Part shown: positions 1-64,000 of the stretch, one piece after another | Numbering within the stretch: position 1 is the first letter of the stretch | Layout of the letters: each line of letters begins with the position of its first letter | Assembly (NCBI GenBank): GCA_026004675.1 | Contig: BPJP01000002.1 | Span: forward strand, 653,335-717,334 | Reading direction: 5' to 3' | DNA from: Gemmatales bacterium | GTDB taxonomy: Bacteria > Planctomycetota > Planctomycetia > Gemmatales > Gemmataceae | DNA: 64,000 nucleotides | The notes under the pieces: model-generated | Seen by the model: only the letters and a program-made list of their open reading frames with translations | Told to the model about the DNA's origin: nothing | The model's database searches: none | Position numbers and translations under genes: made by a program

Positions 1-208
1 GCGAGTCTTGACTTTCGCCATGGTAGACGGCCAACTTGTCGACAAAGAAACGAATAGTGTCTGGCATCCCATCAGCGGCCAGGCCCTGAAAGGCCCCCTC
101 AAGGGCACATGGCTGTCGCCCCTGCCTGCGTTTTTGTCCTATCGCCACGTCTGGAAGGGGTTCCATCCCGATTCCGAATACGGGCCGGGCGATCGGCGGC
201 AAAAATAA
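1..208 (+). CDS. C-terminal fragment of a hypothetical protein; partial, the gene continues upstream of the window
   Basis: ORF runs to the left edge of the window (…DGQLVDKETNSVWHPISGQALKGPLKG…) and ends at a stop at 208. No recognisable family. Confidence 0.3.
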   Translation, partial: RVLTFAMVDGQLVDKETNSVWHPISGQALKGPLKGTWLSPLPAFLSYRHVWKGFHPDSEYGPGDRRQK

Positions 209-420
209 CCCCATCTGCACGTCGCCCCCCTTCTGGCGAGTAGCGCAAATGGTCTTATGAAGATGTGCCGACCCGCGCCGACAATGACGCCCTTCCTCGT
301 CTCTGATCGATTTCGCATGTGAACCTGGTGCGCGCGGGGGCGTGGTTGGGAGTATTGAGGATTTAGCCAACTAGTTTAGCTACCTTATCTGGTTCACCGT
401 CAACTAACGGTGTTTCCCGG

Positions 421-490
421 ATGGCACGCTCGACGAGCGTCGCAGCGTCATCGCATCGGCGAGCGTCGCAGCGTCAGCGCGACGAGCAGA
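421..490. repeat. short direct repeat (cgagcgtcgcagcgtca occurs twice, about 27 nt apart) in a 600 bp intergenic region
   Basis: Direct inspection: gagcgtcgcagcgtca at about 430-445 and about 457-472. Confidence 0.3.
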
Positions 491-810
491 CTTGGAGATC
501 ATACGAGCTTTGGCAGAACCAGATGGCAGGTTTTGCAGCGAGCTTGATACAAGCGCACGACCTTGTTGCACTTGGGACAACGCAGGATTTTCTTTTTCTT
601 GGCGCGCTTGGTGGTGCGCGGTCGCGATCGCATGGCTTCTTCTCCCGACAGACTTCTTTCTTGAACCGAACGCGCCTTATGATAGCGATTTTTTCACTAG
701 TTTCTACTTGATCTTCATGCCGCGAGCGAGCACGATGCAGCAATGCCGGCTAGCAACGTTCGGCTTCCCCCCGCCTATTTCGGTCAACCGTTATCGATCA
801 GGAGATTGCC

Positions 811-1722
811 GTGCGGACCCTCGTTCTCACCATTGGTTTGGTTGGTTGCCTTAGTGGCGTTCTCGCCCAGGAGAAAAGACCGGGATTGCTGATTGTTGAC
901 GGCAAAGGCAAAGAACACGCGGTCCAGTCGTGGAAATTTACAGCTGGCGTTCGCGAGATGTCCTGGCTCGCGCCTCCTGCAAAAGCGAAGCCGGCGACTC
1001 CGAAGGACGGTGAGGCGAAACGCCCCGTGCCTCGCCCAACCGGACCGCTGGCTTTTGAATTTCGCGAAGAAAACTCCACCAACTTCGTCAACGGGATCGT
1101 GACCCTTATTCCGCTGGCCCATCTCGAAGAACTGGCGTTCGACGATGAAAACCAGACGGTGACGGCGAAAGTGGCCGGTCCTGCCGATGCCGAGCCAATC
1201 GTCTTGAAAGGGTCCACCAAATATCGAGGCATCAACAAGGTAGCCATCGAAGTTGAAATCCCCCGTGGCGATATGGGCATCGCATCGGTTACGTTTCGAG
1301 GCGGGGTTCCGAACGGCATCCAGCGTGTCAAACTGCTTTCAGCCAAGCCGGCAGCTCCGGTCAAGCCCCCGGCCATCACTCTTGTCGCGGCCGACGAAAA
1401 CAAGAGCGTGCACAAAGTGTCGGACCTCAAGGTTCTGTACCGGGATAGCGATGGCCGCTGGCAGTTGTCATCGACTTTGATGTTCAAGAAAACCCTTAAA
1501 GTCGATCTCGGCAAGATCAAGTCGCTCAAAATCTCCCGGGAACAAGCCGATCGATGCGAGGTGATCTTTGCTGACGGCGAAGAACTCAGCCTGACATTGT
1601 TGAAAACGGTCACTCTCGACGACCAGCGTTTGTTGTTGGAAGGGCTATTGGCCACCGTGCCGGCGGGCTACAAGCTGTTCCCATTGCACACCGTGACGAC
1701 AGTGCAATTCAACACCGAGTGA
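811..1722 (+). CDS. secreted hypothetical protein
   Basis: 303 aa ORF with an N-terminal signal peptide (MRTLVLTIGLVGCLSGVLAQ). Upstream GGAG-like RBS at 800-805. Clean coding frame. No recognisable domain. Confidence 0.6.
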   Translation: MRTLVLTIGLVGCLSGVLAQEKRPGLLIVDGKGKEHAVQSWKFTAGVREMSWLAPPAKAKPATPKDGEAKRPVPRPTGPLAFEFREENSTNFVNGIVTLIPLAHLEELAFDDENQTVTAKVAGPADAEPIVLKGSTKYRGINKVAIEVEIPRGDMGIASVTFRGGVPNGIQRVKLLSAKPAAPVKPPAITLVAADENKSVHKVSDLKVLYRDSDGRWQLSSTLMFKKTLKVDLGKIKSLKISREQADRCEVIFADGEELSLTLLKTVTLDDQRLLLEGLLATVPAGYKLFPLHTVTTVQFNTE

Positions 1723-1738
1723 CCAGCGGACGAACGGG

Positions 1739-2836
1739 CTAATCATCACGGAACAGCACGGCCAGATCGGGATTCGTTCGCCGACGCCAAATGAAGCCAT
1801 CAAGGATGTAGTGCGTCATTTGCGGGACGGCAAGCAGAGGCACGAGCAGCATCTCCCACCAACCCACATCCCAGGTGCTGCCGAACAAGCCAGTGCGTTC
1901 GTGCCAGATGCCGCGATGCCAAAACATCTCTTCAAGGTAAGCGAGCAACCAGATGGTGGCCAGGAAAGTTGCCAGCATGGAAACGCGCGACGATGCGGAT
2001 GTGTACTGGTGCGTCTGTCTTCGACGGAGGCGGTACCAGTAGACCAGCACCATATAGGGGACGCCATGAATAATGACATTGGTTACGGTGAAGGCATAGT
2101 CGGAGTTGAACGTGATAATGCCGACGTGCCAGCACAGGGCGGTGGTGATCACAACGATATCTTTTCCCGGGTTGGGCGTTTTCGCGATCACCCACTGGTA
2201 AGCCATGCGGAGCAGATAAAACGTTAGTATTCCCCAATAAATGGGGCAGAGAATAGCCTCCACGATTCGTGGAATGCCCGCGAAATCGTTCGGACGAAAC
2301 CACCAGAATTCGCGTGGCAAATGAGCGTGCCAATAGACCAGAGGATAGATGGTCGCCAGGTAGATGGCAGCGCTATCGACCCAATGGCCGAACGTGTCGT
2401 TTTCGCCAAGACGGGCCCGATACAGCGCCACCCAACCGTATTGTTGTCGAACGAAATGAAAGACCGCCAGATAAGCGAGGACCCGCCAGAATAAACTCGC
2501 TCCTTCGCCATAGATAGCGACGGCGAGAATGAATGAGACGACCGGCACGGCTACGTAAAGCAGGGGGCGTCGCGCGAGTTCGTGCCGGTCGAAATAGACG
2601 CGAAAACCAGTGGACCAGACGTGGGCAACGTCGATAAGCAGGATGGTGGGTACCCACGCCCAAGTCGGGGAGTCCGAATGCAAAACCCCCAACCAGGCAC
2701 CGATGGCCAAAAGGAGAAAGGAGGCGGCAGCACTTCCCAAAAAGGCTCCGATATCCAGCGCCGGTGAAAACAGCCACCATCGCCGACGCTGTGCCGGCCA
2801 AACTCGCTCTGCGATCGAAGCAAGCTCGCTGGTCAT
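1739..2836 (-). CDS. multi-pass integral membrane protein, hypothetical
   Basis: 365 aa ORF with at least 8 hydrophobic helices rich in Trp, Tyr and His (for example LLAIGAWLGVL, ILLIDVAHVW, VVSFILAVAIYG). No soluble domain. Confidence 0.55.
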   Translation of the reverse strand: MTSELASIAERVWPAQRRRWWLFSPALDIGAFLGSAAASFLLLAIGAWLGVLHSDSPTWAWVPTILLIDVAHVWSTGFRVYFDRHELARRPLLYVAVPVVSFILAVAIYGEGASLFWRVLAYLAVFHFVRQQYGWVALYRARLGENDTFGHWVDSAAIYLATIYPLVYWHAHLPREFWWFRPNDFAGIPRIVEAILCPIYWGILTFYLLRMAYQWVIAKTPNPGKDIVVITTALCWHVGIITFNSDYAFTVTNVIIHGVPYMVLVYWYRLRRRQTHQYTSASSRVSMLATFLATIWLLAYLEEMFWHRGIWHERTGLFGSTWDVGWWEMLLVPLLAVPQMTHYILDGFIWRRRTNPDLAVLFRDD

Positions 2837-2893
2837 GCGCAGTTAGAGGATCATTGATCGAGAAAGAGACCCGCCATCGACCACTCTTTCAGA

Positions 2894-3268
2894 TTAGTCG
2901 CGACGAGAACTGTCTCGTTCTCCCGTATAGAGTTTCAGATCCGGCGGCCCCTGGCAACTGACGACCACCATCCCATTCGGACCGGCTACTGTTCCGTGTT
3001 GTTCGCCTGCGGGTACGAAAACGACGTCGCCAACTGTGATCGGCGTCAGTTTTTCTCCTTGTTTAAGCCAGCCCGATCCCTCGAGAACGAAAAACACGTC
3101 TTCCGATTCATCGTGCACATGCTGGGGGAATTCGGCATTGGCGTCGTAGCGAATGTAATTGAACGTTACGTGTTTCGCCCCATTCTCAGGCGAGATCAGT
3201 ACGGTGGACTGGGTATTTCCCATCGTGAAAGGTTTGCCATCACGATGGATATTGAGAACCTTGGCCAT
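2894..3268 (-). CDS. cupin-domain protein
   Basis: Internal Met start (MAKVLNIHRDG…). Cupin motifs G(X)5HxH…E (FPQHVHDESEDVFFVLEGSG) and PxGxxH (VPAGEQHG). The longer upstream in-frame extension (to 3871) is Arg/Ser-rich low-complexity sequence and is probably not coding. Confidence 0.65.
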   Translation of the reverse strand: MAKVLNIHRDGKPFTMGNTQSTVLISPENGAKHVTFNYIRYDANAEFPQHVHDESEDVFFVLEGSGWLKQGEKLTPITVGDVVFVPAGEQHGTVAGPNGMVVVSCQGPPDLKLYTGERDSSRRD

Positions 3269-3342
3269 GGCGTCGCACCTTTCAGGACTCAAAGGATCGC
3301 GGCGGTAGCCGCATTTTGTCAGCAAGGAAACCGGACGCAGGC

Positions 3343-6300
3343 TCAGGCAACCGGCGAGGCAGGAGCTGGCCCTTGCCCTGCCGTTACCAGGTCGACAGCA
3401 TGTTGATCGGCCCTTTTTCTTTGCCATTTGGCAGCAAGCGACATTTTCCATTCCATCATCAGCGTGAACAGCGCGGGAACTAGAATAACGGTAACGAGGG
3501 TCGAAACGAGCAAGCCGCCCAAAACGACCGCGCCCAAACCGCGATAAAGTTCGCTGCCGGCGCCGGGGAACAGCACCAGTGGCAGCAGGCCGAAAACCGT
3601 CGTTGCAGTCGTCATGAAAATCGGCCGGATGCGGTTGCGGACGCTTTCCAGAACCGCTTCCCGCATAGGCATGCCTTCTTCCATGTGCACCAAGGTTTGT
3701 TTGACGATCAAAATCGGATTGTTGACGACGGTGCCGATGAGAATGACGAAGCCAAGCATGGTAAGAACGTCGAGCGATTGCAGGACGAAGATGTTCAAAA
3801 GCCAAAGCCCGATGAAGCCGCCGACAGCTCCCAGCGGCACGCTGACGATAATGACGAAAGGATACAGCCACGATTCAAAGAGGGCTGCCATCAACAGGTA
3901 AGTAATCAAGAGGGCCAGCAAGAAGTTCCAGCGCAAAGCATACCAGGTGGCCCGAAGTTTGTCAGCGGTGCCGGCGAGATTGATCTGATAAAGCCCTCCC
4001 TCGAGGTCTCCTCGTTCCATGATCGGCTTGGCGATATGCGTCTGGATCAAGTCCATGGCCTCTTCGAGCGGCACATTTTCGGGAGGAGAAACCTGGATGG
4101 TGATGGCTCGTTGTCGTTCCCGCCGGTTGACTTGTTCTGGACCGGCACCCATTTGAATATCTGCCAGCGCTTTCAACGGCACCAAAGAGCCGGTACGGGT
4201 CGCGATCGGCAGGGCTTCCAGGTCTTGCGTCCTCCTGGCGAACTGCTCCTGGCCAATGATGCGCAGATCGATTTTGTCGCCTTTTTCAAAGAAGTCGGCA
4301 GCATAAGCACCATCGACCAAAGCATCGACGGCATAGCCCAATTCCGAAGCGGCGATCTGCATTTCGGCACAATACTCCGGTTTGGGGATCAAATGCATCT
4401 CTGGACTGGACAAATCAAGACTCGGCCGGGGAATGGCTTGCGCGCCCGGCAGGATTTGCCCGACTTTGCCAATGACTTCGGTTCCCAAAGCCACCAGTTT
4501 TTTCAGGTCCGGGCCGGTGATTTCCACATCGACGGTCCGCCCTGCTCCCATGCCGCGTTCAAAGAGGCTGGACTGTTTGGCGAGGACAAAGGTACCGGGG
4601 ATTTTGCCGACGACTTGCCGCACAAGCGGGATAAGCTCACTCGCTCGCGCGGGGTCCGCACAACGAAGCCCCAAAAAGAGATTGCGGTCCCGAGCGACAA
4701 AGAAATAGTCGCCTATGGCTGGATAGTCGCCGACGCTAAGGGTCCCCTCATCCACATCCCAATAGGGACGCAGTTCCTCTTCGATCTGAGCGCCGATGGC
4801 CAGAGATTGATCGAGATTGTAGCCAGCAGGCGGTAACAGGATCCCCAAAACCAGGTTCCGGTTCCCCGAAGGCAAGTATTCCACCTTCGGCATCAGCAGC
4901 CAGATGAGGCCAAGCGACACCCCGACAAATCCGAGTACGGTGGCCAGCCGCAAAAACACACTGCGCTGGAGGCGGACATTGATCCGAATGATGACGTCGA
5001 CAAACGACTGGCCGATCCAGTTGAAGGGAGCGAGCAGGAACGTGCCAAAGACAGAGCGTTTTGTCGCTCTGATTCGGCCAGCACCTTCAAAGCCAAACGA
5101 TTGCTGCCCGCCGACCAACCTGGCTGCTGCCGTCGGAATGACCGTTATCGACACCAGCAGCGAAAGGGCAATGCCGCAACTGATGGCCAGAGCGATGTCA
5201 CGGAACAGCTGGCCGGCTTCTTCCTGGACGAACAGGACCGGAATGAAGACGGCGAGGGTGGTCAGGGTGGAAGCGAGAACCGCTCCCCACACTTCGTAAG
5301 TACCGACGACGGCCGCCTGCAACGGGGATTTGCCTAACTGGTAATGGCGATAAATGTTTTCCAGTACGACCACGGCGTTGTCGACCAGCATGCCGACGGC
5401 AAAGGCCAACCCAGCCAGGCTGATGACATTCAACGATCTGCCCATCAGGTACAGCATCAGGAATGTGCCGATAATCGAGGTGGGGATCGCCAAGCCAATG
5501 ACGAGCGTGGACCGGCCGCTGCGCAAAAACAGCAACAACACGATCACCGTCAACAGGCCGCCGACGAGGATATTGTTGGTGACCAGCCCGATAGCGGAGT
5601 AGATATATTCGGTTTCATCATAGACCTGCGATAACGTAAGGTTTTTCTGGGCAAGGATGCCTTCATTGAGTCTCTTGTTGGCGGCCCGCAACCCCTCCAT
5701 TACTTCGAGAACATTGGCGTTGTTTTTCCTCAGCACGCTGATAGCCAGCCGCTCGGTGCCGAATCGCCTTACTAAACCATCTGGCTTTTTGAAGCCCCGC
5801 ACTACTTGAGCGACGTCGCGGACATAGACAGGCTCGCCGTTTTCGTGCTTAATGACGGTATTGGCGACTTGTTCCGCCGTTTCGAATTGCCCCAGGGTGC
5901 GAACGACCCAGCGGCGTTTCCCTTCCCAAAAATCGCCGCCTGAGATATTCTTGTTTTCCACATCGAGGGCGCGACGCACGTCCTCAATCGTAATGCGCCG
6001 CGCCGCGAGTCGATGCGGGTTGACGATGACTTGCATTTCGACTTCGCGGCCACCGCGAACTTCAGCGTCGGCCACACCATCGACCCGTTCCAGTTCAGCT
6101 TCGATAACGTCTTCGGCGAACTTGCGCAATTTGGTTACGTCCATTTCCGGCGGCAGCAACTCGCGCAATGCAGGATATTTCTCCGCCGCTTCGCGCAAAC
6201 GCAAGCCCGCTACCCCGAAGTTCGGTGCCCTTCGAATCGGTTCCAGTACCTCCGTCAATTCCGGATGTTTCTCCGCGAAGGCGTCGATCTCCGCTAATGT

Positions 6301-6741
6301 CGGGGGACGTGGACTCAAAATGAACCAGGCAATCGCTCGATCCGACAAATTGGAAGATTCGATCACTGGCTTGTCTGCGTCAATGGGATACTCGCGGACC
6401 TGTTGCAAATGCGTGTTGACGCGCAACATCGCATCACGAAGATCGGTACCAATGGCGAATTCCAGCGTGATCCGACCGCGCGAATGCATCGCTTCCGAGG
6501 TCATCTTGACGACGCCTTCGACGCTCTTTAAATGCGTTTCCTGCTCGTAGATGATTTCCCGTTCGATCTCCTGCGGGCTGGCTCCGTTCCAAGTGGTTTC
6601 CACTGTGATGGTGGGAGTTTGCACTTCGGGTGTCAGTTGCATGGGCATGCCGAAAAGCGCGATGCTGCCAAACAAAGCGATCAGCAAGACACCCACGGAG
6701 ATCTTGACCGGGTTACGCACGCATAATTCGATGAGCCCCAT
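3343..6741 (-). CDS. RND efflux transporter permease (AcrB/CzcA family)
   Basis: 1132 aa protein with 12 TM segments arranged 1+5 / 1+5 around two large periplasmic loops. Conserved RND stretches (VVVLENIYRH, GLLPLVLFPGAGSE). Confidence 0.9.
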   Translation of the reverse strand: MGLIELCVRNPVKISVGVLLIALFGSIALFGMPMQLTPEVQTPTITVETTWNGASPQEIEREIIYEQETHLKSVEGVVKMTSEAMHSRGRITLEFAIGTDLRDAMLRVNTHLQQVREYPIDADKPVIESSNLSDRAIAWFILSPRPPTLAEIDAFAEKHPELTEVLEPIRRAPNFGVAGLRLREAAEKYPALRELLPPEMDVTKLRKFAEDVIEAELERVDGVADAEVRGGREVEMQVIVNPHRLAARRITIEDVRRALDVENKNISGGDFWEGKRRWVVRTLGQFETAEQVANTVIKHENGEPVYVRDVAQVVRGFKKPDGLVRRFGTERLAISVLRKNNANVLEVMEGLRAANKRLNEGILAQKNLTLSQVYDETEYIYSAIGLVTNNILVGGLLTVIVLLLFLRSGRSTLVIGLAIPTSIIGTFLMLYLMGRSLNVISLAGLAFAVGMLVDNAVVVLENIYRHYQLGKSPLQAAVVGTYEVWGAVLASTLTTLAVFIPVLFVQEEAGQLFRDIALAISCGIALSLLVSITVIPTAAARLVGGQQSFGFEGAGRIRATKRSVFGTFLLAPFNWIGQSFVDVIIRINVRLQRSVFLRLATVLGFVGVSLGLIWLLMPKVEYLPSGNRNLVLGILLPPAGYNLDQSLAIGAQIEEELRPYWDVDEGTLSVGDYPAIGDYFFVARDRNLFLGLRCADPARASELIPLVRQVVGKIPGTFVLAKQSSLFERGMGAGRTVDVEITGPDLKKLVALGTEVIGKVGQILPGAQAIPRPSLDLSSPEMHLIPKPEYCAEMQIAASELGYAVDALVDGAYAADFFEKGDKIDLRIIGQEQFARRTQDLEALPIATRTGSLVPLKALADIQMGAGPEQVNRRERQRAITIQVSPPENVPLEEAMDLIQTHIAKPIMERGDLEGGLYQINLAGTADKLRATWYALRWNFLLALLITYLLMAALFESWLYPFVIIVSVPLGAVGGFIGLWLLNIFVLQSLDVLTMLGFVILIGTVVNNPILIVKQTLVHMEEGMPMREAVLESVRNRIRPIFMTTATTVFGLLPLVLFPGAGSELYRGLGAVVLGGLLVSTLVTVILVPALFTLMMEWKMSLAAKWQRKRADQHAVDLVTAGQGPAPASPVA

Positions 6742-6897
6742 GGTGCAGCTTTCTCAATTGTCGAGTCAACGGTCCCAAATACAAAGCATGGCTGGATGTA
6801 TTTCCTCCACGCGCAGTGGAGCAATGGCTGGTCTCTGCTTCGGTCGGGGAGGGCTCGTCTGGTGGCGGATACCGTTGTCGGCGTGTTACCGCCCGGT

Positions 6898-8109
6898 TCA
6901 GTCTTGAAAAACGGCGTCCACCTTTTGGCCAGGACGAAGCCGTTCATTCCCTTGGACGACGACGACGTCGTTGTCGCTAAGTTCGCCTTTGACTTCGATC
7001 CAGTCTTCGTGGGCGAGACCCAGCTCGACGGGAACCCTGCGAGCGATGCCTTGCTTGACGACGAAGACAAGGTGGCGGCTGCCGCCAAGAACCAAAGCGT
7101 CTTTCGGAACGAAGTAGGCTTCTTTGTCCAGTTCACCAACAGGGAGGGTCACGCGGGCGAACATGCCGGCTTTCAATAGTACGTTCTTCTTGCCCAGTTT
7201 CTTGTTTTTCAAGCGTATTTTGACCGGAAAAGTGCGGGAGCGCAGGTCGCCTTTGGGAACGATCAGTTGGATGGTGCCTGTAAAGGTTCGATCAGGCAGT
7301 GCCCCCACATCGACGCGAACGGTTTGCCCTTCGCGCAGAAAGCCGACGTAATCCTCGAGCACGCCGACTTGAACATCGACTTCGGCCAGCTCCGCGATCT
7401 CCACGACGGGGTCACCGGGTTTGAGCCACTGGCCGACTTCGGTGAATTCGGCGGTGATGTAGCCGTCGAACGGCGCGCGAATCGTGTGCCTTTCGAGTTG
7501 TTCTTCGAGTCGATCCAAAAGCGCTTGTTGCGAAGCGACGCGCGCCTTGGCCTGTGCGATGCGTTGTTGTCTTGGTCCTTGCAGAATCTTGAGAGCGGCT
7601 TTCGCTTCTTCCAGATTGGCCTGGGCCTGTTCGGCGAGCGACGCCGATTCTTCGAGATCCTCTCTGCTGACGCCCCGGCCAACAAGCGTCTGGTTGCGTT
7701 GGCGTTTGGCTTTAGCGAAGCGCAAGGCCGCCTCGGCTAATGCCAGCCGAGCTTTGGCCTGTTCGATTTCCACAGGCAGCGAAGATACCAGTTCCTTCAA
7801 TTCCACTTGGCGCAAATCCAAATCCGCCCGTGCCGCCGCAACGTCTGCCTCGATAAGCTGTTGGCGTAATTTCGCGATGGGCTGGCCAGCACGCACATAA
7901 TCTCCTTCGTTGACAAGGAATTCGGCCACCCGACCATCAACGGCGCTGCCTACGGTGCTGACTCGAACCGGCATGATCGTGCCGACGAACGATTGGCTGG
8001 AAGCCGCCTTCATTTTTCGAACGCGCATCGTCACGACGCGGGCCGCTTCTTGCGCCGTGAGGACCGGCACGAACCATGCGACCAAGGCAACAGTCAGCAG
8101 CCGATTCAT
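6898..8109 (-). CDS. RND efflux periplasmic adaptor (membrane fusion protein, HlyD family)
   Basis: 403 aa protein with signal/anchor sequence, long coiled-coil hairpin (AEAALRFAKAKRQRNQ…), beta-barrel and lipoyl-like motifs. Lies immediately upstream of the RND pump on the same strand. Confidence 0.85.
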   Translation of the reverse strand: MNRLLTVALVAWFVPVLTAQEAARVVTMRVRKMKAASSQSFVGTIMPVRVSTVGSAVDGRVAEFLVNEGDYVRAGQPIAKLRQQLIEADVAAARADLDLRQVELKELVSSLPVEIEQAKARLALAEAALRFAKAKRQRNQTLVGRGVSREDLEESASLAEQAQANLEEAKAALKILQGPRQQRIAQAKARVASQQALLDRLEEQLERHTIRAPFDGYITAEFTEVGQWLKPGDPVVEIAELAEVDVQVGVLEDYVGFLREGQTVRVDVGALPDRTFTGTIQLIVPKGDLRSRTFPVKIRLKNKKLGKKNVLLKAGMFARVTLPVGELDKEAYFVPKDALVLGGSRHLVFVVKQGIARRVPVELGLAHEDWIEVKGELSDNDVVVVQGNERLRPGQKVDAVFQD

Positions 8110-8564
8110 GAAACGGTCTCCTCGACAATCGATTTGGTTTTCAGGTTTTCTTGAATTCTGGCGAGCACTCTTTTGACGACAGCCAGTTCGTCCTCATTCA
8201 AATCACGAACGGCACGGGCCCGGACTCGGCGGGCGCAACGCGTGATCTTCTTCCACACCGGCTGGACCTGAGGCGTCGGAGAAATCCGTTTCTTTCGCCG
8301 GTCCATTCTCGACGTTTGCCGCCTGATCCAGCCATTTCTCTCCATGCGGTCGAGAATTCCCACCAGTGTCGGCGCTTCGACTCGCATGCGATCGGCCAAC
8401 TCGGACTGCGTCAAGTCCCCTTCCAATGCCAGCCAACCCAACACCTGACATTGGCGGTACGTAATGCCGTGCTGCGCCAATTCGTCGTTCATGGCGCGTT
8501 CGAACATCCGTGCGGTCATCATGACCCAAAAGCCAATGCTTTCTTCGAAATCGTATTCCAGCAC
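8106..8564 (-). CDS. MarR-family transcriptional regulator
   Basis: 152 aa winged-helix protein (…QCQVLGWLALEGDLTQSELADRMRVEAPTLVGILDRMERNGWIRR…). Its stop overlaps the start of the adaptor gene, so the three genes form an operon. Confidence 0.85.
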   Translation of the reverse strand: MLEYDFEESIGFWVMMTARMFERAMNDELAQHGITYRQCQVLGWLALEGDLTQSELADRMRVEAPTLVGILDRMERNGWIRRQTSRMDRRKKRISPTPQVQPVWKKITRCARRVRARAVRDLNEDELAVVKRVLARIQENLKTKSIVEETVS

Positions 8565-8851
8565 AGCAGGCCCCCTAACGTTGGTTCGTTCGCTAACTAA
8601 CTATTTTGCTCCTCGCCTTCTCGTTCGGCAAGTGGCCAGCCGTTTTATCGTTGCCGAACAACAGCCAAGCGGGCAAACCGAACAGGTCGCCTCTGACGGG
8701 AAACGACGAATTACGAAGTGCAAGCAGAAAAGTTTCTTGAAAACGCCAGACTCAGACAGAATTGGTTAACCCCCTGTCCGCTCTTATGGTCTAATCGAGA
8801 TATCCTAGCAGGAAGTTGCTAGATTCCTATTTCTCCAACCTGGGTGGCCCC

Positions 8852-10780
8852 ATGTACAAAAAAATGCACTTCGTGGCCTGGGCATGTCTGCTGGCTGTCG
8901 CTATCGAGCAGCACGTATTTGCGGCGGAGCAGGGGAGAAGCCGCTACAACGAAATCCTACGAGGTACGGCATGGATCGTGGTACCGCTTAAGAACGGCAC
9001 GGCATCGGGGACCGGCTGGATCGTTGACCAGGAGCGTAAACTTCTGATCACGAATCATCACGTCGTTGCGGGCAAGCAACGGGTGTTGATCGTCTTTCCG
9101 CGCTTCAAAGACGGCCGAGTCATCTCCGAACGCAACGCCTACAAAGAAGAAGATGCTTTGCGGGCCAAAGTAATTGATACCGATCAGCACAGCGATCTGG
9201 CCGCAGTCCAATTGATCGACCGTTTGCCGGACGGCATTCGGGCCATTCCCATGGCCAGCGAGAGTGCCCAGCCGGGAGACGATCTCCATTCCGTAGGCAA
9301 TCCTGGTTCCAGTGGTGCGTTGTGGGTTTATACGTCAGGCACGGTTCGGCAAGTCTATTACAAAGAGTGGTATTCGCAAAACGGCCGAAGTTTTCTCGAG
9401 CGAAAGTGTCGCGTACTGGAATCACAATCGCCCATCAATCCCGGCGATAGCGGCGGGCCAGTGGTCAACGACGACGGCCAACTCGTGGGGGTGGTCTCGC
9501 ATTATCGGGCCACGGACTCATCCGGCAAGACGGTCCGGCTAATGTCTCATCACATCGATGTTTCCGAAGTGAAAAAATTCGTCGCCAGAACGCTCCGCAT
9601 GATGGAACCGAAAACAGCGGAGGATTTTACCCTTCGGGGCGAACGTCTGATCGAACAGGATAAACTAGGAGAGGCGATCGACGCTTTGACCCGCGCGATC
9701 AAGCTCAACGATAAATTAAGTGCCGCCTACCGGCATCGTGCCCGCGCCTTCGTTTACCGTGGCGACTACGACACGGCGGTGCTCGATTGCGACGAAGCCA
9801 TTCGACTGGATCCCAAAGATGCTGTCGCCTACGAGCATCGAGGACTAGCCCATCGGCGAAAAGGTGACATCGACAAAGCCATCGTTGATTACTCTAAAGC
9901 CATTCAAATCGATCCCAAGTATGCGCTGGCTTACAACAATCGGGGCTGGGCGCTGGAATTGAAAAAGCAGCGGGACCGCGCTTTGGCCGATTACGAACGC
10001 GCAATCCGCTTCAATCCGAAGTTTGTTGTCGCTCACATCAACCGCATGAATTTGCTGTACGACATGGGCCGTTACCGGGAAGCCTTAGCCGCTGCCGACG
10101 ATGGGTTGAAGGTCAATCCATTTCTGCCCGTCGCCTACCGTGTCAAAGGGCGTTCCTTGCACATGCTGAAACAGTACAAAGATGCGGTCTTGACCTTTGA
10201 TACCGCCATCCAGCTTTATCCTGACGAACCCTCGTACTTTGTCGATCGGGGTTTGGCCCTGACCTGGCTCAATCGCTGGGACCTGGCCGTCAAGGATTAC
10301 CGGAGCGCTATCAAAGTCGATCCCAAGTACGCGGCGGCATACTTCTGGGCTGGCAGTGCCATGGACTACCACCGAAATTTTGATGAAGCTCAACGCTACT
10401 ACAGCAAGGCGCTGGAACTCGATCCCCAGAATTACAAAGACAAAATCAAACGCTTCTACCAGCGGCATGTGAAAGTTGTCAACAACACGAACGAAACGCT
10501 ACGGATCGGCTACTTTTATGAAGCCGTCGACAAGCGGGAGTGGGGTTGGTATCCGACCAATCTCGGCAAAACCTATTTGTCGATCGATGTGCCGCCAGGA
10601 AAGTCGGCCTATCTCACCCATGAAGGCAAGAAGATCAGAGGTCGGAGAATTCGCATCTGGGCGGTCGGGTTGAAGTCCGGCGAACGCTGGCTTCGTGATA
10701 AGGACAAGGATGTGTGGATTTGTCCGACGGCCGGCTATCTGTCGAGGAACGAAACAGACTTTATCTATACCTTCAAGTAA
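8852..10780 (+). CDS. secreted trypsin-like (S1) serine protease fused to about nine TPR repeats and a C-terminal beta-rich domain of unknown function
   Basis: Signal peptide MYKKMHFVAWACLLAVA. Catalytic triad context TNHHVVAG (His), DLAAVQL (Asp), GDSGGPVV (Ser). Then tandem TPR-like repeats (AYRHRARAFVYRGDYDTAVLDCDEAIRLDP…, AYNNRGWALE…). The last 130 aa match no known family. Confidence 0.8.
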   Translation: MYKKMHFVAWACLLAVAIEQHVFAAEQGRSRYNEILRGTAWIVVPLKNGTASGTGWIVDQERKLLITNHHVVAGKQRVLIVFPRFKDGRVISERNAYKEEDALRAKVIDTDQHSDLAAVQLIDRLPDGIRAIPMASESAQPGDDLHSVGNPGSSGALWVYTSGTVRQVYYKEWYSQNGRSFLERKCRVLESQSPINPGDSGGPVVNDDGQLVGVVSHYRATDSSGKTVRLMSHHIDVSEVKKFVARTLRMMEPKTAEDFTLRGERLIEQDKLGEAIDALTRAIKLNDKLSAAYRHRARAFVYRGDYDTAVLDCDEAIRLDPKDAVAYEHRGLAHRRKGDIDKAIVDYSKAIQIDPKYALAYNNRGWALELKKQRDRALADYERAIRFNPKFVVAHINRMNLLYDMGRYREALAAADDGLKVNPFLPVAYRVKGRSLHMLKQYKDAVLTFDTAIQLYPDEPSYFVDRGLALTWLNRWDLAVKDYRSAIKVDPKYAAAYFWAGSAMDYHRNFDEAQRYYSKALELDPQNYKDKIKRFYQRHVKVVNNTNETLRIGYFYEAVDKREWGWYPTNLGKTYLSIDVPPGKSAYLTHEGKKIRGRRIRIWAVGLKSGERWLRDKDKDVWICPTAGYLSRNETDFIYTFK

Positions 10781-10876
10781 GCTCCGCCCGCGATCACGAA
10801 GTTCCTGAACGTCTTGGCGTTCTCTGGGGCCGCTGTTGAACAACCGGAGCAGCTGGCGACGGTTGTTGGTGCGGTT

Positions 10877-11716
10877 TCAGAGAATGCGCTTGGCCAATTC
10901 TGTCATCATTTCCGTGCACGAGGGCCAGCGATCCTGTGGCACGCGCGACAAGGCACGGGCAATGATGGGACGTTCGGCTTCGGGCAGCATCGTCAAGTCA
11001 GGTTCGGGCCGAACATAATTGCGGTCGAATTTGGAAGGGGTATCGGTAAATGGCAATCGCCCGCCGCGCAACTGGCAATAGGTGATTGCCAGCGAATACT
11101 GGTCGGATTTGTCGCTTAGCTGTCCCTGAAAGACTTCCGGAGCCGTGTAATCGAGGGTGCCGGCGCGACGATGGGCATGCAATCCTCCGCGGGTTCCGGT
11201 GGTCGAAGACAGGCCGTAGTCGGCCAGTTTCACCACATCGCCGAAGATCAGCAGGTTGTTTGGTTTGATATCGCAGTGCTGAATGGCTACAAGTTGGCCG
11301 TCGATATGATGCTGGCGTTTGTTGAGAAAGTCGAGCGCGTCGGCCGCCTGCGAAAGATACATGCAAACCTGTTCCGGCACGATCGGAGTGCCAAACTCTG
11401 CCTGGTACGCGTCAAGCAGGTCGAGCAGGCTCCCCTCGGCCAGTTCCATCGCGATGACGATGTAGTTTTCATAGACCCAAATGCGATCGATGCGCAGCAA
11501 ATGCGGATGCTGCAAAGTACGAATCGCTTGCATCGAGCGGATTTCCCTCGATGTGGCAAGGGAATCGTTGGCGAGAAGGAATTTGAGAGCGATTCGGCCT
11601 TCCGGTGATTCTGCTTCCCAGACTTCGGCATACCCTCCGCGACCGAGCAATTGGATCGTCTTGTAGCCGGGATACGGCTCCAGACCGGGTCGAATCGTAA
11701 AAACTCTCGCAGCCAT
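10877..11716 (-). CDS. Hanks-type Ser/Thr protein kinase, kinase domain only
   Basis: G-loop LGRGGYAEV, VAIK-like IALKF, catalytic loop HCDIKPNNL, DYG (DFG variant) and APE motifs all present. 279 aa, no extra domains. Confidence 0.85.
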   Translation of the reverse strand: MAARVFTIRPGLEPYPGYKTIQLLGRGGYAEVWEAESPEGRIALKFLLANDSLATSREIRSMQAIRTLQHPHLLRIDRIWVYENYIVIAMELAEGSLLDLLDAYQAEFGTPIVPEQVCMYLSQAADALDFLNKRQHHIDGQLVAIQHCDIKPNNLLIFGDVVKLADYGLSSTTGTRGGLHAHRRAGTLDYTAPEVFQGQLSDKSDQYSLAITYCQLRGGRLPFTDTPSKFDRNYVRPEPDLTMLPEAERPIIARALSRVPQDRWPSCTEMMTELAKRIL

Positions 11717-11840
11717 TTAGTCTGCTCGCCGTTGAGGGGCACGACGTGCTAGGGTACTCGGATGATGACGATCCCTAGCATACGACGATATTGGGAACGC
11801 CGTCAATAGCTTACTAACCTGCTTTTTTCATCCACTTCAC

Positions 11841-13544
11841 TCAGCGCACCATGCCTGCAGGCGAGGGAACGGTAAGCTGTTGGCGAATCGTCTCGGCGAA
11901 ATCGGGATCGCCGATCAAGCAGGGATGCTTGTATTGTTCCGGCGTGCCTCCGGAGCGCAGCAAGCGTTCGTGATCCCATTTGGCCCAGGTGCCCGGCTTG
12001 AGCCATTCGATGCGCACCGGCCCGAGGCGTTCGCTATGGCGCTTGCTTTCATACTCGATGTTGGCCCGGCACAGATAGCGGTCGAGCGCCTCCGCCAAAC
12101 GGCGGCCTTGTTCTGGAGCAAGGCCATCTTGCTCTTCGATAAACAACCCATAATAGGGCTGGTCATCATTCCAGCAAGGGGCCAGGCTGTAGGTCGTAAA
12201 CTCCAGATTCATTTCCTGCTGCGTGGCGCTCATCGCCCGTGTGACGTGGTATTCCGACAGTTTTTCGCCGGTGATGTTGGCAAAGAGCGACCCCTTGCTG
12301 AGGAACTCGACGAGAGGTGTTCGGTTGTAGAAGCCGGTGACTTGGACAACATCATAGATATTGTAACGATACAGTCCGAAGGCGGTCGTTGGCAGGATGA
12401 AATAGCGTTCTCCTTCTTTGACCTCGTGGGCTTCGAGAACGGTCGGTTGGGCTTGATTGATTTCGTTTTCGGGAACGAATTCGAAAAAGTGGCTGGTGAT
12501 ATCGAGAACGCCACTGGGGGAGAAATCGCTGAAGGGGATGGACATTCGGCCTTCGCTGGCGATCAAGCCGACATCTCGTACGGGGTTGTCGCCGAAGTAA
12601 CGGGGAAACTGGCGGAGGTAGTTGCCCACGCTGCCTCCGGTCCAGCAGCCCAACAGGCAATCGTTCCAGTAATGTCGGGGATAGAGATGGCCGTGCCGGT
12701 CGGCGAGCCGTTCCAATTGCCGGGCGCGGTCCGGGTGGCGTTTCAGTCGGCGCTGGATTTGTTCGCGGACACTGGGTGGCATGTCAAAGCGTTGGCTCAG
12801 GGTGCCGTCGTGGATGTCGCGAATCAGCGACTCCTTTTCGCTGTCGCCGGCGCGGGCGAGATTGACGAGCGTGCTGGGATTGGCCGCCACGATGACGCCA
12901 ACGTCTTTGGGCATTCCCAGCCGCAACACCGCATAATACTTGGCGGCTGGGTCTTTGATTTGGGCCACTGCAGGCGGTACGCAGTAGAGCCAACGGATGA
13001 TGCGTTTCTGCATCTTCGCTGTCAGTCCGGTTACGCTGCCGCAGGGAATTCCCGCCTCGGTGCGAAATTCATCGCAATCGCTCGACATTTGTACGATTGG
13101 CCTCAGCCGGACACTCTGATGGGCCCGGTAAGCACGCAGACCCCAGATGTTCCAGGCGCGTCGATAGTCGGCCAGGTATTGTGAGGTAACGGGAATGAAC
13201 TTGCGTGCCGAAGTCGTACCGCTGGTCAAGGCGAACATCTTTACCGGGTCAGCCAAAAGAGCGGAGGTATTCCCAGCGCGAACGCGAGCGATGTAAGGCT
13301 CGAAGTACTCATAACCGGCAATTGGCAGGTGCCGACGGAAATCCTCGACCGATCCGATCGCTCGAAAATGATGTTGGCGTCCGAAATCGGTATCCGCATG
13401 GTGGGCGAGGATGCGTCTGAGCAGCGCCTGCTGAATTTCTCGCGGGCGATGTGTGGCGGCTTCAAAAGCGTTGATGTGACGGAGTACCGGCCGCCGGACA
13501 ACCCGGCCAATGAGAAAGAGAAACCAGCGTGGGAGAATCATCAC
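11841..13544 (-). CDS. GH3 family (auxin-responsive promoter / acyl-acid amido synthetase-like) adenylating enzyme
   Basis: 567 aa. N-terminal region typical of GH3 (…FALTSGTTSARKFIPVT…YEYFEPYIARV…). Adenylate-forming superfamily architecture. Confidence 0.75.
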   Translation of the reverse strand: MMILPRWFLFLIGRVVRRPVLRHINAFEAATHRPREIQQALLRRILAHHADTDFGRQHHFRAIGSVEDFRRHLPIAGYEYFEPYIARVRAGNTSALLADPVKMFALTSGTTSARKFIPVTSQYLADYRRAWNIWGLRAYRAHQSVRLRPIVQMSSDCDEFRTEAGIPCGSVTGLTAKMQKRIIRWLYCVPPAVAQIKDPAAKYYAVLRLGMPKDVGVIVAANPSTLVNLARAGDSEKESLIRDIHDGTLSQRFDMPPSVREQIQRRLKRHPDRARQLERLADRHGHLYPRHYWNDCLLGCWTGGSVGNYLRQFPRYFGDNPVRDVGLIASEGRMSIPFSDFSPSGVLDITSHFFEFVPENEINQAQPTVLEAHEVKEGERYFILPTTAFGLYRYNIYDVVQVTGFYNRTPLVEFLSKGSLFANITGEKLSEYHVTRAMSATQQEMNLEFTTYSLAPCWNDDQPYYGLFIEEQDGLAPEQGRRLAEALDRYLCRANIEYESKRHSERLGPVRIEWLKPGTWAKWDHERLLRSGGTPEQYKHPCLIGDPDFAETIRQQLTVPSPAGMVR

Positions 13545-13553
13545 GGCCTCCGA

Positions 13554-14663
13554 CTAGGAAGACGAGGAACCTCGGCTCACGGCCAGCGTCTGTTGGGGCG
13601 AACCGTTGGCTGAGCCGGCTGTCTGAGCATAGCCGTTGAGTGCTGCTGGGTTGCTGGCAAGATGCTCGCGAAAGAACTCGATGACGCGACGGTGGTATTC
13701 GTCACCGGCGACATGAACCGAAGTATTGTGCTTGGCCCCTTCAACAAGCCAGAATTCTTTCGGCGGTTTCGCCGCTTCAAAAAGCGCTTGTCCGATCTGG
13801 GGAGCGATGTAGTTGTCGGCCGCCCCGTGAATCATCAACAGCGGCCTGGGTGACAAGCTTCCCATGACGGGTTTCAGGTCGACGTAGTGCCAGTCCTTGC
13901 CCCGGTTTCGGTAGTCGCGTTCGAGGCAGCGGCGACCGGCTTGCTCGTAAAACCAGGACGGCAAGATGCGTTGCAGCCAGCGTCGTTGGCTGTAAATGGC
14001 GATCCATTTTCGCATGAAGGGAACGACTACGGTAAAGGTATCGAAAACGCCATCGGTCACGAAGCAGCGAACGTACGGGTTCGATGCCGACGCCAAAAGG
14101 CCGGCCGCGGCTCCTTTGCTGACACCGAAGAAACCGATCCCCGTCGGCTCCGCGTCGGGGCGGGTTCTCAAGTATTCGATTGCCGACTCCGCATCGATCA
14201 CGTCGTATTTGGTCACCCAGTGCAAAGGCTCATAGCCAGGCATCGATTCGCTGTCACCCTGGTTGCGGAACTCGAAAGCGAAAACGTCGAAGCCAGCATC
14301 CACGAGTTTTTCACAGAAAGGGACGCATGTCCAGCGAGAGGCGCCGTAGGGTACGCCGAAGAGAATCACGCCGAGTCTTCGGGATGCGGGCGTGCGCAGG
14401 TAACAGCCACATAGCTGGTAGCCATCGCTGCTATGGAAGTAGACGTTTTCGGCGCTTTCGAGTGGTTGGCCGCGTGGAATAATGAAAATCGGCTTTTCTT
14501 CAAAGCCGCGAACCAGGTGCTTGCCATAGCGACTGATAAGATAATCCTGAAAGAGACGATTCCCAGTCCAGACTGCGCCGCTGAGGCAGACGATTCCCAC
14601 TATAGCGTACCACAACCATTCCAAGGTGCAACTCCCAAGACGGATTAAGGTCGGTCCAATCAC
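13554..14663 (-). CDS. alpha/beta hydrolase (thioesterase/peptidase-like) with N-terminal TM anchor
   Basis: GxSxG nucleophile elbow GVSKGA. Downstream Asp and His candidates (…IHGAADNY…, …GAKHNTSVH). N-terminal hydrophobic helix. Confidence 0.7.
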   Translation of the reverse strand: MIGPTLIRLGSCTLEWLWYAIVGIVCLSGAVWTGNRLFQDYLISRYGKHLVRGFEEKPIFIIPRGQPLESAENVYFHSSDGYQLCGCYLRTPASRRLGVILFGVPYGASRWTCVPFCEKLVDAGFDVFAFEFRNQGDSESMPGYEPLHWVTKYDVIDAESAIEYLRTRPDAEPTGIGFFGVSKGAAAGLLASASNPYVRCFVTDGVFDTFTVVVPFMRKWIAIYSQRRWLQRILPSWFYEQAGRRCLERDYRNRGKDWHYVDLKPVMGSLSPRPLLMIHGAADNYIAPQIGQALFEAAKPPKEFWLVEGAKHNTSVHVAGDEYHRRVIEFFREHLASNPAALNGYAQTAGSANGSPQQTLAVSRGSSSS

Positions 14664-15952
14664 ACATCGAATTTGCGGACAACGAGCGAAATGTTCTGCC
14701 CGCCAAAACCGAAGCTATTGCTCAAGGCGCAACGCACCGTTTTTTCCCGAGCGGCGTTCGGAATGTAATCCAAATCGCATTCGGGATCGGGCGTTTCGTA
14801 ATTCATCGTTGGCGGCATGACGCCTTTCTGGATGGTCATGACGCAGGTAATCAATTCTACAGCCCCGGCGGCAGCGATCAAATGTCCGAGCATGCTCTTG
14901 CTGCTGCTGACAGGAACCTGATACGCTGCATCGCCGAAAACCTGTTTAATCGCTATCGTCTCTACTTTGTCATTCACCTGCGTGCTCGTTCCGTGGGCGT
15001 TGATGTAATCGACGTCGGTCGGCTGGATACCGGCGTCCTGGAGAGCGGCGCGGATGCAAGCCGCCGCCCCGCGCCCTTCGGGATGGCTGTCCGTAATGCG
15101 GAAGGCGTCCGCCGTCGAACCGTAGCCGATTATCTCCGCATAGATATGAGCTCCGCGCTTCTTGGCATGCTCCAATTCTTCCAGGACGAGCATTCCAGAA
15201 CCTTCGCCAAGCACGAAACCATCGCGATGCAAGTCGAAAGGACGCGATGCCTTCGAAGGCGGATCATTGCTGGTGGACAAAGCCGTCAACAAATTGAACC
15301 CGGTCACCCCGAGTGGATGGATCATGCTGTGCGAGCCGCCGCTGAGCATAATGTCCGCATCGCCATGGCGAATCATCTCCGTCGCTTCACCGATCGCCTG
15401 GCTGCTGGCGGCACAGGCCGTCAGGCAATTGAAATTCGGTCCCTCGAGGTCAAAATAAGCCGCCAAGTGGGCGGCCGAGGTGTGCAGCTCTTGTTCGGCT
15501 TCACGGCCTGGATGAAAGTAGCGCAATGCACCGCTGGTAAACCCAGCCGTGTCGACGAGCCGACTATCGGCATCGTAGTTGAAAGCAATCAGAGAGACGA
15601 GATTATGAAAGTCCTGAATCCCTTCGCCGCAACCAAGATAGACACCGATCCGAGTGCGATCCACTTTCGTATTGTCGAGCAAATCGGCATCTTCAAGTGC
15701 TTGTTTCGCTGCGGCGGCGGCAAACTGGCTGTTGACTCCGGAATCGACCCACCGTTGAGGCTCTTTGACGAAACGCGACAGATCGAAGTTTTTGACTTCG
15801 GCGGCAATCTGTGTCGGAAAGCGTTGGGCATTGAAAAGGGAGATGCGACCGATTCCACTGCGCCCTTCGATCTGAGCGGCGTAGAGTTCCTCGACGCTGT
15901 GTCCGAGCGGTGTGATCGCTCCCATTCCGGTAATTACGACTCGCCTTCGCAT
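14660..15952 (-). CDS. beta-ketoacyl-ACP synthase (KAS I/II, FabF-like)
   Basis: Active-site Cys motif TACAASSQAIG, His motifs (INAHGTSTQ), C-terminal SNSFGFGGQNISLVV. Probable start at MRRRVVITGMG, which is Met 22 of the ORF in the track. Confidence 0.85.
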   Translation of the reverse strand: MRRRVVITGMGAITPLGHSVEELYAAQIEGRSGIGRISLFNAQRFPTQIAAEVKNFDLSRFVKEPQRWVDSGVNSQFAAAAAKQALEDADLLDNTKVDRTRIGVYLGCGEGIQDFHNLVSLIAFNYDADSRLVDTAGFTSGALRYFHPGREAEQELHTSAAHLAAYFDLEGPNFNCLTACAASSQAIGEATEMIRHGDADIMLSGGSHSMIHPLGVTGFNLLTALSTSNDPPSKASRPFDLHRDGFVLGEGSGMLVLEELEHAKKRGAHIYAEIIGYGSTADAFRITDSHPEGRGAAACIRAALQDAGIQPTDVDYINAHGTSTQVNDKVETIAIKQVFGDAAYQVPVSSSKSMLGHLIAAAGAVELITCVMTIQKGVMPPTMNYETPDPECDLDYIPNAAREKTVRCALSNSFGFGGQNISLVVRKFDV

Positions 15953-15983
15953 ATCCCTGCTCCTTCGCCGCACTCGCGAAGGA

Positions 15984-17264
15984 TTACTCCCAGCGGCGGA
16001 CAACAATCGCGGCACACTGTCCCATATCAGTGAAGTTGAGCTTCAAAACATACGGTTTCGTCGCGGGCACTGGGTCCCCAGCGATCACCGCGAGCGGGCA
16101 ATTCGCATCCCGGTTTTCAAAGTTTTTCGTAGCCGGTACCAGACCATGATGCAGCGCTAACACGCTGGCGGCTAATTCCGTTGTGCCCGCCGCCGCGCCC
16201 AAATTGCCCAACAAGCTCTTGGCAGCAAATACTTTTACCGGCGGGTCCCTATCGCCGAAGACTTCATTGATGCCCTTCGCTTCCCAGGCGTCGACATCGA
16301 CGGCGCTTAAACCGTGAGCATTGATGTGATCGACATCTTCCGGTTCGATGCCGGCGTCCCTCAAGGCATTGCGAATGGCTCGTGCAATCCCCGCACCCGA
16401 TCGCTGGCGGTCGAAAGCCGATCCGAAACCGACCACTTCCGCGTAAATGCGGGCCCCTCTCTTTTGGGCGTGTTCCAGGGTCTCCATGACGAGGACGGTG
16501 GCACCTTCGGAGATGACCATGCCATCGCGATCGCGGTCGAAGGGACGACTAGCCAGTTCGGGTTCGTCGTTTCGTCGCGACAAAGGCTGAAACAGGCACT
16601 GTCTGGAAAAACTCAACGGATTCAATCGACTTTCCCCGCCGCCAACCAGGAAGAAATCAGCCTGGCCTCGGACAAGTATGCGGTAGGCTTCGCCGATTGC
16701 TAGCGTACTGCCGACATCGCTTTCGGTAATCGTGTTGCTTGGTCCCTGGGCGTTATGGAGGATCGACACATGGCAGGCGAGCATGTTGGGAAGGTATTTC
16801 AACATCCACAACGGCGTGATATTGGGCAAACCTTCCGCTCCCCATTTTTCCAGGTCGATGGAACCGGGCTGGCAATTGGCGCTCACCCGCGCCGCTTCTC
16901 CCAGCTCTTCCAGTTCGCTGGCGATCAAGCCGGCGCCGAACTCAACGCCGAAGCGCGTCGGATCGAGCTGGGTTTTGTCCACGTTCCCATCGTTGAGTGC
17001 CAGTTGGGCGGCGGCGACCGATAGCTGGATGCTCCGCGCCATAACGCGCAGGCTTTTGCGTTCCTTCTTGTCGATGTAGTTTTTGGCGTCAAAACCGTGC
17101 ACTTCGCCCGCAATGCGCACTGGCAGGCTTTTCGCGTCAAAGGCGGTTATCGGACCGACTCCGCTGCGGCAATGCACTAGCGCGTCCCAGAAGGCGTTGG
17201 CGTCCAGCCCGAGGGGCGTGAGAGCGCCAATTCCAGTTAGAACAACTCGTCGTGAATCCGCCAT
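15984..17264 (-). CDS. ketosynthase paralog lacking the catalytic cysteine (chain-length-factor-like partner)
   Basis: Full KAS fold (…VVLTGIGALTPLG…HINAHGLS…). At the position equivalent to GPNFNCLTACAASS in the neighbouring KS it reads GPSNTITESDVGST, so Cys is replaced by Asp. Probable start at MADSRRVVLTG. Confidence 0.75.
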   Translation of the reverse strand: MADSRRVVLTGIGALTPLGLDANAFWDALVHCRSGVGPITAFDAKSLPVRIAGEVHGFDAKNYIDKKERKSLRVMARSIQLSVAAAQLALNDGNVDKTQLDPTRFGVEFGAGLIASELEELGEAARVSANCQPGSIDLEKWGAEGLPNITPLWMLKYLPNMLACHVSILHNAQGPSNTITESDVGSTLAIGEAYRILVRGQADFFLVGGGESRLNPLSFSRQCLFQPLSRRNDEPELASRPFDRDRDGMVISEGATVLVMETLEHAQKRGARIYAEVVGFGSAFDRQRSGAGIARAIRNALRDAGIEPEDVDHINAHGLSAVDVDAWEAKGINEVFGDRDPPVKVFAAKSLLGNLGAAAGTTELAASVLALHHGLVPATKNFENRDANCPLAVIAGDPVPATKPYVLKLNFTDMGQCAAIVVRRWE

Positions 17265-17373
17265 GGCCCACCTGTGCAAAAACAGCGAACGGCACTGCGT
17301 CTATCCGAAGGCAGACACGTGTTGCCGTGCCATTCTCACGGCCTGGTACAATGCCTATTATAGTGGCAACTCC

Positions 17374-17880
17374 TTAACCGTCCGGTTGTTTGGCCGCCGC
17401 CTGCGCCAAACCCAGCAAGTGCTTGAGCTCCCCAGAGAAAACAAAGTTGTGGTCGCCAAAGATCCTTTGCGATCGCGAGCGATCCAGATGAGCGAAAAAA
17501 ATCTCCGCCTCGGCGATGAGGTCCGTATCGCTGTAAACCCGGCCGGCGACAGACGCTCCTTCCGGCCGAAGATGCAGCAGATCGACCTCGTAGCGCAACT
17601 GTTCGCCAGCGGTCGCTTCGCGCCGGAATCGAGCGAACGTGATTTTAGCCAACACGACTTTTTCCTGAAAGTTGTTGGCTTCACCGACCAGGATGCCGCC
17701 CGTCTGGGCTAACCCTTCCAGGATCAACGACGCGGGCATGACTGGATAGCCGGGAAAATGTTCGGCGAAGTAATCCTCAGCGAGACTGAGGTTCTTTATT
17801 GCCGTCGCCCGCTTGCCACTTTCAAATTCCAAAAAACGGTCTATCCAGATCCATCGCATAGGGCCTCTGTAGTCTGGCAC
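17374..17880 (-). CDS. 3-hydroxyacyl-ACP dehydratase (FabA/FabZ hot-dog fold)
   Basis: Hot-dog motif …AEHFPGYPVMPASLILEGLAQTGGIL… 168 aa. Confidence 0.8.
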   Translation of the reverse strand: MPDYRGPMRWIWIDRFLEFESGKRATAIKNLSLAEDYFAEHFPGYPVMPASLILEGLAQTGGILVGEANNFQEKVVLAKITFARFRREATAGEQLRYEVDLLHLRPEGASVAGRVYSDTDLIAEAEIFFAHLDRSRSQRIFGDHNFVFSGELKHLLGLAQAAAKQPDG

Positions 17881-18010
17881 CGATCGTTGCGCACGAAAGA
17901 GCCGCCAACATAGTGAAAAAAGAGAAGGAGTTGCCCGGTTGTGCCGTGGAACTCCTTCTCCCGTATTGTCACCTTCCGATTACACGTAAAGAGCAATTGT
18001 TGGCGAATTC

Positions 18011-18412
18011 CTAATTCTTGCTCGGTTCGCTCAGCTTGCCTTCGATGTAACGGGTGATCATTTCGACGGTAAACAGATTGCTGATATTGCTGACCTCCGG
18101 ATTTTCTTCAAATTTGGACAAGTCAGCGAAAGGCATGCGCTGCCTGAGTTCGGCGATCCCCTTTTCCGTGACTTTTCCATCCTGAACGAATTCGGGGTCG
18201 CCTTGAAAGATCGACTCGGGGAACAGTTCGTTACGGGGAATCTTGATGCCGAATTCCCTTTCCAACCGAAAAACGATGTCGAGAAAATCGATCGATTCCG
18301 CCCCGAGGTCGCCCTGGAGAGTCGACGTAGGTTTGATTTCATCTTCGTCCACATTCAGGGCTTCTACCAACGTCGCGGAGACCTTTGAGTAGATTTCATC
18401 ACGGCTCGACAT
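18011..18412 (-). CDS. acyl carrier protein with a long internal insertion/extension
   Basis: Phosphopantetheine-attachment motif DLGAESIDFLDIVFRLE (Ser in a DSL-like context). 133 aa against about 78 aa for canonical AcpP. Confidence 0.75.
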   Translation of the reverse strand: MSSRDEIYSKVSATLVEALNVDEDEIKPTSTLQGDLGAESIDFLDIVFRLEREFGIKIPRNELFPESIFQGDPEFVQDGKVTEKGIAELRQRMPFADLSKFEENPEVSNISNLFTVEMITRYIEGKLSEPSKN

Positions 18413-18541
18413 TGATCGCTTCCTCCAGAAATAAAGAGCTTAGGAACGAACACGTTCCCTGGTCCGTTGAATATCGCAGCCGATTCATGCCCAGCGCTTG
18501 GAGCGTTCATGAGTCAGCCACGGTCGTTTCCCGCCACAATG

Positions 18542-19301
18542 TTATCCGGCGACCGCACCCAGGCTAAGCCCGCCATCCACCGTGATGACCTGCCCTGTGA
18601 TATAACCACTTTCCTCACTGGCAAGAAACACGGCGACGCGGGCGATGTCTTCTGGTTTTCCGAGCCGGCGCATGGGGATCATCTTTTTGATGATGTCCCC
18701 AGCTTTGTTTCGCACGGCTTCACTCATATCGGTCTCGATGAAGCCCGGGGCGATGGCATTCACGGTGACGTTTCGGCTGGCGAGTTCCACTGCCAAAGCA
18801 CGCGTCAAGGCGTTGATCGCGCCTTTGCTGGCCGCGTAATTGGTTTGCCCCGGGTTCACGTGTTCCGCCGCTACACTAGAAATATTGATGATTCGGCCAC
18901 GCCGCTGTTTCATCAGCGGATAGGCTACCGCTCGACAAAAGTTATAGGTACCCTCCGAGGTTGGTTTGCAACACCTTGGACCACGCCTCAGGCTCGAGGC
19001 GGATGAACAAGTCGTCATGTATGATCCCGGCATTGTTCACCAGAATGTCCAGCCGTTGCCATTCGTTCTGCACGCGTTCAACACAGTTTTGGGCGAAGTC
19101 GGCGTCGCAAACATCACCTTGCAAGGCCAGAATCGTGCCGCCATTCGACTGGACTTCCTGAACGAGTGCGTCCGCTGCTTCTTTGCTGCCTCGATAGACA
19201 AAGGCGACCCTGGCGCCTTCTCGGGCGAAGCGTTCGACGATCGCCCGTCCAATTCCACGGCTGCCACCCGTCACCAAAGCGACCTGGTCCTTCAACAACA
19301 T
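18542..19301 (-). pseudogene. 3-oxoacyl-ACP reductase (FabG-like SDR) split by an apparent frameshift (pseudogene or sequencing error)
   Basis: N-terminal half in ORF 18942..19301 (TGGSRGIGRAI…NNAGI). C-terminal half in ORF 18542..19033 (…RIINISSVAAEHVNPGQTNYAASKGAI…, YxxxK, PGFIETDM). The two frames overlap at about 18940-18960, consistent with a 1-nt indel. Confidence 0.65.
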
Positions 19302-19305
19302 ATCC

Positions 19306-19800
19306 CTACGACCCTATGCCCACGGGATTCGCTGACGTCAAAAACGCATACACGTCGCGCAGATGGTCGATGAGGCGCTGATCGACCGAAGCGCATTCAG
19401 GGCGAGTATCTTTCAAGTTATATTGAAACAACACCAGGCGAGCAGAAACGGTGGTTTGTCCGCCGACTTCGCCCTTCCCTTTCAGCGTCGCCAGGCCGCT
19501 TTCTTCTTGAGCGAGCAGGTCGACAGTGATGTGCATCTGCCGACCGGGTTCCATGAATGTGCCGTATTTAACGTTCTTCGCCTCGCGCAATACGACGAGG
19601 CTATGGCGAAAATCGTTGGTGACCCGCAGCAGCCAGCTTCCCGCCTCCACGAGTGTCTGCAACATGAGCACGCCCGGCATCACTGGAAAGGTCGGGAAAT
19701 GATCCGCCAAATACTCTTCCCCAAGTGTCAAATTCTTGACCGCCTGAACAGACTTTCCCGCCGTCATGGCGGTAATCCGATCCAGGAGGTTGAATCGCAT
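19306..19800 (-). CDS. second FabA/FabZ-like hot-dog dehydratase
   Basis: …ADHFPTFPVMPGVLMLQTLVEAGSWL… 164 aa. Confidence 0.8.
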   Translation of the reverse strand: MRFNLLDRITAMTAGKSVQAVKNLTLGEEYLADHFPTFPVMPGVLMLQTLVEAGSWLLRVTNDFRHSLVVLREAKNVKYGTFMEPGRQMHITVDLLAQEESGLATLKGKGEVGGQTTVSARLVLFQYNLKDTRPECASVDQRLIDHLRDVYAFLTSANPVGIGS

Positions 19801-20204
19801 AAGAAGAATCCTTGTTTAGGTGCCGCCAGAACTCCAACGTAAGACTACCAAGCCTCGCAAAAGCGGCAAGTATATAAGAAGCCTTCTAAACCGGCAACCT
19901 CGAACGGCTGTCACCCGCGCCACTTGTCTCTGTTGCCCAGTTTTGCAGCAGCCAAAAGAGTGCCATAGTTTTGCCGATTTGGCAATGTAGGAAAGCAAAT
20001 TTGGCCGTGTAAACTGCGGAAGACCAGACTAGCGCTGGCAATTGAAGCGAATTTGACGGCTCTTCAGCCTTTGCGTGACTGCTTTACGTGCGTGCGTCAA
20101 ATCCAGCTTGGTTCTTGAAAACCCACACAATCCCATATCATTAACATTGTGCCGATCGTAACGGTTCTTAACAGGAAAGCGGCATCCTCGCCAGAGGGAG
20201 AATC

Positions 20205-20759
20205 ATGCCCATTGACGAGAAAGACATTAAATGGGTGCAAGAACCCCGAATGGGATTCAAAGAACAACTCTATTTGCCGGCCATTCTGGAAGGGGTCAAG
20301 ACCACGATGAGGCACATGTTCGGCCCGAAGGTTACGGTCGAATATCCCGAACAGGAGCCAAATATCCCGCCGAATTATCGAGGCGTACACCGTCTGAATC
20401 GAGATGAACAGGGTCGTGTCCGCTGTGTCGCTTGTTACATGTGCGCAACGGCTTGCCCGGCTCATTGCATTGATATCGTTGCCGCCGAATCCCCCTGGCC
20501 CGACCGCGAAAAATACCCTGAGACATTTGTCATTGACGAACTGCGCTGTATTTATTGTGGCATGTGCGAGGAAGCCTGCCCGGTTGATGCCATCGAGTTG
20601 ACATCGCTTTATGACTTAACGGGGCTGAGCCGCGAAGAAATGATGTTCGACAAGGAAAAATTGCTTAGCGTCTTTGACTATACCTTGAAAACAGGCAAGG
20701 ATCCGGTTCGAACCAAGGCTGGTCGGCTTGGTCCGGCGTCCGATTTGCCGGACTCCTAG
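20205..20759 (+). CDS. nuoI: NADH-quinone oxidoreductase subunit I (2x[4Fe-4S] ferredoxin)
   Basis: Two CxxCxxCxxxCP motifs (CVACYMCATACPAHC, CIYCGMCEEACPVDA). RBS GGAG at 20188-20191. Confidence 0.85.
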   Translation: MPIDEKDIKWVQEPRMGFKEQLYLPAILEGVKTTMRHMFGPKVTVEYPEQEPNIPPNYRGVHRLNRDEQGRVRCVACYMCATACPAHCIDIVAAESPWPDREKYPETFVIDELRCIYCGMCEEACPVDAIELTSLYDLTGLSREEMMFDKEKLLSVFDYTLKTGKDPVRTKAGRLGPASDLPDS

Positions 20760-20810
20760 CCAATACTAACCACCATTCCGATCGTTGACGCGACAGGAAA
20801 CGCCAACAAC

Positions 20811-21875
20811 ATGGTAGCAGGGCAAACGACAACCGTGTCCGGACCGCCTGGGTTTCTGCCGGTGTTACTTCCCATTGGGCTGGGACTGGTCGGCGTCTAC
20901 TACTTGTTGCCAAAGCCCAAAGGTTATCCTCTGTGGGCAGGAGTCGTTTGTTCGGCAGCTGCCATCATCAGCGCTGGCGCGCTTCTGGTCCGCTACGATG
21001 TCCTTACGCCGGAGGTCCTCCTCTTTCTGACATTTTCGGCTTTGGCGATTATTTCCGGCGGCCTGCTGATCACGCTACGCAACCCAGTCCGGGCTGCCTT
21101 GTCGTTTGCGCTGGTAATTCTTAGTACGTGCGGCCTGTTTCTTTTGCAAGCCGCACCGTTTCTGACGGCAGCCACCATCATCGTCTATGCTGGGGCGATC
21201 ATTGTCACGTTCCTTTTTGTCATCATGTTGGCGCAGCAAGAAGGACTCTCAGATGCAGATCGGCGGTCGCGTGAACCGATGCTCTCAGCGGTTGCCGGAT
21301 TCGTCCTGCTGGCAGCCTTGTTGTACGTACTGGTCTTGAACTATGACACACGCCGCCTGGACCAGATCCTTGCGGAAATCCGCCTGGCGCAGCAAAAAGA
21401 GACCGTCGCCGAGATCGAAAAGGTCCTGGGCGATGAAATCGAAGATGGCTTTTCCAAAAAGCTGGAAACCATTTCCATCGCGCCGGAAGGATCGGATCGG
21501 CCTTTGCCCTTGATGGAGCGGATCAACACCAACGATTTTATGTTCGATTTGGAATGGATGCGTGCCAAGGCGATGGGTGTGGCAGAGATGAAAAAAGTGC
21601 TCGGCGAGTTGGCGGCGCGGATTGAGCGGATCCGAAATATGCAGGGACAATTGCAACCGGCGAAGGAAAGGCCCTTGAGTTCGTTCAGCGGTCGGCCGGC
21701 TAATCAGCAGGCAAGCTCTGGTGCCGGTCGAAAAGAGTCGATTGACACAGTGGCACTTCTTGGTCGATCTCTTGTGACCGATTATCTGTTTTCTGTCGAG
21801 CTAGCCGGTGTTTTGCTGCTGGTGGCAGTTGTGGGTGCCATCGTCATCGCAGGTCGGCAGGAGGGGATGCCATGA
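20811..21875 (+). CDS. nuoJ: NADH-quinone oxidoreductase subunit J with a large hydrophilic insertion
   Basis: Hydrophobic N-terminal helices, a C-terminal TM (ELAGVLLLVAVVGAIVIAGRQEG) and conserved operon position between nuoI and nuoK. 354 aa against the typical about 170-200 aa. Confidence 0.7.
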   Translation: MVAGQTTTVSGPPGFLPVLLPIGLGLVGVYYLLPKPKGYPLWAGVVCSAAAIISAGALLVRYDVLTPEVLLFLTFSALAIISGGLLITLRNPVRAALSFALVILSTCGLFLLQAAPFLTAATIIVYAGAIIVTFLFVIMLAQQEGLSDADRRSREPMLSAVAGFVLLAALLYVLVLNYDTRRLDQILAEIRLAQQKETVAEIEKVLGDEIEDGFSKKLETISIAPEGSDRPLPLMERINTNDFMFDLEWMRAKAMGVAEMKKVLGELAARIERIRNMQGQLQPAKERPLSSFSGRPANQQASSGAGRKESIDTVALLGRSLVTDYLFSVELAGVLLLVAVVGAIVIAGRQEGMP

Positions 21876-22291
21876 ATCCCGTTGCTGCCCTCAATAACTA
21901 CTTGATGGTCGGTGCCGTCTTGTTCGCGTTAGGCGTGATCGGATTCTTGTCGCGGCGCAATTTGATCATCATGTTTTTGTCGGCGGAAATGATGCTGCAG
22001 GGAGTGGCCCTCAACATGGTGGCCTTCGCCCGATATCGGGGAAACGTGCAAGGACAGGCGTTTGTCTTGTTCATGCTCACCGTCGCCGCTTGCGAGGCGG
22101 CCATCGCCCTTTCGTTGTTCATGGTGCTATACCGGCATCGGCATACGCTCGATGTCAGTGTCTGGCAGGAATTGCGCGAAGCGGATCAGGATCCGATCGT
22201 GGATGACGAGCCGTTGCCACCACTGGAACCGGAAGAACCTTTGCCTCATTTGACTCCTGCTGGGCGTGAGCCGGAACATGCACCCAGTTGA
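21872..22291 (+). CDS. nuoK: NADH-quinone oxidoreductase subunit K with acidic C-terminal extension
   Basis: Three-TM core (…FLSAEMMLQGVALNMVAF…CEAAIALSLFMVLYR). Start overlaps the nuoJ stop. Confidence 0.8.
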   Translation: MNPVAALNNYLMVGAVLFALGVIGFLSRRNLIIMFLSAEMMLQGVALNMVAFARYRGNVQGQAFVLFMLTVAACEAAIALSLFMVLYRHRHTLDVSVWQELREADQDPIVDDEPLPPLEPEEPLPHLTPAGREPEHAPS

Positions 22292-22340
22292 AAGCGATAG
22301 CCAGGTCGCTGCCCGAACTGCGAGGAAGTGTTAAACAGCC

Positions 22341-24272
22341 ATGGCCGATTACTTGTGGCTCATTCCGTGCCTGCCCCTCTTGGCGAGCATCGTAATCGCC
22401 TTTGCAGGGCCGCGCTGGCTTCGCGGCCAAAGCCATTGGCCGTGTCTTCTTGCCGTCGCCGCCGCCTGCTTTTTGTCGATGCTGGTCGCGGGGGAAATCA
22501 TTTCCCAGGAGCAAGGTGACGCCACCCTGAAGACCTACTATTCGTGGGTTCAAAGTGGCAAACTTGATGTGGGAATGACATTACGTGCTGATGCCCTGTC
22601 GGCCATTATGCTCGTCACAGTCACCTTTGTTGGCACATTGATTGCGATCTATTCCGCCGGTTACATGCATGGCGATCCGGGATATCCGCGGTTTTTTGCT
22701 TGCGTAGCTTTGTTTATCTTTTGCATGACCGGCCTGGTGATGGCCGACAATTTCGTTCTGCTCTACGCCGGCTGGGAAGGGGTCGGCGTATGCAGCTACC
22801 TGCTGATCGGTTTCTGGTTTCAAAGGCCATCGGCTGCGGCCGCCGCCCGCAAGGCATTTCTAGTCAACCGGATCGGTGACTTCGGCTTCATGCTGGGCAT
22901 ATTGCTCTTGTGGTCGCAGTTCGGGTTCCGCCTTGATTATCAGAGTGTTTTTGACCGAGCCGATACGCTGGCGGGAACGTCCACATTGACAGCTATTTGC
23001 CTGCTGTTGTTCTGTGGCGCCGTGGGAAAATCCGCTCAGTTTCCCTTGCATGTGTGGTTGGCCGACGCCATGGAAGGCCCCTCTCCAGTAAGTGCCCTGA
23101 TCCACGCTGCGACCATGGTCACCGCAGGCGTCTATATGGTCGCACGTTGCATGCCGCTCTATCAATTGGCGCCTGATGCACTTCTCGCTGTCGCCGGAAT
23201 TGGCGCCTTCACAGCCATGCTGGCGGCCCTGATCGCTTTGACGCAAACCGACCTGAAGCGGGTTCTGGCCTATTCGACCATGAGTCAGCTGGGCTATATG
23301 TTTCTGGCATTAGGCAGTGCCGCTCATCCCACGATTACCTACGCTGCTGTCCTGGCGGCGATCTTCCACCTGTTCACCCATGCCTTTTTCAAAGCTCTCT
23401 TGTTCCTTGCCGCAGGTAGCGTCATGCACGCGATGGGCGACGTCATCGACATGCGTCGCTTCAGCGGCTTGCGCCGTCTCTTGCCAACGACGCATTGGAC
23501 ATTCCTCATGGGTGCCTTGGCGCTCTCCGGATTCCCGCTCTGGTCAGGATTTTGGAGCAAAGACGAAATCTTGGGCGTCGCTCTGGAAGCGTCCAAAAAG
23601 GGAGTGTTTCCGACCTATTACATGATCTTTTTCATGGCTGGCGTCATCACTGCGGCTTTGACCGCATTTTATACTTTTCGCGCCTATTTTTTGACGTTCT
23701 GGGGCGAAGAACGCATCCCCCCCGAGGCTGGCGAACATGCCCACGAATCCCCTCCGATCATGACTGTGCCGTTAGTGATCCTTGCGGTTTTAGCAGCTGG
23801 CATCGGTTTGGTGGCACAACCATTGACCGGCTGGTTCGGCGACCTGCTGGCAAAAACTCCCGGCCTTCACGAGCATCCGCATCATGCCAACATAATCGTG
23901 ATGTTGGGCAGCAGTTTGTTCGCCATCGCCGGTATCGCCCTGGCCTATTGGATGTATGTCAAGGAACCGAAAACCGCCGACGAGCTGGCAGACAGTGTTC
24001 CCGGTCTCTACGATGCGTCGCGGAACAAATTCTATCTGGATGAAGCATATTACAACGGGATTGTTCGGCCTGCCCATGCTACGTCGGTTGTTTGCCGAAT
24101 CTTCGACTTGTACATTCTCGATGGTTTGATCGATCTTTTGGCCCATGGAGCGCGCTGGCTGGGTCAACTTTTTCGCCCCATCCAAAACGGCCTGGTCCAG
24201 TTTTACGCCCTGGCCATGGTGTTGGGGCTGGGAGTTTTCCTGATTTCGCTGGTTTGGGCTTTGGGAGGTTGA
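22341..24272 (+). CDS. nuoL: NADH-quinone oxidoreductase subunit L
   Basis: LHVWLADAMEGPSPVSALIHAATMVTAGVYM motif. 643 aa antiporter-like subunit with C-terminal lateral helix region. Confidence 0.9.
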   Translation: MADYLWLIPCLPLLASIVIAFAGPRWLRGQSHWPCLLAVAAACFLSMLVAGEIISQEQGDATLKTYYSWVQSGKLDVGMTLRADALSAIMLVTVTFVGTLIAIYSAGYMHGDPGYPRFFACVALFIFCMTGLVMADNFVLLYAGWEGVGVCSYLLIGFWFQRPSAAAAARKAFLVNRIGDFGFMLGILLLWSQFGFRLDYQSVFDRADTLAGTSTLTAICLLLFCGAVGKSAQFPLHVWLADAMEGPSPVSALIHAATMVTAGVYMVARCMPLYQLAPDALLAVAGIGAFTAMLAALIALTQTDLKRVLAYSTMSQLGYMFLALGSAAHPTITYAAVLAAIFHLFTHAFFKALLFLAAGSVMHAMGDVIDMRRFSGLRRLLPTTHWTFLMGALALSGFPLWSGFWSKDEILGVALEASKKGVFPTYYMIFFMAGVITAALTAFYTFRAYFLTFWGEERIPPEAGEHAHESPPIMTVPLVILAVLAAGIGLVAQPLTGWFGDLLAKTPGLHEHPHHANIIVMLGSSLFAIAGIALAYWMYVKEPKTADELADSVPGLYDASRNKFYLDEAYYNGIVRPAHATSVVCRIFDLYILDGLIDLLAHGARWLGQLFRPIQNGLVQFYALAMVLGLGVFLISLVWALGG

Positions 24273-24278
24273 TGCTCC

Positions 24279-25853
24279 GTGCCAAACCCCATCATCGATG
24301 CGCTGAAAAACATTTATCCGCTCGCGGTCCCCGAGATCGCGCTCATCGCGCTAGCGTGTCTTCTCTATTTGGCAGGTACCTGGCGACGCGACCGGGATTT
24401 GTGGGGAACGGTGGCCCTCGTCGCTCTGGCTTCGGTTGGCGTCGTTTTGTGGTACACCGTTCCGACTCGACCGCCGACTGCAGCTGAGGTTTATGCCGCG
24501 CCGATCATCCTTGATCGTCTAGCTTTGCTGACCAAGGTCATCACCCTGATTGGCGGCGCTATCCTTGTCATTTTCACGTGGTACGACATCTCCGATAAAC
24601 TCGCTGCGGAATTCTACGGCTGTATGCTGTTGATCCTTGCCGGTATCGGTTTGACGGCGATGTCCAACGATCTTATCGCTCTGTTTCTCTCGCTCGAATT
24701 GATCAGCATCCCGACGTACGTCATGCTTTACATCCCACGGCGAGATGATCTGGGAAGGGAGGCTGCCACGAAGTATTTTCTGCTGAGTGTGTTTTCTTCC
24801 GGAATCCTTTTGTTCGGTTTCAGCTATCTTTATGGCATCGCGGGCAGCACCAATCTCTCCGCCATCATGGACGCCCTTCGCTCGACGCAAGGGGTCGATT
24901 TACCGGTTCTTGTCCTTGTCGCGCTGGTGATGGTGGTTGCCGGTCTCGGGTTCAAGATCACAGCGGTTCCGTTTCATTTCTATGCTCCCGATGTCTACCA
25001 GGGAACGACGGCATCGATGGCAGCGCTTCTCGCATTTTTGCCCAAGGTTGCGGGCTTTGTCGCTCTGGCCAGGGTTCTGGGGTTCGTCGTGCCCGCTGGG
25101 CCGGCTGCCATCGCCTTCGGCCCACATTTGCCCAAACTGCTTTGGATTGTCGCCGCAGTGACCATGACACTTGGCAACGTTCTGGCTCTTTTGCAAACCA
25201 ACTTGAAGCGGCTGCTAGCCTATTCCAGCATTGCCCACGCCGGCTACATGCTCATGGGATTGACCGTTGCTCAAAGTCTGGAAGCAACAAATTCGAACGT
25301 TCCCGGGGGAGTTGAGGCGATCATGTTTTACTTGGTGGCGTACGGCGGGATGACCATCGGCGCTTTTGCCGTTTTCTCTTACCTGAGCACGCCCGAGCGC
25401 GAAGTCGAAATGGAAGACGATCTTGCGGGACTCGGTGTCAGCCATCCGGGCGTCGCCCTTTTGATGACTTTGTTCTTGTTCAGCCTGATCGGCGTGCCGC
25501 TGACGGCAGGTTTCGTGGGTAAAATGATGCTGTTTTTTGGAGCTCTGTCAGGCAAAGGCGACAGCGGCGTACTCTTTCGCTGGCTGGCAGCGATTATGGC
25601 CGTCAATGCCGCCATTGGCGCGTGGTACTACCTGCGGATCATTGCCAAGATGTACTTGCATCGGCCCGTCAAGCCGTTGCCGAAAACGAAAGCCCTCCCC
25701 AAATTAATGACACTCTGGTCGTGTGCTCTCGTGACCCTTGTCTTTGGCATTTATCCCAAGCCTCTGGTTGATCTGGCAGCCCGAACGACGCCGAGATTAG
25801 CAAGCAACCAATCGGTCGCCAAAGCGTCCCCGCACACTGCAATAAACCCATAG
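24279..25853 (+). CDS. nuoN: NADH-quinone oxidoreductase subunit N (antiporter-like)
   Basis: FHFYAPDVYQGTTASMAALLAF motif is characteristic of NuoN rather than NuoM. Start lies 7 nt after the nuoL stop. Confidence 0.7.
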   Translation: MPNPIIDALKNIYPLAVPEIALIALACLLYLAGTWRRDRDLWGTVALVALASVGVVLWYTVPTRPPTAAEVYAAPIILDRLALLTKVITLIGGAILVIFTWYDISDKLAAEFYGCMLLILAGIGLTAMSNDLIALFLSLELISIPTYVMLYIPRRDDLGREAATKYFLLSVFSSGILLFGFSYLYGIAGSTNLSAIMDALRSTQGVDLPVLVLVALVMVVAGLGFKITAVPFHFYAPDVYQGTTASMAALLAFLPKVAGFVALARVLGFVVPAGPAAIAFGPHLPKLLWIVAAVTMTLGNVLALLQTNLKRLLAYSSIAHAGYMLMGLTVAQSLEATNSNVPGGVEAIMFYLVAYGGMTIGAFAVFSYLSTPEREVEMEDDLAGLGVSHPGVALLMTLFLFSLIGVPLTAGFVGKMMLFFGALSGKGDSGVLFRWLAAIMAVNAAIGAWYYLRIIAKMYLHRPVKPLPKTKALPKLMTLWSCALVTLVFGIYPKPLVDLAARTTPRLASNQSVAKASPHTAINP

Positions 25854-25888
25854 GATGTCGAACCGTCTGGAAGCAAAGAGGTACTCCG

Positions 25889-26800
25889 ATGAACGTTGAC
25901 TGGCACGGTGTGTTTCCGGCTGCGTGCACGCACTTTCGCGCTGATGAATCCCTCGATCTGGAGGCGACCATGCGCCATCTCGATGTGATGATCGATGCGG
26001 GCGTGCACGGGTTGATTCTCTTGGGTACAGTCGGTGAAAACTGTTCACTCGAATATTCCGAAAAATTGGAATTGTTACGTACCGCGGTCGCTCATGTGAG
26101 AGGACGTGTTCCGGTTCTGACCGGTGTTGCTGAATGCACGACCCGTCTTGCCTGTCGCTTTGCCAGCGACGCAGAAAAAACAGGCGTGGATGGCTTGATG
26201 GTCTTGCCCGGCATGGTTTACAAGTCGGCAGCGGCGGAAACGGTCGCTCATTTCCGTGCCGTAGCGAGGGCAACAACGTTGCCGATCCTCTGCTACAACA
26301 ACCCTGTATCCTACGGAGTCGATATCACGCCAGAAATGTTCCGCGACCTGGCCGATGAAGAGAATCTCGTAGCCATCAAGGAATCATCGGAAAACGTTCG
26401 CCGCGTGACCGATCTGGTGAATCTGCTTGGCGACCGCTACCGGATTTTCTGTGGCGTGGACGATCTCGTGCTGGAAAGCGTTTTGCTTGGTGCTGTCGGT
26501 TGGGTCGCGGGATTGGTCAATGCTTTTCCGGCGCAAAGCTGCCAGCTCTGGGAACTGGCGACAGCCGGTCGCTGGGAAGAAGCACGGGCCATCTATCGCT
26601 GGTTCACGCCACTATTGCATCTGGATACCTATCCCAAGCTCGTTCAATACATCAAGCTGGCAGTCCAGGAATGTGGTCTCGGTTCGGAAATGGTACGGGC
26701 ACCTCGATTACCCGTATCTGGCGAAGAGCGCGAATGGGTTCTTGGCATTATTCGCCGGGGCATTGAAAGCTGCCCCAACATTCCCGTAACCGTCTCGTAG
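25889..26800 (+). CDS. dihydrodipicolinate synthase / N-acetylneuraminate lyase family protein (class I aldolase/dehydratase)
   Basis: DapA-family N-terminus (…[20 protein letters not shown]…[17 protein letters not shown]…) with TIM-barrel Schiff-base lyase architecture. 303 aa. Confidence 0.75.
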
Positions 26801-26801
26801 A

Positions 26802-27911
26802 ATGGTCATGCGAATCAGCAAAATTTCAGCCTATCGCGTCGAATTGCCACTTCATGAAGGGAGTTATAAGTGGTCCGGAGGCAAATCGGTCGATGTTTTC
26901 GATAGCACCATTGTCCGAATTGAAACGGACGAAGGTGTGGAAGGCTTCGGCGAAGCGTGCCCGTTGGGACCGTACTATCTGCCGGCTTATGCCAGCGGTG
27001 TCCGCGCTGGCGTCGCGGAGTTGGCACCTCATCTTTTAGGCGAAGACCCATTACAACTTGGAAAACTCAACGTTCTCATGGACGCTGCCCTTAAAGGGCA
27101 CGCCTACGTCAAGTCGGCAATCGACATCGCCTGCTGGGACATTCTGGGGAAAGTCGCCGGGCAACCGGTTTGCCATCTCCTGGGAGGGCGCTATGGCGAA
27201 GACTTCGTCCTCTATCGCGCCATTTCGCAGGAAAGTCCCGAAGCTATGGCTCAGCGTGTTGCCGACTATCGCCAGCAAGGCTATCGCCGCTTCCAGTTAA
27301 AGGTGGGTGGCGATCCGGACACGGACATCGAACGTATTCGCGCCGTTGCTGCTGTTTTGCAGCCTGGAGACAGACTTGTCGCCGACGCCAATACCGGCTG
27401 GCTCCCCCACGAAGCCATGCGTGTGATCCGCGGCGTTCGCGACATCGATGTCTATATCGAGCAGCCCTGTTTGACATACGAAGAATGTTTGAACATCCGC
27501 CGACATTGCGATCATCCTTTTGTGTTGGACGAAGTCATCGATGGCGTGGATGTTCTTTTGCGCGGCCGAAATGACCTGGCCATGGACGTGGTCAACATCA
27601 AGATCAGCAAGTTCGGCGGCTTGACCAAAGCCCGGCAAGCGAGGGACCTCTGTGCCTCTCTTGGCATCGCCATGACGATCGAAGACAGTTGGGGTGGCGA
27701 TATCGCGACGGCAGCGATCGCTCACCTCGCCCACAGCACACCGACGCCGTTATTGTTTTCTTCCACCGATTTCAATAGCTACGTGACAGTCAGCACGGCC
27801 GAAGGAGCGCCCAAACGGATTCATGGTCGACTGGCCGCCTCGCTTTCGCCCGGTTTGGGAATCCGCCCGCGAATGGAGGTTCTCGGAAAACCCGTTATCG
27901 AAGTCTCTTAA
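26802..27911 (+). CDS. enolase-superfamily enzyme (mandelate racemase / muconate lactonizing enzyme family)
   Basis: Capping domain followed by barrel motifs (RFQLKVGG…, DANTGW, metal-binding D/E/D context). Start lies 2 nt after the DapA-like stop, so the two are co-transcribed. Confidence 0.75.
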
Positions 27912-27916
27912 CAGTC

Positions 27917-29863
27917 TCACGTCCCATCGGTTTGAAGGTGTTGAATGAGCTGGTCCGTGTCAGGATCGGCAATCGTCTCATAGCGAGCTTGAAGTGCCTC
28001 GGCGAGTCGTCTTGCTTTGCCGATCCGCACAAAGCTGCAATCAGTGTCCAGGACCAAGGTCGGAATCTTCAATCTCGCAATCTCCCTGGCACATTCAAAT
28101 GCTTGCTGCCAGGGGTCGCCATCGCTACCTGGCAGGGGAACGTTCGCTTTGCCATCCGTTAGAAGGATGAACTGGCATGAAACACGCTGCCGTCGTTCGG
28201 AGCCGATGATTTCGCGAGCGAGGAACAAGCCATGCGCTAATGGCGTCCGACCACCGGTCGGCAAAGCATGGAGTGCCTGTTCCGCTTCGATAAAGGAATC
28301 TGTGGGAGGAAGCAAAATCTTTGCCTCCGCGCCACGAAATGCGATCACGCTCACACGAGCATGCCGTTGTGTCGAATCGCGAAGCAATTGCAACACGGCC
28401 CCCTTTACGGCTTCCATTCGCCGTCTCGCACCCATTGAACCGGATGAATCAACCGCAAACAGTGTGAGCGAGCGGTTTTTCGCTCGGCGGACTTTGCCGT
28501 GCAAATCCCGCTGTTCGACGGCAAATGTCGAATCCGTGGCAGTGGCCGTCCGTGCGGCAGCGGCACGCAATGTGGCATCCATTGCCAATTCTGTCGGCTT
28601 TCGATCGGGAATCGAGCGCACATGCCGGCCGTGTTCCGATTGTTTTCCAGAAAGCTTGCCGACGCGTCGGTTTTGGTCAGATTCGCACGAGGAACTGTCG
28701 GGCAACTGTATCGGCTGTCCAGGATCTCTGGCCGCGAAAACCTGCTCGCCAACACCGACACTTCGCCCGAGCGGTTTCGACTCATCAGCCGGGTCGTTGC
28801 TCACTCCGCTGTCATTCTTGGAAATCGGCGGGGAGTTCGAATGTCGGGGCAAGGAACCGGACGACGATGGCTGCCGATGTTTTCGGCGATGAGGCAAAAC
28901 GAATTCGGCTGCCTGACGCACGTCTTCGATATCGGCGCTTTTACGACCGGCTAATGCTGCCAATGTTTGTGCCGTCTTGTGCATTACGATGTCGGCACGC
29001 AGTCCATCGACGCCGGCATCCACACAGATTCGGGCCACCAGCCGAAGCAATTCGTCGCTGACAACGACCTCTGGCAATCGCACCCTCGCTTCGCGGACCT
29101 TTGTGCGAAGTTTGTCCTGCTCGCCTTGCCAGAAGTGAACGAACCCGACAGGGTCCGTTTCGAAAGCGATCCGCCTGCGAACGATTTCCGCCCGTAATAC
29201 AGCGTCTCGCGGCGACGCCGATTCCACTACCAGGCCGAAACGATCGAGCAGCTGGGGGCGTACTTCTCCCTCTTCTGGATTCATCGTCCCAATCAAAATA
29301 AACCGGGACGGATGGGAGAAGGTTATCCCTTCCCTTTCGACAATGTTGACGCCCGTCGCCGCGGCGTCCAGAAGCAAGTCCACCAAATGATCGGCGAGAA
29401 GATTGACTTCGTCGATATACAAAATGCCGCGATGAGCCGACGCCAACAAACCAGGTTGCAATCCCTTGCGTCCTTCTCGCAATGCTTGCTCAAAATCGAG
29501 TGCTCCGATGACCCGCTCTTCGGTGGCTCCTAATGGCAGAGTGACGAATGGAGCAGGAATCTCAACCACTGCCTTTTCGCCTTGGCCAGTGCAATGGAAG
29601 CATTCAGCCCATCGATCCGCTGGATCGCAATGGAAGGGACAGCCAGCGACGGTTGCGATCGTTGGCAACAATTCCGCGAGCGCTCGAGCGGCGGTGCTCT
29701 TCGCCGTACCTTTTTCTCCCCGAATCAACACGCCGCCAATAGACGGATTCACCGCAACGGCGAGCAAAGCCGTGCAAAGCGGTTCTTGGCCGACCAAGGC
29801 AGCAAATGGGAATTGACAACGCTTGAACATCGGGTAGCTGCTTCTTAACCCCAATGACACCAC
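27917..29863 (-). CDS. Mg-chelatase subunit D-like protein (ChlI-type AAA+ module fused to a C-terminal von Willebrand A domain)
   Basis: Walker A GEKGTAKST, Walker B ILYIDEVNLL, ChlI-like sensor regions, then a Pro/acidic linker and a VWA with MIDAS DSSGSM. Confidence 0.75.
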   Translation of the reverse strand: MVSLGLRSSYPMFKRCQFPFAALVGQEPLCTALLAVAVNPSIGGVLIRGEKGTAKSTAARALAELLPTIATVAGCPFHCDPADRWAECFHCTGQGEKAVVEIPAPFVTLPLGATEERVIGALDFEQALREGRKGLQPGLLASAHRGILYIDEVNLLADHLVDLLLDAAATGVNIVEREGITFSHPSRFILIGTMNPEEGEVRPQLLDRFGLVVESASPRDAVLRAEIVRRRIAFETDPVGFVHFWQGEQDKLRTKVREARVRLPEVVVSDELLRLVARICVDAGVDGLRADIVMHKTAQTLAALAGRKSADIEDVRQAAEFVLPHRRKHRQPSSSGSLPRHSNSPPISKNDSGVSNDPADESKPLGRSVGVGEQVFAARDPGQPIQLPDSSSCESDQNRRVGKLSGKQSEHGRHVRSIPDRKPTELAMDATLRAAAARTATATDSTFAVEQRDLHGKVRRAKNRSLTLFAVDSSGSMGARRRMEAVKGAVLQLLRDSTQRHARVSVIAFRGAEAKILLPPTDSFIEAEQALHALPTGGRTPLAHGLFLAREIIGSERRQRVSCQFILLTDGKANVPLPGSDGDPWQQAFECAREIARLKIPTLVLDTDCSFVRIGKARRLAEALQARYETIADPDTDQLIQHLQTDGT

Positions 29864-30183
29864 GAAATTACTTTATGAATCGCCCAAGCCAAGGCACCCA
29901 AGGCGAGTCAAGGTTCGCCGTCCTGCAATGTTCATCTTCGGCGCTTGCAGAAGAACTGCAAGAAAGATCCGTTTACCTGGCTGGTTGCGAGTCCGAAGCC
30001 CATAGCTTTTTCAGCATGCTTACGATAATTGCCTGGTTTACGGTGTTTTCCTGCCGGCAAGTCTGCTTGACACGAACCCTGTTCCACTTATTATTGGCGA
30101 ACCTTTTCTGGTCGTCGCGGCGATGACCACCGACAACAGCCACGATCGCGATAACAGGTAAGCGCTGTTTCAGGAAAATCTTT

Positions 30184-31089
30184 ATGCTTTCCCCGAAGTT
30201 TTCCATTGCCGCCATTTTAACATCGTTGCTTCCGGTCTTGTCTTTTGGTCAGGAAGCCGTCCGCTGGCGATACAGCTACGAACAGGCACGTCGCGAAGCC
30301 AAACAAATGAATCGTCCTCTCTTGATCGACTTTGGGACGAAGAACTGTTTCTGGTGTGACAAACTTGACCAAACGACATTTCGCGATCCTCAGATCGTAC
30401 AGCTTCTAAATGCTCATTTCGTACCCTTGAAGGTCAAAGCCAGTCAGTATCCGAAATTGGTTCAAGCTCTTGCAATCGAGGTTTTCCCCACGTTGGTGCT
30501 GGCCGATGCGAACGGCAGGATTCTGGGCAAACAGGCTGGTTACATCGATGCGCCGGTGTTGCAGAAACATTTGCAGGGCACGCTGGCGAAACTCCGCTCC
30601 GACGATCGCCAAGAGAGTCCCATTCGACAGGCATCGTTGGAACGGGCGGCCCCGCCGTCGGCAAGCGACCAGCGGACGCTGGCGCGTCGGAAACGAGCGC
30701 AAGAATTATTCGATCAGGCTCAGGCTGATTTCGAACGCCGCGATTACCCTTGTTGTCTGGTGCGGTGTCAAACGCTGTTGGCATATTACGCGGACATGCC
30801 GCAGGCGGGGTCTGCGAAGTTGTTGAGTGAAAGAATCAAGAATGATCCTCGATTGGTGAATCATATCACGGAACGAATGCTGGATTGTCTGGGGGAGCTG
30901 TATTTGCAGGCGGCGGAAGACTCTTTAAAGAAAAGCGACCGTCGACGGGCAGTGATGTATTTGGAGCGAGTCGTCCAGACATGCCCTGGCACGCGGCACG
31001 AGATTTCAGCAAAGAATCGTCTTGTTGAAATCCGTGCCGCCACCGAAGGCCGAAACAATCCTCTCAAAAGCCGCTCTCAGTCGCACTAG
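30184..31089 (+). CDS. secreted thioredoxin-fold protein (CxxC) with helical C-terminal domain
   Basis: Signal peptide. Thioredoxin-like LLIDFGTKNCFWCDKL…FPTLVLAD motif. The C-terminal 140 aa are helical, repeat-like. Confidence 0.65.
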   Translation: MLSPKFSIAAILTSLLPVLSFGQEAVRWRYSYEQARREAKQMNRPLLIDFGTKNCFWCDKLDQTTFRDPQIVQLLNAHFVPLKVKASQYPKLVQALAIEVFPTLVLADANGRILGKQAGYIDAPVLQKHLQGTLAKLRSDDRQESPIRQASLERAAPPSASDQRTLARRKRAQELFDQAQADFERRDYPCCLVRCQTLLAYYADMPQAGSAKLLSERIKNDPRLVNHITERMLDCLGELYLQAAEDSLKKSDRRRAVMYLERVVQTCPGTRHEISAKNRLVEIRAATEGRNNPLKSRSQSH

Positions 31090-31103
31090 CAGGGCGACTG
31101 ACA

Positions 31104-32939
31104 TCAGGAACGCGCAGGGGGTGGAACCGGCTCTGCACTCGCTTTGTCTTTTTCTTCCTGGCTGGTTGACGATTTGGCGTTTTCCTCTTTGCTGCCGTTG
31201 GCCGAATCTTTATCAGCCTGGCCATCGGGTTTGAGTTTGGCGATATACTCGGGCAATTCGACGCCGCCGATGTCTTTCATGATTTGCATCATCGGTGGCA
31301 TACTGCGGGCCAGGCTTTGCAGGAAATGAGTCGTATTGCTGGTGCCGTTGCCGTTGTTGCCGTTTTCCCAAACGATGACTTTGTCGAATTTGATATTGGA
31401 GATCGCCTGCGCAGCGGTTTGGGCCAGGGTATCGAGATGTTCGAGCATCATCAGTTGGAAAGCCTGCGTGGCGCCGCCGCACGCTTCGATGATGCGTTTG
31501 AAACCGTCTCCTTTTCTGGCCAGGATTTCGTACTGGCCTTTGGCCTCGGCTTCCAGTTTTGCAAAAATCGCGGCCGCTTCACCTTCGGCTTCCAGCCGAC
31601 GTTTTTCGGCCTCAGCCTCGGCTTCAACGATGATTTTCGCCTTTTGCGCCTTGGCAGGCGCTTCGAGTTCAGCCCGGCGTTCCGCTTCGATGCGTTCGGC
31701 TTCAGCAAGGGCCGCTTTAGCCATGGCACGGTGCTGGGCTTCTTCGACGGCGGCTTCTGCCTCGCGTTTGCGCGTTTCACCCAACTGGTAGGCGTCCGCC
31801 TTTTTGACTTTCAAGGCAGCTTGAGCATTCGCTATTTCTGCTTCGGCCTCGGCCTCGCCGACAATGGCTTTCGCGTTAGCATCCGCCACGGCGATCCGCA
31901 TTTGCCTTTCCGCATCCTTGATTTCCATTTCCCGGCCAAAAGCAGCACGCTGTTCGCCAACCTTCTGCTCCCGGTCTAATTCGGCAATGCGAACCGCCTG
32001 TTCTCGCTGGGCTTCCTTGATCAAAGCATCGCGTTCAAAAGCTGCCCGTTGTTCGCCATATTTCTGTTCCTTCTCCAGTTCGGCCAAACGAACCGCCTGC
32101 TCCCGCAAGGCTTCACGTGTGCCGATCTCGCGAAGTTTATGGGCATTGGCCACCTGGATATCTTTTTCCCGTTCCGCCTCGGCAACGCCGATCTGCCCCA
32201 TCTTCTCCTGCTGAGCGACATCGACCGCAGCCTGTTGTACCGCCTGTGACGCTGCCTTACGTCCAATTGCCTCGATGTAACCTGATTCATCCGTTATGTC
32301 GGTGATATTGACATTGATCAGCTCCAAACCGATCTTGCGCAATTCCGGTTCGAGCGATGTCTGGATGTTGTGCAAGAATTTGTCCCGGTCTTGATTGATT
32401 TCCTCGATCCTCATGGAGGCGATCACCTGGCGAAGCTGCCCGAAAATGATGTCGCCTGTTTGCTGTTTGATCTCCTCGGTCGTCAATCCCAGAAGGCGGA
32501 TAGCCGCGTTCTGCATGATCTCGCGATCGGTACCGATGGCGACTGTAAAAACGCTCGGCACATTGACGCGAATGTTTTCGAGCGACAAGGCTCCCTTCAG
32601 GGGAATTTCGATCTGAATCGGTTCGAGGGACAGGTAATCGTAATCTTGAATCAAAGGCCAGACGAATGCAGCACCTCCATGTACGCAACGTGCCGAATCG
32701 CCGCCTCCGACCTTGCCGTAAATCACCAAAACGCGGTTGCTGGGACAGCGTTTGTAACGCTTCACCAACAGCATCATAAAGCTGAAGATGAACAAGGCGA
32801 TGACCGCAACGATCAATGCCAGCCAAAACTCGGTTGGCAGGGAACTGCTGGCGTTACCAGCGCTGGTCGTTGCCGCGAAGAATGCGGAAGATGACATTAC
32901 TGGCCCTTTCTCTTCAGAAGACAAAGCAATATCGGACAA
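31104..32939 (-). CDS. flotillin-like SPFH/band-7 protein (YqiK-type)
   Basis: N-terminal TM. SPFH domain (…VLVIYGKVGGG…FVWPLIQDYDYLSLEPIQIEIPL…). Long Ala/Glu-rich coiled coil with EA repeats. Confidence 0.85.
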   Translation of the reverse strand: MSDIALSSEEKGPVMSSSAFFAATTSAGNASSSLPTEFWLALIVAVIALFIFSFMMLLVKRYKRCPSNRVLVIYGKVGGGDSARCVHGGAAFVWPLIQDYDYLSLEPIQIEIPLKGALSLENIRVNVPSVFTVAIGTDREIMQNAAIRLLGLTTEEIKQQTGDIIFGQLRQVIASMRIEEINQDRDKFLHNIQTSLEPELRKIGLELINVNITDITDESGYIEAIGRKAASQAVQQAAVDVAQQEKMGQIGVAEAEREKDIQVANAHKLREIGTREALREQAVRLAELEKEQKYGEQRAAFERDALIKEAQREQAVRIAELDREQKVGEQRAAFGREMEIKDAERQMRIAVADANAKAIVGEAEAEAEIANAQAALKVKKADAYQLGETRKREAEAAVEEAQHRAMAKAALAEAERIEAERRAELEAPAKAQKAKIIVEAEAEAEKRRLEAEGEAAAIFAKLEAEAKGQYEILARKGDGFKRIIEACGGATQAFQLMMLEHLDTLAQTAAQAISNIKFDKVIVWENGNNGNGTSNTTHFLQSLARSMPPMMQIMKDIGGVELPEYIAKLKPDGQADKDSANGSKEENAKSSTSQEEKDKASAEPVPPPARS

Positions 32940-32977
32940 TATGCGTGGGCAATGGCGTAATGGAGAATCTCGAGCAT

Positions 32978-33592
32978 CTAGGCGACTCTTTCGGTTTCTA
33001 CAGCTGGTTCGACTTCGACCGTATCGGAACCGAGAATATTGACGACAACGATCTTGCTGCCTGTGTTGATCGTGTCGTGTGCCGTCATGGCCTGATAAAT
33101 GACCGTGCGATTTTGCAGATTCAGCGCGACTTTCCCCAGCCCGGCTTTCTGGCCAGGGATTTGCAGGTAAACCGTACCGGTTTTGCCGATAGCGCGTTCA
33201 ATCCGGGCCGTTCCTTCGGCTTTGAGTGAATGCAATGCGTTCATGACCCAAGCGAGGACGACAACGGTGCCCGCGGCCGATGTCAAGGCGATGACAAACG
33301 CGATACCAGGGGCGATCCTGCCCGACGAAAGAGCCGCCATGCCGCTCAACCCGAAAATGGTCATGCCGGCAACAAGGGTTCGGAAAGTCAGGATGCCGAC
33401 AAGCAAGGAGTTGCCATGGTGGTCGAAATCGTCGACGTGGCCGATGTCGGAGTGGCCATCGCTGAAGTCAGAGCCATCGATGTCGTGATCGCCACCGCCA
33501 AACAGGCTGAAAACGAACTGACAAAGAAGGATCGTCCCGCCTGCAACAGCACTTACAAGGTAAAAAGTTTCCATGTCTTGGCTCCCGAACAA
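32978..33592 (-). CDS. NfeD-like membrane protein (flotillin partner, YqiJ-like)
   Basis: Membrane helices plus a C-terminal OB-fold-like segment (GTVYLQIPGQKAGLGKVALNLQNRTVIYQA…IVVVNILGSDTVEV). Lies downstream of flotillin on the same strand. Confidence 0.7.
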   Translation of the reverse strand: MFGSQDMETFYLVSAVAGGTILLCQFVFSLFGGGDHDIDGSDFSDGHSDIGHVDDFDHHGNSLLVGILTFRTLVAGMTIFGLSGMAALSSGRIAPGIAFVIALTSAAGTVVVLAWVMNALHSLKAEGTARIERAIGKTGTVYLQIPGQKAGLGKVALNLQNRTVIYQAMTAHDTINTGSKIVVVNILGSDTVEVEPAVETERVA

Positions 33593-34040
33593 GAGCTATC
33601 CTCGTTACGATGTGCCTTCACTGATCTTGTCTCAGAAAGGATCGGCGGTCAACGAACCGTTGCTTGTTATCGCTACTTTTCAGGTTGTTCGGTTGGTGCC
33701 GATCCCACTTGTAATTCGCTTGCCTGAGATTGGAATTTAATCAGGCAGAAGGTTCACGCCGGGAATTCCTGGAATCGGTGTGTCAAGCCCAGTTTCCATC
33801 TGGTGAACGTTAGAAGTCGCACGTCGCGTAAAACCGGTTTCCGATTGGGAGGAATTTCACATTCGGTGACTGGAAATTTCGGCTTCCGAAGCGGGTGTGG
33901 CGCATACTGTCATCGGCGGAGCCAACTCTCGGTTCCATTTTGTCGAGGATTGTTCGCCGCCGATTCGAGCTCAACACGTACCGCCAAGAAGTGGACATGA
34001 GGCGTCTGGAATTCAAGACGCGTTGGAGAAGGAGACAGCG

Positions 34041-34250
34041 ATGAAGATTCGTCGTCTAGGACTAGCCCTGGTGATGGTGGCGACGCTGATGTCAACGGGC
34101 TGCTGCTGGTGTTGTTGGCGTTGTTGCCGCCGTTGCGGACCGATCTGTCGTCCGGTTTGCCGGCCAATTTGTGCACCGGTAGGAGACTGTTGTTTTTCCT
34201 CGCCCGCGACGGCAATGCCCCCTTTAGCTCCGATAGACAAGCAACCTTGA
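34041..34250 (+). CDS. small secreted/lipoprotein-like cysteine-rich peptide (69 aa)
   Basis: Strong RBS (GGAGAAGGAGA) 8 nt upstream of ATG 34041. Signal peptide MKIRRLGLALVMVATLMSTGC followed by CWCCWRCCRRCGPICRPVCRPICAPVGDCC, 16 Cys in about 45 residues. Confidence 0.55.
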   Translation: MKIRRLGLALVMVATLMSTGCCWCCWRCCRRCGPICRPVCRPICAPVGDCCFSSPATAMPPLAPIDKQP

Positions 34251-34315
34251 TGGGCGATCGGACTTGCGAGAGCGGCGCTTCGTCTTGATAAGCAAGCGCT
34301 GCTCTTTTCGCATGC

Positions 34316-35434
34316 TCAGTCGCCTAAATTCGTTCCAACTTGCCGGGCGGACAGGAGCAACGGATGGTCGAGAGGAACTGTTTTTAGTTTGCCTGCTACC
34401 TGTTCGATGGGAACGGAGGTGACTTCCGCCCCTTTGACACAGACCATGCGATTGTACTTGCCCTCGGCGAGGAGTTCGACGGCATGCGTGCCAAGTCGAG
34501 TTGCCAGGATACGGTCGAAGGGAGTAGGCACCCCGCCGCGTTGCAAATGCCCAAGCACAGTGACGCGCGTTTCGATGCCAAGGTTTTCACTGATCTCTTG
34601 CGCGACGCGGCTGCCGATGGAGGTTTCGGGGAGTCGCGTCAGGGACTTATCTTTTTTCTTGCTTTTCTTGTCGTCTTTGCCCGCCGTTGCCGCCGCTCCA
34701 GGTCGAGGCGGCTCTTTGGGCATTGCCCCTTCGGCCACCGCGACAATGCTAAACCACTTGCCGCGTCGGCGTCGTTCTTTCAGGTTATTGCAAACGCTTT
34801 GGATGTCGTAAGGGATCTCCGGGATGAGGATGACGTCAGCGCCGCCAGCGACGCCGGCAGCCAAGGCCAACCACCCCGTCTTGTGTCCCATCAATTCGAT
34901 CACCATAACGCGGAGGTGAGCTTCCGCTGTCGAATGAAGCCGGTCGATTGCTTCCGTCGCGGTTGAGACTGCCGAATCATGTCCGAAGGTAATGTCCGTT
35001 TCCGCCAGATCGTTGTCGATCGTTTTCGGCAGGCCAAGGACGTTCAATCCTCGGGTCATCAAATTGTAGGCTACTTTGTGCGTTCCATTTCCGCCCAAGC
35101 AGACGAGGCAATCCAGTCCCAAACGATGATACGTTTCGACAGCTCGGTCCGTCAGATCGACCGTCTTGCCATGAGGAAGCGGAATCCGGTGCGGCTTTTC
35201 CCGGCTTGTGCCCAAAATCGTGCCACCTACTGCGAGGATACCTGAAACGTCCGGGAGGTGAAGCACACGCGAGTGGTTCTCGACCAGACCACGAAAACCT
35301 TTTTCAATGCCGATCACTTCGATGTGGTAATTGCTGATCGCCGGTTTAACAACGGCGCGAATCGCTGCATTCAGACCAGGGCAGTCGCCACCACTCGTTA
35401 AGATGCCCACAACACGTGAGCGACTTCGTTGCAT
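34316..35434 (-). CDS. pfk: 6-phosphofructokinase (PFK-A family)
   Basis: GILTSGGDCPGLNAAIRAVV and PFK fold throughout. The second motif reads GGNGT instead of GGDGS, so phosphoryl-donor specificity (ATP or PPi) is uncertain. Confidence 0.85.
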   Translation of the reverse strand: MQRSRSRVVGILTSGGDCPGLNAAIRAVVKPAISNYHIEVIGIEKGFRGLVENHSRVLHLPDVSGILAVGGTILGTSREKPHRIPLPHGKTVDLTDRAVETYHRLGLDCLVCLGGNGTHKVAYNLMTRGLNVLGLPKTIDNDLAETDITFGHDSAVSTATEAIDRLHSTAEAHLRVMVIELMGHKTGWLALAAGVAGGADVILIPEIPYDIQSVCNNLKERRRRGKWFSIVAVAEGAMPKEPPRPGAAATAGKDDKKSKKKDKSLTRLPETSIGSRVAQEISENLGIETRVTVLGHLQRGGVPTPFDRILATRLGTHAVELLAEGKYNRMVCVKGAEVTSVPIEQVAGKLKTVPLDHPLLLSARQVGTNLGD

Positions 35435-35642
35435 CTGTTTTGCCTCCGTGGCAATCAGCCGCTCCCAATGATTTCGCTGGCTAGAGGTATCGTATCAAGA
35501 TAGCTGCGCCACGTCCGCTACCGTTTTGATTCGTTGCGAATGCAGAAAGATCATGCTCGGTTCTTGGCATAAAAGCAGCAAGATAAATCACAAGCAATCG
35601 CCTTTCGTCAAAAGTATCGATCAAATCTTGCAGATTTTTTGC

Positions 35643-35690
35643 TTGACATGATTATAATCCGTCATATACCATCACAAACGAGGGTATAAT
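35643..35690 (+). promoter_or_regulatory. AT-rich candidate sigma70-like promoter upstream of the BMC regulator
   Basis: TTGACA at 35643-35648. TATAAT at 35653-35658 and again at 35685-35690. Sits in a 280 bp divergent intergenic region between pfk and the DeoR gene. Spacing is not canonical for either pairing. Confidence 0.3.
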
Positions 35691-35717
35691 TTAGGTGAAT
35701 GCGGCAGGAATCTATCG

Positions 35718-36510
35718 GTGCTTGTGGAAGAACGCCGGCAACGTGTGTTGGACCTGGTCAGCAAGCGTGGATTCGTCACGCTATCTGATCTGTCGAAAAC
35801 GCTGGAAGTTTCCGAATCGACGTTAAGGCGCGATTTGGACCACTGGCATCGTTGCGGCGTACTTCGGCGAACGCATGGCGGGGCGATTTACGTTGGTGAT
35901 TCGGCATTGCCGGCGCTCGAAGAGCGCTCTGACAGCCATCTTGAAGAAAAGCGTCAAATCGCCCGCGCCGCTGCGGACCGCATTCGCGATGGTGACGCCG
36001 TGTTGCTGGATGGGGGGACGACGACCTTGGAGGTGGCTCGTTGCCTGGTTGGCCGCAATCTGCAAATCGTGACGAACAGTTTGCCGATTGCCCAGCTCGT
36101 TGCCAGTCATCGGGAAGGCGACCTTGTTTTTCTCGGTGGTTATGTATTTCCACGGACGGGCGTGGCTTTGGGGCCGATGACCGTACAGGCGCTGGAAGAC
36201 ATCCATGTTCACCAGACGATACTCAGTGTCGGCGGGGGTGACAGAGAAGGGCTTGTTCAACAGTAATCTGCTCTTAGTGGAAACCGAACGTCGCATGCTT
36301 CGCTGTGCCGACGAGGTTGTGGTCGTTGCCGATCACAGCAAGATAGGCCGTCAGGCACTTGCTTTCTTGTGCGAACTCTCTGCTGTCGACACGTTTATCG
36401 TCGATTCTGGCATTACGGCAGAACAGCGGGAAATCCTCGAACGTGCGGGAATTCGATTAATCATCGCAGGGGAGCATACCGAGTCGTGGAGCGACACGCA
36501 TTCGGCATAG
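35718..36510 (+). pseudogene. DeoR-family transcriptional regulator interrupted by a frameshift (pseudogene or sequencing error)
   Basis: HTH …LSDLSKTLEVSESTLRRDLD… and sugar-binding domain in ORF 35718..36266. The C-terminal continuation (…KGLFNSNLLLVETERRMLRCADEVVVVADHSKIG…) is in another frame, 36205..36510. Junction at about 36235-36245. Confidence 0.65.
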
Positions 36511-36549
36511 ATATTGACAAGGCTGATCGACTAGCGAACGAAAGCAACG

Positions 36550-37245
36550 ATGAGTTTAGCAACGATTGATCGCGCAACCATTGAGCGGCTTGTTCGTCAA
36601 AGCCTCGAACAAAGGTTAGGCAACGGTCTGGCGGTTGCCGACAGCGGCACGGCCACGCGAGGGCAACGAACGGCTCCGAAACTGGTCGTCAACATTTCCG
36701 CCCGCCATTGCCACGTTACGCAAGAGGATTTGGAGCGTCTCTTTGGGGCGGGACACCAACTTACCGTGCATCATTGGCTGTATCAAGATGGCTTTTTCGC
36801 GGCCAATGAGACCGTCACCATCATCGGCCCCAGGCAACGGATGATTTCCAACCTCCGTATTCTTGGTCCGTGCCGCGACCACAGCCAGGTCGAACTTGCC
36901 TTTACGGATGCCATTTCTCTTGGACTGGATGTCCCTGTTCGCCGCAGTGGTGATCACCGCGATAGCCCCGGCTGTTGGCTGCTCGGCCCAGCCGGCATGA
37001 TCGAATTAAAGCGCGGCGTCATTCGTCATGAACGCCATGTTCATATGGGGCCGGCCGACGCCGACTATTACGGTGTCAAAGACGGTGACAGGATTCACCT
37101 CCGCGTCAAAAGCACCTGCTCCGCTGTACTCGAAGATCTGCTGGTTCGTGTGGCGCCGAATTCAAAACTGGAAGTTCATCTTGATACCGACGAAGGAAAC
37201 GCCGTCGATCTGCCCCACGCGACCAAAGTGGAGTTGTTTCGTTGA
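36550..37245 (+). CDS. pduL: PduL-type phosphate propanoyl/acyl-transferase
   Basis: Duplicated PduL motifs (VNISARHCHVTQEDL…, HVHMGPADADYYGVKDGDRIHL). N-terminal amphipathic segment MSLATIDRATIERLVRQSLEQRL. Confidence 0.85.
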   Translation: MSLATIDRATIERLVRQSLEQRLGNGLAVADSGTATRGQRTAPKLVVNISARHCHVTQEDLERLFGAGHQLTVHHWLYQDGFFAANETVTIIGPRQRMISNLRILGPCRDHSQVELAFTDAISLGLDVPVRRSGDHRDSPGCWLLGPAGMIELKRGVIRHERHVHMGPADADYYGVKDGDRIHLRVKSTCSAVLEDLLVRVAPNSKLEVHLDTDEGNAVDLPHATKVELFR

Positions 37246-37354
37246 AAAAGCAAATTGTCAGGAAACCTGGTTGACCGATCCCATGGCTCGAAGCAGCGAA
37301 GTCTTCGGGCAATGAGATGACAGCGATGAACCCTAACAAATCGGGAGGTCTTTT

Positions 37355-37666
37355 ATGGCTGGTAACCACATGGAAGCCCTGGGAATGGTTGAAACCAAAG
37401 GGCTGGTGGCGCTTGTCGAAGCGAGCGATGCAATGCTTAAGGCTGCCAATGTCAGTCTCGTCGGCTGGCAGAAGATCGGCAGCGGGCTGGTAACCGCAAT
37501 GGTTCTGGGCGACGTGGCGGCGGTGAAAGCTGCTGTGGACGCCGGCGCGTCGGCGGCGGCTCGCGTCGGGGAAGTTGTCGGAGTTCAAGTCATTCCGCGA
37601 CCCCACGAAGACCTGGGGACCGTCTTGCCGGTTGCCGGCAAGAAAGAGGCTGCTGCGGTCAGCTAA
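37355..37666 (+). CDS. BMC shell hexamer protein (BMC-H, PduA/EutM family)
   Basis: [32 protein letters not shown]…. Confidence 0.9.
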
Positions 37667-37710
37667 CTTCTTTGTCAGTTCCACAATGAAACAAGTTGCG
37701 AGGATTTGTC

Positions 37711-37995
37711 ATGGGAAACAACAACCACGAAGCACTTGGACTGGTCGAAACCAAAGGATTGATTGCCACAGTGTGTGCTACGGATGCGATGTGTAAAGCC
37801 GCCAATGTTACGCTGGCCGGTCAGGTTCAAATCGGTGGCGCCTACGTCACGACATTTGTGCGTGGCGATGTCGGTTCGGTGAGGGCAGCGGTGGACGCGG
37901 GTGCTCAAGCGGCGACTGCTAACGGAGAACTCGTCAGTGCGCATGTAATTCCACGGCCAGAAGAAGCAGTGCTGGATACTTTCCTGGGACGCTAA
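37711..37995 (+). CDS. BMC shell hexamer protein (BMC-H), second paralog
   Basis: [32 protein letters not shown]… ATG at 37711; the upstream in-frame TTG in the track is probably not the start. Confidence 0.9.
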
Positions 37996-39191
37996 TGTTC
38001 ATCCTCGTGGCCAATCTCGGGAGTACGTCTTTCAAATACCGTCTTTTCGACATGACGGACGAAAGGCTGCTTGCGCGTGGCGGTGTCGAACGCATCGGCT
38101 CCGACAAGAGCAGGTCTTTTGTTCAAGTGGGCGAGCAAAGAGCGGAAAACGAGCAGCGCGTTGCCGACCACGCGGAAGCCGTCCGCATCTGCCTCGACCA
38201 CCTGGTCGAGCTTGGCTGCTTGCAGACGCCGGACGATTTGGCGGGTATCGGTTTCAAGGCTGTGCATGCCGAGGGCGTCACAGGCGTTCATCGCATCGAT
38301 GAACGTGTCCTCGAGGCCATGGAGTCTTATGCGGATGTCGCGCCGGCTCACAATCCGCCGTATGTCGCCGCCATGCGCTTGTTGGCGGAGCGATTGCCTG
38401 CTATCCCGCTGGTTGCGGCATTCGAAACAGGATTTCACGAGACGATCCCGCCGGCATTGCGCCACTATGCAGTCCCCAAGGAATGGGCTGACCAATTCGG
38501 CATCAAGCGTTGGGGTTTTCACGGTGCGAGCCACCGCTACATTGCCGAGCGCGCTGCGGCACTCCTGCAGAATCCGAAAGCGAAAATCATTTCGTGCCAC
38601 CTGGGAGGAAGCAGTTCGCTGTGCGCGATCGAAGCGGGCAAATCGGTGGCCAACAGTCTGGGAATGAGTCCCCAAAGCGGTTTGCCGCACAATAACCGCG
38701 TTGGCGATTTCGATCCCTTCGCCTTACCGGCCATCATGCGGGCGACTCGAAAGCCGCTCGAAGAAATCCTGGAGGATCTTGCCAGTAGATCGGGTCTTCT
38801 CGGATTGAGCGGCTCGAGCAACGATCTACGCGACATCGAAGCCGCGGCCAAGAAAGGCGACGCCAGGGCGCAACTTGCGCTCGACGTTTTCGTGGCATCG
38901 GTTCGACAGTACCTCGGTGCCTACCTGCTATTACTCAATGGCGCGGATGCCATCGTCTTTACCGGAGGCATCGGTGAGAATTCCGCGACCATCCGTGCTG
39001 CCGTCTGCGATCGGCTCGACTGGTTCGGCATCGCCCTTGATCCAGCCTGCAATCTCGCGGCGAGTGGGGAAACGCCCATTCATGACCGCACGAGTCGGGT
39101 GCAGATCTGGACGATGCCCACCAATGAAGAACTTATCGTAGCCCGGCAGACACGGGAATGGTTGCTTCGATCGTCTCAGTCGACCGGCTAA
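37995..39191 (+). CDS. ackA: acetate/propionate kinase
   Basis: [17 protein letters not shown]-terminus, acetokinase motifs, 398 aa. ATG overlaps the BMC-H stop (TAATG). Confidence 0.9.
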
Positions 39192-39221
39192 AAGGGCAGG
39201 ATTCGTGAAAGCGAGAAAGCC

Positions 39222-39533
39222 ATGTTTCTAGCCCGCGTCACAGGCAGTGTGGTTTCAACGCAGAAGCTCGATTCGATGACCGGCCGCAAGTTGCTGACCG
39301 TCGAACCGATGCGTATCGATCCCCAGAACCGCGACCGGTTGATCGGCGTTGGCCGAACGTTTGTCTGCGTCGATACCGTCGGCGCTGGGCAAGGTGAAAT
39401 GGTGCTAATCGTTCAGGGGTCGAGTGCACGGATGACGCCAGAGACTGAAAAGCTGCCAGTCGATGCAGCGATTATCGGCATCGTAGATACGGTTAATGTG
39501 GAAAGCAAGACGATATTCTCGGCTAGAGATTAA
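39222..39533 (+). CDS. BMC vertex pentamer protein (BMC-P, EutN/CcmL family)
   Basis: MFLARVTGSVVSTQKLDSMTGRKLLTVEP… 103 aa. Confidence 0.85.
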   Translation: MFLARVTGSVVSTQKLDSMTGRKLLTVEPMRIDPQNRDRLIGVGRTFVCVDTVGAGQGEMVLIVQGSSARMTPETEKLPVDAAIIGIVDTVNVESKTIFSARD

Positions 39534-39542
39534 GGGAACATC

Positions 39543-41066
39543 ATGCAAGTTTCACCAGAATTGATACAAAGTGTTGTCCAAGATGTTCTGCGTCATATGC
39601 GGAATGGTTCGCCGAAAGCAGGACGAAACGGCCACTCTGCAGCTTGGGGTGTCTTCGATCAGGTCGACGACGCCGTTGCCGCCGCGGTCGAAGCACAACG
39701 CGTCTTCGAACGCCGAAGCCTGGACGACCGGAAAAAAGCCGTCGATTGCATTCGCCGCATCTGCGTCGAACAGGCCGACTCTCTCGGTCGCGAAGAGATG
39801 CAGGAAACGAAGATCGGCCGGCTCGTGCATAAGATCGAAAAACTGAAGGTGGCAGCAGAACGGACTCCTGGTGTCGAGTTTCTCAAAACTGACGCCTTCA
39901 GCGGTTCCGCGGGCGTTGCCTTGACCGAGTATGCACCGTTCGGCGTCATTGGCGTGATAACGCCCGTCACCCATTCCCTGCCAACGCTCGCGGGCAATGC
40001 CATCAACATGCTCGCGGCCGGGAACGCTATCGTCTGCAATCCGCATCCCAGCGGCGCTGGAGTCGCGTGTCACGGCACGCAACTCTTCAACCAGGCCATC
40101 TATGATGCTATCGGCATCAACAATCTCATTACCATCATTGGCCAACCCACGCTCGAATCAGCGCAAGCGATCTTCGACCACCGCGATATTCGGCTTTTAT
40201 GCGTCACAGGCGGACCGGCTGTGGGGCGCGCCGCTTTGCGCAGTCCCAAACGGGCGATTGTCGCCGGGCCAGGCAACCCGCCCGTTGTCGTTGACGAAAC
40301 GGCCGACCTGGAAAACGCCGCCCGTTCGATCGTCAAAGGCGCCGGCTATGATAACAACCTGCTTTGCATCGGCGAAAAAGAGGTTTTCGCCGTCGCCGAG
40401 ATTTTCGACGAGTTATTGGAAATCATGACCCGTTGCAGGGCATTTCGCCTGAACCCGAACCAGGTCGATGCGCTGACGAAGGCAGCCCTGGCGCCGGCTT
40501 CCGATTCGGGACAAAAACTCGTCGTTCGAAAGGAGGCGCTTGGACAAGATGCCCGTGTGCTGGCCGAACTGGCCGGGGTCAATGTTCCTCCCGACACCGA
40601 AATCCTGGTCGGCGAAACGGAGGAAAGTCATCCGTTCGTCGACATCGAACAGATGATGCCCTTCGTCCCGTTTGTTCGCGTGCCCGACGTCGATGCCGCC
40701 ATCGAACTGGCCAAGAAGTACGAACACGGTTTCAAGCACACGGCCATCATCCATTCTCGCAACGTCGAGACCATGGCCCGCATGGCCCGGGAAATGGACA
40801 CAACCCTTTTTATTCAAAATGGGCCGAGCATGGCCGGTCTCGGCATCGGCGGCGAAGGCTATCTCAGTTTCAGTATCGCCACGCCGACGGGCGAGGGGGG
40901 TGACAACACCGTTGACCTTTACCCGTCAACGGCGCACGAGCAACATCGGAGTGAAAACCGAGAACTAGAATTCGGGTTTCATGTTCCTCGTTTCAAACTT
41001 ACGTGGCAGTTAACCCGGGCGATGGGTGAAGAGGGGAAGACGAGTGGTCGGTCTTTGTGTTACTGA
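39543..41066 (+). CDS. CoA-acylating aldehyde dehydrogenase (PduP/EutE-like)
   Basis: ALDH fold with catalytic Cys context (NNLLCIGEKE). N-terminal amphipathic helix (PELIQSVVQDVLRHMRN) typical of encapsulated AldDH. 507 aa. Confidence 0.85.
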   Translation: MQVSPELIQSVVQDVLRHMRNGSPKAGRNGHSAAWGVFDQVDDAVAAAVEAQRVFERRSLDDRKKAVDCIRRICVEQADSLGREEMQETKIGRLVHKIEKLKVAAERTPGVEFLKTDAFSGSAGVALTEYAPFGVIGVITPVTHSLPTLAGNAINMLAAGNAIVCNPHPSGAGVACHGTQLFNQAIYDAIGINNLITIIGQPTLESAQAIFDHRDIRLLCVTGGPAVGRAALRSPKRAIVAGPGNPPVVVDETADLENAARSIVKGAGYDNNLLCIGEKEVFAVAEIFDELLEIMTRCRAFRLNPNQVDALTKAALAPASDSGQKLVVRKEALGQDARVLAELAGVNVPPDTEILVGETEESHPFVDIEQMMPFVPFVRVPDVDAAIELAKKYEHGFKHTAIIHSRNVETMARMAREMDTTLFIQNGPSMAGLGIGGEGYLSFSIATPTGEGGDNTVDLYPSTAHEQHRSENRELEFGFHVPRFKLTWQLTRAMGEEGKTSGRSLCY

Positions 41067-41123
41067 TCAAATGCGCAAATAAATGACTCAAATTGGTTTC
41101 TAATTTCTGGTTTTGCTTTCGCC

Positions 41124-41387
41124 ATGCAACTTGCCATCGTCGTTGGTCATGCCGTTTCTACCGCCAAGCACATCAGCCTGGTCGGTTGGAAGCTGATGTT
41201 GGTGCAGCCTCTGACAAGTGACGGTCAAGGCGACGGCGATCCGGTGCTGGCTATCGACCGGCTCGGCGCTGGTATTGGCGACAGGGTGATTATTTCCAAC
41301 GACGGGGCCGGGGCCAGAGAACTGGTCGGTGCACGCAACTCTCCGGTTCGCTGGCTGATTCTAGGTTTATGCGAAGATGTCGGCTGA
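41124..41387 (+). CDS. BMC vertex pentamer protein (BMC-P), second paralog
   Basis: MQLAIVVGHAVSTAKHISLVGWKLMLVQPL…. Confidence 0.85.
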   Translation: MQLAIVVGHAVSTAKHISLVGWKLMLVQPLTSDGQGDGDPVLAIDRLGAGIGDRVIISNDGAGARELVGARNSPVRWLILGLCEDVG

Positions 41388-42018
41388 CGGACCACATAAC
41401 GGATGTCTGCATTGGCCGGCCCGCGTGCTGACCGGCAGCGACCTCCGTGTTTCATGGCATGGCCAGCGCGAACTGGTCGTTGGTGAAAACACTATCATCA
41501 CGCCATTGGCGATGGATTATGTTCGCGCCCACAACATTCGGCTCACCCGGCAGCCGACACCGACAGCGAATGGAACCAAGCGCGCAGCGACGGGAATTGC
41601 TTTAGCTTGCGACTCGCGTTTTTCACAAATGTCGGCCGTGCTGGTTGCGTTAAAGCGCGAAAACATTGAGTTTGCCCAGGTCGCCACTCTGGCCGGGAGT
41701 ATCGCTGAACAGGCACATTCCTTCGCCGAACAATTGGCCAGCGAGCTTTTTCAGGCGGTCGCGATCGTGTGTGACAATGCCGGCCTTGCCTGCTGCATTG
41801 CCAACAAGGTTCGCCGGGTGCGAGCCGTCGCGGTCGCCTCGGTCAACGAAGTTGCCAAGGCTTTGTCGTCCTTTGGAGCGAACTACTTCGCGCTCGATGT
41901 GGAGGGACGGACTTTCTTCGAGTTGAAGCAGATGCTCAAAACCATTGCTGCTGCGAAAAACGCCAATTGCCCTGTTCCCGTGCAACGACTTCTGGAGGAA
42001 ATTGATGCGCATCGCTGA
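41377..42018 (+). CDS. RpiB/LacA/LacB-family sugar-phosphate isomerase-like protein with about 70 aa N-terminal extension
   Basis: Core resembles RpiB motifs: IALACDS (compare GCDH), VCDNAGLACCIANKVRRVRAV (compare ICGTGIGMSIAANKFxGIRAA), SSFGANYFALDVEGR (compare HNDANVLxxGxR). The extension contains the amphipathic stretch ELVVGENTIITPLAMDYVRAHNIRL. Exact start uncertain because of the overlap with the upstream gene. Confidence 0.55.
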   Translation: MSADGPHNGCLHWPARVLTGSDLRVSWHGQRELVVGENTIITPLAMDYVRAHNIRLTRQPTPTANGTKRAATGIALACDSRFSQMSAVLVALKRENIEFAQVATLAGSIAEQAHSFAEQLASELFQAVAIVCDNAGLACCIANKVRRVRAVAVASVNEVAKALSSFGANYFALDVEGRTFFELKQMLKTIAAAKNANCPVPVQRLLEEIDAHR

Positions 42019-42295
42019 AGTCATCGGCAATGTGACCTTATCGCGCTGCCATCCTTCGCTCGTCGGAGCACGTTGGCTGGTTGCGGTTCCATTCAGCCTG
42101 GAGGGCCTTCGACGGGGTGCTCCCGACCGCGAAGACGTGGTGGTTTACGACGGCGTGGGAGCGGGCGTTGGCAGCCAAATCGGCGTCAGTGAAGGAGCCG
42201 AAGCAGCCATGCCCTTTTACCCGGAACGAAAACCTGTCGATGCCTACGCCGCCTGCATCCTGGACAAAGTCACAATCGAGACTCTGACTCAGTAA
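42005..42295 (+). CDS. BMC vertex pentamer protein (BMC-P), third paralog
   Basis: MRIAEVIGNVTLSRCHPSLVGARWLVAVPF… (EutN/CcmL fold). ATG at 42005, internal to the longer ORF in the track. Confidence 0.8.
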   Translation: MRIAEVIGNVTLSRCHPSLVGARWLVAVPFSLEGLRRGAPDREDVVVYDGVGAGVGSQIGVSEGAEAAMPFYPERKPVDAYAACILDKVTIETLTQ

Positions 42296-42436
42296 TCACC
42301 GCCGAGAGCGCGAAGAATGCGGAGCGTGGAACAAGAATTGGCAATCGACTCAGCGTTCTCGGCGTCTCTGCGGTGAGTTGTCTTGAACGCAACTTTCGGA
42401 AATTCGCACCACTGCGGTGAGTATCAGGAGTAACAA

Positions 42437-43276
42437 ATGAACGAATACAAACTGCGAGAACAGATCTGTGAAATCGGTCGGCGCGTCTATAACAAGGGTT
42501 TTGCCGCCGCCAACGACGGCAATATCAGCGTTCGCCTTAACGATCGTGAAGTGTTGTGTACGCCGACGATGGTTTCCAAAGGCTTTATGAAGCCCGAAGA
42601 CCTTTGCGTTGTTGACTACGACGGCAACCAGCTTCGGGGAACGAAACGGCGGACGAGCGAAATTCTTTTGCATCTGGCTGTCTACAAGACTCGTGCCGAT
42701 GTGCAAGCCGTTGTCCACTGCCATCCGCCTCATGCCACAGCCTTTGCCGTCGCCCGCGAGCCGATTCCCAAATGCATCCTCCCCGAAGTCGAAGTCTTCC
42801 TGGGTGAAGTGCCCATGGCGGAATATGCCACGCCGGGCACTCAGGAATTCGCCAACACGATTATTCCATATGTCAAGGATTGCAACACGATCATTCTCGC
42901 CAACCACGGCACGGTGACATTTGGTCCTGACGTCGAAAAAGCCTATTTCAATTCAGAAATCATCGATGCCTATTGTCATATACTTCTCCTTGCCCGGCAG
43001 TTGGGACGCATCAACTATTTCACGGAAGCAGAGACCAAAGAGTTGCTCGACATCAAAAAGCGTCTCGGCTACGACGACCCGCGCTTGCGTTGCGACAATT
43101 GCGATTTGTGCGGCAACAGCATATTCGGCCGTGGCTACAGCGACTTTGTCCCCGAACCCAAAGCTTTCAAACGCGAAGACATAACCTCGCCTTCCAAAAA
43201 CGGTGTGGCGATCAACAACCTCGAATCTCTTGTCAAACTGATCACCGATCAGGTGATGGCACAGCTGGGAGGGTAG
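42437..43276 (+). CDS. class II aldolase (L-fuculose-/L-rhamnulose-1-phosphate aldolase family) with about 70 aa C-terminal extension
   Basis: Aldolase_II motifs (…GFAAANDGNISVRL…, HCHPPHATAFA). The extension carries a CxxCxxC segment (CDNCDLCG) and ends with the amphipathic helix INNLESLVKLITDQVMAQL. Confidence 0.85.
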   Translation: MNEYKLREQICEIGRRVYNKGFAAANDGNISVRLNDREVLCTPTMVSKGFMKPEDLCVVDYDGNQLRGTKRRTSEILLHLAVYKTRADVQAVVHCHPPHATAFAVAREPIPKCILPEVEVFLGEVPMAEYATPGTQEFANTIIPYVKDCNTIILANHGTVTFGPDVEKAYFNSEIIDAYCHILLLARQLGRINYFTEAETKELLDIKKRLGYDDPRLRCDNCDLCGNSIFGRGYSDFVPEPKAFKREDITSPSKNGVAINNLESLVKLITDQVMAQLGG

Positions 43277-43341
43277 TGCCGATCGAAAGGTAGTGATGGG
43301 CTTCGGTCTGCGTACATGTTTGCAAAAACGAGGAATCGATT

Positions 43342-44370
43342 ATGAAAGTCAGCATCATCGGCGGCGGAGGACTTGTGGGCAGCATGACCGCTTTCGCTCT
43401 GCAATGCGGCGGCACCGCCAGCGACATCTGTTTGATTGACGCCAATCACGATTTGGCTCTTGGACAGGCGACCGATCTGCTGCACGGCTCGAGTCTGGTT
43501 GCCGACCAGCGTATCCATGCCGGCGACATGAGCGAAGTCAAAAACAGCGATGTCATCATAATCACGGCCGGCCTGAGACGAAAACCCGATGAAAGCCGAT
43601 TGGACCTCATCAACCGCAACGTCGATCTCTTCTTGTCCATCCTCGACCAGGCGAAATCCGCCGGTATCAAGGAAAACGCCTACCTTATCGTTGTCAGCAA
43701 TCCCGTCGACGTGTTGACCTACCTGGCCGTGCAGCGTTCGGGGTTGCCCTGGCAACGTGTCATCGGCCTGGGCACTCAACTCGACACGGCACGGCTTCGC
43801 AGTTATCTGGCCCAACGGCTTCGTGTTCCTCCAACGCAGGTGCAGGCGCTGATCCTCGGCGAACATGGCGACAGCATGACTCCTATCTGGTCGAGTGCGA
43901 CCATCGCCGGTTTGCCGATGGAACAATGGCCCGGCTTTACTCCCATGCTCCAGCGTGAGGTTTTTGAAGAGACAAGGAAAGCAGGCGCGACCGTCATCAA
44001 ACTCAAGGGAGGATCGGGATTCGCGGTCGGCTTGTCGATCCGGGAAGTGGTCGACTCGATTCTGCGTGACAGCCGGCGGGTGTTGCCGATCAGTTCCCTG
44101 CAACACGGCTGTTACGGCATCCACGACGTCTGTTTGTCGGTGCCGACGGTGGTCGGTTGCGGCGGTGTCCGCGACCAGATCGAATTGCCGCTGACACCCA
44201 AGGAAAAATTAGGCATCCAACAATCGGCTCGCGTCTTGAGGGAAACGATCGATCAAGTCGAAGCTCGCATTGGCCGCAGCGCTCCGATGCCCTCGGTTCC
44301 ACGTACTCCGGTCGCCGCCGCGGTGGTTCATCAAGAGCGGCGCATTCCCCGCAGGGCTTGGGAAAGATGA
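43342..44370 (+). CDS. L-lactate/malate dehydrogenase family oxidoreductase
   Basis: Rossmann MKVSIIGGGGLVG, catalytic GEHGDSM context, 342 aa. Confidence 0.8.
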   Translation: MKVSIIGGGGLVGSMTAFALQCGGTASDICLIDANHDLALGQATDLLHGSSLVADQRIHAGDMSEVKNSDVIIITAGLRRKPDESRLDLINRNVDLFLSILDQAKSAGIKENAYLIVVSNPVDVLTYLAVQRSGLPWQRVIGLGTQLDTARLRSYLAQRLRVPPTQVQALILGEHGDSMTPIWSSATIAGLPMEQWPGFTPMLQREVFEETRKAGATVIKLKGGSGFAVGLSIREVVDSILRDSRRVLPISSLQHGCYGIHDVCLSVPTVVGCGGVRDQIELPLTPKEKLGIQQSARVLRETIDQVEARIGRSAPMPSVPRTPVAAAVVHQERRIPRRAWER

Positions 44371-44502
44371 GAGACGGGAGCAACTGCCCGAAATTGACGT
44401 ACTAGTAAGCGGCAAACTTAATTCTTCGTTCGTCGTTTTGCATCCTTCATTATTCGAAAAAGCGGCGTTTCCAATGAGCCAAGTGAGAAATACGGACAGC
44501 AT

Positions 44503-45720
44503 ATGATGAAGTCTCTCGACGCAAAACTGGCCCGCATTCACGCCGATCCGCACGGCGCCAAAGATTTTATCCTGGCCGATGCCAAGGACGCCGACATGGC
44601 CCTGGCCATCGGTGCTCCGGGGCGGTCGCCGGAAGCGCATGCTGGTGAAACCCGCTATCGCAGCCTGCAGGAATTCCGTGACATCATCGAACAAATCGTC
44701 GAGCAGGGTCTCGTCGACATCATGCTCATGTCGGCAAGTACGAATGAAGTGCTGACCATTCGAAAGCGGATTTTCGACAACAGCCATGTAACGCCGGCGG
44801 CTCGTGCCAACGATACGACCGACATTCACATCATCCGCGGTTCACGCTATCCGGTGTCGCCATCTTTGCCATTCCGCACCGCTACGCTCGATCATATCCA
44901 ATGCGGGCATCTCGATTGTTCGCCGGAAGAGCGATCTCTTGGTGCCGATCTCGGTTTATACAGCATCACGTTCAACAACGATCCGGTATTGGATCGCGAA
45001 GCCTTGGAGGAATACAAGCAGTTTCGGCTTGAGGCGGAACGCAAGAACTTTCGCCATTTCCTGGAAGTATTCGATCCAAATCGGCCCGAAGCCGTGGAAG
45101 CGAGCAAGGTGCCCGAGTTTATCAACGATGCCATCGTTCGCACGCTCGGCGGCGTGACGTCGAAAGGCAGGCCGTTGTTTCTGAAAATGGTCTACCATGG
45201 CCCAAAGGCGATGGAAGAACTTGTGCATTACGATCCGCATCTGGTCGTCGGCATTCTGGGCGGCTCAGCTGGGACGACTTACGATGCGTTCAAACTACTG
45301 AGTGAAGCGAAGAAGTACGGTGCCCGAGTGGCGCTTTTTGGCCGGAAAATCAATCATGCCGAAAACCAACTGGCCTTCATTTACTTTTTGCGCTTGATCG
45401 CTGATGGCGAAATTTCGGCCGAGGAAGCCGTCCGTGCCTACCACGGCGTATTGCAAGAACTTAACGTTCGACCTCATCGGTCGCTTGAAGACGACATGGT
45501 GCTGCAGACCAATATCATGAGTTACGGCGGCAATGGCAAAACAGTGAGTTTTCCGCCACGGCCCGTCGCAACAACGCCGGCAACGTCGAACGGGCAGACC
45601 TGCCGTTGCCAGTGTCAGGCCGAGGCGCGATCGCCGGAAAAAGAACCCGACTTCAGTCGAATGACCCCAGCCGAAAAGGTCGCTTATCACAAAGCCCGCT
45701 GGGATCGCATCCTTGGTTAA
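44503..45720 (+). CDS. putative TIM-barrel aldolase-like protein (class I aldolase/DhnA-like). Family assignment tentative.
   Basis: 405 aa soluble protein with an alternating beta/alpha pattern and a candidate Schiff-base Lys (FLKMVYHG). No decisive motif recognised. Confidence 0.35.
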   Translation: MMKSLDAKLARIHADPHGAKDFILADAKDADMALAIGAPGRSPEAHAGETRYRSLQEFRDIIEQIVEQGLVDIMLMSASTNEVLTIRKRIFDNSHVTPAARANDTTDIHIIRGSRYPVSPSLPFRTATLDHIQCGHLDCSPEERSLGADLGLYSITFNNDPVLDREALEEYKQFRLEAERKNFRHFLEVFDPNRPEAVEASKVPEFINDAIVRTLGGVTSKGRPLFLKMVYHGPKAMEELVHYDPHLVVGILGGSAGTTYDAFKLLSEAKKYGARVALFGRKINHAENQLAFIYFLRLIADGEISAEEAVRAYHGVLQELNVRPHRSLEDDMVLQTNIMSYGGNGKTVSFPPRPVATTPATSNGQTCRCQCQAEARSPEKEPDFSRMTPAEKVAYHKARWDRILG

Positions 45721-47099
45721 GCCAGCAGCTCTTTGATGACCTCGCCTCCGAATTGCGACAGTTGTTTGTATCGGCCTTCGGAATAGTACGTCAGCTTGTT
45801 ATCGTCCAGCCCCAGCAAATGCAGGATCGTAACGTGAAGGTCGCGAATCGGATGGACGAGCTCGGCTGCCTGGTCACCGATCTCATCCGTTGCCCCGATG
45901 GCATGGCCTGCTTTGACGCCTCCGCCGGCGAGCCAGACGACCATGGCCTTGGCGTTATGGTCTCGTCCTGCTTTTTTGCCGCCTCCGCGAATACCATTGT
46001 CGGGTGAGCGACCGAATTCGCCTGTGCAGATGATCAAGGTGTCGTCGAGCAGGCCCCGGCGTTTCAAATCCTGGATCAACCCCGCGAACGGCTTGTCGAC
46101 CGCGCGAATGCGGTTTGCATGCGAGCGAACGAGGTAATCGTGCGAATCCCAGCCGCCCGCGTAAAGTTGCACGAACCGAACCCCTTTTTCGATCAACCTG
46201 GCTGCCAGCAGGCAACGCCGTCCCACGTCCGCTGTGGCCGGATCATCCAGACCATAAAGTGCTTTTGTGCTGGCGCTTTCTTTCGACAAGTCGAGAATCT
46301 CTGGAACGCGTGATTGCATGCGAAAAGCCAACTCATACGATTGCATGCGTGCGGCGAGCTGGTCGTGAAATGGATGTCGCTTTTGATGTCTGGCATTGAG
46401 GTCCGATAAAAGATCGAGGTTCTTGCGTTGGATTTCTTTCGTTACTCCGGGAGGAGGGTTGAGGTCGAGGATCGGTGCCCCTTGGGCGCGAAGCGGCGTT
46501 CCCTGATAATGGGCGGGAAGAAATCCGTTTGACCAATTTCGAGCGCCTCCCTGCGGATGGTAGTGTTCCGGCAGGACGATAAAGCTCGGCAAATCCTGGT
46601 TTAACGTTCCCAGACCGTAACTGACCCAGGCGCCGACACCAGGGTCGGTGCCGAAGCGATTGCCAGTATTCATGTGATAGCAGGCGGTCGGGTGGTTGAT
46701 CGATTCCGCCTGCAAGCCGTGATAGATGCACAATTCATCGGCCACTCTGGCCAGATGCTCGTAATGTTCGCACATCCACAGCCCTGAGTTCCCCACCTGA
46801 CGAAAACGAAACGGGCTTTCGACAAAGTATCGCTTGCCGCTCGCCATAGCCGATGCGAATTTGTCCTTGCGGACGAATTCTTGCATATGCAGCTTTTTCA
46901 ACTTCGGTTTTGGATCAAAGGTGTCGATATGACTGGGGCCGCCTTCTAAAAAAAGAAAGATACAGGCCTTGGCTCGCGGCTTGTGATGGGGCGGTTTGGG
47001 AGCCAGCGGATTGGACGTTTCTTCCGCCTGCAAAAGGGCGTTGAACGCAGCTGTGCCTAACGTGGCGCCTAACCCGTAAAGGAACTCGCGACGCAACAT
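45717..47099 (-). CDS. DUF1501 family protein (sulfatase-like fold, Tat signal)
   Basis: Twin-arginine N-terminus MLRREFLYGLGATLGTAAF. Conserved DUF1501 blocks (…IFLFLEGGPSHIDTFDPKP…, GGWDSH, GEFGRSP). Confidence 0.85.
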   Translation of the reverse strand: MLRREFLYGLGATLGTAAFNALLQAEETSNPLAPKPPHHKPRAKACIFLFLEGGPSHIDTFDPKPKLKKLHMQEFVRKDKFASAMASGKRYFVESPFRFRQVGNSGLWMCEHYEHLARVADELCIYHGLQAESINHPTACYHMNTGNRFGTDPGVGAWVSYGLGTLNQDLPSFIVLPEHYHPQGGARNWSNGFLPAHYQGTPLRAQGAPILDLNPPPGVTKEIQRKNLDLLSDLNARHQKRHPFHDQLAARMQSYELAFRMQSRVPEILDLSKESASTKALYGLDDPATADVGRRCLLAARLIEKGVRFVQLYAGGWDSHDYLVRSHANRIRAVDKPFAGLIQDLKRRGLLDDTLIICTGEFGRSPDNGIRGGGKKAGRDHNAKAMVVWLAGGGVKAGHAIGATDEIGDQAAELVHPIRDLHVTILHLLGLDDNKLTYYSEGRYKQLSQFGGEVIKELLA

Positions 47100-47212
47100 G
47101 GGATTCTCGCTTTCTGTCTGTGGCTAGCCTTTATGCGCCGTTCGCTACCTGCCGATCGCTTAGCGCTTCAGTGTTTGGCGTCTACAGTAGAACAAAAACC
47201 ATTTTGTCTTGT

Positions 47213-48982
47213 TTATCGTATCTGAATTCGGCACGGCATGACAGCCCATACCGGTTCATGCCGGAGATGAAGCAAAGCTTCGGCGATCTGAAAGTGTCGT
47301 CTGGCTTCAGGGAAGCGATCGAGAATGCCGAGTTGCTGGGATAGGTGCGCATCCGCCTGGTTTTCCAATAGCAGTTCCATAAAAGTTTTGGGCTTGGGCA
47401 GAACAAGGATTTCCGGTTTGGTCTCTGGATCCATTTTTGCCATCTTCCAAGCATCCGCGATGGCATCGCCAAGAGTGCCCAGCGCGTCGACGAGGCCGAC
47501 TTCTTTCGCCTGCCGTCCCGTCCAAACCCGTCCGCCGGCATAGTTCAGGAATTCTTTTTTGGTGAACTTTTTGCCGGCCCGGGTCCGCCCTTGAACCGCC
47601 TTGTCGACAAACTGCTCGTAAATGTCCTGCATCAACGCCTTCATTCTTTTGCGTTCCGAGTCGCTGAATGGAGTATCCGTGGAAAAGATGGTCGCGTTTT
47701 TGCCCCGAGTAATGATCTCCGTCTTGATGCCGATCTTGTCGTACAGTCCTGCCATAGCGAGCTTGCCGCCGACCACGCCAATCGAACCGGTCAGCGTTCC
47801 CGGCTCGGCATAGATTTTGTCCGCCCCCATGCTGATGTAATAACCGCCGCTGGCGGCGACGTCCGACATACTGGCAATGACCGGCTTCTTGCATTGGACC
47901 AAAGCGTTCCAGATCAAATCGCTGGCCAACGCCGACCCGCCCGGGCTGTCGACACGTAGTACGATCGCCTTGACAGTCTCATCCTTTTCTGCTTCCTGAA
48001 TCGCTTCGATCATTGTCGTCGAACCGCAGATGTTGGCGCCAAGCAAACTGGTACCGCCTTTACCTGGTGCAATCACGCCAGTGGCATAAATCACCGCCAC
48101 CTTCGGCTTCTTGGAGCGGGTGGTCACGGGGGGCGCGAACAGCTTGAAAAACGCGAACGGATTGGACAAATCGAGAGACGACGATTTCGATTTACCGTAG
48201 TTCTTCACGACGTCGATGGCTTCCGCCTTCATGACGGCTTTGATGTGTGCCTCAAAATCCTTTACATACGCAACACGGTCGACCAGGCCGACCTTCTTCG
48301 CTTCTCGAGCCGTGAAAGGAGCGCGATCGATCAACTTTTTCACCTGTTGCTTGGGAAGCTTTCGGTGTTCCACAATCTGGTCAACCAGGCTCTTCTCGAA
48401 ATAATCGTCAAGAATGTTCTCCAGGTTTTTGCGAAAAGGGGGACTCATGCTCGAGCGAGTGAACGGCTCGGCAGCTCCCTTGTAATCCCCTATCTGCATC
48501 ATTTCCGCCTGAATACCGAGCTTCTCCAGGAGGTCTTTGAAGAAAAGCGCTTCGCCGCGCAATCCGGTTACGACCAGCCAGCCTGATTCGGGCAAACAGA
48601 TTTCATCGCATGAAACAGCCAGCAGATAATCCACAGTCGTGGCAGATTCGAAATAAGCGAAAACTTTTTTGCCGCTTTTGCGAAAGTCCAGCACTGCCTG
48701 CCGAAGTTCGTTGAGTTTGCCCCATTGCACAGCCAGACCATCGATTTCCAGGATGAGGCCGTGGATTTTTTTGTCTTCCTTGGCGCGGCGGATGCGGTCG
48801 ACCTTGCTTTGAAAACTTTCGAGCAGGTTGCCGAAAAGGGGATCGTTGGGCTGAGGCGTTTCGTCAAGAGCGCCGGTCAGTTTGATATGAGCGAGGCTCA
48901 CCTTGTCAACTTTTTCCTCGGCAGCGAGCGGGTGGGGAAAAAATGCCGCAATCACAATGCCCACGACGACAGCGATGCGCAT
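47213..48982 (-). CDS. sppA: signal peptide peptidase SppA (protease IV, 67K type, duplicated ClpP-like domains)
   Basis: Two S49 domains (…VASMSDVAASGGYYISMGADKIYAEPGTLTGSIGV…, and an N-terminal copy GLILEIDG…). Start assigned to the internal ATG (MRIAVVVGIVIAAFF, TM anchor). Confidence 0.85.
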   Translation of the reverse strand: MRIAVVVGIVIAAFFPHPLAAEEKVDKVSLAHIKLTGALDETPQPNDPLFGNLLESFQSKVDRIRRAKEDKKIHGLILEIDGLAVQWGKLNELRQAVLDFRKSGKKVFAYFESATTVDYLLAVSCDEICLPESGWLVVTGLRGEALFFKDLLEKLGIQAEMMQIGDYKGAAEPFTRSSMSPPFRKNLENILDDYFEKSLVDQIVEHRKLPKQQVKKLIDRAPFTAREAKKVGLVDRVAYVKDFEAHIKAVMKAEAIDVVKNYGKSKSSSLDLSNPFAFFKLFAPPVTTRSKKPKVAVIYATGVIAPGKGGTSLLGANICGSTTMIEAIQEAEKDETVKAIVLRVDSPGGSALASDLIWNALVQCKKPVIASMSDVAASGGYYISMGADKIYAEPGTLTGSIGVVGGKLAMAGLYDKIGIKTEIITRGKNATIFSTDTPFSDSERKRMKALMQDIYEQFVDKAVQGRTRAGKKFTKKEFLNYAGGRVWTGRQAKEVGLVDALGTLGDAIADAWKMAKMDPETKPEILVLPKPKTFMELLLENQADAHLSQQLGILDRFPEARRHFQIAEALLHLRHEPVWAVMPCRIQIR

Positions 48983-49201
48983 GTTACAACTCCTTCCGCG
49001 TCGGGAATGATAAGGAACTTTACGCCATCTAACCGAGGTTATTCGCTGAACCGACACCACTATTGGAACGGACCCCAGGATTTTCTCAGGAAACAGTCCC
49101 AAGTCTAGGAGCGGCAAAAAGAACTGTCAAGCGAAGCCATTCGGGCGTGGAGCATATGGTTGCGATGACGACCGTTTGCGGTCGTCCGAAGAATCGATTC
49201 C

Positions 49202-49534
49202 TCAGGCGCCGACCATGCGCCGCGTCGGCGGTTCGCTCGTTTTCTTTTTGGGGTTGGCATTGGGAACGACGGAAGGGGAGAAAAACACAAATGCCGTGAC
49301 AATCAGACCGATAGCACTCACCAAAGAGGCGCGGCGCAGCCCAGAATCGTAGGCGAAGAGAGTTAAAATGTCTCCCACGATGCCACCAGGTTCAAGCCAA
49401 TTCCGAATCGCTCCTGCCAAAGCCAGGGTCGCCAAAAGGGCCACGGCAAGAGCGAGCAAAAAGACGCGCGGCAGCCCCGCAAAACGTTTCCCAATGTCGC
49501 CAGAAGTGGAGCTCATCGTCTCGTCCTCGGTCAA
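49202..49534 (-). CDS. small hypothetical membrane protein
   Basis: 110 aa ORF with two hydrophobic helices. Lies between eno and sppA on the same strand. No family recognised. Confidence 0.3.
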   Translation of the reverse strand: MTEDETMSSTSGDIGKRFAGLPRVFLLALAVALLATLALAGAIRNWLEPGGIVGDILTLFAYDSGLRRASLVSAIGLIVTAFVFFSPSVVPNANPKKKTSEPPTRRMVGA

Positions 49535-49546
49535 TCGTGCGGCTTC

Positions 49547-51066
<1,520 letters not shown>

Positions 51067-51391
51067 AATGGGGCCGCCGGATGGCGTCAGCCAGTTGGTA
51101 GGGGGCACTGCCAATGGCGATCGCCTCGGTGCTTCCAGACAAACCTGCTTGCGACGTTCCCCTCCTCGAACGTCCTGGTCGGTGCCTGGGAAACTGCATC
51201 CGTGCGGCCTGTGTTTTCCTGGCATATGCTCTATCGACACCGGGAGCCGGTTGGCTTGATCGCAGCCCATGCCAAAACGATCTCGCTGTGAGCTGGCGAA
51301 CGGGTCATGCCAATCGTAGTGGAGCTTTGGTTTGTTCTCGATAGCGCAATCATACGGGAATGATTCCACGCGATCGCCGCCACATCATGTC

Positions 51392-53926
51392 TTAATGCCG
51401 GAACAAAAACTCCTTGGAATTGATCAGCGCCCAGAGGGCGTCTTCCCAGGCTTTGCGGCGGGCAGCTGGCTTGTCTGAAGCAGCTGCTGACTCGATTTGT
51501 TTCTTGATGTGAACCAGTACCGCCTTGGTCTCCGCTTCCGTCGGGAAGCGCGACAGCGTGTTCAAATAGAGTTCCGTCAGAATTTGTTGGTCGGTCCGAT
51601 TCTGACTCAAAAGTTGCCCGATCCGATTGTTTTCGGCTCGCATCTTGTTATTGACGGTGGGACCGTTAATGAGTTGCAGAGCTTGGGCCAGGTTGCTGTC
51701 GCTTTCTCGTTCGCATTCGCAAGCCAATTCTCGTCCGGGCTGCCCGAACGTCTTCAAGAACGGGTGATTGATTTCTCCATCTGGCAGCTGAACCGCCCGC
51801 GTGCCCAAAGGCATCCCTGGAAATTTCTCCGGCACCCCTGTGGCGAAGCAGATGGCGTCAAGGAGTTGCTCTGCGGTCAACAACCTGGTGACGGCGTGGG
51901 AAAAATACTTTTCGTCTTTCTCATTAAATCGATTGGTTTGGGCACTCAACTGATAGGTGCGCGAATTCATGATAGTGCGAATGATATGTTTGATGTCGTA
52001 GTTACTTTTCACGAATTCCTCGGCTAAAGCGGTCAGCAAAGCATCATTCGCCGGCGGGTTCGATTCGCGAAAATCGTCGACCGGTTCGACAATGCCGCGA
52101 CCAATGAGGTGATACCAGATGCGATTGACGACTGACTTGGCAAAGCAAGTGTTTTCTTTGGAAACCACCATTCTTGCCAGCACTTCCCGGCGATCGACTC
52201 CTTCCGGAATCTGGGGGGCGGGCAATCCCATGATCTTTGGCGCCATCGTCTTTTTGGAACGTGGCTGTACCACTTCTCCCGAACGATCCGAGTAGATGAT
52301 TTCGCTGCCTGGTGCACCTTTGCCTCCTGGTGCAAGCGGATCCTTTTTGCGTTTGACGCGGGCGAAAAACGCCGCCATGCTGTAGTAATCATCCTGCGTC
52401 CAGCGTTCGAACGGATGGTTATGGCATTTGGCACACTGCATGCGAATGCCGAAGAAAAGTTGAGCCGTCGACTCAGCCAGCGTTTGCGGATCGCGGGAAA
52501 TTCGATAATAGTTCGCCGGCGGGTTGGAAAAAGTGCTCCCGCTCGCCGTCAGCAATTCGGTCACTATCTGGTCAAATCGCGTGTTGGCAATGAGATGGTT
52601 TCGCAGCCATTGCTGGTACACGTGGACCCCCTTGACTTGGATAGATTTGCGGCTGCTGCGTAAAACATCGCACCACTTCAGCGTCCAGAAATCGGCATAT
52701 TCCGGGCGCTCCAGCAAGGCGTCGATCAGTTGCGCTCGTTTGTCCGAATCCTTGTTTGCCAAAAACTTTCTGACTTCCTCGGCGGTCGGGAGAATGCCGC
52801 ACAAATCCAGATAGGCCCGTCGGATGAATTCCTCATCTGTGCACAACTCCGACGGCTGGATATTGAGCATCTTCAATTTGGCGAACGTCAACGTGTCGAC
52901 GAAGTTGTTTGCAGGCGGGTCCTTCCAGACAAATCCATCTTTCGGTTCCAAATAGGTCAGCCGAACCGTTTTCATTTCTTCGAGGTAGCGAACCAGAATC
53001 GCCACTTCGCCAGCTTGCTGAAATTCGACCAGCCCATGTTCGCTAACTTCAGCGACGGAAGAATCGCTGCTGGAAAAAACTGTCAGGCGAGTTACATCGC
53101 GGGTCGAACCATCGGAATACCTGGCGATTACAGCGAGTTGCTGGTAGCTGGCGGGATAGCGCAAAACACGAGCCCCCGGTACGACAGTCAATTCGGTCAG
53201 CCTGGCGTGGTCTGGCGGGTCATCCTGCAATCCCTCCGCCAGCCACCGTCGAATGAATCTCGACGGGATGCTGTCTGGTTTGAAGCGCACTCCTCCTTCA
53301 TGCGGCACAGCGCCCCAGGCTTTGAGAAGAATCAGGCTGGAATCCGGATCGAGCCGATCGGTACGGCGCCCCTGCACGTCTCGACTGAGTTGGATGTAAT
53401 CATCAGCCGGGTCATAACCGCGCAAGCTGAGACGAAAACCATTCTTGCCGCTCGGCGTGCCGTGACAGGCTCCCTGGTTACAGCCACCGACATTCAAAGC
53501 CGCAATCACATCGTTGCGGAAACTGACTGGTTGTCGTTTGTTCATTCCGGAAACGACGACCGGCACTCGAACGGAGCGATTGTTCGCCGTCACGACCAGA
53601 GTCCCCTGGCCATCTTGTTTCGGCAGCAAAAAGCCTCCAGGCAGCAAGGCAGCTTGTTCTCCTTCCAGTTGGTATCCTGCGAAAGGCGTCAAATCACGCA
53701 CGCTTCCATCGGCATAGGAACCCGTGACGACCACTTGTTGCATGGCTAGTGGGCCAATCAACTTGATCGTGGGAGGCGTGACGGCAATCGCTGTCGGTGT
53801 GCCAAGGATTTCGGCTCGCTCGCTGACAGAGGTGGGAATATCGGCCCCACTGGCGAGCACAAGGCTCCCCATCATGATGCTGCTCAGGGTCCCGATCAAA
53901 CATTTCACGACAGTTTTGGCCAACAT
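51392..53926 (-). CDS. PSCyt1/PSCyt2 (DUF1549/DUF1553) family protein with Big_2-like domain (planctomycete c-type-cytochrome-like)
   Basis: Signal peptide. CxxCH-like CHGTPSGKNGFRLSLRGY (DUF1549) and CAKCHNHPFERWTQDDYY (DUF1553) motifs. 844 aa. Confidence 0.8.
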   Translation of the reverse strand: MLAKTVVKCLIGTLSSIMMGSLVLASGADIPTSVSERAEILGTPTAIAVTPPTIKLIGPLAMQQVVVTGSYADGSVRDLTPFAGYQLEGEQAALLPGGFLLPKQDGQGTLVVTANNRSVRVPVVVSGMNKRQPVSFRNDVIAALNVGGCNQGACHGTPSGKNGFRLSLRGYDPADDYIQLSRDVQGRRTDRLDPDSSLILLKAWGAVPHEGGVRFKPDSIPSRFIRRWLAEGLQDDPPDHARLTELTVVPGARVLRYPASYQQLAVIARYSDGSTRDVTRLTVFSSSDSSVAEVSEHGLVEFQQAGEVAILVRYLEEMKTVRLTYLEPKDGFVWKDPPANNFVDTLTFAKLKMLNIQPSELCTDEEFIRRAYLDLCGILPTAEEVRKFLANKDSDKRAQLIDALLERPEYADFWTLKWCDVLRSSRKSIQVKGVHVYQQWLRNHLIANTRFDQIVTELLTASGSTFSNPPANYYRISRDPQTLAESTAQLFFGIRMQCAKCHNHPFERWTQDDYYSMAAFFARVKRKKDPLAPGGKGAPGSEIIYSDRSGEVVQPRSKKTMAPKIMGLPAPQIPEGVDRREVLARMVVSKENTCFAKSVVNRIWYHLIGRGIVEPVDDFRESNPPANDALLTALAEEFVKSNYDIKHIIRTIMNSRTYQLSAQTNRFNEKDEKYFSHAVTRLLTAEQLLDAICFATGVPEKFPGMPLGTRAVQLPDGEINHPFLKTFGQPGRELACECERESDSNLAQALQLINGPTVNNKMRAENNRIGQLLSQNRTDQQILTELYLNTLSRFPTEAETKAVLVHIKKQIESAAASDKPAARRKAWEDALWALINSKEFLFRH

Positions 53927-54108
53927 GGTTCCTAGCCTCCCATGTGGACGGCGGTATGCTGTGCAGGTGGGAAATTCGGGGCTTATTGAATGCTCTTATC
54001 TTACGCTTTTCGCCTCTTTGAAGCGATCCTTTTTTTGATAATATTTCCCAGGCGCACGAGACCGGCAGAGAAGAGGACGACAGTGCACGCGATCGCTGGA
54101 GGAAGATC

Positions 54109-54942
54109 ATGGTTTTCGGCAGGTCTCTGGCAGGGCAAACGGCATGGGTGACGGGGTCGTCGCGCGGTCTGGGTCGCGTCATGGCCACTAAACTCAGCTC
54201 CTTGGGGGCAGACGTTGCGATTCACGGTACGCGTTTCGATTCGCCCAAATCGTTCGGAGAAGGCGAATCGATGGAGCAAGTGGCCAACGACATAGCCCGC
54301 GAGACCGGCGGCCGAGTTGTCGCTGTTTGGGGCGACGTAACGATTGAAAGCGAAGTCAAACGCATGGCCGACGAGATTCGGTCTAAGTTAGGGAAGATCG
54401 ACATCCTCGTTGCCAACGCAGGAGGCGACATTGGCGCGGGGGGAACGGCGACGGGACGAGGCGGCCGGCCCGATCCTGATGATTGCGTGCACATCCAATT
54501 GCCAGACATCCGCGCCGTGCTGGACCGGAATTTGTTATCGTGCATACTCTGCTGCCGCGAGGTAGCGCCGGAGATGATGGCTCGCAAGCATGGCCGAATC
54601 ATTACCATCGGTTCGATCGTTGGCACGACAGGCCGCGCCGACGGAGCGATATATGCAGTTGCCAAAGCGGGCGTGCATGAATACACACGCTGCCTTGCCC
54701 TGCAATTGCGCAAATGGAATGTGCCAGTGAATTGCGTCGCTCCCGGAGGGACGATCACCAACCGATTTCTGGTCATCCATGATATTGACAAGGAAAAGTT
54801 GGTCGATTCGGGGACTCTGGAGCGATATGGCCGCCCTGCTGAAGTGGCTGACGTTGTCGCGTTTCTGGCGACCGATGCGGCCCGTTTCATCAGCGGCCAG
54901 GTTATTCGCGTCGACGGCGGCAGCCAATGTTGGCCAGCCTGA
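54109..54942 (+). CDS. SDR-family oxidoreductase
   Basis: TGSSRGLGRVMA Rossmann motif, NAGG, catalytic YAVAKAG (YxxxK). Confidence 0.8.
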   Translation: MVFGRSLAGQTAWVTGSSRGLGRVMATKLSSLGADVAIHGTRFDSPKSFGEGESMEQVANDIARETGGRVVAVWGDVTIESEVKRMADEIRSKLGKIDILVANAGGDIGAGGTATGRGGRPDPDDCVHIQLPDIRAVLDRNLLSCILCCREVAPEMMARKHGRIITIGSIVGTTGRADGAIYAVAKAGVHEYTRCLALQLRKWNVPVNCVAPGGTITNRFLVIHDIDKEKLVDSGTLERYGRPAEVADVVAFLATDAARFISGQVIRVDGGSQCWPA

Positions 54943-55279
54943 CGAGTGCTGGATGATCCACTCTACCTGGGATTAGCAAAAAGCCATCTCTATCCAAACG
55001 TTACTATCTAAACGTTACGCGAACGAATCTTGGACGCGACCCGATCGAGCGTTGCCAGTACCACTTGCTCACCGTGACCTTCTGCAAGCCGCTCATTCTT
55101 TAATAAAAGCGGCGGCACTAGCCGTTTGAATCTATCGGTCAGCTTCGGGCTGCCTGGTTTCGTCTCCGGTTCGCACTTCAAGTGCCGAGTTTTCGACGAA
55201 TCCGCCGGACTATGCTGGTTTGGGCGAAATTTTTTCGTTCTTTCCGCCTAATTCGCTGGCTGAAAGTCCTATTGTTTCG

Positions 55280-55831
55280 ATGCAGGCAGACACCGAAATG
55301 AGCAAACGAATCAGCCAGTCAGAAATCGGCCGGCTGCTGATGCAGCATCGGACCGGGCTTTACGCCTTCATACTGGCATGTGTACGCAACCACGCCGACG
55401 CCGAAGACGTTTTGCAAAGCGTGTCGATGGCAGCGATTGCGGCTCACGACCAATTGCAGGACGAAGCCGGTTTTTTGCCGTGGGCGCGGGAAATCGCCCG
55501 CCGCCGAATACTCGAATGGCAGCGGAAAAAGCTGCGCTTGCGCCCGCTCGATCCCGACACACTCCAACGCCTCATCGAAGCGGCGGACCACGTCGAACGC
55601 CAGCGCTCAAGCTCGGATGAACAGTCAGCTTTAATGGAGTGTCTGGACCAACTGCCCGACCAAAGCCGACGCCTGATCGCCAGGCGTTATGACCCCCACT
55701 CTGGTGGGATCGCCGAAATCGCCCAACAGCAAAACCAGACCGTTCAAGCTGTTTATGCCCGCATTAAGCGAATCAAAGCGATCCTGCGCGATTGTGTGCA
55801 GCGGCGCCTCGCAATGGAGACAAGATCATGA
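55280..55831 (+). CDS. ECF (sigma-70 family group IV) RNA polymerase sigma factor
   Basis: Region 2 (LYAFILACVRNHADAEDVLQSV) and region 4 (…LPDQSRRLIARRY…AEIA…) signatures. Start ambiguous (55220, 55280 or 55298). Confidence 0.8.
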   Translation: MQADTEMSKRISQSEIGRLLMQHRTGLYAFILACVRNHADAEDVLQSVSMAAIAAHDQLQDEAGFLPWAREIARRRILEWQRKKLRLRPLDPDTLQRLIEAADHVERQRSSSDEQSALMECLDQLPDQSRRLIARRYDPHSGGIAEIAQQQNQTVQAVYARIKRIKAILRDCVQRRLAMETRS

Positions 55832-58722
55832 TCGCCGATCGAGATGCAGAGCGCCTGGAAGCCTATCTGGCTGGGCTTCTCTCCGAAGAGGAAGCGGTTC
55901 ACTTGGAAAAGCGATTGCAATCGGAACCGGAACTGGCTCAAGCATATCTCCGTCTTTGCCGGGAGGAGGCCATTCTCAGGGAATGGGCACGGACGGCGGT
56001 TTCGCTTTCGGTTCCTCAACAGACATCCCGGCGGCGTTACACCTGGCGATTGCTGGTTGCTGCCTCCTTGATCCTCGCTTTGGGCTGGCTGTTGTTTCCC
56101 GCTCGGCAGGAAAAGCAAAAACAGAGTCGTCCGCCCAAGCTTCCGCACGTCGCTTTGGCTGCCGGAGTACGAATCCAAGCGACGCCCGGCACCAAGTGGA
56201 CAATCCAAAATCCAGCCACCGTGGAACTCGAAGAAGGCACCTTGTTCGTCAGCCTCGACGAACCTGTCGATGGTTTTACCGTGAAAACACCAGCGGCGGA
56301 GGCACGCGCCGCCGGTACCCGATTCTGGGTCGATGTTCTGCCCCAAAACAACAAGAAAGGAGACGAAGAAATGAGGTTTGCCAAAACGGCGGTCTATGTG
56401 ACTGTGCTGGCGGGATTGGTGCAGCTAACCAATCCGCTCGGCGAAGTCAGCGGAGGTCCAGGCGAAGCGCTCGCCGCGGAAAAAGGCAGCGCACCGAAAA
56501 AACAGGTCGAAGACCTGGCCTTGCGCTTCGCCAGGTATTATCAACCGGTACAAGTCAAACAAAAGCCGAAAATCCCCGGCTACACCTTACCGCTTGACCT
56601 GACCAAAGTCACCAACCTGAAGGAAGTCGTCACGAGACTCAATGTGAAAGGTGTCGAACCAATCCTCAAGAAGAACGGCTTCGCCGTCGTCCCCGGGAAA
56701 GGTACGGACGACGTGGTTGCCTTTTACAAGCATCTCGAGGGCAAATTCCTTCCCATTTTCGTCACCACCGATTCCATTCTGCATCTCTATCACGTGCAAT
56801 TCGATAGCACTTTGCAGGACATCGAAGAACGGGAATTCTACCCGGAAATCGTGGCCTTGACGGAAACGCTCATCAACGATCTGGCGGCCATGAAGTTGCC
56901 CGAAGGAGAGGAGTTTGACGAGGCTCGGCAGAAAGCACTGACTTATTTTGCGATTGCTTTGAAATGCTTCAAACCGGAAGCGAAGTTGCCGGCAGCCGTC
57001 CGGCAAAAAGATGTCGAGATCGTGCTCGACAAGATGAAAAAGCACGAAGGATTCTGGCCCGACCCGGACTCGGCTCACCAGGTCTGGCCGCTGTTCCGCT
57101 ATGCTGAGGACTTCTCGCAGTACGTGCCCCGCGGCCACTACACCCGCAGCGACAACCTGAAAAAGTATTTCATGGGCATGATGTGGTTGGGCCGCATGAC
57201 GTTTATTCTCAAAGGAGACCCGTCCTACGGCCCCTACGATCAACCGGCCTTGGTCTCCGTCGATGAAGCCAACCAGCAAACGCTCTCGGCGGCCATCATC
57301 ACGAAGGTGATGGAAACCGGCAAACTGGCAGATGGCCGGCGTGTCCGAGACGTTTGGGAACGCATCTATGCCGTCACCAGCTTCTATGTCGGTCTGGCGG
57401 ATGACTTGGGATTGCAGGAATACCGCGATGCCTTGACCAAAATTTGCGGTGCAGCCCTCGATTTGGCACGGCTTGCAAACGGCAAAAACCTGCTGCAATT
57501 CAAAGCGGAACTGGCGAAATACAGGCCGCCAGCCATCTACAGCGGTACGGGCCGTCAGGGTACGTTCGATCCAGGTGCCGGGCCGGAAAAACTCGTCCAG
57601 GCGTTGAAAAAAAGCCAGGGCTTCCGCTTCATGGGCCAACGGTTTGTTCCCGATTCCTATATGATGGGGAAGCTGGTTTTCCCGACCGTCGGCCCAGGCA
57701 CCAACCCGAAGGCGTTTACCTATGTTCCTACGGACCTTGGGCCAATTCGCGGCTTTCCCCGTGGCCTGGACGTAATGACGGTTCTTGGCAGCAAGCGGGC
57801 CAACGAACTCATTCACGAACTCGGCGATGCCGATTACATTGCCGGCAAGAAAGCGCTAAGCTACGACGAAGCCCTGGCTGCCTTGAAAAAAGAATACAGC
57901 CAACTCAGCGACAAGGACTGGAACCGCAATCTCTACTGGTCGTGGCTCCACGCCTTGAAGCCGTTGACGCAGGAATTCGGTGCTGGCTACCAGACGTTCA
58001 TGACGACCGAGGCTTACCGGAATAAATCGCTCAATACGGCTTTGGCCTCGTGGGCGCAGCTGCGCCACGACACGATTCTGTACGCCAAACAGAGTTACAC
58101 AATGACTAACAGGGGAATGCCGCGGACGCCCCCCGGCTACGTCGAGCCGATTCCCGAGTTTTACGCCCGGCTGCTGGCGCTGACGCGCATGACGAACAAG
58201 GGGCTTGCAGAGATGAACGTTCTCGATAAGGCTGCCAAACAACGGCTGGACCGGTTCGAGCGGATCATCGAACGTCTCTTGGCGATTGCCGAGAAGGAGC
58301 TGGCCAACGAGGCACTAAGCCGGGAAGACCTGTCCTTCGTGTGCGGCATCGCTGCCGAGCTTGAGCAGTTGTCCGCAGCTCCGAAACGGGGCACAGTATC
58401 GGACAGCAAGAAAGATGTGATGAAAACGACGCTGATTGCCGACGTGCATACCGATCAAAACAGCAAGAAGGTCCTCGAAGAGGGGACCGGCTATCTTGAT
58501 CTGGGATTGTTCGTCTGCCGGCGTCCCGACGGTTCGCTTGCGGTCTATGCCGGTCCGGTCTTGAGCTATTACGAGTTCAAGCATCCGATGAACGACCGGC
58601 TTACAGATGAGAAATGGCGTGAGATGCTGGAGAAAGGCACAGCGCCTGCACAACCGGAGTGGACCAGGCCGTATTTGGCGTCGGATCAGAGCTTTTCGCT
58701 GCCGAAGAGGGGAGGGCGATAA
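55828..58722 (+). CDS. anti-sigma factor: N-terminal anti-sigma domain, TM helix, FecR-like domain, then an about 750 aa extracytoplasmic DUF3160-like domain
   Basis: ATGA overlap with the sigma-factor stop. N-terminus …LEAYLAGLLSEEEAVHLEKRLQSEPELAQAYLRL… TM WRLLVAASLILALGWLLF. FecR-like GTKWTIQNP…GTRFWVDV. A large soluble domain follows. Confidence 0.7.
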   Translation: MIADRDAERLEAYLAGLLSEEEAVHLEKRLQSEPELAQAYLRLCREEAILREWARTAVSLSVPQQTSRRRYTWRLLVAASLILALGWLLFPARQEKQKQSRPPKLPHVALAAGVRIQATPGTKWTIQNPATVELEEGTLFVSLDEPVDGFTVKTPAAEARAAGTRFWVDVLPQNNKKGDEEMRFAKTAVYVTVLAGLVQLTNPLGEVSGGPGEALAAEKGSAPKKQVEDLALRFARYYQPVQVKQKPKIPGYTLPLDLTKVTNLKEVVTRLNVKGVEPILKKNGFAVVPGKGTDDVVAFYKHLEGKFLPIFVTTDSILHLYHVQFDSTLQDIEEREFYPEIVALTETLINDLAAMKLPEGEEFDEARQKALTYFAIALKCFKPEAKLPAAVRQKDVEIVLDKMKKHEGFWPDPDSAHQVWPLFRYAEDFSQYVPRGHYTRSDNLKKYFMGMMWLGRMTFILKGDPSYGPYDQPALVSVDEANQQTLSAAIITKVMETGKLADGRRVRDVWERIYAVTSFYVGLADDLGLQEYRDALTKICGAALDLARLANGKNLLQFKAELAKYRPPAIYSGTGRQGTFDPGAGPEKLVQALKKSQGFRFMGQRFVPDSYMMGKLVFPTVGPGTNPKAFTYVPTDLGPIRGFPRGLDVMTVLGSKRANELIHELGDADYIAGKKALSYDEALAALKKEYSQLSDKDWNRNLYWSWLHALKPLTQEFGAGYQTFMTTEAYRNKSLNTALASWAQLRHDTILYAKQSYTMTNRGMPRTPPGYVEPIPEFYARLLALTRMTNKGLAEMNVLDKAAKQRLDRFERIIERLLAIAEKELANEALSREDLSFVCGIAAELEQLSAAPKRGTVSDSKKDVMKTTLIADVHTDQNSKKVLEEGTGYLDLGLFVCRRPDGSLAVYAGPVLSYYEFKHPMNDRLTDEKWREMLEKGTAPAQPEWTRPYLASDQSFSLPKRGGR

Positions 58723-58747
58723 GGACGGAAAAAAGTCGTCGTTTAAA

Positions 58748-58777
58748 GGGGGAGCAGGACGCTCCCCCTTTTTTATT
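58748..58777 (+). terminator. Rho-independent terminator after the anti-sigma gene
   Basis: GC stem GGGGGAGC-aggac-GCTCCCCC followed by TTTTTTATT, 25 nt after the stop codon. Confidence 0.7.
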
Positions 58778-59142
58778 GTTCGAGAGTAAGAGGCGTGGGG
58801 ATCCAACGTGGTTCTGCGAATCTTCCGTTTGACATCGAGTGGAACCAGTCCATGGCGGCATCCAAGGCCATTCGTTCCGCGAAAGCGTGTGCCGAAACGG
58901 CGGGCTGCCATCCTTTCGTCGAAATGAATCGAACCCCATCAGGCCGCTGACAAGTGGCTTCCATTTCATGGCAATAGAATCGCCGAGTGGACTTGACGAC
59001 TCCCAGGATACGGCGTAAACAACAACGATATTAACGATCGTGTGCCCGAACAGGCAAAGCGGGCTGGTCGTCGATTTCATTCATCTTCCTCTCCGTTGCC
59101 GTCTGCTTTCTTCGTTGTTGCCCGAAATAAGGAGCGCGCCTG

Positions 59143-61059
59143 ATGGAACTGATCGACAAATGGAAAGTTCAAGACGCGCTGGAAACGTACGGCATTCCCT
59201 ATTGGGGCAAGGGCTACTTCGGCATTAACGAACTCGGCCATGTCACGGTTCATCCCAACCGCCGAGCCGAAGAAGCCATTGATCTGAAAGACCTCGTCGA
59301 TCAGTTGCAGCGTCGCGGCATCCAGCTGCCAATTCTTCTCCGTTTCACCGACATCCTCCGTCATCGCATGGGGGAGATTCACGACGCTTTCCGCACCGCT
59401 ATCCGGGAATTCGACTACAAAGGTGATTACTGTTGTGTCTATCCGATCAAGGTCAACCAACAGCGTCACGTTGTGGAAGAGATTGTCGACTTCGGCCGAC
59501 CTTTTCATTTCGGTCTGGAAGCAGGTTCCAAACCGGAACTGTTGGCCGTGCTCGCTTTGAGTAACGGCGCGGATATTCCCATTATCTGCAATGGCTTCAA
59601 GGACGACGAGTTCATCAAGATGACGATGCTTGCTCGCAAAATCGGCAAGCAGATCATTCCCATCGTTGAGAAATTCACCGAATTGGAAAAAATCGTCCAC
59701 TACTCGCAAGAGCTAAACGTCCGCCCAGTTATTGGCGTGCGGGTAAAACTTGCGACGCGGGGTTCGGGGCGCTGGAAGTCGAGTGCGGGCTTCCGCTCCA
59801 AATTTGGTCTGACGATGACCGAAGTGCTCGAAGCATTTTATTTTCTCAAAGAGCGAGATTTAGCCGACTGTTTGCAACTGGTGCACTACCATTTGGGTAG
59901 TCAAATCTCCAATATCCGCAGTATCAAAGAGGCGTTGACGGAAGCCGCCCGGGTTTATGCAGAACTGGCGAGAATTGGGGCCAATGTCCATTATCTGGAT
60001 GTCGGCGGCGGGCTGGGCATCGACTACGACGGTTCGCAGACCGACTTCAATTCCTCCGTAAACTACACTTTGCAGGAATATGCCAACGATGTTGTTTTCC
60101 GCATCAAAAGTGTGTGTGACGATGCCGGTGTGCGGCACCCGACGATTATTTCCGAATCAGGCCGAGCCATCGTTGCTTACCACAGCGTGCTGATTTTCGA
60201 GGTATTGGGCGTCTCCAATTTCGATCGCTACCAAGCGCCGACGTCGATTCCCGAGGACGCTCCGCAGCCGGTGGCGGACCTGTTTGCCATTTATCGCGAT
60301 CTTTCCAAAAAGAACTTCCTCGAAGGTTATCACGATGCCGTCCAATCGGTCGACGAAGTGCTCAACTTGTTCAACTTGGGCTATCTCGACATCGAAATGC
60401 GTGCGCTCTCGGAGCGACTTTTTTTCAGCGTGTGTTTGCGGCTGTTGAAAATCATTCGCGAACTCGAATACGTACCCGAAGACCTGCAGACACTGGAAAC
60501 CCTTCTTTCCGATACGTATTTCTGCAACTTCTCCATTTTTCAGTCGATGCCAGACAGCTGGGCTGTCAAGCAACTTTTTCCCATTTTGCCGATCCACCGC
60601 CTCGACGAACCTCCCTCCCGACGCGCGGTGCTTGGCGATATTACGTGCGATTCCGATGGGTGCATCGATCAATTTATCGACTTGCGCGACGTTCGAAGCA
60701 CGCTGGAATTGCACCCGTTCACAGGCGAGCCGTATTATCTCGGCGCCTTTCTACTCGGTGCTTACCAGGAGATTTTAGGCGACATGCATAATCTTTTCGG
60801 CGATACCAATGCCGTCCATGTCAGCCTCGACGAAGAGGGCAAGGTGGTACTCGATACTGTCATCAAGGGAAACACTGTTCGCGAAGTGCTGAATTACGTC
60901 CAATATTCCACTGACGAAATGATGGCCCGCATGCGCAAGGAAGTTGAACGAGCTGTCCGCCTCGAGAAAATTTCGATCGAAGAGTCCCGGCAATTGCTCC
61001 ATTTTTACGCTGCCGGGCTGGACGGCTACACCTATTTGGAAGAGCCTCATGTGGATTGA
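59143..61059 (+). CDS. speA: biosynthetic arginine decarboxylase (PLP-dependent)
   Basis: 638 aa. SpeA N-terminus (…ETYGIPYWGKGYFGINELGHV…) and fold-III PLP decarboxylase motifs (…YPIKVNQQRHVVEEI…, GGGLGIDYDGS). Confidence 0.9.
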   Translation: MELIDKWKVQDALETYGIPYWGKGYFGINELGHVTVHPNRRAEEAIDLKDLVDQLQRRGIQLPILLRFTDILRHRMGEIHDAFRTAIREFDYKGDYCCVYPIKVNQQRHVVEEIVDFGRPFHFGLEAGSKPELLAVLALSNGADIPIICNGFKDDEFIKMTMLARKIGKQIIPIVEKFTELEKIVHYSQELNVRPVIGVRVKLATRGSGRWKSSAGFRSKFGLTMTEVLEAFYFLKERDLADCLQLVHYHLGSQISNIRSIKEALTEAARVYAELARIGANVHYLDVGGGLGIDYDGSQTDFNSSVNYTLQEYANDVVFRIKSVCDDAGVRHPTIISESGRAIVAYHSVLIFEVLGVSNFDRYQAPTSIPEDAPQPVADLFAIYRDLSKKNFLEGYHDAVQSVDEVLNLFNLGYLDIEMRALSERLFFSVCLRLLKIIRELEYVPEDLQTLETLLSDTYFCNFSIFQSMPDSWAVKQLFPILPIHRLDEPPSRRAVLGDITCDSDGCIDQFIDLRDVRSTLELHPFTGEPYYLGAFLLGAYQEILGDMHNLFGDTNAVHVSLDEEGKVVLDTVIKGNTVREVLNYVQYSTDEMMARMRKEVERAVRLEKISIEESRQLLHFYAAGLDGYTYLEEPHVD

Positions 61060-61126
61060 CGGAAAGTGACAGCCGATGCCGCAGGCTGAACGCGACTTTC
61101 CGACTGCGCACACCCGGCGTTTCGAC

Positions 61127-61155
61127 TTGGGAAGAGTCAGGCAGTCGGCTATAAT
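61127..61155 (+). promoter_or_regulatory. candidate sigma70-like promoter for rpsU
   Basis: TTGGGA (61127-61132), 17 nt spacer, TATAAT (61150-61155), about 50 nt upstream of the rpsU start. Confidence 0.35.
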
Positions 61156-61202
61156 TTAGCAAGAATTGCATCTAGGTTTCAGCTACGAAAGGGTAACTGC
61201 GC

Positions 61203-61394
61203 ATGGGTCTGCGAATGCGTGTGCATGATCGTGAACCTCTGAGTTTGGCACTGCGCCGCTTCAAGAAAATGATCGAACGCAGCGGCATGCAAAAAGAACT
61301 TCGTGCTCACCAACACTATGAAAAGCCGTCTGAAGTGCGACGGCGTGCCTTGTTGCGCCGGCAAATCGCTGCGCGGCGCGGCAAAGCCAAGTAA
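61203..61394 (+). CDS. rpsU: 30S ribosomal protein S21
   Basis: …EPLSLALRRFKKMIERSGMQKELRAHQHYEKPSEVRRRA…, basic C-terminus. Start may be the internal Met (MRVHDRE). Confidence 0.8.
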   Translation: MGLRMRVHDREPLSLALRRFKKMIERSGMQKELRAHQHYEKPSEVRRRALLRRQIAARRGKAK

Positions 61395-61465
61395 AACGAT
61401 GCGCTGTAACGATTGGCCCTATCGGTTCGTGAGACCTGCCGCCTGAATCATCCTTTCGACGAACT

Positions 61466-63406
61466 GTGAGCAAAGGAATGAGCACAGCCCGCAAGTATAC
61501 GGCCCGCGACATTACGGTCCTGGAAGGCCTGGAGCCTGTGCGGCGCCGGCCATCGATGTATATCGGCAGTGTCGATTCCAAGGGGCTTCATCACCTCGTG
61601 TGGGAACTCGTCGACAATGCCGTCGACGAGTACCTCAACAATTACGCCGACGCGATCACCGTGACGCTGCACAAAAGCGGAGAGGCGGTAACGGTCAGCG
61701 ACAATGGCCGAGGCATACCCGTCGACCTTCATCCGCAGTTCAAGAAACCGGCTTTGGAACTGATCCTGACAACCTTGCATTCGGGAGCCAAGTTCGGCGA
61801 AGGCGGGAATTACATCCATTCTGGCGGGTTGCACGGCGTCGGTTCCTCCGTCGTGAACGCTTTGTCCCGGAAACTCGTCGCAACGATCCGCCGTGACGGT
61901 TACGAATGGCAGCAGACATTCAAAAAAGGCAAAGCCGTCGAAAAACTTAAAAAACTAGGCAAGTTTCGCGGCCACGGCACCACCATCTATTTCGAGCCCG
62001 ACCCGGATATTTTTCGCACCACACGCTTCGACGCCGATTGGATCAAGTCTCATCTCGACGACATGGCCTATATCCATAAGGGCCTCAAGATCACCTTTAA
62101 GGACGAGGTCGCTCGGCAAACATACGACTTGACGCACGAAGGCGGACTGCCCGAGTTCCTCGCCCGACTGGTTCAAGAAGGCGGCAAAGCGCCAGTGACG
62201 GAATCCGCCTTCCATGTAGTCAGTGCGGCCAAAGATGGCCAGAATCGCATGGAGGTGGCTTTGCAATGGACGGAATCAACCGATGAAACGGTGCGTTCGT
62301 ATGTGAACGGAATTCGCACTGTTCATGGCGGCACGCACGAAAGCGGTTTCAAGAGCGGCATCGCTAAAGCCATCCGCAACTACATCGAAACACATGAACT
62401 GAAGACCAAAGGTCTGTCGATCACGGCCGAGGACATCCGCGAAGGCATTGTCGGTATCCTCTCGGTTTTCGTGCGTGAGCCGATGTTTCAGGGGCAAACG
62501 AAAGAGAAGCTCAACAACCCCGAAATGAACTCGGCGGTCGACAACTTTGTTCGACCTTCTCTGGAAGCCTGGCTGAATGCCAACACGACGGCGGCGGAAC
62601 AAATCGTTGGCCGAATTATTTTGGCGGCGCGGGCACGGTTGGCCTCGCGCGAAGCCGCCGTCCAAATCAAACGCAAATCGGTTACGCAGCGCAAACTGAA
62701 TCTCCCCGGAAAACTGGCTGATTGCAAGTCGACGAACTGCCACGAGACGGAGCTTTTTATTGTCGAAGGGGATTCCGCTGGTGGCAGCGCGAAACAAGGG
62801 CGAAACAACCAGACTCAGGCTGTTTTGCCTCTCCGTGGCAAGATTCTCAACTCGGAAGGCATGGCATTGAACAAGGTTTTGGCCAATGCCGAGTTGGCGG
62901 CACTGGTTTCCGCCATCGGCGTGGGGGCAGGAGACAAACTCGATCTTCGCGGCTTGCGGTATGGCAAAATCATTCTGCTCATGGACGCCGACGCCGACGG
63001 CCACCACATCACGACTTTGCTTTTGGCGTTCTTCTTCCGTCATATGACGGAACTCGTCAAGAACGGTTTTGTTTATTTGGCTCAGCCGCCACTTTACCGG
63101 ATTGACGTCGGCAAAGAGACGTATTGGGCGAGGGACGATGAGCACAAACAGGAAATCCTCGCATCGTTGCGCTCCAACGCCAAGCCAGAAATCACCCGCT
63201 TCAAAGGACTGGGTGAAATGCCCCCGCGAACGCTGGCCGAAACCACCCTCGATCCCCAAAACCGCACTCTCTTGAAAGTGGACATCCGCTCGCCTCTCGA
63301 TTCCGACAAGGCCTTTGTGGAACTTCTCGGCAAGGACCCAGCGACCCGCTATCAGTTCATTCTCGATTCAGCCGCCTTGGCACAGGTCGACGAGTTGGAT
63401 GTGTAA
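61466..63406 (+). CDS. type IIA DNA topoisomerase subunit B (GyrB/ParE family)
   Basis: GHKL ATPase (…LHHLVWELVDNAVDE…, GLHGVGSSVVNALS), Toprim (EGDSAGGSAKQGR, LPLRGKILN), C-terminal KGLGEM. 646 aa, so the GyrB versus ParE assignment is not resolvable from length alone. Confidence 0.85.
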   Translation: MSKGMSTARKYTARDITVLEGLEPVRRRPSMYIGSVDSKGLHHLVWELVDNAVDEYLNNYADAITVTLHKSGEAVTVSDNGRGIPVDLHPQFKKPALELILTTLHSGAKFGEGGNYIHSGGLHGVGSSVVNALSRKLVATIRRDGYEWQQTFKKGKAVEKLKKLGKFRGHGTTIYFEPDPDIFRTTRFDADWIKSHLDDMAYIHKGLKITFKDEVARQTYDLTHEGGLPEFLARLVQEGGKAPVTESAFHVVSAAKDGQNRMEVALQWTESTDETVRSYVNGIRTVHGGTHESGFKSGIAKAIRNYIETHELKTKGLSITAEDIREGIVGILSVFVREPMFQGQTKEKLNNPEMNSAVDNFVRPSLEAWLNANTTAAEQIVGRIILAARARLASREAAVQIKRKSVTQRKLNLPGKLADCKSTNCHETELFIVEGDSAGGSAKQGRNNQTQAVLPLRGKILNSEGMALNKVLANAELAALVSAIGVGAGDKLDLRGLRYGKIILLMDADADGHHITTLLLAFFFRHMTELVKNGFVYLAQPPLYRIDVGKETYWARDDEHKQEILASLRSNAKPEITRFKGLGEMPPRTLAETTLDPQNRTLLKVDIRSPLDSDKAFVELLGKDPATRYQFILDSAALAQVDELDV

Positions 63407-63446
63407 ACTTCTGTCTTCGCAAGTTTCTCATACCTACAATTTCGAT

Positions 63447-64000
63447 ATGCGCTCTTTTGCTTTCTTGACCTTGCTGGCTGTTGGTATCGGTGCTCTCGAT
63501 GGCCAAGCCGTGCCGCCGGTGCCGCGTACCGTCCAAGCCCTCTGGGCCGATTTCGACCCGCGAAAAGAACCGCTCGCTTCGCAAACCGTGCGGCAATGGG
63601 AAAAAGACGGCGTCGTTTACCGCTATGTCACTTTTCACGTCGGCACTTTCAAAAACAAACCGGCGCGGCTGGCGGCTTTCTTCGGCTTTCCGAAAAACGG
63701 CAAGCAACTTCCCGCTCTTCTGCATCTTCACGGCGGAGGACAACGTGCCTTTCTTCATGAAGTCGAGTTTTACGCCAAACGAGGGTACGCCTGCCTGTCC
63801 ATCAATTGGGGCGGACGGGAGATGGAGAATGCCAAACCCGACGACCCCAACACCGATTGGGGAGCGGTCGATCCAACCCAGCAAAACGTGCCCGGCTATT
63901 TCAATCTCAAGCCAGGCAAAAAATTCCTTGACCCTTTCGAGTCCCCGAGAAACAACAACTGGTATCTGTTGACGCTTGGCGCCCGGCGCGGGCTTACCTT
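63447..64000 (+). CDS. secreted alpha/beta hydrolase-like protein (acetyl-xylan-esterase / dienelactone-hydrolase-like). Partial; it runs off the right edge of the window.
   Basis: ATG 63447 with signal peptide MRSFAFLTLLAVGIGALDGQA. Manual translation continues open to 64000 (…ALLHLHGGGQRAFLHEVEFYAKRGYACLSINWGG…). Confidence 0.45.
   Translation, partial: MRSFAFLTLLAVGIGALDGQAVPPVPRTVQALWADFDPRKEPLASQTVRQWEKDGVVYRYVTFHVGTFKNKPARLAAFFGFPKNGKQLPALLHLHGGGQRAFLHEVEFYAKRGYACLSINWGGREMENAKPDDPNTDWGAVDPTQQNVPGYFNLKPGKKFLDPFESPRNNNWYLLTLGARRGLT

Follow-up and report, generated by a model that had tools for sequence, protein, structure and literature searches.

An eight-gene operon, strongly conserved in Gemmatales, lies on the minus strand at positions 11841–19800 of the window, as we call the whole 64,000-nt stretch analysed here, and its product is most likely an amino-acid-linked lipid, not an aryl-polyene (APE) pigment. 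Read from its first gene, the conserved unit encodes a dehydratase (DH2), a ketoreductase (KR), an acyl carrier protein (ACP), a second dehydratase (DH1), a ketosynthase partner, a ketosynthase (KS), an alpha/beta hydrolase and a GH3-family enzyme. On balance we favour a reading of these sequences in which the operon would build an acyl chain of its own and link it through an amide bond to an amino acid, giving a lipoamino acid or aminolipid. An earlier note on this DNA had described an aryl-polyene-like cluster of nine minus-strand genes. All nine open reading frames are present, each of its domain calls agrees with Pfam and NCBIfam profiles, and neighbouring genes lie close together (gaps of −4 to 130 bp). 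Two points need correction: the KR is not a single frame, and neither the kinase nor the nearby RND exporter operon is conserved with the cluster.

Gene by gene, order and strand are the same in 47–57 of 51–61 related Gemmatales loci. On the same strand upstream of GH3 we found the hydrolase in 71/73 loci, the KS in 57/61, its partner in 51/56, DH1 in 50/54, the ACP in 49/53, the KR in 48/52 and DH2 in 47/51. Eight genes in identical order and orientation in about 50 independent genomes, at 55–90% protein identity, are conserved far beyond chance. The co-conservation of GH3 and KS, which the earlier note had named as a point on which its reading could fail, is borne out by these counts. No further conserved neighbour gene stands beside the cassette in the related Gemmatales loci. 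The Ser/Thr kinase (10877–11716, minus strand; Pfam Pkinase), taken earlier as an embedded member, is downstream of GH3 in 0/63 related loci, and the MarR-HlyD-AcrB operon, the RND exporter that the note had placed 3 kb away, is never near the cassette in those 63. Neither the cassette nor any of 160 related loci holds an enoyl reductase (ER), acyltransferase or ammonia-lyase, in agreement with the note. FabD, FabH and FabI are missing from the cassette in every genome compared. Upstream, the divergent DH2/nuoI intergenic region carries two sigma-70-like hexamer pairs on the minus strand (19869–20013; 9/12 matches each), which as consensus matches only are weak evidence for candidate promoters.

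The KS (14660–16015, minus strand; probable true start 15952) has N- and C-terminal ketoacyl-synt domains and scores 501 bits against the NCBIfam fabF equivalog (cut-off 493.75). Its Cys-His-His and Lys residues are invariant across 50 sequences, and the enzyme is predicted to be active. Among PDB entries B. subtilis FabF ranks first (378 bits), ahead of actinorhodin KS (284) and Iga11 (238). The partner (15984–17279, minus strand), with the same two domains, is a CLF-like FabF paralogue that lacks the catalytic Cys, as the note had seen: Asp takes its place, and the second His is Asn. Across Gemmatales the Cys position holds Asp in 31 sequences and Glu in 8, and in the sister clade Glu in 10/10; the position of the second His is usually Asn. 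The partner reaches 353 bits against the fabF model, under the cut-off of 493.75, and its best PDB match is FabF 1j3n (285 bits), ahead of the heteromeric FabF-like chain 9s5h_C (172), Iga11 (159) and actinorhodin CLF (150). Chain-length factors of type II PKSs would be expected to carry Gln at the catalytic Cys position, unlike the Asp/Glu found here. The KS and KR are FabF- and FabG-grade enzymes, and the partner is a derivative of FabF rather than of a PKS chain-length factor.

The KR, a FabG-type 3-oxoacyl-ACP reductase (18542–19301, minus strand; adh_short/FabG), is split into two reading frames, 18942–19301 and 18542–19033, the first holding the N-terminal half of the Pfam adh_short domain and the second the C-terminal half. 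A single inserted base pair, in the GGG run at 18951–18953, breaks the frame. Deletion of one G gives a 252-aa KR that aligns without gaps, at 82% identity, to an intact orthologue (L004) and scores 299 bits against TIGR01830 (cut-off 297.75). The frame is intact in 47/48 related loci; a genuine frameshift could mean a defective operon in this metagenome-assembled genome.

DH1 (17374–17880, minus strand) is a FabZ-like dehydratase with 68 bits to Pfam FabA and 99.8 bits to NCBIfam FabZ (cut-off 113); it has the canonical His and Glu, unchanged across 27 sequences. The cassette's first gene, DH2 (19306–19800, minus strand), encodes a FabZ/FabA-like hot-dog paralogue with 62.5 and 80.9 bits to the same two models, again under the FabZ cut-off of 113. 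Its catalytic His is invariant; the Glu position is Gln in the window and in 24/37 Gemmatales sequences, Glu in 12, and Glu in the sister clade. The dedicated 133-aa ACP (18011–18412, minus strand; PP-binding 44 bits) falls under every NCBIfam ACP cut-off that it matched (best 59.5 against 71) and contains a highly conserved insertion of about 50 aa. Homologues are 83–90% identical over the full length. An AF2 model (pLDDT 84) shows a four-helix core plus inserted elements at about residues 60–112, and no PDB ACP covers these elements (TMq ≤ 0.56). An active KS with a Cys-less partner, a KR, two hot-dog dehydratases and a dedicated ACP make up a discrete-subunit iterative FAS/PKS-like system, as the note had proposed.

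The alpha/beta hydrolase (13554–14663, minus strand) carries a helix at its N-terminus, and its Ser-Asp-His triad is invariant. No NCBIfam model names it; the highest-scoring one, for an AHL lactonase family, gives 46.6 bits (cut-off 400). After a gap of 9 bp comes the last gene (11841–13544, minus strand), a GH3-family acyl-acid amido synthetase whose N, M and C domains score 255, 82 and 81 bits. Its best PDB match is JAR1 (128 bits). Three segments, T107-S-G-T-T, A329-S-E-G and G390..Y-R-Y..D398, are invariant in 24 sequences, and their assignment to nucleotide-binding motifs comes from our own alignment. The enzyme is not an OlsH equivalog, at 105 bits against a cut-off of 620; as it lies far from OlsH and as near to plant JAR1, the substrates of OlsH cannot be transferred to it.

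Hydrolase and GH3 form the most tightly linked pair, and they also occur apart from the other six genes. Three loci, including that of cultured Zavarzinella formosa, have the pair without FAS genes within about 9–10 kb upstream, and one locus has GH3 alone. Wider GH3 relatives (40–52% identity) had enough upstream sequence at 26 loci: 8 hold the cassette, always with the hydrolase, 6 the pair only, and 12 GH3 alone. The KR is missing from 7/8 sister-clade cassettes, which must then borrow housekeeping enzymes. In one sister clade a class-I aminotransferase lies upstream (4/4 loci) and a methyltransferase downstream (10 loci; best match 2-ketoarginine methyltransferase TIGR04543, 111 bits). An aminotransferase with a methyltransferase of this type is a known route to beta-methyl amino acids, so the pair points to an amino-acid substrate. 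A sister clade without KR and with these two genes thus supports both conjugation to an amino acid and reliance on housekeeping FAS.

In the pathway that we favour, housekeeping FabD would load malonate onto the ACP. The FabF-type KS and its Cys-to-Asp/Glu partner would elongate the chain as a heterodimer, as their catalytic residues and the anammox and PKS precedents suggest, and the FabG-type KR and two FabZ-type dehydratases would process each beta-keto group. Enoyl reduction, if any, would be borrowed from housekeeping FabI, so that the degree of unsaturation is not fixed by the cassette. The hydrolase, N-terminally anchored and with its Ser-Asp-His triad, may free the chain from the ACP as the free acid, or may O-acylate the first product as OlsI does. 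GH3 would adenylate the free acid with ATP and form an amide with the amino group of an amino acid, as the chemistry of its family, shown for OlsH and plant GH3s, suggests; in principle it could activate a starter acid instead of the finished chain. The earlier note's view of GH3 as an acid-to-amine conjugating enzyme is strengthened by OlsH (PMC12493201), by legionellol lol1 (PMC5640695) and by the amino-acid-tailoring genes of the sister clade.

The note's interpretation is otherwise retained for the iterative system and for the co-conservation of GH3 and hydrolase, and unsupported for the kinase, the exporter, the likeness to APE clusters and the step from a missing ER to a polyene. We think it unlikely that the operon makes an aryl-polyene-like or other polyene pigment or lipid, with KS, partner, KR and dehydratases building a conjugated polyunsaturated acyl-ACP, the hydrolase releasing the chain, and GH3 conjugating it or loading an aromatic starter. 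The composition is that of polyene-forming type II systems, such as APE and ishigamide-type highly reducing PKSs, which likewise combine a KS and inactive partner, a KR, hot-dog dehydratase(s) and a discrete ACP without ER, and an ER gene is conserved in 0/160 loci. However, the KS scores above the FabF equivalog cut-off and the KR above that of FabG, and PDB ranking puts both ketosynthases nearer to FabF (378/285 bits) than to actinorhodin KS/CLF, AntD-type KS or Iga11 (238/159). An APE cluster is expected to include an ANL ligase, a hot-dog thioesterase, an MMPL/LolA export gene, a methyltransferase and an ammonia-lyase; none is conserved nearby. The ACP insertion might, speculatively, shield intermediates from housekeeping FabI, but the KR-less sister cassettes must work with housekeeping FabG, and a system open to FabG is unlikely to shut out FabI. 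The polyene reading is thus weakly supported.

It is similarly doubtful that the operon is the Gemmatales counterpart of the OlsH/OlsI ornithine-lipid synthase and makes its own 3-hydroxy fatty acid. In this planctomycete pathway, described in 2025, OlsH, a GH3-type enzyme, forms N-acyl ornithine from ATP and a free fatty acid, needing neither ACP nor CoA as acyl donor, and OlsI, an alpha/beta hydrolase of the same operon, adds a second acyl chain (PMC12493201). Such a GH3 adjoins a hydrolase in all planctomycetes examined for OlsH/OlsI (PMC12493201), OlsH homologues are reported from Gemmatales (PMC12971839), and the pair can stand alone, as in Z. formosa. An ATP-dependent amide-forming GH3 beside a hydrolase, in the same phylum, leads us to expect the same product class, an N-acyl amino-acid lipid. 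Against identity with OlsH stand, besides its low score, at least 1,676 cluster representatives that match the window GH3 by phmmer at E ≤ 1e-30, far more significant than its OlsH-profile match (E 3.4e-30), although these E-values were obtained by different types of search. The third motif, GLYRYNIYD, resembles plant GLYRYRLGD, not OlsH GMWSHLIGD, and the cassette lacks an OlsG-like methyltransferase. Our hydrolase is likened to OlsI by shared fold only, and a private FAS module of six genes is joined to the pair on its upstream side, whereas OlsH takes free fatty acids.

That these are housekeeping fatty-acid genes merely adjoining an unrelated hydrolase-GH3 pair is very improbable: the KS and repaired KR barely reach their equivalog cut-offs and no other fab genes occur in the 64-kb window, but the ACP and both dehydratases fall under theirs, the ACP bears its insertion, one ketosynthase is predicted to be catalytically dead, a cassette without FabD, FabH and FabI cannot be a self-sufficient FAS, the KS stop overlaps the hydrolase start by 4 bp, and hydrolase and GH3 are linked in Gemmatales and sister clades alike, also at loci without the FAS genes.

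The amino-acid-linked lipid that we favour has partial precedents. In the legionellol cluster of Legionella pneumophila (lpg2225-2234), which makes a surfactant lipid, a GH3 among discrete FAS/PKS-type enzymes (ACP, KR, ketosynthases) is proposed to couple a polyketide-type acid with an amine derived from ornithine (Johnston et al. 2016, PMC5640695). Unlike our cassette, it uses FabH-type (KS III) synthases and acyl-CoA ligases and has no KS/partner pair, hot-dog dehydratases or alpha/beta hydrolase. Anammox Cluster I, also of Planctomycetota, encodes amxACP, amxFabZ and, just upstream of amxFabF2, amxFabFmut, without KR or ER, and the two FabF proteins were shown to form a KS/CLF-like heterodimer (bioRxiv 10.64898/2026.05.19.726425). 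A dedicated ACP, a FabZ and a dead FabF directly upstream of an active one recur here; the anammox dead subunit, however, has Val/Thr at the Cys position, and its cluster has neither GH3 nor hydrolase but includes radical-SAM and phytoene-desaturase-like genes. The rhizobial very-long-chain fatty-acid cluster acpXL-fabZXL-fabF2XL-fabF1XL likewise begins with a special ACP, followed by a FabZ and then two FabF paralogues; lacking KR and ER, it needs housekeeping enzymes, and it supplies one special acyl chain to one acceptor (PMC11901934). There the acyltransferase LpxXL passes the chain to lipid A, whereas in the cassette GH3 would pass it to an amino acid. The Gemmatales operon would belong to a kind of system that is known already, in a variant that is undescribed.

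All nine minus-strand open reading frames (ORFs) listed in the earlier note are present, and Pfam and NCBIfam searches confirmed the domain assignment of each. In the direction of transcription they encode a FabA/FabZ-like hot-dog protein (DH2, 19306–19800), a FabG-like SDR that spans two overlapping ORFs (KR, 18942–19301 and 18542–19033), a PP-binding protein (ACP, 18011–18412), a second FabA/FabZ-like hot-dog protein (DH1, 17374–17880), two ketoacyl-synthase proteins (partner KS, 15984–17279; KS, 14660–16015), an alpha/beta hydrolase (13554–14663), a protein with the N, M and C domains of GH3 (11841–13544) and a Pkinase protein (10877–11716). A nuoIJKLM operon diverges from the cluster, starting at 20205 on the plus strand. 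The downstream flank holds a gene for a trypsin-TPR protein (8816–10780, plus strand), beyond which lies a MarR-HlyD-AcrB (RND) operon (3343–8564). Rfam gave no match within the window, terminator-like sites there are in no excess over chance, and promoter-like sites are consensus matches and nothing more.

Scanning a species-level collection, with one genome per species and family-specific GH3 peptides as the query, returned at least 599 matching stretches, 591 of which were confirmed as relatives; many more occur in metagenomes. All of the best 80 loci bear the label Gemmatales, Gemmataceae or Planctomycetota, save for a few evidently mislabelled MAGs, and they include the cultured Zavarzinella formosa. 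Synteny was counted by tblastn with the window proteins, with the loci that offered enough sequence as the denominator. Upstream of GH3, the cassette genes keep the order and strand seen in the window. The hydrolase gene, separated from GH3 by 9 bp in the window, is adjacent and on the same strand in 71 of 73 loci, and it is followed by KS (57/61), partner KS (51/56), DH1 (50/54), ACP (49/53), KR (48/52) and DH2 (47/51). The earlier note's reading hinged on co-conservation of GH3 with KS, and these counts bear it out. All-against-all clustering of flanking ORFs revealed no conserved neighbour beyond the eight genes, and specifically no enoyl reductase, acyltransferase, exporter or methyltransferase beside the cassette; we therefore delimit the unit to 11841–19800.

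Two genes or operons previously attached to the cluster fall outside it. The Ser/Thr kinase, formerly counted as a member, is missing from the position downstream of GH3 in all 63 related loci, and is therefore a local neighbour outside the cassette. Its gene (10877–11716, minus strand) encodes a 279-aa stand-alone domain, lies 124 bp downstream of GH3 and has its own promoter-like site at 11806–11777. The RND operon, put forward as the exporter of the cluster, was never found near the cassette in other loci. As exceptions to the full arrangement, GH3 stands alone at one locus and is accompanied only by the hydrolase at three, including Zavarzinella, where the pair is flanked by TsaD and a Kelch protein. 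Such loci, which lack the rest, mark hydrolase and GH3 as the tightest-linked part of the unit. Eight Gemmatales loci (L023, L032, L033, L035, L036, L039, L045 and L048) carry a second FabG-like SDR about 1–2 kb upstream of DH2, which shares 36–42% identity with the KR of the cassette; in L036 it adjoins a gene for coproporphyrinogen oxidase.

The KR gene is broken at a GGG run (18951–18953). Removal of one G yields a 252-aa protein that aligns without gaps to an intact orthologue at 82% identity, shares with it the junction VLQTNLGGTYNFCRAVAY, and scores 299 bits, just above the FabG equivalog cut-off of 297.75. The reading frame of KR is intact in 47 of 48 related loci, and a second gene of the window, for a DeoR regulator (35718–36510, plus strand), is split at a G5 run (36236–36240) into two overlapping ORFs that match positions 2–109 and 101–160 of the 160 in Pfam DeoRC. 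The two splits suggest that the assembly contains homopolymer errors, which is the simplest, if unproven, reading of the KR break; a genuine KR frameshift of very recent origin is possible. Pseudogenisation of KR as a biological feature was considered and set aside, with the DeoR gene likewise breaking at a G run. The DeoR gene belongs to a bacterial microcompartment locus (35718–44370, plus strand) that bears no relation to the cassette. This locus further encodes a phosphate propanoyltransferase (PTAC), a BMC-H shell protein, acetate kinase, two EutN/CcmL vertex proteins, an aldehyde dehydrogenase, an RpiB-like protein, a class II aldolase and an Ldh/Mdh-type dehydrogenase, and resembles the planctomycete fucose/rhamnose-type microcompartment.

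Across 50 sequences the active KS has an invariant Cys-His-His triad and Lys, and the window protein reaches 501 bits against the FabF equivalog cut-off of 493.75. Its gene adjoins that of a partner without the catalytic Cys, an arrangement of the KS/CLF type. On the same model the partner reaches 353 bits; Asp (31 sequences) or Glu (8) takes the place of the catalytic Cys, with the first His and the Lys kept and the second His mostly replaced by Asn. The residue is also acidic in 10 of 10 partners from a sister clade of cassettes, built around GH3 relatives 40–52% identical to the window GH3. In type II PKS systems the CLF carries Gln at this position. Ranked against the PDB, the KS is nearest to FabF (378 bits), ahead of the actinorhodin KS (284), an AntD-type KS (275) and Iga11 (238), and the best match of the partner is again FabF (285 bits, compared with 150 for the actinorhodin CLF). 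Both the ranking and the Asp/Glu residue speak against kinship with type II PKS, and no APE (aryl-polyene) ketosynthase could be recognised in the top 60 PDB matches of the one protein or the other. With both proteins nearest to FabF, the pair appears to be a FabF duplication, unlike a PKS or APE-type pair. A 2026 preprint describes a comparable pair from anammox bacteria, amxFabF2 and amxFabFmut, the latter without the triad; the two make up a KS/CLF-like heterodimer and are encoded in a cluster with amxACP and amxFabZ, with amxFabFmut just upstream of amxFabF2, as the partner gene precedes KS in the cassette (10.64898/2026.05.19.726425). Chains B and C of PDB entry 9s5h, a heteromeric FabF-like pair that matches the window KS with 340 bits and the partner with 172 bits, may be this heterodimer.

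DH1 retains the catalytic His and Glu. DH2 retains the His; Gln occupies the Glu position in 24 of 37 Gemmatales sequences, and the sister clade has Glu there. Both fall below the FabZ cut-off of 113 bits (99.8 and 80.9 bits, respectively), and the 133-aa ACP is under every NCBIfam ACP cut-off that it matched (at best 59.5 against 71). Taken as a set, the cassette thus does not score as a housekeeping fatty acid synthase (FAS): KS and the repaired KR exceed their equivalog cut-offs, and DH1, DH2 and ACP do not. FabD, FabH (or another initiator) and an enoyl reductase are all missing from the window cluster, and 160 related loci show no conserved copy of any of them.

The ACP is the most highly conserved of all cassette proteins. 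Sampled homologues are 83–90% identical over the full length, with a mean column identity of 91%, and the enzymes, at about 45–75%, lie far below this. Between helix II and the last helix there is an insertion of roughly 50 aa, which is conserved along with the rest of the protein. An AF2 model (pLDDT 84) places the insertion on a canonical ACP core; no solved ACP structure covers it.

The GH3 protein matches the N-terminal, central and C-terminal Pfam domains with 255, 82 and 81 bits (cut-off 23.6 each) and aligns end to end with plant JAR1 (4epl, residues 20–544; 128 bits). Our own alignment to the published SSGTSxGxxK-, YGSSE- and YRxGD-like motifs assigns its nucleotide-binding motifs to TSGTTSARK (107–115), ASEG (329–332) and GLYRYNIYD (390–398), whose key residues are invariant in 24 homologues. 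An exact-sequence look-up of the 567-aa ORF returned no match; the public gene call, at 566 aa, is one residue shorter. Against the equivalog model of OlsH (NF052613), the planctomycete ornithine-lipid GH3, the protein scores 105 bits in two stretches, far from the cut-off of 620, and sister-clade GH3s score 93–102 bits. A search of 1.84 billion cluster representatives found at least 1,676 at E ≤ 1e-30, the best 150 of which are still 29–69% identical. The low OlsH score and the many close matches suggest that the cassette GH3 falls, apart from OlsH, in a large clade of bacterial GH3 proteins. One of the 10 nearest non-orthologous representatives stands for a cluster that contains a ‘Planctomycetaceae bacterium’ MAG protein. 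In the adjacent hydrolase, which no NCBIfam family names, the Ser-Asp-His triad is invariant and the N-terminus forms a long helix.

Aligned together, 36 distant GH3 representatives proved too diverse for scanning, and we took a six-sequence subgroup, only 40–52% identical to the window GH3, as the metagenome query. Upstream sequence sufficed at 26 loci: the cassette is present at 8, hydrolase and GH3 only at 6, and GH3 alone at 12. All eight cassettes include the hydrolase; KR is present in one and missing from seven. KR-less cassettes would need the housekeeping FabG, which suggests that the module is built for cooperation with housekeeping FAS enzymes; if so, the missing enoyl reductase is no evidence for a polyene. 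In the KR-less sister clade (L081–L092), a gene for a class-I aminotransferase precedes DH2 in 4 of 4 loci and a methyltransferase gene lies downstream of GH3 in 10 loci, as in L089 (3506–4621 and 11649–12752). The best match of the methyltransferase is 2-ketoarginine methyltransferase (TIGR04543; 111 bits, under the cut-off). An aminotransferase together with a 2-oxo-acid C-methyltransferase is the known route to beta-methyl amino acids, from the biosynthesis of 3-methylarginine, beta-methylphenylalanine and 3-methylglutamate. The two flanking genes suggest that the sister-clade product is an N-acyl beta-methyl amino acid, and they lend indirect support to an amino acid as the second substrate of the GH3 of these cassettes.

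The general interpretation of the earlier note, a dedicated iterative system that feeds a GH3 conjugating enzyme, stands, and conservation strengthens the observation beneath it. From what is observed directly, namely gene content, catalytic residues, eight-gene co-conservation and the FabF/FabG-grade similarity of KS and KR, we think it on balance somewhat probable that a privately built acyl chain is joined by GH3 to an amino acid. Housekeeping FabD would load malonate onto the special ACP, KS and its Asp/Glu partner would elongate the chain, and KR and the two DHs would process each beta-keto group, leaving enoyl intermediates to be reduced by FabI or to stay unreduced. The hydrolase would either release the acid from ACP or O-acylate the first product, like OlsI, the alpha/beta hydrolase of the ornithine-lipid pathway; GH3 would adenylate the free acid and form the amide with the amino acid. 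A more specific proposal, which we make tentatively, is a lipid class of a new kind, in which a chain of unusual length or unsaturation is built on the insertion-bearing ACP by a KS/KS(Asp/Glu) heterodimer and joined through an amide bond to an amino acid by a non-OlsH GH3.

Other products appear less probable. A true ornithine-lipid synthase with its own supply of 3-hydroxy acid would fit the logic of the operon, GH3 and alpha/beta-hydrolase genes sharing an operon in OlsH/OlsI as in the cassette, but the low score on the OlsH equivalog makes it unlikely. An APE-like polyene, the more specific product of the earlier note, agrees with the gene composition and is similarly doubtful to us: the KS pair is of FabF type, KR-less variants exist, and the adenylating enzyme is a GH3 instead of an ANL protein. 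APE clusters have an accessory set of ANL-type aryl-acid ligase, hot-dog thioesterase, LolA/MMPL export genes and acyl-/glycosyl-transferases; none of these is conserved beside the cassette in related loci, nor is any other neighbour. The rhizobial acpXL-fabZXL-fabF2XL-fabF1XL genes offer a further precedent against a polyene, with the same ACP-FabZ-FabF-FabF core as the cassette (PMC11901934). Over the sequence covered, 64 kb of the MAG with at most 10 kb of flank in other genomes, housekeeping FAS is very improbable, given one dead KS, an aberrant ACP, sub-threshold DHs, the universal lack of FabD, FabH and FabI from the cassette, its conserved link to hydrolase and GH3, and loci where hydrolase and GH3, or GH3, occur free of FAS genes.

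Our literature search for this combination of genes found no description of it. The first demonstration that GH3 enzymes make bacterial membrane aminolipids dates from 2025, and Rivera-Najera et al. (2025) noted that other amino acids are probably the substrates of many bacterial GH3 homologues (PMC12493201). A GH3 gene also occurs in the discrete-enzyme legionellol cluster, where its product was proposed to attach an ornithine-derived unit (Johnston et al. 2016; PMC5640695). The stieleriacines of planctomycetes use NasY; the paper on them makes no mention of GH3. The system described here joins two known kinds of machinery, a GH3/alpha-beta-hydrolase aminolipid route and a FabF-derived KS/dead-KS module with a private ACP; it stands out by the Asp or Glu in the active site of the dead KS and by the invariant insertion in its ACP. 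It would represent a third, independent FabF-derived KS/dead-KS pair in FAS-like systems, after those of anammox and APE/PKS. Among thousands of bacterial GH3 homologues, the cassette is a widely conserved case in which GH3 comes firmly linked to an acyl-chain factory of its own, making the substrate question directly testable, with the sister clade and its amino-acid-tailoring genes as a natural comparison for headgroup specificity. The cassette predicts a specific, undiscovered lipid in Gemmatales. Should the proposal of a new lipid class be true, the acidic dead-KS residue and the ACP insertion would count as novel elements of mechanism, with roles in, for instance, priming or partner selection, and the lipid would be a widespread component of the Gemmatales envelope or membrane.

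Follow-up and report, generated by a model that had tools for sequence, protein, structure and literature searches.

KS2, a ketosynthase paralogue encoded in a conserved operon of a Gemmatales bacterium, is best explained as a FabF-derived pseudo-ketosynthase that would form an obligate heterodimer with the product of its intact neighbour KS1, the pair building a dedicated acyl chain for the GH3 amido-synthetase and the alpha/beta-hydrolase of the same operon. We put the probability of this reading at about 0.68. Pairing an active ketosynthase with a dead paralogue is how type II polyketide synthases (PKSs) and, as described in 2026, the ladderane machinery of anammox bacteria set the length and shape of their chains. 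The KS2 family most likely represents a second, sequence-distinct planctomycete lineage of dead ketosynthase partners, in which a design familiar from elsewhere recurs in a hitherto undescribed group. Its members can be recognised by the motif PLWxLKYLPNM and by a nucleophile elbow whose residue is strictly acidic. The DNA analysed (the window) is a stretch of 64,000 nt from contig BPJP01000002.1 of assembly GCA_026004675.1, to which all coordinates given here refer.

KS2 (15984..17264, minus strand) codes for a full-length FabF-like protein of 426 aa when read from the ATG at 17264, a TTG at 17279 being an alternative start. Both Pfam ketoacyl-synthase domains were found in it, and Pfam, AlphaFold2 and Foldseek all point to the full-length, two-half thiolase fold of KAS II enzymes. 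The AlphaFold2 model (pLDDT 87.3, pTM 0.88) retrieved only FabF structures as its top Foldseek matches (TM 0.84-0.85), and no chain-length factor (CLF) fold was found among the top 50. The active site is another matter. The FabF catalytic set, consisting of Cys-His-His, Lys335 and the GFGG gate loop, is incomplete in KS2, which scores 352.9 bits on the NCBIfam fabF model (TIGR03150), under the cut-off of 493.75, and reads D-H-K-N-D at the aligned positions of FabF C163, H303, K335, H340 and F400. The elbow stretch is translated as QGPSNTITESDVGSTLAIGEA, in which Asp183 (codon GAT, 16716..16718, minus strand) replaces the catalytic Cys of the nucleophile elbow. His317 and Lys349 are retained in the alignment. 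Two further losses had gone unmentioned in the original prediction: the second catalytic His (His340 of FabF) is replaced by Asn354 (codon AAT, 16203..16205, minus strand), and the gate reads TDMG instead of GFGG, with Asp413 as the equivalent of Phe400. Proteins of this type are currently annotated just as “beta-ketoacyl-ACP synthase II” or “family protein.”

The replacement of Cys by Asp, the central claim of the original prediction, is borne out by three independent alignments and by the predicted structure. BLASTP aligns KS2 to KS1 (38% identity, E 1e-84) with Asp183 under the Cys and no gap across the elbow; phmmer places NTITESDVGS of KS2 over STVVTACATG of the Thermus thermophilus FabF 1j3n; a MAFFT alignment with 112 representative homologues again assigns Asp183 to the column of the nucleophilic Cys; and in the AlphaFold2 model Asp183 falls in the turn that links strand 176-179 to helix 185-198, which is the nucleophile elbow. 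The worry, voiced at the time, that a shifted alignment had hidden a Cys at this site was checked and rejected: the conserved cysteines of KS2 are C164, on the interface helix 19 residues upstream, and C417, beyond the gate loop 234 residues downstream, the latter not being conserved across the wider clade of relatives with Asp or Glu at the elbow (Asp/Glu-type). Both ketosynthase stretches originally quoted are present in the translations of KS1 and KS2. The description of KS2 as the downstream paralogue has to be reversed, since both genes lie on the minus strand and KS2 is therefore located upstream (5′) of KS1.

KS1 (14660..15952, minus strand) is a FabF-type ketosynthase of 430 aa from the ATG at 15952 (alternative start, GTG at 16015) with intact catalytic residues. 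Its nucleophile stretch is translated as EGPNFNCLTACAASSQAIGEA; Cys180 (15413-15415), His320 and His357 are in place, the whole Cys-His-Lys-His-Phe set is kept, and the protein passes the fabF model TIGR03150 with 501.8 bits (cut-off 493.75). The contrast between the two proteins extends to their orthologues in Gemmatales genomes, of which 79 were counted for KS2 and 66 for KS1. On the one hand, the C, H, K, H and F positions are all five invariant in 66/66 KS1 orthologues. On the other hand, the KS2 orthologues keep the equivalent of H303 in 53/79 and that of K335 in 64/79, carry Asn in 59/79 and His in only 5/79 at the position of H340, and have exchanged the GFGG gate loop for T-D/Q/E-x-G. 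Their elbow position is Asp in 69, Glu in 10 and Cys in none, and this acidic residue is their only strictly conserved active-site position; Gln was found at the elbow in only 2 of the 112 representative homologues. Asp at the elbow of KS2 is no local accident and lies far beyond chance. That the position is acidic in all 79 orthologues while the other catalytic positions decay and those of KS1 stay invariant points to a non-catalytic partner under structural selection. In the same genomes, KS2 evolves faster overall, with a mean pairwise identity of 54% vs. 66% for KS1. In a neighbour-joining tree, the Asp/Glu-type proteins form one clade and their Cys-bearing partners another, both apart from housekeeping FabF, a pattern that resembles that of KS-alpha and KS-beta.

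The same conservation data effectively refute the notion that KS2 is a decaying pseudogene or its Asp a sequencing or assembly artefact of the MAG, which can be dismissed for practical purposes. The neighbouring ketoreductase gene does carry a one-base frameshift in this assembly, but the 426-aa frame of KS2 is intact, 61 columns are invariant over 47 sequences, orthologues are present in >560 genome stretches, and the structural model is confident. Furthermore, changing TGT into GAT takes two substitutions, so that a single read error is no explanation for Asp183.

The residues that KS2 still holds could also be read as those of a malonyl-ACP decarboxylase, either stand-alone or resident in one subunit of a complex, which would act as a KS-Q-like chain initiation factor and provide KS1 with an acetyl-ACP primer; the carboxylate of Asp would mimic the acyl-enzyme, and a His/Asn pair would catalyse the reaction. 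His-Asn is the decarboxylation pair of FabH-type condensing enzymes, and the combination of His317, Lys349 and an Asn in place of the second His is found both in the KS2 of the window and in the modal orthologue. Given this resemblance, residual decarboxylase chemistry is possible in those members that keep the pair. As a function of the family, decarboxylation is nonetheless improbable, for the residues on which it depends have not been kept throughout (26/79 orthologues lack the first His, 15/79 the Lys and 20/79 the Asn), whereas KS1 keeps all of its own, and the gate loop has been replaced. The anammox heterodimer does decarboxylate malonyl-ACP, but this activity was assigned to the intact subunit and neither subunit displays it alone (bioRxiv 10.64898/2026.05.19.726425).

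[quoted passage not shown] The motif PLWMLKYLPNMLACH within this helix is a signature of the KS2 family, generalised above as PLWxLKYLPNM; the helix aligns to ISPFF(I/V)P...NM..(A/G)H of FabF, and even distant Asp/Glu-type relatives share P151, L155, L158 and N160 without exception. The blocks spanning residues 141-180 are better conserved in KS2 than in KS1 (0.77 vs. 0.54 and 0.81 vs. 0.72). The net charge of the helix, calculated from the sequence segments, is +0.94 in KS2 vs. -2.61 in KS1, and by the same kind of calculation the interface segments of KS2 are more positive than those of KS1 in 66/66 genome pairs, the first helix of the motif being negative in both proteins. The segment that precedes the interface helix (16821..16934, minus strand) gives a gapped alignment to 1j3n and a low-confidence region in the monomer model, with a pLDDT of 45-53 over roughly residues 111-160. 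The corresponding region of the anammox FabFmut protein is disordered when the protein forms a homodimer but ordered in the heterodimer (bioRxiv 10.64898/2026.05.19.726425).

Adjacency to KS1 might reflect nothing but co-regulation, in which case KS2 would act without KS1, either as a homodimeric protein with an acyl-ACP-binding, chaperone or regulatory function or as a partner of housekeeping FabF. Orphan Asp/Glu-type relatives without an adjacent ketosynthase do exist (loci L085, L086, L090, L093 and L094). They come from Planctellipticum, “Planctomycetales bacterium 10988” and metagenomic contigs, one of them adjoining a fatty-acid desaturase gene and another standing two genes after fabD-fabG-acpP-fabF. 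Their existence implies that the Asp/Glu-type fold needs no operonic partner in order to function or, at a minimum, to be maintained. Moreover, the anammox FabFmut protein can crystallise as a homodimer (bioRxiv 10.64898/2026.05.19.726425). We still regard independence from KS1 as unlikely for the proteins of the operon: in Gemmatales, KS2 and KS1 are always adjacent and tightly spaced, with their order kept in essentially all 80 genome loci, the partner KS1 proteins make up a clade of their own distinct from housekeeping FabF, and the interface helix of KS2 is complementary in calculated charge to that of KS1 in every one of the 66 pairs. The proposal that KS2 is a CLF-like partner rather than a second condensing enzyme is thus favoured by its missing nucleophile, its drifting triad, its adjacency to KS1 and its anammox-like pattern of conservation and charge, and is qualified by the orphans. 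Across Gemmatales, Planctomycetales and Sedimentisphaerales, proteins with Asp or Glu at the elbow are seen both in operons and as orphans, and neither a solved structure nor a paper devoted to this clade was found in the literature searched.

KS2 and KS1 belong to an eight-gene operon of conserved order that codes for a dehydratase, a ketoreductase, a long acyl carrier protein (ACP), a second dehydratase, KS2, KS1, the alpha/beta-hydrolase and the GH3 amido-synthetase, all on the minus strand. The first gene, DH1 (19306..19800), encodes a divergent hotdog protein of the FabA/FabZ fold that keeps His34 and has Gln48 at the position of the catalytic acid; the hotdog proteins related to DH1 in other loci carry the Pfam ApeI-like domain. 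A scan for promoters and terminators returned just weak consensus matches upstream of DH1. The FabG-like ketoreductase gene KR (18542..19301) is split by a +1 frameshift at 18951/18952 in the present assembly and is intact in 67/70 related loci. The dedicated ACP (18011..18412) has 133 aa; Ser40 of its ACP domain lies in an ESID motif, and an extension of ~55 aa is attached to the domain at the C-terminus. DH2 (17374..17880) is a FabZ-like dehydratase with catalytic His41 and Glu55, and its Glu at +14 from the His is found in 68/68 orthologues. A gap of 31 nt containing an AAGGAG ribosome-binding site separates KS2 from KS1, and the spacing from KS1 to the hydrolase gene and from there to GH3 is -4 and +9 nt. 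The hydrolase (13554..14663), syntenic in most loci, has an N-terminal hydrophobic segment and the serine motif GVSKG, and its start codon overlaps the stop codon of KS1 (GTGA). The GH3 protein (11841..13544), an acyl-acid amido synthetase, contains all three GH3 domains and the nucleotide motif SGTTS. Cyclase or aromatase domains were not detected in the genes of the operon.

Distant relatives of the operon keep the core DH-ACP-DH-KS2-KS1 but exchange the acyl-handling genes. Loci L083 and L092 combine the core with the hydrolase and GH3, and L091 combines it with an LpxL-type lipid A acyltransferase; L092 also carries a B12-radical SAM gene. Kept while its acyl-handling genes are swapped, the core has the appearance of a module supplying membrane lipids with a special acyl chain.

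The last two genes of the operon bear on yet another role for the acidic residue, namely that of a nucleophile or base in a chain-releasing acyl-ACP hydrolase, which would proceed by way of an acyl-Asp anhydride or an activated water molecule and feed GH3. Since GH3 enzymes such as OlsH use free carboxylic acids (PMC12493201), such a chain would have to be released, a domain search of the operon found no classical thioesterase, and the acidic residue is, as stated above, the sole active-site position under strict conservation. We nevertheless consider this role very unlikely. Release could be assigned more conventionally to the adjacent alpha/beta-hydrolase, the His and Lys that would support the carboxylate drift among the orthologues, an interchange of Asp and Glu moves the carboxylate by one methylene, which would be unusual for a precise nucleophile, and neither the literature searched nor the PDB matches provided a precedent.

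For the heterodimer that we favour, we infer not only its formation and the shaping of its tunnel but also a role for the carboxylate and a product, along the following lines. Decarboxylative condensation on the 133-aa ACP of the operon would be the task of KS1. KS2 would contribute no nucleophile but the partner half of the dimer, notably the helix-loop-helix of residues 111-166 (with PLWMLKYLPNMLACH). As this element covers and lines the acyl tunnel of the partner in FabF-type dimers, KS2 would set the chain lengths or shapes that KS1 accepts. The Asp or Glu probably either fills and stabilises the vacant site formed by the oxyanion hole and the helix dipole or keeps acyl- and malonyl-ACP away from the defunct entrance by repulsion. 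KR and the two hotdog dehydratases, DH2 being clearly active by prediction and DH1 divergent, would act together with the ketosynthase pair, and, if the chain is saturated, enoyl reduction would fall to a housekeeping enzyme. The translationally coupled hydrolase and GH3 would then release the chain, which would undergo ATP-dependent ligation to an amine or amino acid, or O-acylation, and the product would probably be a membrane lipid of the N-acyl amino-acid type.

Three further observations weigh against this scheme. First, a site that is purely dead needs no strictly acidic residue, and the anammox counterpart does with Val or Thr. Second, in regard to the product assigned, GH3 scores 105 bits on the NCBIfam OlsH model against a cut-off of 620, which makes it a distant relative of OlsH, the planctomycete lyso-ornithine-lipid synthetase, and no match to an OlsI-type model was found for the hydrolase. 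Third, KR is interrupted by its frameshift in the present assembly. A bolder reading, which we hold as a tentative possibility, is that the Asp/Glu carboxylate is functionally required, and no tolerated loss, in a widespread planctomycete clade and that the operon makes an undescribed N-acyl amino-acid membrane lipid on its dedicated ACP; the carboxylate might then direct ACP traffic, lock the partner in one state by imitating an acyl or malonyl group, or perform chemistry of its own.

Comparison with known systems places the favoured heterodimer of KS2 and KS1 within a familiar design. In type II PKSs, KS-alpha and KS-beta (e.g., those of actinorhodin, 1TQY) form an obligate heterodimer whose inactive subunit shapes the tunnel (PMC12664062). 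The Gemmatales operon likewise sets an intact ketosynthase beside a paralogue without the nucleophilic Cys, and to that extent the similarity to CLFs asserted by the original prediction stands. In sequence it does not reach further. In aromatic-PKS CLFs and in KS-Q, the position of the Cys is occupied by Gln, whereas all 79 KS2 orthologues carry Asp or Glu there. Against the actinorhodin CLF 1tqy_B, KS2 reaches 150 bits, vs. 285 bits against the FabF 1j3n; the CLFs 6smo_C, 6kxd_B and 1tqy_B match its elbow segment at E 0.002-0.01 only; and the best five alignments are always to FabF chains, whether the query is full-length KS2, a profile of 59 Asp/Glu-type relatives or the 81-aa elbow segment. 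These bit scores and the Foldseek matches, topped by FabF only, indicate that KS2 is FabF-derived and lies outside the KS-beta clade of type II PKSs. Gene order is also reversed with respect to type II PKSs, the inactive gene coming first, and the cluster, with its KR and dehydratases, is reducing, unlike those of aromatic type II PKSs.

Highly reducing type II PKS clusters such as those of Iga11/Iga12 (ishigamide) and ApeO/ApeC (aryl polyene, APE) share with the operon a ketosynthase with an inactive partner, discrete KR, DH and ACP proteins and the absence of an enoyl reductase from the cluster; the ApeI-like domain of the hotdog proteins in related loci is another link to APE clusters. Ishigamide is an acyl-amino-acid amide, the type of compound also proposed here as the product. 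APE clusters typically carry genes for an aryl starter, LolA/MMPL export and glycosyltransferases, all of which are absent from the operon. The elbow segment of KS2 matches Iga12 (6kxd_B) at E 0.008 only, and the Asp113 discussed for Iga11 lies in the pocket of the active ketosynthase and does not stand in for the nucleophile. The likeness to ApeC that was also put forward is poor, as ApeC is about half a ketosynthase, comprising one thiolase half (PMC8358021), whereas KS2 has both halves in its 426 aa.

The very-long-chain fatty acid module of rhizobia, acpXL-fabZXL-fabF2XL-fabF1XL(-adhA2XL-lpxXL), in which the spacer between the two ketosynthase genes is 12 bp (PMC11901934), has the same order of dedicated ACP, dehydratase and two ketosynthases and, like the operon with its 31 nt, a very short spacer. 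Locus L091, located beside an LpxL-type acyltransferase gene, recalls the association of this module with lpxXL, whereas the Gemmatales operon ends in GH3 and the hydrolase without an acyltransferase. In sequence the two systems are weakly related: KS2 scores 76 bits on NCBIfam PRK06519 (cut-off 320) and KS1 360 bits on PRK06501 (cut-off 629), the two models that we take to represent the rhizobial FabF2XL/FabF1XL pair. A tblastn search of plasmids with KS2 did not recover that pair, returning ordinary FabF only, with ≤41% identity.

As for the end of the operon, OlsH and OlsI, a GH3 protein and an alpha/beta-hydrolase, make ornithine lipid in Singulisphaera acidiphila (PMC12493201). Both cases bring together an ATP-dependent amido synthetase of the GH3 family and an alpha/beta-hydrolase in one planctomycete operon. 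Here, however, no OlsG methyltransferase gene lies between the two, and fatty-acid-synthesis genes are not described beside olsHI (PMC12493201). No OlsH-named protein occurred among the 120 GH3 matches listed, all of which were close orthologues labelled hypothetical or GH3 family. A conserved operon that ends in a pair of enzymes making ornithine lipid elsewhere is thus a testable candidate for an unknown membrane-lipid pathway.

The closest parallel is the anammox heterodimer of amxFabFmut and amxFabF2 from ladderane Cluster I, established experimentally by Granatino et al. (bioRxiv 10.64898/2026.05.19.726425) and probably represented by PDB 9s5h/9s5i, a link we draw ourselves since the code 9S5H gave no match in the literature searched. 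Both systems belong to the Planctomycetota and consist of full-length ketosynthases derived from FabF. In each, the inactive subunit, whose nearest match in structure is ordinary FabF, is encoded directly upstream of its active neighbour, and the cluster includes a dedicated ACP and a FabZ-like dehydratase; the B12-radical SAM gene of L092, a relative of the Gemmatales module, also recalls Cluster I. In the anammox pair, a positive interface on amxFabFmut and a negative one on amxFabF2 explain heterodimerisation, and Phe135 and Val139 on the helix motif of the mut subunit tune chain-length preference (bioRxiv 10.64898/2026.05.19.726425). The second helix shows the same polarity here, with the inactive subunit positive and the active one negative in calculated charge, the first helix being negative in both. 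The genes downstream differ, GH3 and alpha/beta-hydrolase here vs. phytoene-desaturase-like and radical SAM there. KS2 scores 172 bits against 9s5h_C (presumed amxFabFmut) compared with its 285 bits against 1j3n, and its elbow/interface segment gave no match to 9s5h_C at E ≤ 0.01, which indicates that KS2 and amxFabFmut are not orthologues. Finally, Val or Thr occupies the nucleophile position of amxFabFmut, in which neither catalytic His remains, whereas KS2 is strictly acidic at that position and usually keeps the first His. With Gln, Val/Thr and Asp/Glu in their dead sites, these lineages constitute a natural experiment on the role of the dead-site residue in KS/CLF-type heterodimers.

The Cys-less FabF-like protein KS2 (15984-17264, minus strand) and KS1 (14660-15952, minus strand), a catalytically intact FabF-type ketosynthase, align at 38% identity (BLASTP, E 1e-84) with no gap across the nucleophile elbow, where ESDVGST of KS2 lies beneath TACAASS of KS1, Asp under Cys. 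With phmmer, the same Asp falls under the Cys of TACATG in Thermus FabF (1j3n), and it again occupies the Cys position in a MAFFT alignment with 112 full-length representatives, to which an E. coli FabF sequence was added purely as a position reference. In the AlphaFold2 model of KS2 (mean pLDDT 87.3, pTM 0.88) this residue, Asp183, falls at the nucleophile elbow, a turn that links strand 176-179 to helix 185-198. The replacement of Cys by Asp claimed in the original prediction is thus borne out by three alignments and a model. The prediction had also put the Cys-less gene downstream of the active one, which is wrong: on the minus strand, where both lie, KS2 is the upstream gene. The damage extends beyond the nucleophile, as the second catalytic His is replaced by Asn354 and the GFGG gate by TDMG, while His317 and Lys349 are retained. 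The two conserved cysteines of KS2, Cys164 and Cys417, both lie away from the elbow. Cys164 (16767-16775, minus strand) is part of the interface helix motif ..NMLACH and is the majority residue in distant relatives too; Cys417 (16014-16016, minus strand), just past the degenerate gate loop, is conserved in the aligned Gemmatales orthologue set, not across the wider clade.

KS2 and KS1, the sole ketosynthase genes within the 64-kb window, belong to a series of eight minus-strand genes running from 19800 down to 11841 in this Gemmatales MAG. These code for DH1, a FabA/FabZ-fold hotdog protein (19306-19800), a FabG-like ketoreductase (KR, 18542-19301), an acyl carrier protein (ACP) of 133 aa (18011-18412), the FabZ-like dehydratase DH2 (17374-17880), KS2, KS1, a membrane-anchored alpha/beta-hydrolase (13554-14663) and a GH3-family amido synthetase (11841-13544); no enoyl reductase gene is found among them. 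A 31-nt spacer with an AAGGAG site separates KS2 from KS1, the stop codon of KS1 and the start codon of the hydrolase gene overlap (GTGA), and 9 nt separate hydrolase and GH3 genes, so that the 3′ end of the operon is densely packed. NADH:quinone oxidoreductase-like genes (20205-25853, plus strand), comprising a 4Fe-4S NuoI-like gene and two Proton_antipo_M subunits, diverge from the operon start and therefore set its upstream boundary at ~19800-20200.

Several genes in and around the operon have features of their own. The KR gene is broken into two overlapping ORFs at 18951/18952 (minus strand), where the run GGAGGG contains one base too many, and in silico removal of one G restores an intact 252-aa protein with its Ser and YxxxK motif. 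Since the gene is unbroken in 67 of 70 related loci, the frameshift reflects either faulty assembly or pseudogenization in the very recent past. Far from the operon (54109-54942, plus strand) lies a further short-chain dehydrogenase gene, whose product belongs to the adh_short_C2 (enoyl-ACP reductase-like) family and is 30% identical to the operon KR. In the unusually long ACP, the ACP domain carries Ser40 within a conserved ESID motif and is followed by a C-terminal extension of ~55 residues; its relatives are 97 to 138 aa long. DH2 orthologues all carry the FabZ catalytic Glu, 14 residues past the His (68/68), and the corresponding position of DH1 (codon 19657-19659, minus strand) is Gln in the window and Gln, Glu or His in 41, 21 and 2 orthologues, respectively; the two proteins may constitute a second active/degenerate pair. 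About 3 kb past the 3′ end of the operon, beyond a Ser/Thr kinase gene and a trypsin-TPR protease gene, lie genes for an AcrB-type RND transporter, an HlyD-type membrane-fusion protein and a MarR regulator (3343-8564, minus strand), possibly tied to lipid export.

Relatives of KS2 are encoded in >560 genome stretches (scan with one genome per species). Among the best 80, nearly all are labelled either Gemmatales/Gemmataceae (with Limnoglobus roseus, Gemmata algarum, Fimbriiglobus, Zavarzinella and Urbifossiella among them) or just Planctomycetota, and nearly all retain the order DH1-KR-ACP-DH2-KS2-KS1-hydrolase-GH3. The nucleophile position of 79 KS2 orthologues is Asp in 69, Glu in 10 and Cys in none. 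The first His is kept in 53 and the Lys in 64, the second His in only five (Asn in 59), and the gate Phe has become Asp, Gln or Glu. Cys, His, Lys, His and Phe are all retained in 66/66 KS1 orthologues. Loss of the Cys in KS2 is conserved, not accidental. Across the same genomes KS2 evolves faster overall, with a mean pairwise identity of 54% vs. 66% for KS1.

The elbow is Asp/Glu in 64, Cys in 20 and another residue in 28 of the 112 representatives, a sample biased towards KS2 relatives as the most similar proteins in a library of 1.8 billion; the acidic type thus constitutes a large family. Database names for these proteins are only “3-oxoacyl-ACP synthase II” or “family protein.” In a neighbor-joining tree built without bootstrap, Asp/Glu-type proteins form one clade and the Cys-bearing operon partners another, distinct from housekeeping FabF. 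Fused homologues of 730-880 aa join an intact (C-H-K-H) and a degenerate KS domain, in either order, in one polypeptide (P0130, P0144, P0169, P0185, P0205, P0216, P0219, P0229, P0265).

Some Asp/Glu-type genes of the same clade are orphans that lack a neighboring Cys-bearing KS gene. They come from Planctellipticum (L090), “Planctomycetales bacterium 10988” (L093) and other contigs (L085, L086/L087); one immediately follows a fatty-acid desaturase gene (L094), and another lies two genes past fabD-fabG-acpP-fabF (L088). Near the L094 orphan is an RND/MFP/MarR trio similar to that beyond the operon. The elbow carboxylate may have a catalytic role. A structural or electrostatic role is favoured: the carboxylate would occupy the oxyanion hole, where the helix begins, or, alternatively, repel acyl/malonyl-ACP from the defunct KS2 entrance.

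KS2 is conserved above KS1 in two stretches only, blocks 141-160 (0.77 vs. 0.54) and 161-180 (0.81 vs. 0.72), which contain ITPLWMLKYLPNMLACHV. P151, L155, L158 and N160 are invariant even in relatives of 36-47% identity. Residues 111-148, with ~13 residues more than FabF, are the sole low-confidence part of the monomer model. The net charge of the interface helix (KS2 residues 149-166) is +0.94 in KS2 vs. -2.61 in KS1, and with the next interface segment added the sum is higher for KS2 than for the KS1 of the same genome in 66/66 genomes. An elbow/interface segment search found no PDB chain sharing this motif.

In distant members the core DH-ACP-DH-KS2-KS1 is constant and other genes vary. 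L083 (7068-16127) has hydrolase, GH3 and DUF1571, and L092 (6102-17084) has these three along with a B12-radical SAM gene and two methyltransferases; the module of L091 (6359-11688) lacks GH3 and immediately follows the gene for an LpxL-type lipid A acyltransferase. DUF1571 also lies 3′ of GH3 in L002, L043, L047, L064, L072 and L080. A core module with variable acyl-handling genes has the same logic as the cluster acpXL-fabZXL-fabF2XL-fabF1XL...lpxXL of rhizobia, in which a special fatty acid for lipid A is assembled on a dedicated ACP (PMC11901934). The GH3/hydrolase pair resembles OlsH and OlsI, the ornithine-lipid enzymes of the planctomycete Singulisphaera (PMC12493201), which act by ATP-dependent ligation of a free fatty acid to ornithine (OlsH, GH3) and O-acylation (OlsI, hydrolase) (PMC12493201; PMC12971839). 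The operon GH3 is only a distant relative of OlsH (105 bits vs. a cut-off of 620). The product would therefore be, at slightly under even odds, an N-acyl amino-acid-type lipid related to but distinct from ornithine lipid. Its acyl chain may be saturated, with the help of a housekeeping reductase, or polyenic. The conserved operon makes a good candidate locus for a planctomycete lipid pathway not yet described.

The CLF-like reading of KS2, as a non-catalytic partner in a putative heterodimer with KS1 and with putative chain-length control, is right in kind, and was imprecise on gene order and on the relatives named, KS-beta and ApeC. Membership in aromatic-PKS KS-beta is rejected, with 150 bits vs. 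the act CLF and no CLF in the best 50 structural matches; unlike the half-size ApeC (PMC8358021), KS2 is full-length. A May 2026 preprint examines two FabF homologues of anammox planctomycetes, amxFabFmut, which has Val or Thr instead of Cys and lacks both His, and amxFabF2, encoded directly downstream; each is inactive singly, and the two co-purify as a KS/CLF-like heterodimer (bioRxiv 10.64898/2026.05.19.726425). The helix-loop-helix of amxFabFmut (residues 110-140) is disordered in the homodimer and ordered in the heterodimer, which is preferred owing to a positive motif in amxFabFmut and a negative one in amxFabF2, and its tunnel-lining Phe135 and Val139 alter chain-length preference (bioRxiv 10.64898/2026.05.19.726425). 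KS2/KS1 shares with this pair the dead-subunit gene upstream of the active one, a FabF-like fold of the dead subunit (Foldseek top matches all FabF) and an uncertain helix-loop-helix region in the monomer model; the charges calculated from sequence for the interface helix point to the same polarity of asymmetry. Orthology to amxFabFmut is rejected, as KS2 scores 172 bits against 9s5h_C, presumed to be amxFabFmut, vs. 285 against FabF, and its elbow/interface segment has no match in that chain at E ≤ 0.01. Unlike amxFabFmut, the KS2 family strictly keeps a carboxylate at the elbow. The putative KS2/KS1 design is already known; this variant is new.

Follow-up and report, generated by a model that had tools for sequence, protein, structure and literature searches.

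Among the described systems, the one most like the locus analysed here is the PVM microcompartment of Planctopirus (Planctomyces) limnophila, the pvm genes of which were reportedly characterized by Erbilgin, McDonald and Kerfeld in 2014. Its enzymes and regulator (DeoR, a PduL-type phosphotransacylase (PTAC), acetate kinase, an acylating aldehyde dehydrogenase (AldDH), PvmO, PvmL and an aldolase with a C-terminal encapsulation peptide (EP)) and its shell (two BMC-H, three different BMC-P and no BMC-T) are the same as in the present locus, in an order that follows the letters of the published names (Pvm B, D/E, G, H, J, K, L, M, N and O) and within the same phylum. PVM loci are defined by two BMC-H, three distinct BMC-P and a host in the Planctomycetes or Verrucomicrobia; the catalog of Sutter et al. 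2021 holds 285 of them. The GRM5/PVM-like fucose/rhamnose loci of Firmicutes (e.g. Clostridium phytofermentans; Petit 2013, PMC3557285) share DeoR, an acylating AldDH and, as signature enzyme, a homologous class II aldolase that ends in an EP. In those loci, lactaldehyde is reduced to propanediol, which a glycyl-radical enzyme dehydrates; neither step is a feature here, and the gene order is different. SPU (sugar-phosphate utilization) loci are marked by a signature pair, a DeoC/LacD-family aldolase (PF01791) and an RpiB-like protein (PF02502) (Sutter et al. 2021).

The DNA analysed, hereafter the window, is a 64-kb stretch from KatS3mg105, a Gemmatales metagenome-assembled genome (MAG) from the sediment of a 52 °C hot spring; its proteins are 100% identical to proteins of that MAG. 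Positions 35718–45720 encode, all on the + strand, DeoR, PduL, two BMC-H, acetate kinase, BMC-P, acylating AldDH, BMC-P, a PvmL-like/RpiB-like protein, BMC-P, a class II aldolase, an LDH/MDH-family enzyme and a TIM-barrel protein without a Pfam match. Every gene class listed in the initial annotation is present at the positions given there, with strong profile matches for the components, and the order corresponds to pvmA-B-D-E-G-H-J-K-L-M-N-O. The Planctomycetota loci best recovered with the aldolase (80 loci, 58–78% identity) were used for comparison; that of P. limnophila is not among these 80, and its pvm genes were compared through published names and descriptions. Essentially all 80 loci share the arrangement deoR-pduL-H-H-ack-P-aldDH-P-pvmL-P-aldolase-ldh. 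Differences from P. limnophila are that the host is a thermophilic Gemmatales MAG, that counterparts of pvmC, pvmF and pvmI are not evident, that a TIM gene follows pvmO and PvmO carries an IPRxAW tail, and that two genes are frameshifted as deposited. What was observed directly is which genes are present and in what order, together with the shell complement, the targeting-helix-like extensions, the synteny and the taxonomy. We consider it very probable that the region is a PVM-type BMC operon of a thermophilic Gemmatales bacterium, with a predicted fuculose- or rhamnulose-1-phosphate chemistry and with frameshifts that are most likely homopolymer errors.

The two BMC-H genes (pvmD position, 37355–37666, PF00936 3.6e-27; pvmE position, 37696–37995, 2.7e-26) encode proteins that are 61% identical. 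The three BMC-P (BMC-P 1, pvmH position, 39222–39533, PF03319 2e-29; BMC-P 2, pvmK position, 41124–41387, 8.4e-25; BMC-P 3, pvmM position, 42005–42295, 8.6e-19) are mutually 29–37% identical, BMC-P 1 being 32–37% identical to the other two. The start of BMC-P 3 is most likely the ATG at 42005 and not the TTG at 41945: counted from the TTG, the EutN_CcmL domain begins at residue 21, the position of this ATG. The profile check that had been suggested thus gave two BMC (PF00936) and three EutN_CcmL (PF03319) domains, and tblastn with the shell proteins found no further BMC or EutN copies and no BMC-T in the whole 64-kb window, as the initial annotation had proposed for BMC-T. With two BMC-H, three distinct BMC-P and a Planctomycetota host, the locus falls within the PVM definition; together with gene content and order this upholds the earlier assignment to the PVM type.

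The PduL-type phosphotransacylase (pvmB, 36550–37245; PTAC/PduL PF06130, 5.9e-69) scores 233.6 with NCBIfam PRK15070 (cut-off 209) and aligns with the PduL of PDB 5CUO/5CUP (6.4e-39) from residue 45 onward, residues ~1–40 forming an N-terminal amphipathic extension. The acetate/propionate-family kinase (pvmG, 37995–39191; PF00871, 6.5e-102) scores 332.9 with TIGR00016 (cut-off 293.4), and its start codon overlaps the stop of the preceding BMC-H gene. The PvmL-like protein (41377–42018), listed in the BMC catalog as flavoprotein/eut_hyp-related (Sutter et al. 2021), has an N-terminal PduM/eut_hyp-like motif (residues ~14–59) with partial matches to TIGR02536 and PduM (NCBIfam), and an RpiB-like domain (residues 74–177). 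The latter lies just under the Pfam cut-off for PF02502 (LacAB_rpiB; 5.3e-05, 23.6 bits against 24.7), which an orthologue in a related locus (L002) passes with 34.2 bits.

Two genes are interrupted. The DeoR-family regulator (pvmA position, 35718–36510; HTH_DeoR and DeoRC) is split into ORFs 35718–36266 and 36205–36510 by one extra G in a G5 run (36234–36238), with the profile matches divided accordingly (profile positions 2–109 and 101–160); removal of one G yields a 263-aa protein, and relatives have a single ORF. The CoA-acylating AldDH (pvmJ, 39543–41066; NCBIfam PRK15398, 6.7e-174) leaves its frame at a G6 run (40895–40900): the conserved end ...GEGVTTPLTFTRQRR..., also present at the C-termini of relatives, sits in the +1 frame with a stop at 40968, where the corrected protein of 474 aa ends. 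At this site relatives have G5 or no run and an intact frame. The locus had been called complete, but deoR and aldDH are not intact as sequenced, each carrying a +1 frameshift. If real, these frameshifts would damage the regulator and the key dehydrogenase. A decaying, non-functional operon, through pseudogenization or slipped-strand on/off switching at the G runs, could be envisaged, given that both frameshifts are found in the deposited proteins GIW79711.1 (182 aa) and GIW79718.1 (507 aa), that the 10-kb PVM locus holds two of the three genes seen to be split in the window, and that each of the three lesions is a +1 insertion within a run of G, the kind of tract on which phase variation acts. 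We nevertheless judge decay to be improbable. The third lesion, outside the locus, affects an unrelated SDR gene (18542–19313); by our own binomial estimate, two of three lesions would fall by chance within 10/64 of the window with a probability of ~0.065; the other genes of the locus are intact and well conserved (60–90% identity to relatives); and similar truncations affect AldDH (L008) and the TIM gene (L004) of other long-read MAGs. The assembly was made with metaFlye 2.8.3 from PacBio HiFi reads, the text of the assembly paper contains no word beginning with 'polish' or 'Illumina', and homopolymer indels are the expected error type in an unpolished assembly of this kind. Because of the third split gene and of this unpolished HiFi/metaFlye origin, both frameshifts are most likely homopolymer errors.

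The signature enzyme is the class II aldolase (pvmN, 42437–43276; Aldolase_II PF00596, 1.4e-51). It consists of a catalytic core, with an HxH motif that aligns with PDB 6VOQ, a conserved CDLCGN segment, a variable linker and a C-terminal EP (NLESLVKLITDQVMAQL); both the peptide and the CxxC segment are conserved in related loci, and such peptides have been described on BMC aldolases, including those of PVM (PMC4594438). The aldolase is below every NCBIfam equivalog cut-off, the best match being to 3-oxo-tetronate-4-phosphate decarboxylase (147 bits, cut-off 250), with 120 for the FucA model (cut-off 250). As no equivalog cut-off is passed, the assignment of fuculose- or rhamnulose-1-phosphate as substrate, made in the initial annotation, stands by analogy with the Planctopirus system, one model organism, and not by the profiles. 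The ORFs scanned in the 64-kb window included no isomerase, kinase or transporter for fucose or rhamnose.

PVM-like, GRM5, MUF2, ACI and SPU5 loci likewise encode a PF00596 aldolase that bears a targeting peptide at its C-terminus. Furthermore, the nearest PDB entries to the AldDH, which carries an N-terminal EP-like amphipathic helix (SPELIQSVVQDVLRHM; hydrophobic moment 0.72), are the BMC AldDHs 4C3S and 5JFL, and the best solved match, 4C3S (372 bits), is the GRM5-type enzyme of Clostridium phytofermentans. However, the locus lacks a glycyl-radical enzyme and a BMC-T, and it contains neither a PF00389 hydroxyacid dehydrogenase nor a PF00701 gene, whereas its acetate kinase, DeoR and LDH-family genes are PVM hallmarks (Axen 2014, PMC4207490). 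With a Planctomycetota host and colinearity with 80 planctomycetal loci as well, we find it extremely improbable that the locus belongs to one of these other aldolase-containing classes and not to PVM proper.

The LDH/MDH-family 2-hydroxyacid dehydrogenase (pvmO, 43342–44370; Ldh_1_N and Ldh_1_C) is under both the LDH and the MDH NCBIfam cut-offs. Lactate dehydrogenases have Gln102 at the specificity position, where malate dehydrogenases have Arg; by alignment to 1A5Z, PvmO has Arg, which is kept in 61 of 62 orthologues. The MDH-type residue would fit poorly with a lactaldehyde reductase. For PvmO, an NAD+-regenerating (alcohol-dehydrogenase-like) core role has been predicted (Axen 2014, PMC4207490). 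The earlier idea that it could oxidize lactate to pyruvate is at odds with NAD+ recycling, since this oxidation would yield more NADH, and PvmO has Arg instead of the LDH-type Gln. The divergent pfk does not appear to channel DHAP either, as had also been suggested: the substrate of PFK is fructose-6-phosphate and not DHAP, and none of the 80 related loci has a pfk within 10 kb upstream of the aldolase. PvmO ends in a tail of ~35 aa (terminating IPRRAWER), the IPR(A/S)AW motif of which is conserved in Gemmatales loci only. Like this tail, the TIM gene is typical of Gemmatales loci, both being missing from most Planctomycetaceae loci.

The last gene (44503–45720) encodes a 405-aa protein that has no Pfam match (PF01791 included) and no NCBIfam or PDB membership at the sequence level. 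Its AF2 model (pLDDT 85.8) has the (beta/alpha)8 fold of class I (Schiff-base) aldolases of the LacD/DhnA/DeoC superfamily: the top Foldseek matches are LacD, the MJ0400 ADH synthase, LsrF and the T. tenax FBP aldolase (E ~1e-9; target-normalized TM 0.55–0.80, identity 10–16%). The designation TIM barrel given initially can thus be made more specific, the same predicted fold being that of LacD tagatose-1,6-bisphosphate aldolase, archaeal FBP aldolase Ia/DhnA, MJ0400 and LsrF. The putative catalytic K228 lies in a conserved motif (FLKMVYHGP), and this Lys-x-x-Tyr-x-Gly coincides with a weak match to the NCBIfam ADH synthase model; GGS/GRK phosphate-type motifs are also present. The enzyme probably acts on a phosphorylated sugar. 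Compared with class I aldolases it has ~70 extra residues at the C-terminus, comprising a disordered linker (342–377) and a conserved helix (389–404).

The gene follows pvmO in 22 of the 58 assessable PVM loci, including all Gemmatales ones. Shorter relatives adjoin PfkB, ADP-PFK or FGGY kinases, SDRs and sugar ABC transporters in sugar-kinase operons, and two cluster representatives are TIM-PfkB fusions. These neighbours, the fold, the Lys and phosphate-type motifs, the synteny in Gemmatales and the RpiB-like PvmL could together point to a second signature module, like the PF01791 and PF02502 pair of SPU loci, by which the Gemmatales subtype would process a different or additional sugar phosphate. 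There is indeed an SPU likeness in an RpiB-like protein and a DeoC/LacD/DhnA-fold barrel alongside a BMC-P triplet. However, the TIM protein has no match, and PvmL a borderline one, to the SPU-defining Pfam models, the two genes are not adjacent, the aldolase, kinase and LDH-family genes of PVM are present, and the BMC-T typical of most SPU types is missing. The TIM gene is also absent from 36 of the 58 loci. Its C-terminal tail is basic, unlike the canonical targeting helices of the locus, and occurs as well on Lys-less paralogues coupled to an FHA-GAF-sigma54 activator away from BMC genes; it is therefore not specific to encapsulation. We regard a second module as a tentative and rather unlikely reading.

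For the PVM operon, homology with the characterized P. limnophila system allows a working scheme, in which substrate, pathway chemistry and encapsulation are predicted from the genes. The facets of the shell would be built from two BMC-H hexamers and its vertices closed by three distinct BMC-P pentamers; cargo would be targeted to the shell by the C-terminal helix of the class II aldolase and the N-terminal ones of AldDH and PduL. The aldolase would cleave a 6-deoxy-ketohexose phosphate (L-fuculose-1-phosphate or L-rhamnulose-1-phosphate) to DHAP and lactaldehyde, the latter being trapped in the shell and oxidized by AldDH to lactyl-CoA, which PduL would convert to lactyl-phosphate, regenerating CoA; the acetate kinase homologue would then produce lactate and ATP. 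NAD+ regeneration is putatively attributed to PvmO, and DeoR would be the local regulator. The locus is an ordinary copy of the known PVM organelle locus, PVM being thought to burn fucose- or rhamnose-derived lactaldehyde. What would be new is its Gemmatales-type ending, a so far unnamed terminal gene for an additional TIM-barrel enzyme with a predicted class I aldolase fold.

An ORF listing combined with profile searches placed thirteen closely spaced genes, all in one direction (+), at 35718–45720: a DeoR regulator (35718–36510; HTH_DeoR plus DeoRC), a PduL-type phosphotransacylase (PTAC; 36550–37245; PF06130, 5.9e-69), two BMC-H hexamer shell proteins (37355–37666 and 37696–37995; both PF00936), an acetate-kinase homologue (37995–39191; 6.5e-102), a BMC-P pentamer (39222–39533; PF03319), a CoA-acylating aldehyde dehydrogenase (AldDH; from 39543; PRK15398, 6.7e-174), a second BMC-P (41124–41387; PF03319), a 213-aa PvmL-like protein (41377–42018; sub-threshold PduM/eut_hyp motif and RpiB-like domain), a third BMC-P (42005–42295; PF03319), a class II aldolase (42437–43276; PF00596, 1.4e-51), an LDH/MDH-family dehydrogenase (43342–44370; Ldh_1_N and Ldh_1_C) and a terminal 405-aa protein with no Pfam match (44503–45720), referred to below as the TIM protein. 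The initial annotation had placed a bacterial microcompartment (BMC) locus here; the ORF listing, the profile searches and tblastn with the shell proteins show this to be correct at the coordinates given, and far beyond chance. The shell set consists of two PF00936 and three PF03319 genes, the BMC-P paralogues being mutually 29–37% identical, and tblastn over the whole 64-kb window brought up neither another BMC or EutN gene nor a BMC-T with tandem domains; satellite loci may lie elsewhere in the genome. Scans of the locus for sigma70-type promoters and terminators remained at or below shuffle expectation. Exact deposited counterparts were found in MAG KatS3mg105 for the AldDH (GIW79718.1), the truncated DeoR (GIW79711.1), the aldolase (GIW79722.1) and the PvmL-like protein (GIW79720.1), and the TIM protein shows 100% identity to the entry 'hypothetical protein KatS3mg105_1531 [Gemmatales bacterium]', encoded on an 846-kb contig. 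The organism, known only as this MAG, was sampled from sediment of the Katase hot spring (52 °C, pH 7.2), and the MAG was obtained with PacBio HiFi reads and metaFlye 2.8.3 (PMC9671151); the text of that paper makes no mention of microcompartments, fucose or rhamnose.

In the catalog of Sutter 2021, PVM loci have two BMC-H and a triplet of distinct BMC-P and occur only in Planctomycetes and Verrucomicrobia; its Supplementary Data 6 gives PvmB as PTAC, PvmD and PvmE as BMC-H, PvmG as acetate kinase, PvmH, PvmK and PvmM as BMC-P, PvmJ as AldDH, PvmN as aldolase and PvmO as an LDH-family protein, and also lists PvmL. Further traits of the type are a class II aldolase as signature enzyme, a DeoR regulator, an acetate kinase and an LDH/MDH-family protein (Axen 2014; PMC4207490), and a C-terminal encapsulation peptide (EP) on the signature aldolase is a defined PVM feature (PMC4207490, PMC4594438). 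The shell set of the window fits this description, the PF00596 aldolase carries a C-terminal EP, and the AldDH, PTAC, acetate kinase, LDH/MDH-family protein and DeoR regulator are all encoded, deoR and aldDH being frameshifted as sequenced. The host is likewise in the expected range (Planctomycetota/Verrucomicrobiota), with proteins identical to those of a Gemmatales MAG and nearest loci that are all from Planctomycetota. The EP of the aldolase belongs to a ~70-aa extension made of a linker and an amphipathic helix (terminus NLESLVKLITDQVMAQL), which is conserved in relatives across loci. N-terminal amphipathic extensions were found on the AldDH, which among solved structures is closest to the acylating dehydrogenases 4C3S and 5JFL, both BMC-associated, and on PduL, where the alignment to solved PduL begins at residue 45. 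A C-x2-C motif ('CDLCGN'; window 43050–43110, aldolase residues ~205–225) opens the C-terminal extension of the aldolase and is conserved in most PVM loci examined; Cys-rich CxC stretches recur in the linker of the TIM protein.

For comparison with relatives, the aldolase was scanned against 185,579 species genomes. More than 500 relatives were returned and the best 80 were compared; these are all from Planctomycetota, the nearest belonging to Gemmataceae/Gemmatales (62–78% identity). When the window proteins were mapped onto them, the order deoR-pduL-H-H-ack-P-aldDH-P-(pvmL)-P-aldolase-ldh proved common to essentially every assessable locus among these 80. It also corresponds to the alphabetical order of the published Pvm names (B, D, E, G, H, J, K, L, M, N, O), the likeness to Planctopirus limnophila being drawn through these names, and the PVM assignment of the shell proteins was made by positional orthology with the 80 loci. 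The PVM-type content and order proposed initially are thereby borne out: the locus is a genuine PVM-type microcompartment operon, a further member of a well-known type. Some related PVM loci have additional ORFs of ~150–215 aa, absent from the window, between pvmN and pvmO or around pvmH and pvmJ (L003 10896–11504; L006 8882–9523; L021 10909–11508; L025 6500–7030; L029 6544–7062; L017 7206–7670). These six gave no Pfam match except for one DUF1569 in L017, and they may occupy the unnamed pvmC, pvmF and pvmI positions.

The PvmL position, which separates the second BMC-P gene from the third, is taken by the 213-aa protein; the catalog of Sutter 2021 relates PvmL to the eut_hyp/flavoprotein-like group. 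Residues 14–59 of the window protein gave partial hits to TIGR02536 and PduM, and residues 74–177 matched LacAB_rpiB just below threshold. A Gemmataceae orthologue passes that threshold (34.2 bits). The RpiB-like label given earlier is acceptable. A search against PDB sequences returned nothing meaningful for this protein.

The roles of the locus in fucose/rhamnose and lactaldehyde metabolism and in encapsulation are predicted by analogy, being carried over from the Planctopirus model. The enzyme initially named as a fuculose/rhamnulose-phosphate aldolase is indeed a class II aldolase, but all NCBIfam equivalogs, FucA included, score below threshold. Among the larger ORFs of the 64-kb window there is no fucose/rhamnose isomerase, kinase or transporter. 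The neighbouring pfk gene (34316–35434), which encodes a PfkA-family enzyme, had been thought to channel the DHAP formed. This was discarded: DHAP is not a substrate of PFK, no pfk occurs within 10 kb upstream of the aldolase in any of the 80 related loci, and its adjacency here is incidental. Between pfk and an NfeD/SPFH pair lies a small ORF (33897–34250, +) whose product has an N-terminus resembling a signal peptide and, after it, a stretch that is extremely rich in Cys (CCWCCWRCCRRCGPICRPVCRPICAPVGDCC). A DHDPS-family and enolase-superfamily gene pair (25889–27911, +), located directly after nuo genes (nuoJ, nuoK and nuoN were identified), was considered as a non-phosphorylative fuconate/rhamnonate route to lactaldehyde. 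This was rejected because the second gene matches the cis-3-hydroxy-L-proline dehydratase equivalog (601.7 bits; cut-off, 500); the two genes look like a pair for hydroxyproline catabolism that has no relation to the BMC.

The locus had also been called complete, which holds for its gene classes but not for two of its reading frames, deoR and aldDH being frameshifted as sequenced, a point that had gone unnoticed. The DeoRC profile is matched over positions 2–109 by the N-terminal ORF of deoR and over positions 101–160 by a second ORF, which is in the +1 frame. Their junction is a run of five G's (36234–36238), and removal of one G gives ...ILSVGGVTEKGLFNSN... and a 263-aa protein; deoR is a single ORF in 15 of 15 relatives. 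In aldDH the ORF reads ...IATPTGEGGDNTVDLYP... past a run of six G's (40895–40900), and translation in the +1 frame gives ...GEGVTTPLTFTRQRR..., which matches exactly the C-terminus conserved in relatives. At this site the codons of two relatives (L016 and L021) are the same and the run has five G's. A third split gene, SDR/FabG-like, lies outside the locus (18542–19313, −; ORFs 18942–19313 and 18542–19036), and its break corresponds to a +1 insertion at a GGG around 18951–18953, between Pfam profile positions 112 and 110. Its neighbours (11841–19800) encode two ketoacyl synthases, two FabA-like dehydratases, an ACP, a GH3-family adenylating enzyme and an alpha/beta hydrolase. Other overlapping ORF pairs (nuoJ/nuoK, a sigma factor with FecR-DUF3160, a cupin with AcrB) turned out to be separate intact genes.

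Two of the three lesions fall within the 10-kb locus, for which our own binomial estimate gives a chance of ~0.065, and the deoR and aldDH frameshifts might be real, through pseudogenisation or phase variation. We consider this very unlikely. Each of the three lesions is a +1 insertion within a run of G's, they occur at about one per 21 kb in the window, one of them is outside the locus, and the assembly appears to be unpolished (neither 'polish' nor 'Illumina' occurs in the text of PMC9671151). The most economical explanation is therefore homopolymer error of an unpolished HiFi/metaFlye assembly. At the same locus, long-read Microflora Danica 'MFD' bins have a truncated AldDH (L008 7945–9261) and a truncated tim (L004, 352 aa), which is consistent with assembly indels being common in long-read MAG data. 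The practical warning is that unpolished HiFi MAGs can make intact operons look broken.

The TIM protein is ~80% identical among 120 metagenomic relatives. Its gene follows pvmO in 22 of the 58 loci that extend far enough, namely every Gemmatales-type locus together with those of Gimesia, Kolteria and a few more, and is absent from 36, mostly of Planctomycetaceae. Neither the window protein nor any of six diverse homologues matched PF01791 or another Pfam family; the sole NCBIfam match was a 16-bit partial hit to PRK07226, and a profile search against PDB sequences gave nothing relevant. The AF2 model depended on the input alignment (pLDDT 85.8 with 64 diverse sequences, 47.9 with 33 sequences ~80% identical) and has a (beta/alpha)8 core, a disordered segment (342–377) and a terminal helix (389–404). 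In a Foldseek comparison with PDB, all 50 matches listed were class I aldolases of the DeoC/LacD/DhnA superfamily (E ~1e-9, target TM up to 0.80), including Streptococcus pyogenes LacD, Methanocaldococcus jannaschii ADH synthase, Escherichia coli LsrF and Thermoproteus tenax FBP aldolase, so that the predicted structure is closest to members of this superfamily. Three motifs, RPLFLKMVYHGP (K228), GGSAGT and FGRKI, are invariant in the 64 aligned homologues; they lie in the region of the weak match to ADH synthase, K228 being in the segment aligned with the C-terminal third of that enzyme. Judged from the sequence, they are consistent with a putative Schiff-base lysine, which the superfamily has on strand beta6, and a phosphate-binding site; the lysine is missing in distant paralogues.

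At 50% identity clustering the family comprises 1,181 representatives, most labelled 'hypothetical'. Short forms (~330–340 aa) that do not have the C-terminal tail are found in Alpha- and Betaproteobacteria inside sugar/polyol operons, together with PfkB, ADP-PFK or FGGY kinases, SDR or Zn-dehydrogenases, ABC transporters and DeoR or ROK regulators. In two representatives the TIM domain is fused to a PfkB-family carbohydrate kinase (P0124, at L087 4165–6348, and P0193), and in Shinella (L081 8001–10081) the TIM-barrel and PfkB genes are adjacent and overlap. Cleavage or formation of a phosphorylated ketose is the most likely function. This uncharacterised family with a class I aldolase fold stands regularly at the 3' end of one PVM subtype, and the class I aldolase-like accessory gene provides a modest, testable lead. 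The combination of such a DeoC/LacD-superfamily barrel with the RpiB-like PvmL brings to mind the signature pair of SPU microcompartments, but the SPU profiles are satisfied by neither of the two.

The tail of the TIM protein consists of a variable, often CxC-containing linker and a conserved helix (...PDFxxMTxxEKvAYHKARWDRILG), and is kept in all complete PVM-linked orthologues except the truncated copy of L004, from a long-read MAG. This architecture resembles an encapsulation extension, for which one would expect a terminal amphipathic helix of ~15–20 aa behind a poorly conserved linker and a restriction to BMC-associated forms; the hydrophobic moment of the tail is modest (0.41). The same tail (PDFxxMTxxxKLxYNxxxRDRIFG) is present on distant paralogues that do not have the lysine (P0217, P0180). 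Their genes are translationally coupled to an FHA-GAF-sigma54-activator gene, overlapping its start by 4 nt, with no BMC genes adjacent (L086 10001–13071; L089 433–3458; L088 1192–3788). This arrangement suggests that they act as sensors or pseudoenzymes and that the tail serves for interaction. Since the tail also occurs on these proteins away from BMC genes, encapsulation is only one possibility for it, and the case for the C-terminal helix as a straightforward EP is weakened.

PvmO, the LDH/MDH-family enzyme, has Arg at the Gln102 specificity position of Thermotoga maritima LDH 1A5Z (...GLRRKPDESR... versus ...GVPQKPGETR...), as do 61 of 62 PvmO orthologues. Residue 102 is Gln in LDH, and Arg is the signature of malate dehydrogenase. 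The NCBIfam scores fall just below both cut-offs (L-LDH, 295 against 303.55; MDH, 280.5 against 283). Gemmatales PvmO proteins end in a ~35-aa tail with a conserved IPR(A/S)AW(Q/E) motif; Planctomycetaceae PvmO (307–310 aa) are without it. The initial annotation suggested that PvmO could oxidize lactate to pyruvate, a reaction that uses up NAD+. The LDH-family protein of PVM loci is predicted to have the opposite, NAD+-regenerating 'alcohol dehydrogenase' role (Axen 2014; PMC4207490), and the proposal needs correction on this point. The protein to which NAD+ regeneration is ascribed in all PVM compartments carries the malate dehydrogenase specificity residue, a second modest and testable lead.

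Taken jointly, these observations allow a speculative reading, to which we give a low but not negligible probability: that Gemmatales-type PVM loci, with some from Gimesia and Kolteria, form a distinct subtype with two unrecognised features. The first would be a third catalytic module in the form of a class I (Schiff-base) sugar-phosphate aldolase that matches no Pfam family, recruited to the organelle by its conserved tail and partnered by the RpiB-like PvmL; if true, the compartment would gain a second aldehyde-generating entry point. As the second, PvmO (Arg102, IPRxAW tail) would recycle NADH by a step other than the textbook lactaldehyde-to-propanediol one, reducing a dicarboxylic or doubly anionic 2-oxo acid such as oxaloacetate. 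The locus itself adds one PVM microcompartment, from a 52 °C hot-spring Gemmatales host, to the hundreds already catalogued, which helps annotation and is no surprise. With the TIM family and an MDH-type PvmO, the cofactor-recycling and substrate-entry steps of the PVM model become directly testable.
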